From positions 19,096,001 to 19,160,000 of the forward strand of contig NW_024704754.1 in the NCBI RefSeq assembly GCF_018977255.1: DNA of 64,000 nucleotides. Reading direction: 5' to 3'. Numbering within the stretch: the first letter of the stretch is position 1; the number at the start of each line of letters is the position of its first letter. The notes under the pieces are model-generated. The model did not search any database. It was given only the letters and a program-made list of their open reading frames with translations, and was not told where the DNA came from. Below are positions 1 to 64,000 of the stretch, in pieces. The DNA comes from Callorhinchus milii (taxonomy: Eukaryota). The position numbers and the translations under genes are program-made.

Positions 1-408
1 TGGCACATTGCGTCTCATCCAATCGTAGGCATTGCGGCGCTGTGCGGTGGGGGAGAGTTGGGGCAATGAGCTGTTGATGGGAGCCAGGATACCAGCAGGT
101 GGGGGCTGCATGGCTGTGAAATCAGCCGGGCTGAAGGCGAGCTGTCCCGGGCCAGAGGGACTGGCCCCATTACCTGTGCCAAACCCGTGCCAGTCATCTC
201 TCCCCGGCGCGTAAGGCGCTGCCCAGGCTGAGGCGGGCTGGACATGGTGAGAGTCGCTGATGCCCGTAACGTGGTGATGATATCCCGAGAAATCCGTGTA
301 CTGGGGGGGCGCGGGCACGAAGTTCTGGGGGGCGATGTTGAGGCTGGTGTGCCTGGAGGGATTGGGGTACATGGCGGCGTCTTTATCCAATAGATAGCTC
401 ACGTACAT
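1..408 (-). CDS. CDX1: Caudal-type homeobox protein, exon 1 (partial; continues off the left edge)
   Basis: Reverse-strand ATG at 408 reads [20 protein letters not shown]...[14 protein letters not shown]: the Cdx N-terminal motif plus the YxWM hexapeptide, with no stop down to base 1. The paralog call CDX1 rests on the head-to-head arrangement with PDGFRB. Absent from the ORF track because it has no stop in the window. Confidence 0.88.
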
Positions 409-559
409 CTTCCCAAAAGGGCGCCACAGGCATTGTGTAGCCGCCTGTCCCCCACCTGTGTGTGTGAGCGCCCTCCTCCCCTGACTCCCCACTCCCCCCC
501 CCCCCCACGCCCTGGGCGGGCACTCTCTCTCTCTCTCTCTCTAACCTCTCAGGAGAGGC

Positions 560-860
560 GCCCTGACGTCAGGTCACTTTACAGCTCTGTATTTACATGG
601 GGAGGAATGCGCCACTTCAAACACAACCTCAAAGCGCTCGCTGCAGAGCGTTGGGGTGTCATGGGGTGGGGGCAATGGGACACAGGGTATCTGTCACAGG
701 GTCACAGCTAAAGCCATTTGATGTGGACTTTGGGTGAATTCAGTTGAAAGGATTTTTCCCTCCATTAAACTTGGGACACTTTTCAGTTTCTTGCAAATTT
801 TCTCCCTTTTCTCTCCTCTCCCCCTGAGGATGGTGTGAACCTGGGACTTTGATATTGGGC
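560..860 (-). promoter_or_regulatory. Putative CDX1 proximal promoter
   Basis: Lies just upstream of the ATG. Contains palindromic CRE TGACGTCA (564-571) overlapping a nuclear-receptor half-site AGGTCA (571-576), and TCF/LEF-like CTCAAAG (628-634) and CTTTGAT (847-853). Cdx1 is a known Wnt and retinoic acid target. Confidence 0.45.
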
Positions 861-3800
861 AGAGAGAGTTCCAGATAGGACAGATTCCGAGATAGCTGAA
901 GTGCAGACTTGGGGGAGGTGGAGACCAGTCAGCAGGTTTGCGAAGCACTGACAGCCATTATGAGGAAGTCGCCACTAAATTGGTTCCAGTGTACAAGAAA
1001 GAGAGCTGTCAATGTCAACCCCAGAGCCATGAGGCTGATCTCAGTCATTGGAAAACCCAAATAGAATCAATAATAGGAAGCAAACTGGGAGGTTATATGA
1101 AAATGATCTAAGAAACAGCCTTTTTTTAGCTTCACCTGCATGTGGTTGTCCCTCAAGCACAGTGTTCAGTGCTGCATTTGTGCTGTACTTTTTGGGTGGG
1201 AAGTGAAATTGAGGGGAGTCCTGTGAAGCAGTTCAGGTGGACATTAACCATCCAGTGAGAGGCGGTGTTTGGAAGAGGAGCAAAGGGTTTCTCCTGATCA
1301 ATATTCCTCTCTCATCCACATTCACCAACCGGCTAATGAATCATTTCATCTCTGTGTGAGGCGCTGATGACAAACCATTGGCTGCCATGTTTCGTCAGTC
1401 ACTATAATAATAATCCTTGCATTTGATATACTGCATTATCACATCGTTGAGACGTCTCAAAGCGCTTCACATGATATATTGTAAAGTGAATTGACTGTGT
1501 AATTTGTTGGGTGAAAAAAGTTTCTTGATGTGATTGATGTGATGTGTATCAAATGCAAGGATTATTATTTGATAAAGCCATGGTTCAAATTAAATCTTAT
1601 TATATTCTATAAACTTCCTTTGAGGTGGTGGAGTCTGTGGTACACATCCTGACCTGTTGTCATTCCTTTGGTGTCCTGTTGTGTTTATCTCAGAGGGATT
1701 GTCTGCTTGGAAAATGGAGTGAAATATGTGGTTGTTTTCAAAATCTCTCCGTTTGCTGGTCTGTCTGCAAAGTTTATGGTGAAGGGTTTATATATATAAA
1801 GCTGTTTGAGAGACGTTGTAATCTCAACTCTGTTAATTTCCAGATTGTGACAGGAATCCCACAGTCTTATCTATACCTAATGTGTGCACTTCACTGGGAT
1901 CAGAAATTAATATAGGGAGAGCAAATTTAGAGAAAAAAATTATAAATGCATCAATCTTGTGTTTTTAACAAGCAGCACTTACATTGAGGAGAAGGAGATT
2001 ACCAGCCTGGCTTTATTACCTCTTTTCATGTTAATGATTCATTACTGAAAACCGTAATGTGAAAGGAAAAAGGCGAAGGGACAATCTTGTGCGGTTTAGC
2101 AGGGACATTTTTTCCGTGTGTATGTGTTTGTCTGTGTGTGNNNNNNNNNNNNNNNNNNNNNNNNNNNNNNNNNNNNNNNNNNNNNNNNNNNNNNNNNNNN
2201 NNNNNNNNNNNNNNNNNNNNNNNNNNNNNNNNNNNNNNNNNNNNNNNNNNNNNNNNNNNNNNNNNNNNNNNNNNNNNNNNNNNNNNNNNNNNNNNNNNNN
2301 NNNNNNNNNNNNNNNNNNNNNNNNNNNNNNNNNNNNNNNNNNNNNNNNNNNNNNNNNNNNNNNNNNNNNNNNNNNNNNNNNNNNNNNNNNNNNNNNNNNN
2401 NNNNNNNNNNNNNNNNNNNNNNNNNNNNNNNNNNNNNNNNNNNNNNNNNNNNNNNNNNNNNNNNNNNNNNNNNNNNNNNNNNNNNNNNNNNNNNNNNNNN
2501 NNNNNNNNNNNNNNNNNNNNNNNNNNNNNNNNNNNNNNNATGTGTGTGGATGTGGATGTCTACATGTGTGTGCATGTGGAGGTGCACAGCGATATCTGTG
2601 GACGTGTTTGAACCACAGAGCTCTGTAACTGATAGCCATGTGTCTGTCCTCCCCCTGTGGGGTCTCAGGAGACCAGAATAACTCTCCTCTCCGGTCCGAG
2701 CAGTCAATGACCAACTGAGCCACAGGAGGGCGCTGTTTGCTGTGTTTGAGGAAGGGTTTGGGGTTTGGGGTTTGGACCCAGGATGGCCGGAGGAGTGACC
2801 TGGACAGATCCTAAGCTCCTGCTCCGGACGATCCCAGTTGGAGGGAAACCTCCAGAAGAGAGGAAAACAGGAGAAATCAACTGGGGTTTGGGAACATTTA
2901 CCCCGTCCCGTGGGACCTCCCGCCAGGCGAGCTACGAGGAGCTGAGATTTGCCCACAAAACACACAGTCACTACAGTCACAGTGTATTCTGTGAAGTGCT
3001 TTGAGGCATCTTGACAACACGATAAGGCACTATATCAAATGCAATGATTATTATTATTATTATGATAGCAAACCATGGAGACAAACCCACTGAGGTGTAG
3101 TCCTCTGTCAGCCGCAAACTCTGAACACTTATTTTCCAAAACAAAGCTGACTTGCAGTTTTCAACCAAACCGCATTGGTTATTTCTGCAACTGTAAACGC
3201 TTTCTTAAAATAAGCCACTCACAGATGTGCCTTGTTTTCTCTCCACGGTTTCTGCCCCTCGAGGCTTTGACGAGTGAGTGCCAGGATTGGCTTCACTTCC
3301 CCATTCAAACTCTCACTGGGTACTCACGCCAGTGGCTACTCTGTGTGTGAGAGATGAGCCCTGAATGTGGTTGGGAGGATTGATAATAATTCGGCAGATT
3401 TCCCTTCTCCACAACCCAGGGACCTTAGGCCAATGTACCCACCCCAGCGAAGCCACGTACACCAGCACAACCTGGAGATTGATCCCAGCGATTGCACTAC
3501 TCTGTGCAGCTCAGTTACAGCTAAATCCTGACCAGAGGCGAGCCTTGTCATGGTGAACCTCAACCTGCTAATGTAACAAAGGAGAGAAAGTACTTACATT
3601 TTTATAGCACCTAATATCACTGAACCTTCTCTTTATATAGTAACTATTGGCAGTCAGTTAAAACAGTGGCCATTTACACATAGCAATACCTCATACATAG
3701 GAACAGGAGGAAGCCATTCAGCCCCTCGAGCCTGTCCCGCCATTCTATTAGATATGGTTGATCTGTACCTCAACTCCAATTACCCGCCCTTGCCCCATAT

Positions 3801-6800
3801 CCCATAATCTGTGTCCCTAACCCTCTCTGTGTCCCTACACTTACATACAGTGTTGAACAATCAAATTAAATTATGAAACCATATTTATGTTTCAGAAATG
3901 TGACTTCAGTAAAGAAGTTTCACCGGCAGAGCAGAGAACTGCAGGCGAGTTCTGAATGGAGCTGTTTATTGGAGCGAGTAAAGGAGCGTGGGAAAGTGGG
4001 GCCTCTCCAGCTGACACTGGAGAAACCAAGGAGCAGAAATAGTAAAGAGGGATGGAGAGAGCAGAGCCGTGGGAACACTGCCTGGGACTGTCTGACCATC
4101 AGTGCCCGGGAAACAAGTGAGAGACAGAGTTTATAGTAACCTTCATCATAAAATGTAGTGCAGGTTCTAGGGGAAGGAGATGGGCTCTCACCGAGGCTGA
4201 GGCACTTGGGCTAATATTGGGAAACACCAAGGCCATTAGAGCCCAACAAGCTCTCAGTGTGTGGTGTACCCAGCCCCGCCTGCTCGCCATGTCATAAGAA
4301 CAGGAGGAGGCCATTCAGCCCCTCGAGCCTGTGCTGTCATTTTATTACAGATCATGGCTGATCTGTACCTCAAATCCAATGACCCACTTTTGCCCCATAT
4401 CTCTTGATACCCTGACCTAATAAACTTCTATTCACTTCAGTCTTGAAAATTTGAATGGATCCAACATCGGATGTTCCTCCACCCCTTCTCTCCACAAATA
4501 TGGAACCTCCCTGCTCTGTGTGGCTGAGTTCCCTGCCACGTGGAACAGTTACCCACTAGTCTATGGGGAAGGGGAATACATTTGGTCTAATTCCTGTGGT
4601 GTGAGGGTGGATATAGCAGTTGGACGCTGTTGCAGGCTTGTGGTGGTTCTGTGCCCACACATCTTAGCGTTGCTAGCATTGTAAACAGACACTCCCTGTT
4701 CCTAGTCTGGGATCCACTCCGCACACCACCACAGCCTCACAGGTCAGTGAGCCTGACCATGTTTGCAGTTCAAGTCAAAGCAAGAATTTGCACAGCATTT
4801 ATACCGCACTTTTCACATAGGATGGACGTCTCGAAGCAAGAGATTGCAGAGGCACAAGGAGCAAAATAGTGAAGAGGTTTGGAGATCAGGAAGTTTGCAA
4901 CCCAATCCCTCAAAAATAAATATGTATTTATAAATCCCAGAAATGTGTTTCTTTGCCAAGAAATCTCTGAAGATTAACGACAGGAAATTGTTCCATTCTT
5001 AACTTCAATGAAACCAAAGCTACTTCAACCCTGAAAGAGTTAAACAGTTGCCCTGTCCAGTCTGGAGAAGATCTGATGCAGATGTGTGGCGCTATCTTGT
5101 GGACATACTGTGACACTGCACCAGGGCACCTGCCAATGGGTATAAAATTAGGGGCAGGAAAGCAGCCTTGGTTGTTGAGGTAATTGAAGTCATCTCAATG
5201 CAGAGGGTCTCTACTCCCGCCCTGTCCTAGTCTAAATGCCTGAATGACTGGTCCAGGTGATTGTGCATTGGGTCAGGCTCGCCTCAGATATCTCCAATGC
5301 CTCAGATATTCTCCCATGAAGACCATTTTCTCTGGTTGAAGGACTAGATGGCATTGACTCCAGTGTCTATGGAGACAAAGTCCCAGCACCTTCAACAGAA
5401 GAGGGAGGCACTAAGCAAAGAGAGGCTATGTACGTTAGAGACAGAGAGTGTGGCTACAAAGGAGCAAACCACAAGCTAAATTTATCCTCAGAAATAACAT
5501 CTGTGCCTGTAATTGATGCCTTATGGATGGGCTGTTCCCTGGAGCCATAAACACTCACACAGCCAAAACCCCAGCAAGGAATGAGAATTGGGATCCATTC
5601 CTACTGTAGAGTGGAGCAGAGGGATTGGAGCCTGGGTCAGGGAGTGGAAGAGGCAGGATTAAGGGAGGGAGGTGACTGGACTCCTAGCTCCTTATGTTGT
5701 AAGGTTACTGGTTCCGGGACACTGTGTTTGTATGATCATCGTGATCAGTCGGTCACACTCTTGCCTCTGGGTCAGAAAGTTGTGGGGTCAAAACCCCATG
5801 TCCAGACTCCTGTGTAGTCGTCCTTCAGATGAGACACTAATGCGAGGTTCTGTCTGCCTGTTCAGATGGATGTTAAAGATTTCATTAGGGAAGGGACACT
5901 GAGGAGAGTTCCTGTTTATTCAAACCAGTAGTTAATAAGCATGGGCTGGAGTTTTATACAAATGTTGGACCAATATAAGATGTATGTCAATGTGAGCAGG
6001 AGGAGGTGGATTTGTGTCATGGTTAAGTAAAGCTCTGTCTGCCTGAGGGGAGAATGTGCAGATTAATAGACTAAACGGGAAACTGCTCCCAGTGTGGTCT
6101 CAGTTAATGTCCTTCTCCCCTGTTTGCAGTGGTGGGCCGGGTGATTACTGCTCTGACTTTAATACAACATGTGCTTTTGCTCAGAACTGCTATTCAATGA
6201 CGTGCGGGTCAGGCCCTGAGGGACCTTCCGCCCCCTCCCTGTTGGCAGAAGAACATGTTCTGCTCTGAGCCCAGGCATGATTGCCAACCCCAGTGTTGTC
6301 ACCATCCTGTCCCCCACAGCCTTGCCTGACCTTAGGGTTACATCCCACTTCAGAGCTCCTGCTCCGAGCCATGTCACAGCTCTCCAGGATGTCCCAAGGA
6401 GCTGTGTTGAAATATTGGAAATATTCCCAATGTTAGAAAAGAGAAGGGAGTGTCTCTCAGAGTCCTGGATCCTTAATATCCACCTAAACAGTCCCTGACG
6501 GGAGCTCAGTTTAACGTTTCATCTAAAGGATGGCATCTCGACAATACATTGCTCCCCCAGCATTGCACTGAAACATCAGACTTGAGATTGGAAGTCAAGG
6601 CAAAGAAGCTGGGAGTTGTGAGAAGAGGAAGCTGGATGTATGGACAGTCAGGAACATTGGCAATAAGCAGGTTAGGGAGAAAGTGATAGACTGTCCTGGA
6701 GCTCACAACCTCCAACCTATCATCTTCCTTAATCTGTTCAAACAATTTAAATGATCGGTGTTTGCCCGTCAGTGTAAAGTCTGATGTTTAGATGTTATCA

Positions 6801-7028
6801 TTAAAATAAGGACTTTAAGCAACATTATAATCAATGTAAAACATCCCAACAAAAGCTAAATGGAGACAGGACAGTATTTCAGGCTGACGTTGTACTCAGT
6901 GGATTGACTATGGGCAGACATTCCTCTCCAGACAAGGATGAGGAGTTCACAACCTCACAGTGGTTAATGCTTCCCAGCCGGTTCCCGGCATTTAGGACTC
7001 CTAACTAGGTCCATCTGGTCACGTGTGT

Positions 7029-7404
7029 GGTGTCCTGTAGCTCAGTGGTTATAGTGCTCACCTCGCAAGCGAGAGGACCCGGGTTTGATTCCTTGGCAGG
7101 GCGAAACCTTAGGCAAGTTTCCTTACAACCACATGCCTCTGTTTCCTTAGCAGTAAGGAGGAACCTGGTTGTCAGTTGATTGGAGGATCGCTTTTCCAGG
7201 GGTAATAATCCCTTCAAAAACAAAAAATAATAATTTGGTCACTCAATCCACGACTGTTTGTGAGACGCTGCTGTGCACAATTTGCTTGTGTGGTTCACCC
7301 ACAAAATACATATTCAATCCACTTTACAGAATATTCTGTGAAGCGCTTTGAGACGTCTCAACGAATGTGATAAGGCACTATATCAAATGCAGGGATTATT
7401 ATTA
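7029..7404 (+). mobile_element. Full-length tRNA-derived SINE with L2-type 3' tail
   Basis: tRNA-like head (A box TAGCTCAGTGG, B box GGTTTGATTCC), a body, and tail GCGCTTTGAGACGTCTC..AAATGCAGGGATTATTATT. Near-identical copies occur elsewhere in the window. Confidence 0.85.
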
Positions 7405-7639
7405 TGTCTAGGATCTCTCTCTCTCTCCACCCTTTTCTTTGGTGTCAGGAATCACTCTTTTCCAATTCCAGACTCCGATTACACCGTACACAATGTGGAC
7501 AGTTTACTTTTTTGCAAGTTTTTAATCCAACTGTCTTTTTTGGGAAGCGAGTGAGTTGGTGTAGCACATACACACACACACACACACACACATACATACA
7601 CACACTCACATATACACACAGAGCAGACTGAGAACACGA

Positions 7640-8049
7640 GTCAGCTGCCGGCTAGGGTGGACCTTTCACTAAACTTCCTTTTGTATCCCAGAGAGAGCGC
7701 GAGAGAGAGAAGTTCTGGGAAAAGTAGGAAAGACGCCAGACTGAGAGAGAGCACAGTGGGGAGGGAGAGAGAGTCTCTCTCAGTGGCCTCTTGTTTTGAG
7801 TTGCATTTTCTTATCAGCCTGTTTGCTTTCCCAGCATTTAAGTCGGAGGCTTGAAACACATGGCTTTCATTATCTGCTCATCCAGACCAGCTCAACTCAG
7901 CTCAGAAGCCAGTCAATGAGCGAACAAGAGAGAGAGAGTGAGATGTGATGTGAAGGATCCTATGTAACGGGGAATTGTTTCCAAGCAAAAGAAAACCACC
8001 CCCAGAGTTTCTGCTAAAGAAGAGATTGTTTCCCAGCGCCGGCTCCAAG
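7640..8049 (+). other. PDGFRB: Probable non-coding first exon / promoter of PDGFRB
   Basis: Non-repetitive segment after a (CA)n tract, ending in a strong donor CAAG|GTGAG at 8049/8050. PDGFRB orthologs have a non-coding exon 1 and a long intron 1. Start position is approximate. Confidence 0.45.
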
Positions 8050-8511
8050 GTGAGAGGCTATTTTGTGCTCAGCCTGATTCGGAATCTCTTTGCGTTTGTG
8101 TCAGTTTGCTGTCAGATGTGGAAGCGAGTGATGGAACGAGTTTAACAGTGGGTTGAGCTGCGTGTAAGACAGAGCTGGACTCGGGCCAGGGCTGGGTGCT
8201 CTGGGAGACGGATTCACTCCCGGGCCGAGGTGAATCGCTTCAGTCGCTGCCTGCAGTTTATTCTTCAGTCTACAGAAGTGTTCTGAGAAGCTACCCTGCG
8301 TGGAGGGCGCTCTGTAACTGCTAGTTGTTGTTGTATTCTGCAGTTTATTCGGATTTAGACTGTAACAAGGAGGAGCCGGAAAGGGGTGGATTTTCATCTT
8401 TCTGATTTGAAGAAACTTTGATTTCTTGTAAGGTGTAGAGTTTGAAGGATTATTGTTCCTATCATCAGCCTTACCTCCGCTTTATGTGTTGGGGGAGGCG
8501 GACAGAGGTAA

Positions 8512-8740
8512 TCCCTGCTCTCTGTCTCTCTCACCATCGTGTCTGTGCTGGGGCTCGCTCCCCCCCTGGAGCTCTCTACTCTAACCCCATTCCCTGCTCT
8601 CCCTCTCTTCCCCCATGGTGTCTGTGCTGGGGCTCACTCCCCACTGGAGCTCTCGACTTTAACCCCCTTCCCTGCTCTCTCTCTCTCTCTCCCCCCACAT
8701 CATGTCTATGCTGGGGTTCGTTCCCCATGGTGCTCTCTCC
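8512..8740. repeat. Three tandem ~70-bp units (a fourth copy is at ~10299-10372)
   Basis: Unit TCCCTGCTCTC..CATCGTGTCTGTGCTGGGGCTCGCTCCCC..CTGGAGCTCTC..CTCTAACCCC repeated with small changes. Confidence 0.75.
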
Positions 8741-9864
8741 AGTGGGTGGACTCTATGATTCCAGCCGGAATGGAAATATAAAATATTGACAGAAATGACT
8801 CTGCCCAAAACCAGCCCAGTCTGTTCCCCAAATAAAAACAGGAGAAAGTCTGGTTTAATACAAACAGTGCGGAGTCAGAGAGAAAAATAAATCCTGTTTC
8901 ACAGTTTGTTTGAAGACAAACTAATGCAGACATCAGGCTGGCACTGAGATGGCAGTGAGTGATGCAGTTTCCTGGCCACAAGAGCATAGACATAGGCCAT
9001 TTACACCCTCCAGTCAGTGCCAGTCCTACAGTCGAGGGGAAATACTCCTATCCCTGCTCCAGTCTTTCTATCGTCAAACTTAACAAGTAGCAAATGAGGC
9101 AACAAACACAGATTGGGGTTCAGTCCGGTCAATGCCTCTCTGTGTGTGAACTGTCGCTCCTAGCTGCTGCCCCGTGTGAAGGGCGCTATTTAAATGTAAG
9201 TTGTTGTTGTTGACACGGACTTACCTCACTGCCAGGAATTGTTCACATGAGCACAGAGATCAAGAGACCCCGGTGACTCTGACAGAGAAGTGGCCATGAG
9301 CAGTGATGCCGTGGATATAAACAAAGCCAGAGAAATGGTTGGTTGATGGGTGTGTTGAAGTCTGTTGAGGGTATGAGGACGGGTGCAGCCTGAGGCAGGT
9401 GATGGGTCAGGGACAGTGTCTGTGTAACCACACGTTCATCTCCACAACACAGTCCACGGGAAGTTGCTCTGACACAATCCCATCCCGGAGCTGAGTGCAG
9501 GCTGAACGCCCGCTGGGAATTCTAATTAATTCCTTAATAAGGAATAGAAATACTATAGCACATTTTTTCCCCCTCCCTGTGGATGTCAGAGCCACAGGAG
9601 GTTACTGTTACTGAGCAGGAAACACAGACATTCCTGATTTGTGTAACTTACGGGACCCTCTGTTAACATGTGTGATTCACATAAAAATCATCCACTTTAA
9701 TGGTTTTGAAATCCAGGTTTATGTTCAACCAAATTAACACAGGATTTTGCTAATGGATCCAGTTAGGAACCCAGTGGCTTGAAGGAGTGATTGCTCCAGA
9801 CACTCTCTGTGTATTTCTTCCAAATCAGGATCCCATCAATGCTCCCTCGGGCAGTATGTCCTGT

Positions 9865-10249
9865 GGAGTCCTGTAGCTCAGTGGTTAGAGCCCTCGCCTC
9901 ACAAGCGAGAGACCTGGGTTCGATTCTTGGGCAGGGCGAAATGTTGGGCAAGTTTCCTTACTCCACATGCCTCTGTTTACCCAGCAGTAAGTAGGTACCT
10001 GGTTGTTAGTCAATTGGCGGATTGCTTTTCCGGGGATAATAATCCTTTTTTAAAAAAAAGCACAATAATAATTTGGTCACTCAATCCATGACTGTTTGTG
10101 GGACACTGCTGTGTGCAATTGGCTGCCGCATTTCACCCACAAATATATAGTCAGTTCATTTTACAGTATATTCTGTGAAGCGCTTTGAGATGTCTCGAAG
10201 ATGTGACAAAATGCTATATCAAGTGTAAGGATTATTATTATTATTATTA
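9865..10249 (+). mobile_element. Full-length tRNA-derived SINE (same family as 7029)
   Basis: GGAGTCCTGTAGCTCAGTGGTTAGAGC..GGTTCGATTC head and (ATT)n tail. Confidence 0.85.
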
Positions 10250-11636
10250 TGTCCACATTCCATAGACTGATACACACAGAAACTGGCCTTTCAGTCATTG
10301 GAGCTCTCCACTCTAACCTCATTCCCTGCTCTCTCCCCATCGTGTCTGTGCTGGTGCTCGCTCCACACTGGAGTGGGCTGACAGGAATTACTTTCAAGAA
10401 ATCCCATTAAGAAACACAGCAAACTAGAATCCATTAGCCTCCGCTGGGGACTGGCCCCCTCACCCCATTCCCATAACCCTTTCCTAGTATTGCTCCTCAG
10501 TGCGTGTTGTTTTGTCCTGTGACAGGAAGTGAATCGGTTTGTGCAGATGCTGACATATTGGCACTGGACCTAATGCGTGTGAGATGTTCACTGATTATTC
10601 ACATCTGGCTCCCCCACAGCCCTGACTCTCCACACTGACTCTGCACAAAAGTTTCTGCTTCCCATTCACCCTTCCAGTCATCGTTCTTTTCTCGTTGCTC
10701 ATCCATTGAATGATCATCACTGGTTTGTTTCTTATCTGCTGTTTACCCAGCGCTGCTCTGTGTCTGTCTCCTCTCTCCCACCACCGCCAGACGCTCACTC
10801 ACTGCTCGTACAGATAGACCGAGGAGATGGTCAACAAGATGTAAGTGGACGGCTCTTCCCTGAGGTACAAACTGACTTGTTGAGCGAGGCTTCACCCTTA
10901 CAGCTTTTGGGACATTGTGCAGTTTGCGCTGTTTCTTGAGAGAATTCCCTGATAAGGAATCGGCATCAGAAAAAACGAGGATTCCTCCAGGCACCGGAGT
11001 AAGTATCGCGACTGATGGTAATTTGTTTAAGGAATCCCATTAAGAAAGACCACAAATTAGACCCCGTTTCACTTTAGCTGTTGCTGGAGGTGGTGAACTG
11101 TGGGCAGGTCCTCACACTGACATGTCTGAGGTGGAGACAATCTCTCAGAGTTTTCTCTCTCATTTTTCCCACCTGTCTTATCCTTTCATTAACTCTTTCA
11201 TTCCTGCTCTCCTGTTTTTCTCCTGCACTCTCTCTCTCTCGTCTCTCACTCGCGCTCTGATATACAGTATCTGTCAGCCATGATCCTGCGGTTAGATCCT
11301 GTGCTGGTGACTGTACTAGTTAGGGTTGACAGTCACAAGTTCGGCATTTCCTCTGAGATTTGTGGTGATTCTGTCCAGCAAAACCCAGCGGCAGTGATTC
11401 CTGGAGGAGTTACCAGCTTTTTGTTACCATTACTCACAAATGAAGTCTGGGTGTATCAGGGAGAGAGACAGACAGAGAGAGAAAGAGATGCATACACACA
11501 CACACACGTGCATATGCACACACAGTAGGGAGAGAGACACAGCAGAGAGAGAGAGCTTCAAAGAGAGAGTTTAAGAATGTTCCACAAACTGGCACTAACT
11601 TAAATGTTAAGACAAATGGTTTCAACAACAAGGTTC

Positions 11637-12440
11637 CATTTATTGAGCGCCTTTCACGACGGGAGGACGTCCCAAGGCGCTGTACAGTTGGGTCAGGTCC
11701 TGAGCATTGGGGGAAATGGTCAGGGTGAGGGGAGGGAAGGGAGGGAGCGAGGAGGGGGGAAATGGTCAGGGTGAGGGGAGGGAAGGGAGGGAGCGAGGAG
11801 GGGGTAGAGAGTCGAGAGGGGAGCTGAAGGCACGGTCAAAGAGAAAGGTCTTGAGACCGACCTTGAAGGAGGAAAGGGAGGAAGCGGCGAAGGCACTGGG
11901 GGATAGAGTTCCAGAGCCTCAGGGCTGAGAGGCTGAAGGCCCGGCCACCGATGGTAGGGCGGTTGGGGCGGGGGATGTCGAGCAGACCGGAGCCAGAGGA
12001 ACGGAGGGTACGGGCAGGTAGGTAGGGGGATAGTAGGTCAGAGAGGTAGGAGGGAGCGAGGCCGTGAATGGCCTTGTAGGTGAGGATGAGGATCTTGAAT
12101 TCGATCCTCTGGGGGATGGGGAGCCAGTGAAGGCGAGCGAGGGTGGGAGTGATGTGGGCGCGGTGTCTGGTACGGGACAGTACATGAGTTGCAGAGTTCT
12201 GAATGACCTGCAGTGTGGAGGGAGGGCCGGGAAGGCCGGCGAGGAGAGAGTTCCCATAGTCCAGCCTTGAGGTGATAAAGGTGTGGACCAGAGTTTCAGC
12301 CGCGTGAGGGGTGAGGTAATGGCGTAGTCTGGCGACATTCCGGAGGTGATGGAAGGCGGTGCCAGTTGTGGCGCGGATATGAGGGAGAAAGGACAGCTCA
12401 GGGTCGAACAGAACCCCGAGGTTCCTGACCGGCTTTGAGA
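11637..12440 (-). mobile_element. L2-clade LINE 3' fragment (end of ORF2 plus 3'UTR)
   Basis: The minus strand encodes degenerate L2 ORF2 C-terminal motifs (HTFITSRLDY..N, HITPTL..LHWLPIPQRIEFKIL) followed by the L2 3'UTR. Confidence 0.8.
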
Positions 12441-12989
12441 GGTGGAGAGTGCAGCCTTGGATGCTGATGCTGTCAGCATCAGGCTAAGAGTAAGAGAAAT
12501 TTCAGGCCTCAATAGCAAAATTTCCGTGACTAAATTGAGTGAGAATTATAAACAGTCCAGGACACCCCCCACCCATCCCCCTCAGTTTGTGTCTCCGTTT
12601 AACTTATTTCGTTTGACTAAAGATAAGATCAAAATATGGAAAAACCTTGTTTCAAACAAAGTGTCTCAGGACTGACAGTTAATGACTGTTTGTCCTGGAG
12701 TTTGAGGAGTTTTGGTGGCAACTGTTGATACCATAAACTGTACCGTGGATTGGAAATTCACCCGAGCTGCTCAAAATCTTAATAGATTCATCATCAGTGT
12801 CAAAGTGGCTTCCTGTGACAAGCCTTTGATGTGAGATTGTGTCCTGTCACTGACTAATAATAATAATTGTCATTGAGACGTCTCAAAACATTTCATAAGG
12901 TGTACTATGAAGTGCATTGACTGTGCATTTTGTAGGCCAAACACGGCAGCCAATTTGAGCACAGCAGTGAACCCACAAACAGTCATCGA

Positions 12990-13250
12990 GTGATTGACTG
13001 ATTTTATTTGGGAGATTGTTGGCCAGGATCGTGAGAGAGAGAGAAACTCCCTTCTCGTTTTGAATAGCGCCGCAGGATCTTTAACGTCCATCTAAACAGG
13101 CAGATCGGAGCTCGGTTTAACATCTCATCCGAAGGACAGATTCTCCAACAATGCAACACCCCCCAGCACTGCGTTGGGGCGTCAGCTTTGTCTAGATGAT
13201 TCCAAGTCCCGACGGGCTTGAACCCACAACCTTCTGAGTCGGCGACGAGA
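12990..13250 (-). mobile_element. Older SINE with Deu-like core
   Basis: Reverse complement of GATGAGATGTTAAACCGAG..CTGCCTGTT..GGACGTTAAAGATCC. Degenerate copies occur at ~5760-5900, ~21120-21420, ~24990-25320 and ~37560-37740. Confidence 0.6.
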
Positions 13251-14710
13251 GAGAGCTATAGATCTTGACTGGCCAGGGGTGGCAGAGGGGGAGTGCCTCT
13301 GGCAGGCCTGACTCATTTTCCTTTTGGTGAGATTGCCAAAGTTGTGCTGAATTCAGGTCAGCTGTGTGCTGTGAAGCTTACACCCACTCGGAACTGGCTT
13401 GAAGCTGCCCAAACCAACACACGGAAACTCCTCCAAGCCAGCAGACACAGAAGACTTTCATCCCACTTCCCACATCAGCCTGGACACAAGCCCAGGTTCC
13501 TAAGCTAAGTCATCAGAAGAATTTAACATATCTTGTATTTTCTTAAGCGGTGCAAAGACCAGGCATGAATCGATGAGATTAATGGAGTTTTACAAAACAT
13601 TGCCAGTTTCTATTTATTTTGCAATCAACTTTGTATTAGAAGACTTTCTCATGTGAAGGACTGAGCCTATTGATCAGTGTCCACTCCCTGCTCATACCTT
13701 GTGCTTGACAGGAAACCTTTCCCAGAACCAGCCTTTATACCTGTTGTCACACTCTAACCATCCTTTGAACAAGAAGTTACACTGAGCTGCCTTTAATGTC
13801 TCAATTTAAAAATGTTAAAAAAAATAATAAATTGGTCACTCAATCCACGAGTGTGTGGGTCGCTGCTGTGCGCAATTGGCTGCCGCGTTTCACCCACAAA
13901 ATATAGTCAATTCACTTTGCAGTATATTCTGTGAAGCACTTTGAGATGTCTCGAAGATGTGAAAATGCACTGTATCAAATGGAAGGATTATGATGATGAT
14001 GATGATCCTCCAGGCTATTTGGAAGCAGAGCAATGTCTCCCTGTCCTGATCCTTGCTCCTCCCTCATCCAAACACCCAGATCAGTGAGTCTCTCACCACA
14101 AAGCTGTGCTGGTGCAGATAAGCTGCTGTGTTTTCCCACAGAACAGTGACTTCAAAGATCCCTGAGCGTTTTGAGATGTTTTGAAGCGATGAGGCACTTG
14201 ATCAAATGCAAATCTAATGTAAAGATTTTCTTTCCAAACTCTGACCCTTTTAATCTACATTAGAGCTTTAGGACCAGAGGGCTTTAGGCGGGCTGGCTCG
14301 TGTCATCAGCAGGACTGCCCTCTCTCTCTGCCTGGTGTACGCAGACTGCTCAGTACTGAGTTGCAATGGATCGGGTCAAAGCATTTGTTTGAACAGCTTC
14401 CCGACTTTTCTCTTGTTTTGTGGGGTGGAGGAGAGAGGTCAGTTTATCCATTAAATGTTTCGGATGTTTGTCGGCTGTTTGGTATTTAGAAATGTTAAAC
14501 AAGAAGATTCCATTGGAACTAGGAGGCGATGGGGAGAGGATGACAGAGCCTGCGTGTGTGTTTGTGTGTGAGCTGTGTTCGTGTGTGTGTGTTTGTGTGA
14601 GTTGTGTGCATGGGTTCAGTATGTGAGTGTTGTGGCCTCTGGAGGTAAGAAAGCTGTGGATTGGAGCCCCCACCCAGGGCTTGAGTTCACTCTGACACTC
14701 TGGGGCTCGT

Positions 14711-15262
14711 CCTTGCATTTGATATAGCGCCTTATCACATCGTTGAGATGTCTCAAAGCACTTCACAGAATATACTGGAGTCCTGAAGCTCAGTGGTTAG
14801 AACGTTCACCTCGCAAGCAATAGACCTGAGTTTGATTCCCAGCAGGGCGAAACCTTGGGCAAGTTTCCTTATTCCACGCGCCTAATAATAATCACTCAAG
14901 AAAACAATCAATAATAAATTTGTGGGACGCTGCTGTGTGCAATTGGCTGCTGCACTTCACCCACAAATATACAGTCAATTCACTTTACAGTATATCCTGT
15001 GAAGAGCTTTAAGACATCTTAAAGACATGAAAAGTGCTATATCAAATGCAAGGATTATTATTATTACTGTAAAGTGGAGTGACTGTGTATTTTCTGGATG
15101 AAACACGACAGCCAATTGCACACAATAATGTTCCACAAACAGTCGTGGATTGAGTGACATGATTCTTTAGGGTGGAAGCATTAACAGCAGGCTCCTACTT
15201 ACTGCTAGGAAAACAGAGGCGTGTGAAATAAGGAAACTTTAACCACTACACTACAGGACTCC
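14711..15262. mobile_element. Cluster of tRNA-SINE pieces: minus-strand tail, plus-strand copy (14777-15066), minus-strand body and head
   Basis: The same family is present in both orientations, consistent with one SINE inserted into an oppositely oriented one. Confidence 0.7.
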
Positions 15263-16916
15263 ACACCTGGATAAAGAGCAGGGCTTTTCTCCCAGAGGTC
15301 CAATATTCTTCCTTCATCCAAAATAATCATAAAAGACATGAATTGATCATTCATCCGTTTCTGTGTGAGGAGTATTGCTGCCAATTTGTCTAGATAACAG
15401 TCACTATATCTCTGCAGGTTAGTTATGCTATTGCTGTAATTTAGCAGAGAGTTTGACTTGTTCTGCGGAGGCTGGATTAGTGGGGGGTAAATGGACTCCA
15501 GGTCATATTACAACCAACAGCATCCTGGAGTCAAGATGTTCAACTAAACTCCACCTCAGGAAAGTTTGTGAAATGTAAAGAGTTTGTGGAGCTGAAACAT
15601 GGGCCCCGTTTGCTATTTGTTAGTCTCTCAGTGTGTTCCTTGGAAGTTCAGAGATGAAGACAGAATAGGAAGACAGTAAGTAAGGTGGAATGGGTTCTTA
15701 CTGGCGACCAGAAACTGATCATTAAAGTTAAACTTTGCAGTGAGGAAGCAATCAAATGATGTGCCTTTGACCCTTCCCGGCCCGACCCGGCCCGAGAGTG
15801 CTGATGGGATTCAAGTTTTATTCTTGTTTCCGCGTTAGAAAGTGTGAAAGATTGTAAACTCAACCGTTACTTGGGGAGATCTGGAAATGGCTGTGGAGCG
15901 GCCGGGGGAGGAGGAGTTCGAGGGGGAGAGAGGGGGTTAGGCTGGGAGAATCGTTCCTTCGGGAGAAGATATTAACCCAACATGTCAGTTGCAGGAAGGA
16001 GGTGGGGCTTGCCTGACATTGTGTTGTTATAGTCGGGGGCCCTGGTCGGTCAGTCACTGCTGTGGAATTCCACACAACTCAGCCAGCTCAGCTCACTGAG
16101 GTTTGCCTGACGGCTCACATCAGTTTGGCAAACAACAACAACAACTTGCATTGACACAGCGCCCCTCACACAGGGCAGCGTCCCAGAGCGCTTGACAGTG
16201 GTGGAGCTCGACACCGGAGCAGACTCCCGGATGAGTCTGGGGGGAGGTGAATGTAGACATGATCAAAGAGGAAGGTCGTCAGGCTTGACCTGAAGTTGGG
16301 GAAGGAGGGGGGCAAGGCAGAGGGATAGAGGGAGAGTGTTGCAGAGTTCAGTATTAGGGGGAAGAAAATCCCTATTTTAGTTTCTCCTCCAACTTGCCCT
16401 TGACAGTGAGTGTCGAGGGGTCAGGGGTACTTGGGAATTGTTCGGGATTTGCGAGACCTGGAGTTTATTTAGACTGACTATTGAGAAATCTGGGCCCGGG
16501 TAGGGCTGAGGTGTCCAGAGCTAGTTGCCAGGATGGAAGTTGTGGAATAATTCAGCAAGTTGGGTAATGCCAAGCTTGGGCTCACACTCCTGCAGAGCGT
16601 GAGAGGAAGGGGAGAGAGGGGCAAGTGGGAGCATTGTCTGGCTGTTGGGTGTGGGAGCAGTTCGATTGATTGGGATCTGCCCTAGAAATAACGGAAGTTC
16701 AGTGTCAATTGAGGATGATTTTCCTACGGTCAATTCCAACTCAATCAGACAGACCTAACCCACAGAATAGCAACAGCACCAGCCAAATGGCCAGCAGTGT
16801 TGAGCACTGTGTCTCCACCACAAGGTAAATGAGAAAAAGGTAGGGAACTCACACCTAACGTCACTCTTTGTGTCTTGTCTCAGCAGTGTCTCTGGATCCT
16901 GTTAGACTGCGTGAGG

Positions 16917-28200
<11,284 letters not shown>

Positions 28201-28947
28201 CATTCCCACCCTGATTTCCAGCTCACAAAATAACGGAGATAAAAAGGGAAAGTGGGATTCGGTGACTGGAAAGTCAGCCTGCAGGACCCCACAGCTTCCA
28301 CCTTCACAGGCTGAAATCTCTTATGGTTTTAGCCCTAAAACACTTGTCTTTAAATTGACAATTGTACAAAGTTTTTGGGGATCTAAATCTAAATTTAATG
28401 TAAAAGCTGGTTATTATATAACAAACCATGAAAGGCGCTTTGTTAATGCAAATATACAATACGCAAATACTGTAATAATATTATATTAAAAGATTAGGCC
28501 AGAAGAATCGCTTCCTCAGCTTTGAAGTCAGTGAGCTGTGGGTGGGGAAAGTTCAACTTTCAAGTTAATCAAACGTTTATTTCTATATATATATATTGAC
28601 TTATGTGCAAGTGAAAGGCTATTAGTTGATAAAAGATCTCCGATGTCCTACCTCTCTCTCTATATATATATATATATATCTTTATCCCATCTTTTTCTAT
28701 TGTATCAATGCTACTATGGTTATTGATCTATTGTGCCTCCTTAAGTGCCAGACATTCTGTCCCTCACACTGTCAAGTGTCATGTTTTAGGGGTTTACACA
28801 GCAGCATTTGGAACCGGCCAGGTGGCCCTTTGTTCCCACAATTAATCTGCCTTTAACACTACCAATAACACTACCAATGTATTTGGAATAGTTGTGGAGT
28901 CTTTTCGCTCTGCGTCATTTCTAAGCCTAATAGAGCTATTTACAGTA

Positions 28948-29197
28948 GAGCGAAACCTTGGGCAAGTTTCCTTACTCCACACGGCTGATAATAATCCCTC
29001 AAGAAAAAAACAAACAATAATAATTTGGTCACTTCAATCCACGACTGTTTGTGGGACGCTGCTGTGCGCAATTGGCTGCCTCGTTTCCCCCACAAATATA
29101 CAGTCAATTCACTTTACAATATATTCTGTGAAGCGCTTTGAGACGTCGAGAAGACGTGGAAAGCGCTATATCAAATGCAATGATTATTATTATTACA
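28948..29197 (+). mobile_element. 5'-truncated tRNA-SINE inside the PDGFRB 3'UTR
   Basis: GCGAAACCTTGGGCAAGTTTCCTTAC..GCGCTTTGAGACGTC..ATTATTATT matches the 7029 and 9865 copies. Confidence 0.8.
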
Positions 29198-30074
29198 ATA
29201 GAGGAGTGTAGATGAAGTATAAGGGAATGTTGTAATACATTCCCATTTCTAATGAGGTACTTTTCACAGTCAAAATTAATTATGTATCTTATTTAATCAC
29301 CTTGTACTTGGGGATATGTGAGCGCTGAGCTGGAGTGGGCTCAGATAACAAGGTGAAATGTGTCTTTAATCTAAGGAAATCCAGCCTTTCGAAGGGTTTC
29401 CTGATGGCTGAGTTGATAAACTCACTTTCCAGTGTGGAATTGAACCACCCAGACCAGGAAGGTCCTGGGTTTGATCCCGTTTTGTGCCAATTTCAGTTGG
29501 GACAGATGTAGGAGCTACGTTTGACCTGAAGTTCAGGGAAGAGGGGGAAAACACTCCAAGGTTCCTGCGGAGAATTCCTGCTGGGAAGTTTCCACACGTG
29601 GTTGTTGGGTGAGGACAGAAGCTGAAGCTCGAAGTTTGACTTTTGTGGACCTAAATCCGCATCATGAGATAAAACTGCGGAAATGGAAGATACACTGCAA
29701 CGTCAGCTTCGTGTTTTAAACACAAACTCATCCGGCAATACGTCCGCATTGGTCCAGTTGCTATTAAGAACTACATCCATCCCTCAACCTAACTTTGTGT
29801 GTGTGTGTGTGTGTGTGTGCAGCCCTGACACTCCCTGCCATTCAAAAGACACAGATAGAACGTGGACTAAAGCAGAATCATTGTAGCTTTCATTTTATTT
29901 GTTTTCCTCAGATTTTGTTTATTAACAATGGTACGGAACAATGTTTTTTCTTAAAAAAAAAGGCAAGAACATACAAGACATTCCATCGTGTATAATCGAT
30001 TTAAGTAATTGAGTTGTTCGGAGATGTCCATCTCTGTTCAGTGATGTATTGTTGGTTTATCTTGTTTTATATTA

Positions 30075-30080
30075 AATAAA
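30075..30080 (+). terminator. Probable PDGFRB polyadenylation signal AATAAA
   Basis: AATAAA at the end of an AT-rich ~1.9 kb 3'UTR-like stretch, followed by a T/GT-rich downstream element. Confidence 0.55.
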
Positions 30081-30319
30081 CCACGTTATTTTCTATCTGT
30101 TCATCTCCTGTGTTGTATCTTCACACGGTCCACAAAACACAGTCACTACACTTTACAGTATATCCTGTGTTTTAAAGACTTTGAGACGTATCAGCAACAT
30201 GATCAGCGCTGTGTCAAATGCAAAGGTTATTATCATTATTATTATTGTTATTATTATTATTGTTGTTTTATATGATATTTAAGTTTGACTTTCCCAGCAC
30301 GTGCTGTCAGGGTCACAGG

Positions 30320-30440
30320 GTCAGGGTGGGGGGCGGGGCACAGGCCGGATGTGGAAGTGACGTCAAGCCTGAAACCGCTCTATGCGGGCGCTGGGGGAGC
30401 GGAAGTCACGTGGGGGCGCCGGGCGGAAGTGGTGGCAGGG
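30320..30440 (+). promoter_or_regulatory. Housekeeping-type promoter of DELE1
   Basis: GC box GGGGCGGGG, three ETS/GABP-like GGAAGT motifs, CRE TGACGTCA (30358-30365) and E-box TCACGTG, directly before ATG 30441. Confidence 0.7.
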
Positions 30441-33400
30441 ATGTGGCGGCTGAAGGCGCTGGTGGTCAGAGGTGAGACCCGNNNNNNNNNNNNNNNNNNN
30501 NNNNNNNNNNNNNNNNNNNNNNNNNNNNNNNNNNNNNNNNNNNNNNNNNNNNNNNNNNNNNNNNNNNNNNNNNNNNNNNNNNNNNNNNNNNNNNNNNNNN
30601 NNNNNNNNNNNNNNNNNNNNNNNNNNNNNNNNNNNNNNNNNNNNNNNNNNNNNNNGGAGAGAGAGGAGAGGGGAGAGAGAGGGGGAGAGAGAGAGAGGAG
30701 AGGGGGGAGAGAGAGGGGGAGAGAGAGAGGGGGAGAGAGCGAGAGAGGAGGGGGGGANNNNNNNNNNNNNNNNNNNNNNNNNNNNNNNNNNNNNNNNNNN
30801 NNNNNNNNNNNNNNNNNNNNNNNNNNNNNNNNNNNNNNNNNNNNNNNNNNNNNNNNNNNNNNNNNNNNNNNNNNNNNNNNNNNNNNNNAGAGAGAGAGAG
30901 CGGTTGGGGGGGGAGGGAGAGAGGTGGTCGGAGAGGGGGGGAGAGAGCGGTTGGTGGGGGGGAGGGAGAGAGAGAGGTGGGGCAGACCAGTCACTGGGGG
31001 CAGGCTCCCCCTCTGTCACCCTCGGCTCCCGGTAACCCTGCAGCCAAAGCCCTCCCGGGGAGGGTGGTCCGAGCTGGACAAGCCGCGGGAAAGCCGGCCG
31101 GAACAGCTCGCCTGTGGTTTGGAGACTCGGACACAGTGGGTGGTTGGGCTTCCACACGTGTGTCGGACACTCGGCTGATCAAAACAATAAACACTTGCGT
31201 GTACGTTCCCCCCCACCCCCCACTCCCCACCCACCCACACCCGCCATTCTCAGTGCTGGACAATCTTTGTGCAGCGGTTTGAGATGTTGTCCAGGGTGAG
31301 TCTGAGCGTGTGAGGTTGTGCGGGAGAGGGAGAGGGAGAGGCTGCAATGCTTTGCAGACTTGTAAACATTCGTGCGACTAAAGGGAAGGAAAGTGACCAT
31401 GGCAAAAAGTTGTTGTTGCATTGCGTCAGGTCCCCACATGCGAGTGACGAGGAAAGCTGAACCTGATCTTGGCCACACGGTGGGGATGTCTCAATGTTGA
31501 CTCCAGGAGGAGCAGTAAACGGGTTGGTTTACGATAAACGCAGTAACTGATGATACAGTAATGACACTAATAATAACCTTGCATTTGGTACAGCGCCTTA
31601 TCGCGTCGCAAGAGCGTCTCTGTTTTCTGCCCCCACCCTTTGGAACTCCATTCCACAGTCCCTTCGCCTCGTCCCCTTCGAGTTACAACTCAAGACCCTC
31701 CTCTTCAACCGTGACTTTGGCCACCTTCCTACCCACACCTTCCCTGCCCCCCACCACCTACTGATCCCAACCCCAGCTCAGGTCCAAATCCCTGACTGTC
31801 CAGCGCCTTGGGACGTTCTCCCGACGTGAAAGGCACCGTGTAAATGTAAGTTGTTGTTGATGTCTGGGAAACGGAGCTTGTGAAATGCTAAGAACAGGCT
31901 TTCTAATCACTGACTATCACTTTTATTATTCAGCACTTCACCGCTGGCACATCACAGGCCCACCACCTCCGCTGCGGCTCCCACCCAGCCACCACGCTGA
32001 CGACGACTCGTTAAACCCCTCGTCTCTGATCTCAGGCCGCTTCACCCTCGACAGCAGGTTTGCTATTGAACCTTTAAACGCCTCAGTTTCATTGGGTTGT
32101 TTTGAAAATTGTCCTGAAGGAGAAATATTGCCAATTGTTGAGGTTTCACACAAACAGTGGATCCAGTGTTAAAAGCTCCCTTCCCTTTCCCTCTCTGGTG
32201 TTCTCAGTGTACCCCCTTCTCTGCGTGTACATCACTTGTGATTTTTCTGTTATCTGGTTAAATCTTTCAGCTCAGCAAAATCCCAGCATGGAGAGACCGG
32301 AGGCGGGAGACAAAAAACAAAGGAAGAGGGATTCCGGTTTTACTCCAGTCACTTGCCCCGGTATTCGGGATTGGATGCTGTGGGCTGGGTAAGGATCGGG
32401 CAGATCTCGGTCACTGTAACGCAATCATTGATCGTATTCCTCAACAGCTGGCAGAGTTGTTGTGGTTCATGTACAGCCCATTGAGGTGTGATCTGTAATA
32501 ATCTGCACATCCTGTGTTCCAGGGAGCGGCTGCTGTAGTCTTTGTACACCTAGCGAAGCATATCCATCAGCAGCTCTCTCACAAGCCCCGTCAGCGAGAG
32601 AGCCATCGCGGGTCAGTCCTCTGTGTCCGCAACATCATCGCTTCGGCCTTGGACCAGGATCGAATCGGTGAGTTTGGTTTGTTTTCTCCTCTGTGAGCTG
32701 GGAGGAACGTAGGCGGGAGGTATTTGGAAACAACGGAGCGGAAAAATAACTCCAGAAATCAGGAGGCAGTTTTTCACACAAAGCGTTGTGGAAATCTGGA
32801 CCTCTCCCTCCCCCAAAGGCTGTGGATGCTGGATTCATTCAAATAGTCAAGACCGAGGTGGATAGATTTCTGTTAAGTCAGAGTACCAAGGGATATGGGG
32901 CAAGGGCGGGTAATTGGAGTTGAGGTACAGATCAGCCATAACCAAATAGAATGACGGAACAGGCTCGAGAGGATGAATAGCCTCCTCCTGTTCCTCTGAA
33001 GCAGCTTTAGGTGATGATCGCGAGAGGTTTGGGTGAAGGACACCTATTTGATATCGTGCTCCCAGAACACCCACTACCATCCTCCCATTGCCGGCTGCTG
33101 TGCTGAGGGTTAAGTGATAGCCCAGGTGCTGTGTTTAATCTATTCCTTTTGTGTCACGTGTGTAGGCTGCTGTCGGAGTGTTCTGCCTCGTGTTGTGCTC
33201 GCTCACGCTGTCAGGGGCTCGACGGGTGGGAGATCGGACTCTGGGGGGGAATCGTCCCACTCTGAAGGCGAAGCTGCTTTGGGTACCAGCGCTGAGCAGC
33301 CACACCCCAGTCTGAACGTCCACTCAGGTCAGTGCCACAGAAACCCAGAGCTCGGTACAGATCCCACGGGAGTAATGGCAAAGATGGGAGCTTCCCTGTG

Positions 33401-36400
33401 TCCTCAGATTAGCTGCTCATCTCATGGCTGTATGTGGGACAAATGGGTGCCATGTTTCCCCACCAAACCAACCCACGCTGACCGGGACTAAATAGCTCTG
33501 AGAACCCCCACTCCCCCACCTCGGTGCAGCTCCAGCCAAACGGAGCAGCCAAGTTCAGCTCAGAATCCGGTCACTGTACTACTAAGAGTTGCTCTTAGCC
33601 TGTGACGTCCTGCAGCACAGAGCCAGAATCACTCTTTGTGCAGCGGGTAAAAGCAGTTGATTTGCCAGTACTTTCCGTGCGTCTCTCACTCGGAGTGCGC
33701 AACTCCCCCAGAATAGAACAAGCGTCATGTGCCGCTGTTTGTTTGTGCCTCGCAGGTGATGTCCTGTTTGTGGACGACGTAGAGAATTTCACATCTGGTG
33801 CAGAGGGAGAGGAAGAGGAGCGCGGAAATGTGACGGTAATGGTCTGGAACACCAGGGAAACCGCCGTCTTAAGTAACAGTCTAATAATAACCTGACGCTA
33901 GCTTCCCTGGAGGAAGCTGCCTTCCTCTCTCTCCCGGAGCTCCATGTGTTTAGTAAAATAGAATCTGACCAGGTCGCTTCCGAAGTGTGAGCTCGTCGGA
34001 GAATTTTTACATCAGAAATCTACACCATTGCTCAGAGAAAGGAAAGAGTGTGAGTTTTTGTCTCTGACTTAGTGACCTGGGTTTCAGCTGATCAATAGCA
34101 GTGAGTTTGCCAGCATTTGGTTTGCCCCTCCCACCCCCAAAAACACAGGGCGGAGCATCACTTGCACCCAGCACACAAAGGGTGCGTCACTATGCGTGTA
34201 CTTTGAGTTATTATGATATAATAATAATCCTGACACTACCCATTGCTGGAAGCCATCAGCTTTGTGGTTGATATTCCTGCCAGGAAGAGCAGGTGCTGGT
34301 AACAAAGGCTGCCTTTATCATCCTGACCTGCACTAAACCCAGCTTGTTTGTGTAGAAAGAGGAATCAAATCCAGACGAGGTTTTACAGCAAGCTGCCTCC
34401 CACATGGACACAGTTGTGGGCTCCAGTATTTCCTCCATCATCAACATTATTGGTGAGTGGTCTAATGTTTAAATAATAATAATAATCCTTGTATTTGATA
34501 TCGCTCCTTATCACATCATTGAGATGTCTCAAAGCACTTAACAGGATATACTGTAAAGTGTAGTGACTGTGTTTCGTGGGCAAAAACGATGATCGGGTTG
34601 AATGTGAATCGTGAATTCTCTTTATTCTGTGCTGCACTGAATTAAAACTCCTTTGTGTGTTTCGCACCGAGTTGCTGGTTACACTTGGACAGAATGTGGG
34701 AATGTTCCCTTTATTTTAACCTTCGCTAAAACCCTTCTCCTCTCACTAGGGATTCAAAATGCCAAAGCCAAGGATGACGAGGCTGCCTTCTCCTGTTTCA
34801 AGCTGGCTGCCAGTCAGGGCTCCGCAAAGGCGCAGTATAACGTGGGGGTGTGCTATGAGCTGGGAAAGGGCATCAGCAAAGACATGACAAAGGTAAAGAC
34901 ACAGCAAACAATCATCGCACTCTTGAATAGCTGAAGACTGCAGCCAGTGTTTTTGTTAAGATCTCTCGACTTTATCTCAGAGGAGCCGGGTTTCCTGGAG
35001 AGTTTGAAGAAGGGAGGGGTGTTAGTTAGTAAGCTACACGTATTGACAGCCCCCCCTCTCACCCACTCCCCAGGCCGCCTTGTATTACAGCTACGCGGCT
35101 GCTCAGGGGCACAGCAGGGCTCAGTACTGCTGGGGGCGGCACCTCTTACATGGAAAAACGGGAAGTGAGACGAGGGACACTCGGAGAGCTCTGGAGCAAT
35201 TGGAAAAGGCAGCAAAGTCCGGCCTTAAAGAGGTAAGTGAATGAAATGTGAATGTGAGGTTCAGTGACTCTGCGCTGCACGTCACGTTACTCCAGACATG
35301 AAATGGAGCATTCTGAGAAACTCTTTTCCTCTCGCTGCCCCAGGCCCAGGCCCACCTCGGGGTTGTTTACTCCGAAGGTCCTCACCGCGATCAGCGGAAA
35401 TCCATCATGTATCTCAGGATGGCAGCAGACAATGGGGTAAGGCAGAATAAACCCAGCAGATTGATCGTGCACTTGTATTGACTGTAAGGACTCAATGGTG
35501 AGAGTTGTCATTGTTTGACAGGATTCCTGCAGTCAGTACCACCTCGGGCTGTGTTACCAGCAGGGATGGGGAGTGCAGACAGATGTCCGTCAAGCGGCTG
35601 AGCTGTACCACAAAGCAGCAGCTTCTGGACATCGGGACGCCCAGTGTGCACTCGGAGCATTGTACCAACAAGGCCTAGGAGGTTACGCAACCACTACATT
35701 ATCTGAGATCACTATTACAATGATGGGAGAGAGCAGGGAAGGTGGTTAGAGTAGAGAGCTTCAGTGTGAGAGCGATCACCAGTACAAACACAATGGGGAG
35801 AGAGAGAGAGAGCATGGAATGGGAATGGCCTCAAACATTTAATATCAGTTGAATAAAATTTTTAATCCAACATGAAAGGCGTTTTTACCGATGGTGAGAG
35901 TAGCTAAAGGGTTATTTGGAGATAGTTTTATCTCTTGGGAAGCCATTGTGTGATGCTGAATGAAGCTTCCTGGATGTGAATGTGTGTGTCTCTCTCTCTC
36001 CCCAACAATCTGTCCGTTCTGACCCTCAGGCCTTGCCGTGGACTATCAGCGAGCCCTGGAGCTGTACCAGAGAGCAGCCCGGGCAGGCAGTGAAGAGGCA
36101 GCAGAAAATCTACAGCATCTGATGGAAGATCTGCACATCAACGGTGAGTAGGACAGGCTCAGCTCTGAGCGAGAGGATGGGAGGTGACTGAGCGCAGTTG
36201 AAGATGTAGGTTTTAGGAGGGGATTTAAAGACAGGTAGAGAAAAAAAGAGAAGGGGCAAGACACAGAGGCAGTTCCAGAGGTTAGGGGCTGAAGAGGACA
36301 TTCATCGAGTTTAGTTTGCCATTGTCTACCCGAACTCTTCAATTCTAACTCCCTGTCATTTCTGCGCGTCCCTTAATTTTTATTACTTTCGGAGTGTCTC

Positions 36401-36828
36401 TCATTCCAAGCCTGTATCTGCCTAAGGGAGTCTATTTCATGTTCTCGCCCCCTTTGTGAAAAGATCAAGCGTTTAGAGGAATGTGGGGTTAGAGTAAATG
36501 GAGTCTGTGGTTAATAGCCTTTTGTTGCACAGATCTACATCCCAGGCACCGTGAAGGTGCAGCCCTGAAGTGTGTGGTGTCATGGCCATGTCTCTCTGCT
36601 CTGTCCGGACCACAGCCTAGGCACAGCCCGGGACCCTCCTCACTGACAGACATAGGGTGGTCTCTATCCCATTCTCGGAGTACCGGGAATCTCTGCCTCC
36701 CGCTTGCCAGTAAAGCCAGCCTCAGCCACAGACCTGAGCTCCTCACAGCGAACATCGCAAGCCTGGATCCCAGAGGAGCTTTTCCACTGAGCCATCCCAC
36801 AGGTTGCGGGATTAAAGGGGTTGGGTGA
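30441..36828 (+). CDS. DELE1: DAP3-binding cell death enhancer 1 (KIAA0141), SEL1/TPR-repeat mitochondrial stress sensor, ~573 aa
   Basis: Exons join(30441-30471,31934-32057,32271-32388,32523-32667,33166-33327,33756-33835,34356-34452,34750-34892,35074-35232,35344-35436,35522-35681,36030-36143,36533-36828). N-terminus MWRLKALVVRA, the DAVGWGAAAV motif, SEL1 repeats (AAFSCFKLAASQGSAKAQYNVGVCYELGKG etc.) and C-terminal HSRSTGNL. Tail-to-tail with PCDH12 as in mammals. The exon 6 donor (33835) is slightly uncertain. Confidence 0.92.
32695..32995 (+). mobile_element. CR1 LINE 3' end
   Basis: RRQFFTQSVVEIW-like ORF2 end followed by CAGGCTCGAGAGGATGAATAGCCTCCTCCTGTTCCT. Related ends occur at ~3695-3805 and ~4293-4460 (minus), and ~37085-37150 and ~40565-40666 (plus). 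Confidence 0.75.
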
Positions 36829-38498
36829 AGCCAGGTGTCCACTAACAGCCCTGTAACTGGTTGTCTGTTTGTGGTGGAGGCTGCACTGTAGCAAAGACTG
36901 TAATGTGAATTCTTATTGTCTGCCATTAGGACTTTGGACCTAAACCTGGCACAGCAAACACTGCAGGTCACAGATGTAGGACCTGGCTCTGTGTTGAGGT
37001 GACCGCTGCAGTGCTGACTGTGCTCATCCCGTATTTCCTTTGTACCTGGGGTAAGGTCCCCTATGCGGGGGCTGGATTCCGTCCAAATCAGCCACGATCT
37101 AATAGAATAATGAAACAGGCTCGAGGGGCTGAATGGCCACCTCCTGTTCCTAACCAGGACTGTGTGTCTCCACAGCCGCCACTTAGCACTGAGAGAAGAA
37201 AACACCAAACACAGGTGTTAATACTGCTCTCACACACCCCCCCACCCTGCGCAACAGCCTGTTGTGTGTAAGCCTCCAGATAATCCTATTATAAACCTCG
37301 GCAATTTTGCCTATCAATGTAAGGCACTAAATGTTTAAAAGCTGTTTGATTTGGGTGTAAAATGGTCCTGTTCAGTGTTGACCTTCGGCACCAGTCACTT
37401 CAGCAGCGGAGCTGTCCAATGGTCAGCTATAGCCCCTATGGGCTTATATATGCTGTGATGTGTTTACGCTGTGCCTGTTTTACTGACCCACGTTGAGAGC
37501 TGCTGCACTGCAGCTTCTCCCCTGACACTACCTGTTGCTGTGTGGCTTGTGTTAGTGTGACATGAGCTCACAGTCCAGGCTGACACTACAGGGGAGGGGG
37601 TTAGCACTTTGTTGTCAATGTCAATATCGAATGAGATGTTAAACCGAGTCTGTCTGACCAGGTGGACTTTAAAGGCCCCACGACAATTGGAAAAGAGAAG
37701 GGAGTTTGTTGATGTCCTGGCTAACAATCCTCCAAGTAAATCCCTCTTTCACCTCACAGCTCTTTAAAATGTCGTATTTGTCTACAAGGTCACTATCTTT
37801 AACAGGAGTGACTGTCCAGCACTTTGAGATGTTGCATCAAAATACAATGTTTCTGACAAACACTGTCAGGCTAATCACTGTGTCTGTTCCCCGCATTCAG
37901 TCTCTGGCTGGTCTTTGGGATCTGCATCCTCCTACAGTATAAGCTATGAGTGGCTCAAAAAATCTTTACCTTTTTATGAGATTACAGAAAGCTCTTACTC
38001 AGCGAGGCTGGATCTCCAAGAGAAGCTCACTGTTGTTTGCAGAGTTGTGGTCAATGTGTTATTTACGTCTAACCTGCAGTTAGTGAATGTGAGGACATCC
38101 TGTAGGTTTAACAGTGAGGAAGGGCTGTGTGATCAGACATTGGGCTTTTCCTGCCCAGGCCTTTCCAGACTCGCTTCATTTTATTCCTGGGAAGCCTGTT
38201 CCTGTCCTTGGTGCTTCTCTTCCCGAGGGGCTGTGTCCTGGAGCGGAGACCTGGGAGCAGCCAGGAGCTGATTGTGTCTGTGCTGGTGTAAGGCTCCCGG
38301 CTGGAGCTCTCTGCTCTGTGCAATAATGGTTTCTGACGGTGATTGTTCTCTCCCAGGAATCGAGTTGTCTTTCCTCCTGATTTAAGTACAATAACTGAAG
38401 GCGATGAATGTATAACATGTTATGTACCAAAGCTATGTGAGGTCTCACAGACCTGAGAGAGTTGCCTCTTTATATTCCACAGCTCTTGTTATTTTGTG

Positions 38499-38504
38499 AA
38501 TAAA
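38499..38504 (+). terminator. Probable DELE1 polyadenylation signal AATAAA
   Basis: AATAAA about 1.7 kb after the stop codon, followed by GT-rich sequence. Confidence 0.45.
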
Positions 38505-40010
38505 GTCCATGACTTTAGGAGTTTGATTGTGACTCTGTGTTAATTGACCGTCAGCACCATGGTAGTCGACTTTGTTAAACGTTATGTTATTGTTTCACAC
38601 CAAAGCAACAGTCAGTCATGGAGATGTATTTCACTGCACCGCAGTAAGCTTCTGAACAAATCAAAGCAAATTGTTAACAGTTTAATTTGTCAGCTTCTCC
38701 TGAAAAGCATCAGATAAAGTGGAGATTACGAAGGCAGATTAGGGTTGGGGAGAGAGCTTGGGAGATGGTTAGAGAGAGGGTTAGGGTTTGGGAAAGGAGC
38801 TTTTTCAGTATGTGGAGAATCTACACCCTTCCTGACTCTGTCTTTAATGGTGACATGTCAAGTGAGCTATCTTGTCCCAATATTCCATGTTTCTCTGATT
38901 GCAATACTTCATACAGGAGATTGCTCCAAAGGGCAGGAGGCATGGAATAGCAAGAGGGGAGGAAGAGAGGAACTCCTTAATGAAAACGGAAAGGAGCAGA
39001 ATGAGAGGAAGTAAAGGGCAGTGTATGGAGCTGCATCAGGGTGGAAGGAAGTGACTAGTGATGGCTGCTAATTTATGCCTTTGTGTAGAAATGATTTCTA
39101 GTGGTTTCTGAGCTGTGCTCAGCCTATCTGTTCCCAACTTCTGGAACTCCATCCCAGAATCCCTTTGCCTTGCCTCCTTCAAGGCCCGTCTAAAGACTTT
39201 CCTGTTTCACCGTTGCCTTCGGTCATCCTCCCACCCTCACCACGCTTGGCCCCCACCCTTCTTGATCCTAACCCCCAGCCTAGGTGCAAACCCTTGACTG
39301 TCTCAGCACCTCGACACGTTCTCCCAACATGAAAGTCGCTGTGAAAATGCAATTTGTTGTTGTTGAGCTCAGTATTTGGTGTGTGAGTGGAACAGTGCAG
39401 TAAATTTGTGTCTGACAATTTCAGGTCGACAGCTGAAAGTTCCTTAGTGTTGATCCTGAGTATTTTATGTGAAATTTATTTAATAACGGCAACATATACA
39501 CCATGTGGAACATGTAGTAAACAATACAAGTGTACCATAAATTACATACATAAAACAACCCGTTACACACACACACACACCATCACACGCATAAAACACA
39601 TCGTCACCGGTGAGGCACCCACTGAAGGAAACCATTTCAGGGTCTAGACTACTCCCAAACAATCACGAGAGGAGGTCACGTCACCAACAGTTGTGAAGCT
39701 TTGGCAGCGATTGTTGACCTGGGCTGTGGGGGTGACAGCCTTACTCGATGAACACTCCCCATTGATGTTGGTGACACCAGTGATACCCAAGTGGTATAGG
39801 GTGCACACTCTGTCACCTCTGACCCTCAGAAAGTCTGTGGCACCAGGTATCTCGAGGCCAGGAATGGCCAGCCTGGAATCCAGTGGGAACACCACGGGGT
39901 TGGGATTAAGCACCTCTCTGTCCGTCTTTCCTGGGCTTCTTGCTGTCCCGCTCTGTGAGCCTCAGCCTCCCACCGGGGATTCTCAGGGAAGACTGTTCCC
40001 TTGCTTGCTG

Positions 40011-43000
40011 TTAAACCAGCTGATGGGGATCCTCTTCGCTGTCCTCCTCTGTCCCCGATCCATCCCACTCACGGTCAAGCGATGCCTGAGCCTCGGCTTT
40101 CTGTGCCAGGAGGAGCTGGAAGAAGGTGCTCATCTCGTTCAGCAGCGACCCCGTGACCTCCGGCCCAGCACCAGCCTTGCCGAAAGTGGAGAAGGTGGTT
40201 TCCTGATTGTCGCCGGGGGGTTGGGAGGTGCTGGCAGAGCCGGGGGTCTCAGGGCTGAACAGGTTCTCCCGGTAATCGGCGGTGAGCGTGGAAGGCAGCG
40301 ACCAGCATAACTCCTCCAGTCTCAGCTGATCAGCAGCCTCGGCCCCACCTGAAACAGAGCGAGAAAGAGCGACACTGCCGATGAGTACAGGCGCCGCTGT
40401 GACAATATCCTGACCCACACACCCACAAAACACACAGTCAAAACCACTTTACAGTCAAGCACTTTGAGACGTCTCAACCACGTGATAAGGCACTACATCA
40501 AATATAGGTACTATTATCATTATAACAGTGCCTTGGGATGTCCGTGTCAGGTCAGGGTAACTAGGTGATATGGAGCAAATGGGGATAATTGGAGATGAGG
40601 TACATGATCTAATGGTGGAACAGGCTCGAGGGGCTGACTGAACGACCTACTCCTGTTCCTATGTTCCTCCCGGTGTGAAAGGCGTTGTATGGTGGTTGTT
40701 GTTGGGGCAATGATGACCCACCTGTGGGGACCGGCCAGCCATTCCTGGCCAGCAGGTCACTGAACCCTGCCTCCAGCAGCTGCTCCAGTGGGGTGTCATG
40801 GCCTGTCTCACAGTCACTGTCTCCAGCCTCGCTCTCCCCGTGACCACTGTCCTTCAGGCTCGTCCTGTCCACATCCTGAGCCACAGCCCGACTGCACCAG
40901 AGAAAGAATAAAATACACAGTCACTACACTATACAGTGTATTCTGTGAAGAGCTTTGAGACGTCTCAACAAGGTGATACGGCAGGATATCAAATGCAACG
41001 ATAGGCAATTGATGCAGCACCTGAAACATGCAAACATCTGACTCACAAGCCTTACTCACCCGCAGCTCTTTAAATATTTGTTTCCACGGAAATTCGGCGT
41101 CGGCTGGAACTGTCCCTGGTGCAGCAACGACAACAACTGGGAGATTTGCTGTAAACACAAAATGTGAGGACATTTCTGAGTCAGTCCGGGAAGGGAATCT
41201 GCAACTCCATCCCCAGAGCCTTTCTGCCTCCCTCCCAGAGCCCCTCATCAGAGTTTCCAACCCAAGCTGAGATTTCCATGCATCCCACATACACATGGAA
41301 ATTCCAGAGATAGATTGTTAAAAGGGGATGCGCTCTCTCTCTCGCTCCCTGGATTGTACCTGTATAATATCTCACAGAGTTCAGTGTTGCAGTAGAAAGG
41401 CATTCTATGTAGGGATTTACGGTCACTTCCCCCCTCCCTCTCCCCTTGGCTCGGGGTCAAACTCCGCCACCATCAAGCGCTCCGGGACCCTACCCCCCGT
41501 GAAGGGAGCTCCATAAATGCATGTAGTAGTTGTTGTTGTTGATAGAGGCAGATAGGAGCTGCTCACCTGGACATGGGGGGAGCCTGGGTTCAGCTCTAAG
41601 GTGCAGTCTGAGAAGCCGGCCATGGAGAGCCTGACCAGCTCCCTGAGCAGCTGCTGCCGGGGATCCCTCTCTCTCCGCAGGGTGGGGTACAGTCTCTCCG
41701 GCTCTGGCCGCTTCTCTTCCTCAGGCTCCGGAGGCTTCTCCTGGGGGGACGGAGGGCAGGGAGGAGCCGGGGGCTCGGGCCTGGGTTTCCCAGGGTGGAG
41801 TAGGGTGATGTCCGTCTTCTGGATGTGACGGTGAGGTCTCCGGGGATGGTTCTGGTAGCTGGACTCCGCCTGCCGGCAGTTGTATGCTCGGCTGTCCCGC
41901 TTCTCGGCTTTACATCTGCCCCTGAGGAAGACCACGAGTAGCAGGAGAAGCAGACACAAGCCGGATAGGAACAGGACACTGAGCAAAGACACACTGAGCT
42001 TCTGGCTGGCCAGCGCTGGTCCCATGGACCTTCCATCTTGCCGGACAAAGGTGACGGTGAGGGCAGCACTGGTGCAGAGAAAAGGCTTCCCTCCGTCCTG
42101 CACTGAGATGAGAATTGTCCATTCCTTGGCCAGGAGTTGGCTGCAGTTGGTAGCTCTGACCTGGATGAGCCCCAGGCTCTCATTCACCGTAAACACCCCC
42201 TCCTCGTTGCCCCCGGTGATGGAATAATTGAGCTGGGCATTTGTACCAGAGTCAGCGTCCTCTGCTGTCACCGTGGTGACCAGGTAAAGCTGCTCCTCGG
42301 GGCTGGTGAGCGCTGGTCTGGAGGATGCGCCGCTGAACTCCTCGGGCTCCTTGGTGATGATGGAGGAGCCAGACTCTCTCTCTGCAGCTACCTTGACTGA
42401 CGGTGAGCCAGACTGTCTGGGAAACGGTGCCCGGTGATTGGAGCCCCTTGTGACGGGTTCTGGTGATGGAGACACCATGGTGATGGGCACAGTGATGTGA
42501 GCTGTGCCGTGTCTCAGGGGCGGGTGGGTGATCACTGGAGCATTGTCATTCACGTCGATGATGTCGAGCCTGGCGTGGATCTCGCTCAGCAATGAGGGCT
42601 CCCCTCCATCCTTCGCCTGGACCACAAACTCCACCTGCCTGAACTGCTCATAGTCATACCGTATGAGGGTGCGAACGGCACCTGTGTTGGGGTCAATGGT
42701 GAGGAGAGAAGGTACTGGAATTCCCAGCACACGAGCTTCCCGGATAGAGTAAGTAACTTGGCCATTGTTGCCCAGGTCCAGGTCACGGGCTGTCACAGTG
42801 AGAACGGGCTCCGTGGGGAGACTGTTCTCCAACACCGAGGCCTGGTAACTGTCCTGGAGAAAGCTCGGGGGGTTATCATTCTCGTCTGTAACCTTGACTG
42901 TGAAGTGCCTCATGGAGGTGAGGGACGGAGACCCATTGTCCTCAGCCACCAGCGTCAGGTTGTACTCGGCCTGGCTCTCCCGGTCCAGGGTGGCATTAGT

Positions 43001-44888
43001 CACGACCATGTAATTGGTGTCATCGGTCTTGATGAGCCTGAAATGGCCATTGGCCTGGAGTGAGCACTTCAAGCTGCCTGGCTCCCCCGAGTCAGGGTCC
43101 GTCACTCTCACCAGGGCAATGAACGTGTTCCTCTCCACCATCTCAGACACCACAGCCGTGTTGTCCATCGGCGACACTGAGCTGACGTGGATCTCCGGAG
43201 CATTGTCATTGACGTCCAGAACTTCAAGAACAAATCAAGAACAAAGCGTTTGGTTAACGTTGAGCCTTTCGTGTTCATTGTCGCAATGTTTCTAGTATTT
43301 ATTTTACAGATTATATTGAGGTTAATTCTCAAATCATAATTGGCTGAAAATCCTCTGTTAATGCCTGAACTTATTCGACAACGTTTTCAGTATTCCCTCC
43401 TCAGTAAACTCCGATTCTCTCAGTCCAGCCGCCCACCAGTGTCTCACTCTGGTGACCTCATGGAGAGAGTGTAGGGATAGAGAGAGTGTAGGGATAGAGA
43501 GAGTGTAGGGATAGAGAGAGTGTAGGGATAGAGAGAGTGTAGGGATAGAGAGAGTGTTGGGATAGAGAGAGTGTTGGGATAGAGAGAGTGTTGGGATAGA
43601 GAGAGTGTAGAGATAGAGTGTTGGGATAGAGAGAGTGTTGGGATAGAGAGAGTGTTGGGATAGAGAGAGTGTAGAGATAGAGTGTTGGGATAGAGAGAGT
43701 GTTGGGATAGAGAGAGTGTAGGGATAGACGGTAACAGCACAGAGTGGGGTTGAGATCAGTAACAGCACAACGAGGGATATATCAAATGCGTCCATTATTA
43801 TTATTACTATTAATTATTATTATTATTTAAAAGCAGAGAGTGAGAGGTCGGTCACCTGTGACCTGAATGCTGCAGTGAACAGGGATGGAGTTTGGTCCCA
43901 GATCTCTGGCCTGAACCTGCAGTTGATGGACTCCGGTCTTCTCCCGGTCCAGGGCTCGGGTCAGGGACAAGCGGCCGCTCTGGGGGTCGATGGCAAAGAT
44001 GTCCGCGGTGCCGGGGTCCCGGGGTCCGGTCAGGGAGTAGCGCACCTCCCCGTTGTTGCCCTGGTCGGGGTCGGTGGCCGTGAGGTGCAGGAGGGTGGTC
44101 CCGGGCGCCGTGTCCTCTCTGATCTGCAGCTCCTCGGGGGTCCCCGCGAACCGGGGCTGATTGTCGTTGGAATCCAACACGTTGATGCGGACAGAGACGG
44201 TACCGGAGCGCCGGGGCTGCCCGTTATCCACCGCCACGAGCGTCAGTTCATGTACCGAGCGCTGCTCCCGGTCCAGCGCCGCCTTCACCAGCAAATGCGG
44301 GCGCCTCCCACCGTCCGGCCCGCGGGCCGCCTCGAGGGCGAAGTTCTGGCTCGGCGACAGGAGGTAGTGACTGAGGCCGTTCTCCCCCACGTCCGCATCC
44401 AGAGCCCCGGCCAGAGGCAGGCGGGTGCGCACTGAGGCGCTCTCATTGATCTCCATCTCCAGTCTGGAGTTGGGGAAGCGAGGCTCGTGGTCATTGATGT
44501 CCATCAGCTCCATCTCCACCTGCACCACAGCCCTGGGCTCCCCCCGGTGACTGCTCAGCAGGACCCCCATCCCCAGGCTGCAGGGCCCCCGGGAGCCACA
44601 CAGCGCCTCTCTGTCCAACCGCCCTGAGCTCTCCAGCGCCCCGTCTCCAGGTGACACCCGCACCGGCCACTCCGGTCCCGGCAGCAACAGCTCATAGCGT
44701 CCGGGACCCAACTCCAACTCCGGCTCCAGACTGAGATCATCAGCTAACCTCCCGATCAACGTGCCCTCGGGTACCTCCTCATACACCCGGTACCGGGCTC
44801 TCACCGTGGGCGGGTCCCTGCCGCTCCCACCCCAGCAAACTGGCCACCAAACCAGGGTCAGACACAGCCAGAAGCCCTGTATCTCCAT
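40011..44888 (-). CDS. PCDH12: Protocadherin-12 (VE-cadherin-2), ~1094 aa
   Basis: Exons complement(44888-43856, 43221-41567, 41148-41060, 40891-40722, 40348-40011). Signal peptide, six cadherin repeats (LDRE, DxNDN), [11 protein letters not shown], and the PCDH12-typical [17 protein letters not shown]|[30 protein letters not shown] and FSTFGK (WIRS). Confidence 0.93.
43462..43728. repeat. 17-bp minisatellite (GGGATAGAGAGAGTGT[T/A]), ~15 copies, in PCDH12 intron 1
   Basis: Directly visible tandem units; they produce the spurious repetitive ORFs at 43358-43795. Confidence 0.9.
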
Positions 44889-44892
44889 CCTC

Positions 44893-45015
44893 CCTCACCC
44901 CCCTGCCCCCTTGCCCCCCTGCCCCCTGCCCTCCTGCCCCCTGGCCCCCTCACCCCTGCCCCTGCCCCCCTGCCCCACTGCCCCACTGCCCCCTCACACC
45001 CTGCCCCCCTGCCCT
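44893..45015. repeat. (CCCCTG)n-like low-complexity tract immediately 5' of the PCDH12 ATG
   Basis: Imperfect CCCCTG/CCCCCTG repeats; G-rich on the sense (minus) strand. Confidence 0.8.
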
Positions 45016-48000
45016 AGGCAGCTCCCGACATCCCTGATCCTTCACTAACCTGTGCTCAGCCCTGTGCCCCGGGGTGGGGATGGGTTGGTTATCTTTCTCA
45101 CTAACTACTGACACTAACTGTAACAGTCAAACTATTTCACACCANNNNNNNNNNNNNNNNNNNNNNNNNNNNNNNNNNNNNNNNNNNNNNNNNNNNNNNN
45201 NNNNNNNNNNNNNNNNNNNNNNNNNNNNNNNNNNNNNNNNNNNNNNNNNNNNNNNNNNNNNNNNNNNNNNNNNNNNNNNNNNNNNNNNNNNNNNNNNNNN
45301 NNNNNNNNNNNNNNNNNNNNNNNNNNNNNNNNNNNNNNNNNNNNNNNNNNNNNNNNNNNNNNNNNNNNNNNNNNNNNNNNNNNNNNNNNNNNNNNNNNNN
45401 NNTGAAGTTAACTGAAACCCTTAGTCTTCACATCCTCCGGTGTTGACGTACGGGAACATATAACTGTTCTCAAGCCAATGAGCATCAAGTGCAGAGAGAG
45501 GGCGAGAGGGGCTGGGGATGGGCTGGGAGGAGTCTGCAGCTTCCCTGTCCCGTCCCAGGACTGTGTGTGTGTGTGTGTCTCTCTGTGAAAAGGCTCCAAA
45601 TCCAACCCCCCCCCCCCCCACCCCCAGACACCTTCCCCCTTCCCTCCTGTCAGGAGCTGTGACAAACCAGGCCAGGACGGACCCCTTCCTTTAGTCTCAC
45701 AGGGCGAGAGAGCCAGGCCACCTGTGCTCAGTCCAGGCTGGCAGGGGAGCCACTGCATTGACACTTTAAATCCAGGTGCCATCTGTCTGTTGAGGTGGAT
45801 TTCAATTTGTTTGTTTTTTTCCCCAGGCGGTTGTCTGGCACATGCGGAAAACTGATCACCGTGCTTTACAGAGTCCCCAAACCAAACCGAGAATTCCATA
45901 CATCCCATCTACACATGGAAATTCCAGAGATAGTGTTGGAATGGAATGTGCTCCCTCTCTCTCTCTCCCTGGAGGGATGCATCCCGCTTACCTAATCCCA
46001 GAAAGTATTAAGCGCAGGTTGCACGAGCCAAGGCTTGCAGGAGCCCAGTGTGCGAGGCTGGAGTCTAACCAGAGTGTGTAACTGCTGGAGTCTAACCAGC
46101 TAAAACCGCAGAGGATTTCAATAGTCCCACAACACTTACTAGTAAAGAGAAGGGACTACTGTGAGAGGGGGGGGGGGGGGGGGTTGAGGAGGGGTGGGGG
46201 GAGGGAGGGTAGCACACTCCCAGTGACCAGCACACTGTGTCTATTGAACTCATCCCTGTATGTGTTCCAGCTCAGGAAGGGTAGTCCTATGTGGGATGGG
46301 ATGGGTAGAGATTTCCCACATTTTACCAGCATGCGGGGGTGGGGCGGTGCTATTCCTCCATTCTCTTCCCATTTCCTTCCTGACATAAGGGGCAGAATCT
46401 CTGTGCAGGTAAGTTCTGCACAGGCCAAAAGCTCTGGAACTGGCAGATATTCACAATGATAATTTGAGTCACTAAAATGTCACATTTCACAGAAAGTTTA
46501 CGTCAAACCTTTCTCTGCGTAACATCTGGGTTAGACCTAGTGAGACCGATGGTGACTTATAATAATAGTAATATTCCTTGCATTTGATACAGCGCCTTAT
46601 CACATCTTCAAGATGTCTCAAAGTGCTTCACAGGATATACTGTGAAGTGTAGTGGCTGTGTATTTTGTGGGTGACTCGTGTGTGATCACTACTGGACAAA
46701 GTCTTTTATAGACAAAGTTCTGAGCCAGTTGTAAGGTTCTCTTGTCACCCTCAACTCAACACCATGTTGTAGCTTATAGCTCATTACAAGCTACTGTTTC
46801 TCTTGCTAATTGCTGCTAACCCGCAGGAAATACTTCCATCAGGTCCATCAGGTACCCCAGCTGCACTATTGTCAAAGAGCTTACAATAAGTCATTGTGAA
46901 AGAAATAGGATGTTGCAAATGGTAGCGAGCGCTTATTGATGACAACAAACCCAGGAAGTCAAGCCGTTCTCATGTAAAAGTGTCATTGGAGAAAATTAAC
47001 TCTTTCAGGATAGGCTCTCGTCTGCTACCCAAAAATCCTAAAGATCATCTGAGTGAGCTCAGCATCTCAGAGTCCACCTAAGGGAATTACCTGACAATGG
47101 AGAGGTAACAAGTAAGAGGAGATCTTATTGAAGTCCAGATCCTAAAGGCTACAGGCATGCGAGACTCGCTAACCCTTATTCAATATGGTCAACCATTGAG
47201 TCAAGGTCTCAGTAACTGCTGTACACAGTGAGAGGTTAACATGTGGATCAGTTTCCCAGGGACATGGTGGAGGCAGAGGGTGAAGCAGCTGCCAAAGCAA
47301 ATTCAGATTTCACATTGAAACAAAGCGTACATTCCATGCCGCTAAGTTCCTTATAATAATAATCACCTTTGCATTTGATATAGCGTCTCAGCAAGTCATT
47401 GAAACATCTCAAAGTGCTTTACAGAATATACTGTGTATTTTGTGGCCGAAATGCAGAAGCCAATTGTGCACTTAGTGTATCACAATCAGTCGTGTATTGA
47501 ATGACTACATGATTTTTTTTGTGAAGCAATAGTCAACAAGATTGGGTTCAACTTCATTAACCACCAGGGATGGACATACGTCATTCAAAAGCATCAAATA
47601 AGACATTTTTTTGAATGAAACCAGTTAACAGTCAAAGTCCCAGGGAACTCATAGCTACAGGATGGATGTCTGGAGCTTTGTATGTCCTCAGCGGCCACTG
47701 TGGAAGCAACAGATCTGATCTCTGGGGAGGAAAGGCGGACACGAGACCTGGCTCACATTCAGAAGGCAAACCCTGGGCAAGGAAGTTGGTTTGAGTGTGA
47801 ACCATGTGGACAAGGCACAGAAAATACCACCCCAGAAAATGCTCCACTTACACTACACAGCGACTGGACATAACAACGCCACACATAATATTACAGGGCA
47901 CAGCAGAACAGTATGGGTTAGAAACAGGGAGCCCAGGAAATTACGGTAAATGGGACAGGTGTTTGGTATGGCGTGAATTCCTGCGCTGGAATTAATCCTG

Positions 48001-51000
48001 ACATTACTAGTTACTAGCTACATTACTAGAAATCTAGTCATGTAAAGTGACTAGAAATTCCATTGTCAGAGATCCGGGGGATATTAGGAGCCACATCTAT
48101 CTGCGACGGAAGTTTGGAGCTGAAATATTAGAGGGGATTTGATGCAGATTTTATTTTTAGCATTTTAAAAAACAGGATGTTGCTTTTTTTTCATCAGCTT
48201 TTGCAGCCCAAACTCTTGCTGTCAGCATAATCGCAGGTCGTTTACAGGTCTGTGACCTGCAAGGCCCCACGTTTGTGAGAGAGTGTTAGTGTGCGGGACA
48301 CATACACCAAGGTTTGGGTCAGCTACTCAGTAGTAGGTACTAACACAACCTGGCCAGCAGTCCTACAGAATCATACTCACTCATTTTCCTCTTTGTGGGA
48401 GCTTATTGTGTAATAATTGGCTGCCGTGTTTGTGCAGTAATACAGTCACTATAAATGATGGCGATTCGCTGGGAAGCCCTTTGAGATGTTTCAACCTTTT
48501 TGGACCCATATCAAAAGCCAAGGTTTGTTTTACAATGATGTTACTGAACCCAAAGTCATTCCAACTCATAAGCGTTTCTGAACCAATGTTATTGCATTCT
48601 GAAAGAGACTGAAGTGAAGTGATAATGAACCAAATATACAACATAAAGTCTTACCATCTGCTCTGGCCGGCTAGAGCTGTGGAGCTCAGACTGATAATCC
48701 TACTGTGATGTCTGGATGGAATAGCTGGCTGTTCTCACCCAATCTTCTCACACCGGCTTCTCGCTGCAAATTAAGTGTCACTACTTCTCATCTCTAAAGA
48801 GATCAGTAGTTGAGGATTTACTCCTTAAAACCTTCCCAAATCTATTAAGTAATTAACGAAGGAGGTCTCTTTTTTCCTTCCACATCAAGTACCTGTCAGG
48901 TTCCCACAGCTTAGCCTTCAGTTCCTCTCTCACAGCTGGTGTTGTGTATTTAACAGAGGTCCATAGCTGGCTCTGCCCACTCTCCCGGGCCCCATGGAAC
49001 TGTGGAGAGGAGCCATTGCCGACCCAGGGAGGGCCTCATAATAAAAGTTGGCAGGAAAGGTTTGGATGAAGATGACCCATTGGCCCATTTGATCTCCTTT
49101 CAGAACATCCATCCAAACTTCAGACAATTCTCTCCTCACCCACCCCAAAGTGTGACATCCCATCATCACCCCCCCCCCCCACCACCACCCACACACAAAC
49201 TCACACACATACACACTCAAACACACACACACCACTCAAACACATACACACACATTGAATGACCTAGCTGAATAAATGATTTTTCTGAATGTGCAGGAAG
49301 CTTTGTGTTCCAGACTTACTGCACAAACTTGCTTCATATTTCTCCAACAAACACCTGAAACATCCATAAGTGCGGAAACCTCAATCCCAGCTGCCTGGAC
49401 CGGACTCAAGCCCAGAGCGCACACACAAAGCCACATTGTTTCAGCACAATCTGATTCCCAAGTCATATAAAATCAGTTTCCTCACGTCAAGACTTTAAGA
49501 CAGTGTGAATGAACCTTTTCATAGACTGGCAACAGTTAATCAGTGTTAAAAATAGTGTTATTTATGTTCCTGGTTTATAATGATAGGCACACTCAGCTCT
49601 GAGAATCAGTGGCAGACTGTGGGCAGAGACTCTGGGGCACTATTGGCCCATCACTGGACACACTCTCTCGCCTCAAACATGAACCTGTCTGCAATATCAA
49701 CATAAACTTAGACAGCACCATTGGTGTTGGAGGAACTTCTCAAAGCACTTCACAACAATGATGGGAACCTTTGCCTCGTTCTCTCTCTTGCCTCCCTCAA
49801 GGCCCGGCACAAGACCCTCCTCCGACCCCCACCCTCCCTGCCCTCCACCCTCTCTTGATCCCAACCCCCAGCTCGGGTCCAGTCCTCCCGACATGAAAGG
49901 CACTGTAACAAATGTCATTTTGTTGGTGGTGGTGGTGATGGTTTATCCTTTTCTAAAAGGAATTGGCTTCCAAATGAAGACAGAGTTTAAGAATTTTTCA
50001 CAATTCTGCTCGATCTTAAACTCTGAGGCAAAATGGTTGTTCAGGCTGAGACCGTGAGGAATCTCTGCCCCCGAGTCCCTCGTCTCTAGTGGGAGCTTTG
50101 GCTCAGGTGCTGACACAGGCACAGGATGTCAGGCCGGGCTCCATCGCACAGTGCCATTATGTTGGCAAATGTTAAAACAACAGTGATTTCCTGTGTCAAG
50201 GTCAGAGCCCACCTTCCTGCTCCCAGTGAAGGCGTGGCCCAGGCAGCAGTTATCTGGAATCACATATGTTCTGCTTTAAAAGCAGCGCACTTCCTTTCCT
50301 CCTTTGCAGGTCACAGACCAGTCAGATCTAAAGCCAGTCTGTACCATCGAGCCTGGGTTTCCTCTACAGTCTCAGCTCACGACTGCAATGGGTTGGGTGT
50401 CTGTGAGAACAGGGAACACTTTGCCACAAGCACACACTAAACCTCAGATGCTAACAATAATTAAAAGGCAATTGGATAAGTTGTGAAGGTGATTATCTAA
50501 ATTTAGAAATCCCTTAAGTATTGTCTTGGAGTTTCTGGGGACCCACCCCCCACTGTGCTCAAGGCTAATGTGTGTGAAGTGAGATCACACATTCACGTCT
50601 GTCTCGTGGATACTCTGAGTCTTTGTTTCATCAAAAAATCGCCTTGTCTCTGCCGGCCTGCATTCACACTGGTTCATCCCAATTAATCATCTATTTTTAG
50701 ACCTGTGCCACATCCTACAACAACAATTTGCATATAGATAGCACCCCTCATGCAGGGTAGCACACACACACACACAAAGCCCCAGCTTTCGGTCCCTCCT
50801 CCTCACACTCTGCTGTTTGCTGTCCTGTTGGCCTGTGTCTCACCCACATCCTCTCACAGGAAGCTCTGTATCCCAGCACGCCTTGTGCAACAAGGTCCAA
50901 TTCCTGTCAGCTTTGGGCTCTGTAAAAGCTAAAAGCTTCAGCTGTAAAATCAGATGAAGGCTGAGATTACAATGTGCACATTGTATGACAATGTCTTTGT

Positions 51001-51807
51001 TAGTTCTCTGCTGCAGTAAACTGGGGTCTAATTAGCAACTTTAACTGTTTCTGCTATGTTGGACTAGTTCCCCGGCATGGGTTAGCCTCTTTGGACAAGG
51101 GGCAAACATGGGAGGAAATGGCTGGGGTTTCCTGATGATTTCCAGTGAGTTTCTCAATCAGAAGCTGAGCTGTAAAGATTGTGAAGATCCTTGGTTCAGT
51201 CCCTGACTTGTTCTGAAATATTTGTGGTCAATGCGATCACTTACAAGTGTCCCAGAATAGGACCAGCCATGGTTCCCCATTTCTGATCATTGTACAGCAA
51301 TCCCTTCCACCCACCCCCCCATTGAAGGGCGTGTACGGGCCTTCATGGGGATAGGATTGGGGCTGGTCAATCAATGTTCTTGGTGATGTTTTTTACACTT
51401 AAACATCCAGCTGACGTGGCTCAGTCATATGGCCCAGACATTTGGATGCTGCATCCTCGGCACAGCAGCTTTACCGAGTTGGCTTTGGGATTTTGTGTTG
51501 CTAGCGCCACCGAGCGGTGAAGGCGCAGTATCGCTGCGGTCAGACCTTGCACCATCGGCTGAGCAGGAAAGGGATGGATCACAGGAGAGGTTTGGATGGA
51601 TTCCCTTTCCAGTCTTATTCACTACCCCGTGTTTTACCTTTTTTTGGAGGGTGGTGGGGGGGGAGGGAGATTCGCCTAAAAAGAAAATAACAGAAAAGTC
51701 TTTACATTATTTTATTATATCACAAGAAATTACCTGCTCACATTAAACAAGTCAGGGAAGATGAGCGTGGGAACCTCTCGGTGCCTGTGCTCCACTTAAG
51801 CCAGGAG

Positions 51808-52815
51808 TTACTTCCTGGATTTTATTTTGACCTTGGAAGTTTGTGGAAGCACAATTCCAGATTTGGGAGGGACTTTGATTTCATACATCCTCTCACTTCG
51901 CTTTAGATTGGGCTTTGGGTCCCGTTTGGTTGCCTTCTCGCTCCCAGAGTTGGCCAGTTTATCGTAGGACATCGTTCGGGGGCTGGGGCGAAGTCCGGGA
52001 CTCTTCCCGGCTTTCTTGGCCTTGGGTTTCCTGACATTGTTGGGGGGGAGTTCCTTGCCGGCCTTGGAGTCTTTCTGACCCGCTCGCTCCTTCTCATGGG
52101 TTTTTATTGCTGCCTGACCGGCTTTCTCACCTTTGGATTTTTCCAGGAAGTTTTTCCGGAAGATCTCGCACTTTGTCATCGGTCGCTCGGCCTCAGACTC
52201 CTCATCACTCGGTGTTGAGTCCTCGTCGTATTCATAGACGTCGTCGCTCAGTGGCAATTTCACCCCCATCCGGCTCCCGCCTTCGGTTTGATCATCTGTC
52301 GACTCAACGACCTCGTACTCGCAAGTGACATCCTCCTCTTCTGTCTCCACGCCCTTCCTCCTGGTGCTGCTCTGGGATTCTCCCACCTTCGTGCTCTCAT
52401 TCCCCCCTTCCAGAAGCAGCAGGTTGGCCGTGGTCTCCGTCAACATGTCCATCAGCGTTTCCATCTTCAGGGTCAAGATGTTGTTCTGCTCCTGAAGGAG
52501 CCGGTTCCTCTCTCTCATATTCTTCACCAGATCGCTCTGGCTGCTGTTGTCCATGTCTCGGCTGTGGGACACCCATCTCCCTTTCCGAAAAGTGAACCTC
52601 TGGCCATTGAATCGGAGCTCAGTTGGTTCGTGCTCCAGCCCCAGCTCAGCCAGTCGGTGGTTGTAGTCGAGGTAATAAAGCGAGGAGATGGGCGGGTTTT
52701 TGCGTGGGACACTCTTGCGGGGCTTAAATTTATTTGTACAAGGCAGAGGATGACTTTCAATGAAGAACTTGATTCTCTCCCTGATGTCCGCTGTGTAGGA
52801 TTCAAACTGATCCAT
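51808..52815 (-). CDS. CBY3: Chibby-family protein (CBY3-like), single coding exon, 335 aa
   Basis: FKPRKSVPRK..ISSLYYLDYNHRLAELGLEH..LRFNGQRFTFRKGRW..RERNRLLQEQNNILTLKMETLMDMLTETTA matches the Chibby domain and coiled coil. A splice acceptor lies 9 nt before the ATG and AATAAA (minus strand) is at 51711-51716. Proximity to LTC4S supports CBY3 over CBY1. Confidence 0.8.
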   Translation of the reverse strand: MDQFESYTADIRERIKFFIESHPLPCTNKFKPRKSVPRKNPPISSLYYLDYNHRLAELGLEHEPTELRFNGQRFTFRKGRWVSHSRDMDNSSQSDLVKNMRERNRLLQEQNNILTLKMETLMDMLTETTANLLLLEGGNESTKVGESQSSTRRKGVETEEEDVTCEYEVVESTDDQTEGGSRMGVKLPLSDDVYEYDEDSTPSDEESEAERPMTKCEIFRKNFLEKSKGEKAGQAAIKTHEKERAGQKDSKAGKELPPNNVRKPKAKKAGKSPGLRPSPRTMSYDKLANSGSEKATKRDPKPNLKRSERMYEIKVPPKSGIVLPQTSKVKIKSRK

Positions 52816-53671
52816 TCAACAAGACTAGATAAGCAACAAAGAGAAACCTTTACTCAGACACTTAGGAAGAGACAGAGGGAGACAGAGAAGGGGCCACAGG
52901 TTTGACACCTCTGCTCCCTCAGTGGCTCAGTTGGTAAAAATACAAACCAGATGATGATCTGAGCTACACAGAACACAAAGATCTCCATGTGCTGTGATAG
53001 CTGCAGTGGAGGATCTGGGCTGAGGAATGGACTTCCTTTAGCTGGTGGCACCTGGTGAAATCCTGCACGGCTGTGCGTGTCCGGTGTAAATCTAATCGGT
53101 CGTTCCCCACCTCTCACAGGACACCTCTGCTCCTGCCCGACCCACAGAGCAACGTCCAATGGGCTCAGGGCCCCTACCCTGCGTGCGGGACGCTATACAA
53201 AAGCAAGTTGTTGTTGTTTTCGGCCCATAGCCCCCCCCCACCGGGATCCACTGATTACAATCACATTGTTAGGTGCTAACGTTAATGCCTCCCATTCTTA
53301 CTCTCTCCCACCCCGCTTCTCCTGTTCCCTCCTGTTAAGTTCTCTGTCTTCCCCTCTTCTCCAGTTCACCTCCTATATCCTGCCCTTGCCTCCTTCAAGG
53401 CCGGTCTCGAGAACCTCCTCTTCGCTCGAGCCTTCGGTTGCCCTCCCACCCCTCCGCCTTCACCTCACCCCCCACGCTCGGGTCCTGACCCCTGACTGTC
53501 CAGCACCTTGGGACGTCCTACCCGATACATTTACATCTATAAATGTAATTCTGTTGTTGTTGTTGTTGCCCTTTCCCTCCCATTCCCCCTCCGAGCCACA
53601 CAGTGTGCACCACAGGATAGAGGGATAGAGCCGAGAACGTCCTGAGCCAACGTCGCCGCGACGATCGTTAC

Positions 53672-53790
53672 CTGGCGCTGCCTCCGGTCACTGTCAATCT
53701 TTGTTGAATGGAGTGGGGAGGTCATTGGAGGTGATTGGCTGCCGCTCGGTGGTGGTTGTTGTTGCCGTGGCGGTAGATCAAAAGTGTGTG
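53672..53790 (-). promoter_or_regulatory. Putative non-coding exon 1 and promoter of the CBY3-like gene
   Basis: CpG-rich patch with minus-strand donor CAG|GTAACG at 53672/53671, CCAAT boxes (~53724-53738) and an X-box-like half-site GTTGCCGTGGC near 53761. Confidence 0.4.
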
Positions 53791-54222
53791 TCAGAAAAAC
53801 AAACCGTCAAGTGTGAAGGTGTTGTGACTGTATTAGTTTGTGCCCGAGCGCGGCAGCCAATACTAGTGCGGTGTTGGTACCCGACAGCCTTTGTGACTCA
53901 ATGATGTCAAGAGAAATCATTTTACGTTCATTGTATTCATTCATAACGACGAGTTTCATTCACATTATTATTTAGCTGAAATACATATTTGTTTGTTTTA
54001 ACATTAGAAAGCTTATTGTAATGACAAATCCCAGGTGAGGGGTTGAGGATCACAGCAAAGAATAAAACCATCATTTGTACTTGTCCATTTTTCAGAAACC
54101 ATCACAACTGACTGTGCTGTGGAGATCCACTGATAACGGTTGCACTGTCAGGTCCTAAGGTGGACTGTGGTTTTGAATGGTGTCAGAGCACAGTGATGGA
54201 GAGGAGAGATGGCAGAGGATGT

Positions 54223-57200
54223 TCAGAGACCAACAAATCTCTTCACAGGTGCCACCAGGCTGAAGCCCAGGTAATATGAGGACAGGTAATCGAGCACTCC
54301 CAGTGTGGCCAGGCCAATCAGTGCCCACAGCACTTTAGCGGACAAATACAGTGGGGCCAACCTGCACACAGAAGGAGACAGCATCAAACAGTGTCTGTGT
54401 CAGCTGAGACCCCGACACGGCCACACAGAAACATATGGATAATGCTTGGGGGGGGGGAAGAAAGAGACTTGTTCATTTAATTGTCCAGAAACTCTAGACA
54501 TGATTCACGAGGCACTGGATGATAAGTCGGTTCTCAATGTACACAGTAAACCCCCCACCCCGATTGTGTGGATAGTTATAAGCTTCCCATTCCCCAAACG
54601 CACCCGCAGCTCAGTTAATAATAATAATCCTTGCATTTGATTTAACGCCTTATCACCAACGAGACGTCTCAAAATGCATCACAGTGTTGAGATGTCTCAA
54701 AGCGCTTCAAGAATCGACTAAAGTGGAGTGACTGTGTATATTATGTTTTTTTTAAACCAAACAGTTTGGAAAGTTCACCCCCACCAACCCATCCACCCTG
54801 AGCATGTGTGTTGGTGTTGGGCAAGGAGAGTGCCTGGTTGGGGGTGGGGAGTGGACATCTCGGTCAGATCCTCTGCCACCCTGTAACTAGCCTCACCGTC
54901 CTTTAGCAGACTCCGAGTAGCCTCTGAAGTACAGGTACCTGCTGTACAGATACAAGAGTCCAAAGAACGAGGTAATGCCTGCAGAGAGAGGAGACCGAGA
55001 CATCAGTACATACACGGCCCCATTAGTTAGCACATTAACATATTACTGTAAGCCTTTCCAGTTGGGTTCAGCCCAATGCCTGTATCATTCTATGTAAATT
55101 TTTAAGCTGCTGTTTTAGTGTTTTAATTGCCTTTCAGTCAATACATTGTATGTCCGTGTTAATAAAAATTCAGTGAGGCTGATTAATGTTCAGGGATGTT
55201 TGATCAGTTTCTGCATTGAGCGATTTTGTAAATATTTCCAAGAGGGAAAGAGGAAGAGGGAAAGCGGTTTCTCTCCAACGATCCTCCAGATCCATTGCTT
55301 GTTCATTTTTTGTGGCATCTTGCCATGTGCCATGGGAGAATCCCAACCTCATCAGTAATTACATCTTGAAATTTTTTTGAGTTGAGAACATTCCTCAAAC
55401 ATGGATCATCATAATAATAATCCTTGCATTTGATATAACGCCTTATCTTCTCTCTCCCTCTGCTCCGAACGCCTTCTCATCCGAGGGGACTTCAACTTTC
55501 ACTTTGCCCCCTCCTGCTCTACCTCTGCTGACTTTTCCTCCCTCTTCTCCTCCCTCAACCTCTCCCTCTACATGCACTCCGCAACACACGTCCGAGGTCA
55601 CCCCCTCGACCTGGTGATCACTCGGGGCCTCACCATCGGACCTCATCCTGACCGACAAAGCCATCTCGGACCATTACTTCCTCTCCCTTAACTGCTCAAC
55701 CCCTCTCCCCACCTCCACCCAACCCATCTCCATCTCCTACCACCCCTGGATAAAAATCTCCCACTCCAACTCCATTGCCTTGGAGTCATCCGAACTCCTC
55801 CCCCTCTGGGCTTCCTCCCGCAATGACCTATTCTCCTCGGTCACTCTCCTCCACAACTCTCTCTCCACCACTCTCAATGCCCTTGCTCCCCTCACTTCCC
55901 AAACTGCCTCCTACTCATGGAAGTTACCCTGGTACGTAAGCCACCTCCGCTCCCTCAAGGCATAGGTGCATGCCGCTGAACGTACCTGACTCAAATCAGA
56001 TGTGGCTGGACCTTTTTGGCACCGTTTCCACCCCCTTTAAAAACGTCCGTCATCACTCATCCTTAAAAACCCCTCCCTGATCTCAAATTACTACCCCATC
56101 TACAACCTCCCTTTTCTTTCCAAGATCCTGGAATGAGTCATTGCTTCCCAGTTTCGCTCCTCCCTGTCCCGCCACTCCCTTCGCATACCCTCCCAATCGG
56201 GTTTCCGTGCCGCACACAGCATAGAAACAGCGTTGATCAAAGGGACAAATTACATTTTGTCCATCAGCGACCAGGGTTCCCTCGGCCTCCTTGTCCTCTT
56301 TAACCTCTCTGCTGCCTTCAATACTGCAGTCCCACCGCCATGCCCCCTCCCTTGCCTCCCTCCTTCCCCCCCACCCAACCTCTACGCTCCCCAACGCCCA
56401 GTTTAGCTCTGAAACACCGATTGTCCAGCACCTAGGGACGTCCTCCTGACATGAAAGGCGCTGTACAAATGTAATTTTCTTATTGTTATCACATCTTTGA
56501 GACTTTTCAAAACGCTTCGCAGAATACACTGTAAATTGGATTGTCTGTATATTTTGTGGGCAAAACACGACAGGCAACAAACAGTCGTGGATTGAGTGAC
56601 CAAAGTATTTTTTTCACTGTATCGCGGCATGGCACACACTGAGCCAAGGAGCCGCACTGATGCTTACCTTGATGGAAGAAAATCCCTGCAACCCATAACA
56701 TGGCAAGGAAAATCGGGAAATACTCGGAACAGTTCACTCTGCAGAGGTAAAGAAGCTATTAAAAAAATACGGCGCACAATCTGTTGAAATTACTTTGGAA
56801 GGATTTTTTTCCCCCATCTTTATTCCCGTTGGTATTCCCATCGGTATTCCCGTGCATCGCCGCGGCCCAGCACTTACTGCGCCCTGAAGACTCTCTCAAA
56901 GTCAGGGTGGCCACTGGTCGCTGGTGGAGAAATTCCAAACTTCCTCCTAGAGTAAATCACCTGGAGTGAAAAGTAGGCTGTGGGATAACAGAGAGCGGGA
57001 TCACTCTGACATTGTATGACCAGGAGACATGGGAGTAAGAAGTTACTAACCCTCCCCCCAAAAAAAACCTTATTAGCCAGAGACAAATAGTTCATTTCCC
57101 TTCCTCATAACTTATCGCCCCAATCTGCTGTCATATGACGACTTCTGACCTATCCTACCTAGATCTCGATCTCTCGCTGATGTTTCTGTCACACCAAGCA

Positions 57201-59534
57201 CTTTCTTACATTACTGAATTCCATTTTAGTTTCACTGCTAAAAGAACAGTGTTGGGGGGGAAGCACAGAGTGAGAGAACAACAACAACACAAGATTACAT
57301 TTGTATAACACCTTTCACGTTGGGAGGACGTCCCAAGGCGCTGGACAGAGTACAGCATTTCAGACCTGAGCTGGGATCGAGGGAGGGAGGGGAGGGAAAG
57401 GGGGATGGCCGATGGCATGGTCGAAGAGGAGGGTCTTGAGGCGGGACTTGAAGGAGGGGAAGAGGGAGAGAGAAGCCATTTACTCACATGGCCTCACAAA
57501 CTTCTCGTTCCAATGAAGCGATTTTTAAAAATGTTTTATTTGCAATACAATTTCCCGTTTGAGGGGAGGGAAACATTTGTGGCTTTATATCTGAGGCAGC
57601 AGAACAACACAGCCACACAGGCTCTTCCTGACGACTCCTTGACCTTACCATTTCTCTGCACATCAAGGAACCATAGAAATTTACAGCACAGAAGGCGGCT
57701 GTTATTCAGCCCACGGGGTCTGTGCTGCCTCCTTTAAATCAAGAGAAAGGAGGTAAATCCATTCGCCAAACTGTTCTCACATCCACAATTAGAGTGGATA
57801 TGGAGTACTCTGAACAACAACTACGACTTACATTTATATAGTCCCCCCACTCCTGCAGGGTAGCGTCCCAGACGCTTGACAGAGCTCGATGCCCAACCCG
57901 AGGGGGGGGGGTGGTGGGGTAGATGACCACAAACATGGTCGAAGAGGAAGGTCTTCAGGCACTACTTCTGCAAATACCTTTAAACAATTCCTTTGGACTG
58001 GATAGTTTCTTTCACAGCACTGCTCCTGCTGAGAAGGGACCTTTCTCTGGGTGTTGGCTGTGGGTGGACACCTTTCTCTGGGTGTTGGCTGTGGGGGGGA
58101 CCTTTCTCTGGGTGTTGGCTGTGGGGGGGACCTTTCTCTGGGTGTTGGCTGTGGGGGGGGACACCTTTCTCTGGGTGTTGGCTGTGGGGGGGACCTTTCT
58201 CTGGGTGTTGGCTGTGGGGGGGACCTTTCTCTGGGTGTTGGCTGTGGGGGGGATCTTTCTCTGGGTGTTGGCTGTGGGGGGGACACCTTTCTCTGGGTGT
58301 TGGCTGTGGGGGGACACCTTTCTCTGGGTGTTGGCTGTGGGGGGACACCTTTCTCTGGGTGTTGGCTGTGGGGGGGGACACCTTTCTCTGGGTGTTGGCT
58401 GTGGGGGGGACACCTTTCTCTGGGTGTTGTCTGTGGGGGACACACCTTTCTCTGGGTGTTGGCTGTGGGGGGGGGGGACCTTTCTCTGGGTGTTGGCTGT
58501 GGGGGGGGGGGACCTTTCTCTGGGTGTTCACTTGGGGGGGGGGGGGGACCTTTCTCTGGGTGTTGGCTGTGGTGGGGGGGGGGGACCTTTCTCTGGGTGT
58601 TGGCTGTGTGGGTGGGGGGACCTTTCTCTGGGTGTTGGCTGTGGGGGGGACCTTTCGCTGGGTGTTGGCTGTGTGGGGGGTGGACCTTTCTCTGGGTGTT
58701 GGCTGTGGTGGGGGGGGACCTTTCTCTGGGTGTTGGCTGTGGGTGGGGGGACCTTTCTCTGGGTGTTGGCTGTGGGTGGGGGGACCTTTCTCTGGGTGTT
58801 GGCTGTGGGTGGGGGGACCTTTCTCTGGGTGTTGGCTGTGGGGGGGAGATGGGCTGAGGGAGGACATGGGTTCCTGGAGTCTCGCACTCCCTTCATCCCT
58901 CTCTCGGGCACAAAGCGGCTTCGGGTTGTAATTAGAAACCGACGCAACAGTTTGAGCCGCTGATCCGCAGAGCCCACGGAGAGGGTCGGGGGAGGGGGTC
59001 GGGGGAGAGGGTCGGGGGAGGGGTCGGGGAGGGGTCGGGGGAGAGGGTCGGGGGGGGGAACCGCTAAAGTTCAGGGATCGCTCCAAACTCTCTAAAGCAG
59101 TGACGGTAAAGACTTTGCGAGGTTTTTTTTAAAAAAGAAGAGCCCAGTTTCTCCCCTTTGCAGTCGCTGGACCCCCCCCTGGACCCCCCCCTGGAGCCCC
59201 CCGCAGGAGCCGCGCAGGAGCCCCCCTGGAGCCCGGCTGGACCCCCCCCCTGGTCCCCCACTGGAGCCCGGCTGGAGCCCCCCCTGGAGCCCCGCTGGAG
59301 CCCCCCCTGGAGCCCGGCTGGACCCCCCCCTGGAGCCCCCCCGGACCCCCCCTGGAGCCCCCCCTGGAGCCCCGCTGGAGCCCCCCCTGGAGCCCCGCTG
59401 GACCCCCCCCTGGAGCCCCCCCGGACCCCCCCCTGGAGCCCCCCGGGACCCCCCCCTGGCGCAGGGTGCGCGGTACCTTGCTCTAACACTCCGAGGATGG
59501 TCACCGCAGCCAAGAACACCAGGTTGTCCCACAT
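54223..59534 (-). CDS. LTC4S: Leukotriene C4 synthase (MAPEG family), 149 aa
   Basis: Exons complement(59534-59477, 56977-56878, 56738-56668, 54978-54897, 54361-54223) give [19 protein letters not shown]|[34 protein letters not shown]|[23 protein letters not shown]|[28 protein letters not shown]|[25 protein letters not shown]. FERVxRAQxNCxEYFP is the LTC4S signature. Confidence 0.95.
55445..56475 (+). mobile_element. Degenerate L2 LINE fragments (endonuclease and reverse transcriptase pieces plus 3' end)
   Basis: Broken motifs [26 protein letters not shown] and [14 protein letters not shown], with stops and frameshifts; lies in LTC4S intron 3. Confidence 0.75.
58036..58847. repeat. ~30-bp G-rich minisatellite (GACCTTTCTCTGGGTGTTGGCTGTGGGGGG), ~26 copies, in LTC4S intron 1
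   Basis: Near-perfect tandem units with variable G-run length; they explain the long repetitive ORFs at 57834-59086. Confidence 0.95.
58980..59458. repeat. Two short GC-rich tandem arrays: (GAGGGTCGGGG)n at ~58980-59058 and (CTGGAGCCCCCC)n at ~59166-59458
   Basis: Directly visible 11-12 bp imperfect units just inside LTC4S intron 1. Confidence 0.85.
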
Positions 59535-59779
59535 CTCCAGTCCGGCACCAGCCACAGCCTCGGGGTCAGAGACACACAGAGACACAGAGGGTAATGGGGC
59601 TGTTCCCTAAAAGAAGGAAAGAAGGAAGGAAGGAAGGAGGGAGGGAGGGAGAGAGAGAGAGAGCGCAGAGGCGGCTCCACAGTGTCAACGCGTACAAACT
59701 ACACCCAGAACTCGTGTCGGGAGAGGCAGCGCCATCTGCAGTAACCCCCACCGCCCACCGCCCACAGCCCAACAGCCAC

Positions 59780-60480
59780 CACAACACAACCACGTCGGGA
59801 GGACCTCCCAATCCCAAGGCGCTGGACCCTGTCAGTGTTTGGGACCCGAGTTTGGGGGGGGGGGGGGGGGACTGGGGAGGGCGGTTGGGGGGGTAAGCAG
59901 GTGATTTGACTACGGTCGAAGAGGAGGGTCTTGAGATGGGTCTTAAAGGTGGTCAGTGGAGGGGGTGAGGCGGAGGGACTGCGGGATGGAGTTCCAGAGG
60001 GTGGGGGCAGAAGAGCCGGGAGATGTGAGGCGGCCCCGAGACTGCTGAGCAGAGGGAGGGAGCAGCATGGTAGGGAGTTAGGAGGGAGCAGAGGTAGGGG
60101 TGGGGGGAACAAGACCATGGAGGGTTTTGAAGGTGAGGACCAGGATCTTGAACTGCATCCTTTGTGTGATGGGAAGCCAGTGGGGTCGGGCCAGGATGGG
60201 GGTGTTGGGGTCGCGGAGCCCGGTGCAGGAGAGGACACGGGCTGCAGAGTTCTGGATAATCTGCAGCCTGTGGAGGGAGGAGGTGGGGGAGGCCGACAAG
60301 CTGGGAGTTTGCATTAGTCAAGCCTCGATGTTATGAACGTGTGTATGAGGGTTTTGGCGACCTGTGGTGTGTGACAGTGGCGGAGTCGGGCAATGTTGCA
60401 GAGGTGGGGGAAGGCATGACATAGAAAAGGGTTAAGCAAGACATCAAGGTTCTGGACCGGATTAGTAAAGTGGAGTGTTC
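59780..60480 (-). mobile_element. L2 LINE 3' fragment upstream of LTC4S
   Basis: Minus-strand translation LHRLQIIQNSAARVL..HWLPITQRMQFKILVLTFKTLHGL is the typical L2 ORF2 C-terminus. Confidence 0.8.
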
Positions 60481-63400
60481 ATCCATGGATGGTGATGGTG
60501 ATAATAGCCCCTGATTGATGAAGACAGCAGCTGGAGCAAATGGAGAAAGTCCAGTTGCTCTGAGCTAGTTGAGATTATGTTGGACCAGGGAAATGCAACA
60601 GATGTTCATTTGGATTTTAAGAAGGTATTTGGTAAAGTGCCATAAATGCGACTTGTGGCTAGAATGTATGGAATGTGGAGCAGACAGAAGGAAAACAAAG
60701 TGGATAGAGGATGAAGATCATAGAGTGGGAATCCAGGAGATTTCCAGTTGGTTAGATAGAGAATGGTTAGTGACATGACTTAGGGATCACCAGGGATGTG
60801 AGGACTTGGCTCTCTCTCTCTGATATTTGATAATAATACTTGCATTTGATACAGCGCCTTATCACATCGTTGAGACATCTCAAAGTGCTTCACAGGATAC
60901 ACAAATGTGAGTTGGCTGCTCAGGAGCATATGAAGCATTTAATAATTTATTTAGGTTTCAGTGGTGGTTTTTGCATTGTTAAGTGGCTGCAATGCACACA
61001 GAGTTTTTAGGTCAGTGTGAGAGGGAACAAGTAATGGAACTCCAGCTTATCACTTTACTGCTGGCTTCAAACTCCATTTAACAGTAAAAAGCTAATTGTT
61101 TGGGGATTTAGAGTCCTAGTGATTTGCAGATGGAACAGGCTAGACAGCATTTGGGCCTGCTGCTGATCTTATCAAGTTGTGTAACTGCTGAAGTACTGTT
61201 GTAACAGCAAAACAGCCAACCAAGTGAACCATAGCATACAGCCAATTCAATTTTAAAAAGCTTGCAAACTCGTTGGACTTCCTGTTTGACTGCTGTAACA
61301 TTTTCAAGGCAGCCTAATTCAAATCAACTTAAAACTAAAATCCATTTGATGTGTCTGGGAAGTAAGGGTCAGTAGACATGAATTAAACCAAACACATAAG
61401 AACACAATTCAAAGAATTTAAACAGTGGCTATTTTCTCCCTATGTAAATAGATTTAACGTTAAATCTATTGAAATAATTATTATTTAAAATTAAAAATGG
61501 GAAAAATAAACACTACTTAATTTTAATGACAAAATTGCAACCAGTAATTCCTTGCTTGTGAGTCGAGATGTTTGATGGGTGAAATCCCAGATGTTTAGGC
61601 AGACATCAAGGTAAGGTTGTAGCCTCGAGTGTGATAGGGAGAGGATTTTCTCTCCTAGAGAATTATCAGAATATGGAATGATTTGGCTGTTGAAGAATTG
61701 ATTGGTGCCATTTAAAGGGAATTAGATTCGTTATGGCAACGTGAAGCCCATTCTCAGGATACGCCAAAGACTTTTGCAATTATGATCTTACCAGAAATGA
61801 TGGCCTGGTGTTCAGAGTTGAGGTACCTGAGGACATCGAGCAGCAGTGAAGCTGGAGGGCAGCTGCAAGAGGAAATTGGTTAAAAATATTGATAAGAATT
61901 TGTTGTGCTTTTTTTTGCTGTATAGAAATAGGTCACTCGTCACTCCAGTGTGAGAAAGTTCCCCTCTGAAGGTAGGTGGGAGGTGGAACAGAGCTCCCAC
62001 AAAGTTAATCTAGGAATCTAGTCTTGTGTTCAGGAAAAGGTACATTGGGACAGGACTAGGGAGAAACATATAGTTCCAGGAAGCAAAGGGCAATATTTAG
62101 CAGCAAAAAATGGCTGAACATAGAGGTTGGCATATTACTTTGGGTACACAATAACTACAAGGAGATGATCAGCCCGATTATCAAACTTGCTCCGGTTGTT
62201 TGTCAGTAGTGAATAAGGTATTTGCATGAAATTGAGACCCTCTGGCAATCATAACTTAACACATTGCAAAGTTACTGCTGTATGTGAAAGGAGGAAGGAG
62301 ATCACTGCTTTCTGATCCATTGATCTTCAGGCAGACCACACACTAGACAAAATACATCTGACACCCCCACTACAGCCATCACAGGCAAAGTCCTCACCCC
62401 TTTAGCTTGCTAACTGCTGGACCTAATGTGTGATAGTCACAAACAACATTTGATGGCAATGGTTTGCTTTTTCTAGTTTGCGAACATTGAAAGTGATTTA
62501 ATTTGTCTTGTCTGCTAATGGTGAAACCCAAAAGATGAGAAAGCGTAAGAAAAGGCCAGAACAAATTCCACATGTAAGAGAAATTGACCACGCCAGACAG
62601 ACAAGACATTCTGAAAAAGCTATCTGTAGATTCACGTGTTAATGTGACTAACACACTCCTTTTAGTATTTATTGCAGGAAGGTTCCCCAATGTCTGCTCA
62701 TCCTTTAGGATTATGATGCACCAAAATAATGAGTGGATAAAAGCAAAACAAAACCGAGGCAGCATCAATACCACACACTAACACACACACCACAATTATA
62801 AAAAGATCATGGAGTCTTTATTTGCGAATGATGGCTGGAATAATAGTTACAGCTATTTGTGTCGCTTTGAGCCAGAAAATAACACTGTGGCCAGATCTCG
62901 TTCAGAAGAATGAATTATGATGGATACAACATAAAGCATTGGTGTGAGAAGCAGTTGAATTCAAGTAAGTTTCAGCTCAGTTTAATTGTGTTGCAGAGTC
63001 CCTGCTAAAAGCACGATAAGCTATACAAATGTAATCTTGTTGTTGTTTTGGGGTTGCTGTGAAGATCAGAAATTCAAGATAAGTTGTTTCCACCAGAAAA
63101 CCCAAAGCTATTTAAAGCTGACAGCCTGCCTTTCACAACTAACATGTTAACTGCTCCAATAAAGCAGATTGCACAATACAATTCTACCTTCTCTGTAGGC
63201 AAACAATCTTGGAACAAGTGAATTTAGAAATGTGATGTACGTTCGACATAGTTTCACACAGGTTTGGATTCTGTGTAGGCACCAGATTTTAGTCACTTTA
63301 GTTTGCCATCCCATGTTTACAACAATACATAAATAATTCTTACATTTGATATGAAGCCCTTTATATTGCGAGGACATCTCAAAGCTCTTGACACGATTTT

Positions 63401-64000
63401 CTGTGTTTACATTCTACTGTAATGAAACACCAGTCATCAGTCTGAGTTTACGTTCAAAAGAGGAAGTAAAAGATACAGAGAATGAAATGCATTAACTTGG
63501 TAACCTTAGCAAATGCAAGATTTTACTTTCTTTGTTAAAATCTTTACAATGCACGAAAGACAAAAGTTTTTTTTCTTGTTGCAAGTGACGAGTACCAAAG
63601 ACTCCCAACACATTTTGGAGTACAAATTACTCGAGGAGCTTGAGGCCACTAACGTACTGCCTGGCAGAAAAACATCAGAGCAGCTGAATTTTATAGTGTG
63701 CCATAGCAGCCTGGGCTGATTGCTTCAATGTCACAAAAAAAAATTAAAACCAGATTTGGCCACATGTATTTTTCCACCTTTTAAATTCTACACTGTGAGG
63801 TGAAAGCCTCACGTTACAGTAATCAGTGTATACAAAGGTACAGTTAGGCAGAGCTAGTGACGTCAATACAGTCATCAAGTGCTGGGTTAAGACGTACAAA
63901 ATTCAGAGCAAGAAATACAATTTCTTTAAAACTATAAAATGTAAAAATATATTACAGACAAACAGCTAGATACTTTTGTCAGAAACATTTCTTTTTTATA

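What the first reader, a model, noticed from the sequence alone, without database searches (positions are those of the whole stretch)
28200..30471. PDGFRB is not followed by CSF1R: the conserved tandem receptor pair is broken and DELE1 sits in its place
Seen: the PDGFRB stop (28200), its polyA signal (30075) and DELE1 exon 1 (30441) lie on gap-free sequence, and I found no second class III kinase exons in the remaining 34 kb. Known: PDGFRB-CSF1R, paralogous to PDGFRA-KIT, is a tight head-to-tail pair in mammals, birds and teleosts, beside CDX1 in the ParaHox paralogon. Inference: CSF1R was relocated or lost in this lineage. Loss would matter for macrophage and osteoclast biology in a probably cartilaginous fish.
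Basis: partly seen in the sequence, partly recalled or inferred. Interest (0 to 1): 0.72.

Follow-up and report, generated by a model that had tools for sequence, protein, structure and literature searches.

The report
Shark-lineage CSF1R moved and shortened
In this chimaera the macrophage growth-factor receptor gene CSF1R is not lost but sits 227 kb from its usual partner PDGFRB, facing the other way, and its protein lacks the two outer domains (one of which grips the ligand in mammals), a shortening also seen in shark and ray database entries, so cartilaginous fishes likely switch this receptor on in a different way.

Summary
Observation confirmed: PDGFRB ends at 28200 and DELE1 starts at 30441, with no CSF1R between them. 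Loss is refuted. An intact, spliced CSF1R lies 227 kb downstream on the same contig, opposite strand, one gene from FLT4, with 13 genes in between. One inversion of about 234 kb would restore the tandem (inferred).

The unexpected result is that this CSF1R has only Ig domains D3-D5. Transcript contigs from two studies splice the signal exon straight onto D3, and no D1 or D2 exon was found nearby or genome-wide. All 18 cartilaginous-fish entries examined (11 species) lack D1-D2; catshark and Mobula entries also lack D5. In mammals CSF1 and IL-34 bind D2 plus D3. IL-34 coding exons are present here; CSF1 was not detected. Accession spacing hints that the tandem is also broken in sharks and rays.

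Best guess (untested): IL-34 bridges two receptors through D3 alone, and the retained D4 contact activates the kinase. I found no description of the truncation in the searchable literature or in this scan's notes, and one eLife paper lists the gene as absent in this species.

The parts
1..540 (-). CDX1-type exon 1 (Caudal activation region), head to head with PDGFRB
   Evidence: Pfam PF04731 E 1e-36; the paralog name CDX1 comes from position and recall
17139..28200 (+). PDGFRB coding exons (five Ig domains, TM, split kinase), stop at 28198-28200
   Evidence: tblastn to P0015; tree; stop
28201..30080 (+). PDGFRB 3' UTR ending at AATAAA 30075-30080
   Evidence: sequence; contigs of run X5 (RNA by the tool's guess) cover 28068-29937 in pieces
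30081..30329 (.). Left breakpoint interval of the inferred inversion; holds a SINE-like 3' tail (30130-30238) and a TTA microsatellite. The right breakpoint and CSF1R itself lie outside the window (C13:19,351,033-19,361,661; see full report)
   Evidence: interval inferred from gene order; no contig bridges the TTA repeat
30330..30471 (+). GC box, CGGAAG motifs and first coding exon (30441-30471) of DELE1 (first-exon identity inferred)
34641..35746 (+). DELE1 Sel1-repeat exons
   Evidence: Pfam Sel1; best vertebrate solved-structure match human DELE1
40014..44894 (-). Protocadherin (PCDH12 by position and recall), second gene of the displaced block
   Evidence: Pfam Cadherin and Cadherin_2
51811..59606 (-). 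Chibby-family gene (51811-52815) and LTC4S first exon (59475-59534), inside the displaced block
   Evidence: Pfam Chibby; LTC4S weak: E 1.2, but 8 of 8 hits are LTC4S

Best explanation
CSF1R is intact and spliced in this chimaera but lies 227 kb from PDGFRB on the opposite strand, likely through one old inversion, and it encodes a receptor without Ig domains D1-D2 that likely still signals when IL-34 binds its D3 domain alone. SHOWN: position, orientation, orthology, open frame, signal-exon-to-D3 splice, absence of D1/D2, IL-34 coding exons in the genome, the D4 Arg-x4-Glu motif and the kinase motifs. SEEN IN DATABASE MODELS ONLY: the same D1-D2 absence in 10 further cartilaginous species, and D5 absence in catsharks and Mobula. 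INFERRED, history: a ~234 kb inversion with breaks between the PDGFRB polyA site and DELE1, and between the CSF1R promoter and ZNHIT2, plus a separate in-frame deletion of the D1 and D2 exons, both probably in the ancestor of cartilaginous fishes. INFERRED, mechanism (untested): a dimeric four-helix cytokine, most likely IL-34, docks on D3 of two receptors with weaker grip than in mammals; the D4-D4 contact completes the dimer and the kinase trans-phosphorylates in myeloid cells.
For: Position and orthology: 14 kinase-exon matches genome-wide, of which one at C13:19.352 Mb carries CSF1R-type motifs and is 100% identical to P0123, named CSF1R of C. milii. Trees place it with CSF1R. Truncation: joints 5310/5306 to 6826 (GT-AG on minus strand) in X5 and X6 (study P2) and X9 (study P3); 3 of 4 runs laid, X12 does not cover that part. 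Domain HMMs: best D1 11.0 bits and best D2 4.2 bits over 18 cartilaginous entries, against 33.6 and 67.9 for the paralog KIT. No D1/D2 relic in intron 1, upstream of CSF1R or in the PDGFRB-DELE1 gap, while PDGFRB's own D1/D2 exons beat 20 of 20 shuffles. A genome-wide D1-D2 query gave 11 weak matches, among them one at the KIT locus and none on C13. The ectodomain aligns from residue 208 of human CSF1R and 215 of KIT and folds as three Ig domains at pLDDT mostly 80-95. Mechanism: IL-34 has four coding exons with open frames over the matched parts. D3 is kept in all 11 species even where D5 is gone. The D4 motif is present in 9 of 9 cartilaginous sequences tested. Inversion: reversing the block puts CSF1R head-to-tail behind PDGFRB; CSF1R stays one gene from FLT4, as in the cdx1-pdgfrb-csf1r-flt4 paralogon of PMC2020491 (passages).
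Against: No binding or signalling data exist here. In mammals D2 supplies many ligand contacts (Arg142, Arg146, residues 169-173; PMC3500696, passages), so D3 alone may be too weak. D3 is the least conserved domain within cartilaginous fishes (45% identity against 58% for D4) and has a longer loop before its last strand. The D3-only precedent (FLT3 ligand) is recalled; the paper I read says only 'D1, D2 and/or D3' (PMC8034431). One inversion leaves FLT4 in the same direction as CSF1R, unlike the tail-to-tail KIT-KDR pair on C1, so at least one more flip occurred at some time. The human KIT ectodomain scores higher than human CSF1R against this ectodomain (122 against 100 bits), although both trees favour CSF1R. 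No contig bridges the TTA repeat at the left junction or the repeat upstream of CSF1R. The runs are RNA only by the tool's guess, although they show GT-AG joints. Shark gene order rests on accession spacing, an indirect proxy.
Confidence: 0.55

Rival explanations
1. The shortened receptor needs another partner: a different ligand (for example KIT ligand or an unrecognised CSF1-like cytokine) or a co-receptor supplies the surface that D2 gave.
For: D2 carries many mammalian contacts (PMC3500696). D3 is divergent and has an extended loop. KIT ligand exons are present. CSF1 and FLT3 ligand gave no match over the Pfam cut-off, which for fast-evolving cytokines does not show absence.
Against: IL-34, a known CSF1R ligand, is kept in this genome and annotated in bamboo shark.
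Confidence: 0.22
2. The receptor has become ligand-independent and gives a tonic signal through D4 and transmembrane contacts, controlled by expression only.
For: The minimal forms (D3-D4 only; Scyliorhinus, Mobula) keep the D4 motif and kinase. CSF1 orthologs are reported absent or incompletely recovered in cartilaginous fishes (PMC13587608, PMC7717901, passages).
Against: D3 is never lost among the 11 species. The juxtamembrane region is well conserved. IL-34 is retained.
Confidence: 0.13
3. On origin only: the inversion itself beheaded CSF1R, breaking between the D2 and D3 exons; the body then gained a new promoter and signal exon, and the head decayed behind PDGFRB.
For: Both changes appear to map to the same branch. 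The inferred right breakpoint lies within 1.3 kb of the CSF1R start codon.
Against: The signal exon (15 codons plus one base) resembles bony CSF1R leaders in length, and a phase-1 deletion explains the frame simply. No D1/D2 relic lies behind PDGFRB, though any relic would be very old. Intron 1 holds two GGAAnnGAAA motifs (0.14 expected), which suits a retained myeloid control intron but is weak evidence.
Confidence: 0.2
4. Artefact: the block is mis-oriented in the assembly, or a full five-domain CSF1R is hidden in unassembled sequence.
For: Short-read contigs break at repeats at both junctions. The assembly has 1762 contigs and my searches score only the best candidates.
Against: The two junction intervals share no alignable repeat (best E 0.28). 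An older-series RefSeq pair for this species is already 18 accessions apart, and 7 sharks show gaps of 23-35. PMC7717901 also saw PDGFRB without CSF1R beside it. Transcript contigs lack D1-D2, as do all 18 entries.
Confidence: 0.04
5. CSF1R is lost in this lineage.
For: Not adjacent to PDGFRB; PMC7717901 found none in ghost shark or whale shark databases.
Against: An intact, spliced ortholog is on the same contig. PMC6795676 (one passage) says it was identified in the elephant shark genome.
Confidence: 0.01

Closest known systems
CSF1R (M-CSF receptor, c-FMS) of bony vertebrates
   Same: Ortholog by both trees; D3-D5, TM, juxtamembrane, split kinase with HRDVAARN and DCVYTVQSDVWS; D4 Arg-x4-Glu motif; linked to PDGFRB, CDX1 and FLT4.
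   Different: 764 aa instead of about 960-980; no D1, no D2 (and no D5 in Scyliorhinus and Mobula entries); extended loop in D3; not in tandem with PDGFRB.
PDGFRB-CSF1R tandem of the ParaHox D paralogon (PMC4898815, PMC2020491; passages)
   Same: CDX1 and PDGFRB are head to head; CSF1R and FLT4 are on the same contig within 0.25 Mb of PDGFRB.
   Different: 13 genes (DELE1 to a TRIM gene) separate PDGFRB from CSF1R, which is inverted. The paralogous PDGFRA-KIT-KDR order on C1 is conventional.
FLT3 (class III receptor; ligand binding through D3 only is recalled, not read)
   Same: Would be the precedent for a four-helix cytokine engaging D3 alone.
   Different: FLT3 keeps five Ig domains and shows no D4/D5 receptor-receptor contact (PMC8034431, passages); my D4 motif search found none in a caecilian FLT3, whereas the shark CSF1R keeps it.

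Membership tests
CSF1R orthologs | Intracellular part groups with bony CSF1R, apart from KIT and FLT3 | tested here: met
   8 cartilaginous rows sister to 9 bony CSF1R rows, 95/95 (30 rows, no PDGFRA row)
CSF1R orthologs | Ectodomain groups with bony CSF1R | tested here: met
   92/93, just under the tool's star threshold (24 rows, only 3 KIT rows)
CSF1R orthologs | Linkage to CDX1, PDGFRB and FLT4 | tested here: met
   same contig within 0.27 Mb
Class III receptor tyrosine kinase architecture | Five extracellular Ig domains (PMC8034431, PMC7709199) | tested here: not met
   three domains, D3-D5
Class III receptor tyrosine kinase architecture | Single TM, juxtamembrane segment, split kinase with catalytic motifs | tested here: met
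Class III receptor tyrosine kinase architecture | D4 motif for receptor-receptor contact (Arg-x4-Glu; its role is recalled) | tested here: met
   9 of 9 cartilaginous sequences
CSF1/IL-34 receptor (function) | Ligand site formed by D2 plus D3 | tested here: not met
   D2 absent
CSF1/IL-34 receptor (function) | Binds IL-34 or CSF1 and drives macrophage development | not testable with these tools
   needs binding and cell assays
PDGFRB-CSF1R tandem pair | Adjacent, head to tail, no gene between | tested here: not met
   227 kb, 13 genes, opposite strands

The most novel reading that the evidence does not exclude
One ancient inversion in the ancestor of all cartilaginous fishes both broke the PDGFRB-CSF1R pair and cut off the ligand-binding head of CSF1R, leaving a two- or three-domain receptor that no longer uses the CSF1/IL-34 site (new ligand or none), so that sharks, rays and chimaeras build macrophages and bone-resorbing cells under a different control from all other jawed vertebrates.
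Probability: 0.15. Interest if true: 0.88.

Novelty: new variant of a known kind. Interest (0 to 1): 0.7.

Why it matters
The broken tandem alone is an ordinary rearrangement, although of a very old gene pair. The shortened receptor is the surprise. Class III receptors are defined by five Ig domains, and CSF1R binds both ligands through D2 plus D3, yet a whole vertebrate class appears to carry a CSF1R without D2. This gives a natural experiment on how few domains a class III receptor needs (D3-D4 only in catsharks and Mobula). It makes the open question of what drives macrophage development in cartilaginous fishes, where CSF1 is reported missing, directly testable with two recombinant proteins. 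It also corrects a published statement that CSF1R and IL34 are absent from this species (PMC7717901). A link to the lack of bone remodelling is speculation.

Tried and rejected
Loss of CSF1R: rejected.

Repeat-mediated inversion or misjoin between the two SINE-like tails: the tails do not align (best E 0.28) and such tails occur every 3.1 kb (148 in 454 kb), so their presence is chance.

KIT-derived gene or chimeric ectodomain: not supported by either tree.

D1/D2 relics: none above shuffles.

Single-sequence fold of the ectodomain failed (pLDDT 37.7); the alignment-based model worked for the ectodomain but not for much of the kinase. The fold search was dominated by kinase hits, with KIT and CSF1R ectodomains at ranks 3, 10 and 22.

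Complex prediction of CSF1R D3-D4 with IL-34 was not available: no verdict. The only shark IL-34 sequence I held was an isoform lacking one exon.

Ectodomain-only homolog search returned only 3 proteins among 2733 candidates, so the species survey is not exhaustive; whale shark and skates were not examined.

No RNA holder listed: no run was on record as RNA. Logan contigs did not bridge the junction repeats.

CSF1 and FLT3-ligand Pfam searches found nothing over cut-off; not taken as proof of absence.

Four papers looked up by recalled ids were not held. Scan notes held nothing on CSF1R.
Full report
OBSERVATION. The window is G000:C13:19,096,001-19,160,000. Its PDGFRB exons (17139-28200, +) match P0015, a record named PDGFRB of Callorhinchus milii. 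The stop ends at 28200, AATAAA is at 30075, an ATG exon starts at 30441 and no N lies between. Downstream Sel1 exons match human DELE1 best among vertebrate solved structures. Thirteen class III kinase motifs, scanned in six frames of the window, hit only PDGFRB.

CSF1R IS PRESENT. The PDGFRB activation-loop exon found 14 matches in the genome among 97 candidates. By their motifs (names assigned from recall) these are PDGFRB, PDGFRA, KIT, KDR, FLT3, FLT1, a fourth VEGFR, RET, four FGFRs, and two more on C13: FLT4 at 19.313 Mb and a CSF1R-type exon at 19.352 Mb, both on the minus strand. The latter is identical to P0123, named CSF1R of C. milii. P0123 maps exon by exon to 19,351,033-19,360,371, 226,833 bases past the PDGFRB stop. 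In a 30-row tree of mostly intracellular sequence, 8 cartilaginous rows are sister to 9 bony CSF1R rows (95/95). A 24-row tree of D3-D5 agrees (92/93). Against this, human KIT scores higher than human CSF1R on the ectodomain (122 against 100 bits), and two of the shark clusters carry 'Kit-like' names.

PARTS OUTSIDE THE WINDOW (C13 coordinates). FLT4 exons found at 19,310,385-19,328,372, minus strand. CSF1R at 19,351,033-19,360,371, minus strand: 46-nt signal exon, D3, D4, D5, TM, split kinase. CSF1R promoter and right breakpoint interval at 19,360,372-19,361,661, 1.3 kb, up to the end of a zf-HIT gene (ZNHIT2-like by recall), then HDAC3.

GENE ORDER. I read 454 kb, picked exons by codon bias and scanned 41 frames against Pfam, 35 with a hit; HDAC3, SQSTM1 and LTC4S were checked against solved structures. 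Order: sulfatase (ARSI), CAMK2A, CDX1(-), PDGFRB(+) | DELE1(+), PCDH12(-), Chibby-like(-), LTC4S(-), MAML1(-), CANX(-), MGAT4B(-), SQSTM1(+), MRNIP(-), TBC1D9B(-), RNF130-like(-), FLT4(-), TRIM(-), CSF1R(-) | zf-HIT gene(-), HDAC3(-), MED7, ITK, CYFIP2, NIPAL4, HMMR, MAT2B. Paralog-level names rest on domain hits plus recalled human gene order; MRNIP had no Pfam hit. Reversing the block between the bars (about 234 kb) puts CSF1R directly behind PDGFRB in the same direction and brings DELE1 near HDAC3, which are near neighbours in human (recalled). CSF1R stays one gene from FLT4, matching the cdx1-pdgfrb-csf1r-flt4 paralogon (PMC2020491, passages). One inversion is the simplest account, but it leaves FLT4 co-directional with CSF1R, unlike KIT-KDR, so the full history has at least one more flip.

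ASSEMBLY ERROR? Contigs of run X1 cover 30 of 30 bins of 27000-30481 but break at repeats, including the TTA run near 30222-30276, so the join is not formally bridged. The two junction intervals share no alignable repeat, and SINE-like tails occur every 3.1 kb. A contig of X5 runs from the CSF1R signal exon into the tail of the repeat that the assembly places upstream of it (L057:6826-7244). RefSeq numbers give an indirect check, assuming they run in chromosome order: the older-series pair for this species is 18 apart for 13 intervening genes; Heptranchias 30, Heterodontus 27, Scyliorhinus torazame 23, S. canicula 26, Chiloscyllium plagiosum 23, C. punctatum 35, Hemiscyllium 23, Mobula birostris 424, M. 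hypostoma 432. None of 10 testable species has adjacent numbers; Pristiophorus had no such accession. A teleost control has adjacent locus tags (Phoxinus 013286 and 013287). This suggests, without proving, that the break is shared by cartilaginous fishes.

THE RECEPTOR IS SHORT. P0123 has 764 residues. In the alignment with four bony CSF1Rs and KIT, six cartilaginous entries have nothing opposite D1-D2. HMMs for each domain, built from 24 bony CSF1Rs, were run on 18 cartilaginous entries from 11 species: best D1 score 11.0 bits (a cross-hit on D3), best D2 4.2; the paralog KIT scores 33.6 and 67.9. Three of the 18 are partial or internally incomplete models (P0227, P0121, P0210). D5 is also missing from the Scyliorhinus (3) and Mobula (2) entries. 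In this genome the 46-nt signal exon is followed by a 1515-nt intron and the D3 exon. Contigs of X5, X6 (study P2) and X9 (study P3) join them directly, with two acceptors 3 nt apart; X5 and X6 join the later exons through to the juxtamembrane exon; X12 lacks the 5' part. These runs are RNA by the tool's guess. No D1 or D2 signal lies in intron 1, upstream of CSF1R or behind PDGFRB, whereas PDGFRB's own D1 and D2 exons beat all 20 shuffles. A turtle D1-D2 query over the genome gave 11 weak matches, one at the KIT locus and none on C13. The ectodomain aligns from residue 208 of human CSF1R and is modelled as three Ig domains.

MECHANISM. In mammals both ligands bind D2 and D3 (PMC3500696, PMC7709199, PMC13587608; passages), and D4/D5 contacts complete activation (PMC8034431; passages). 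The canonical site therefore cannot form here. What is kept points to continued ligand-driven signalling: the kinase motifs, the D4 Arg-x4-Glu motif in 9 of 9 sequences, D3 in all 11 species, and IL-34 with four matched coding exons on C14, also annotated in bamboo shark. CSF1 gave no match over cut-off, in line with reports of its absence (PMC7717901, PMC13587608). I commit to IL-34 binding through D3 alone at 0.55; another ligand or co-receptor 0.22; ligand-independent signalling 0.13. None of this was tested. The structural findings (present, displaced, truncated in this species) I hold at about 0.95, and class-wide truncation at about 0.85.

WHAT IS KNOWN. That this species has a CSF1R is known (PMC6795676, one passage; RefSeq models). 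PMC7717901 (passages) noted PDGFRB and CDX1 without CSF1R in this species and concluded that CSF1R and IL34 were lost, which this work contradicts. PMC4898815 (passages) describes the tandem as general. I found no mention of the D1-D2 loss or of the inversion in searches (4, 0, 2, 2, 5, 4 and 59 papers; most were seen only as listings; only 40 were listed and I read passages of 3, PMC4929537, PMC13587608 and PMC13113109, the last irrelevant). Searches were for the structural background. The library lacks most subscription journals, and I saw no supplements; the elephant shark genome paper's supplement or a comparative-immunology paper may already mention it. The scan's own notes hold nothing on CSF1R.

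VERDICT. Observation confirmed; interpretation half right. The synteny break alone would score about 0.35. The shortened receptor, shown by DNA and transcript contigs here and by database models in ten more species, raises it to 0.7: a new variant of a known receptor with a clear, cheap test.

Noticed in passing
L057:5729-5752 (C13:19,359,229-19,359,252), CSF1R intron 1: Two GGAAnnGAAA motifs 12 nt apart plus a GCAGAAGT site (0.14 GGAAnnGAAA expected in 1.9 kb). They resemble PU.1/IRF composite sites and sit where the amniote FIRE enhancer lies (recalled). Weak evidence.
   Followed up: partly
P0245, P0237, P0210 (Scyliorhinus); P0201, P0243 (Mobula): These entries also lack D5, leaving D3-D4 only. 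Catsharks and Mobula are not sister groups, so this would be two further independent losses if the models are right.
   Followed up: partly
P0238, P0244, P0245, P0279, P0281: Several shark CSF1R models carry a similar in-frame 25-46 residue extension before the signal peptide: possibly conserved promoter or 5' UTR sequence, or an upstream start.
   Followed up: no
L057:5306-5310: Tandem CAG-CAG acceptor at the D3 exon gives 764- and 763-residue isoforms; both joints are seen in contigs.
   Followed up: yes
P0123 C-terminus (C13:19,351,033-19,351,134): The chimaera model ends without the C-terminal tyrosine motifs seen in Heptranchias and turtle CSF1R. This may be a real loss of docking sites or a model error; not checked against RNA.
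   Followed up: no
G000:C14:16,790,732-16,793,847 (-): IL34 coding exons are present although PMC7717901 reports IL34 absent from this species.
   Followed up: partly
G000:C15:15,526,603 (+): A fourth VEGFR-type kinase exon, probably KDRL.
   Followed up: no
window:27296-27367: Pro-Asp/Glu-Pro-Ser repeat in the PDGFRB C-terminal tail, with a 12-nt length variant in run X1.
   Followed up: no
C13:19,070,400-19,083,000 (L051-L052): No SLC6A7-like exon stood out between CAMK2A and CDX1, where human has one (recalled); only the codon-bias listing was inspected.
   Followed up: no
P0002: A 1998-residue pipefish model named csf1rb holds two class III kinase domains, probably a fused PDGFRB-CSF1R gene model reflecting the intact teleost tandem.
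   Followed up: partly
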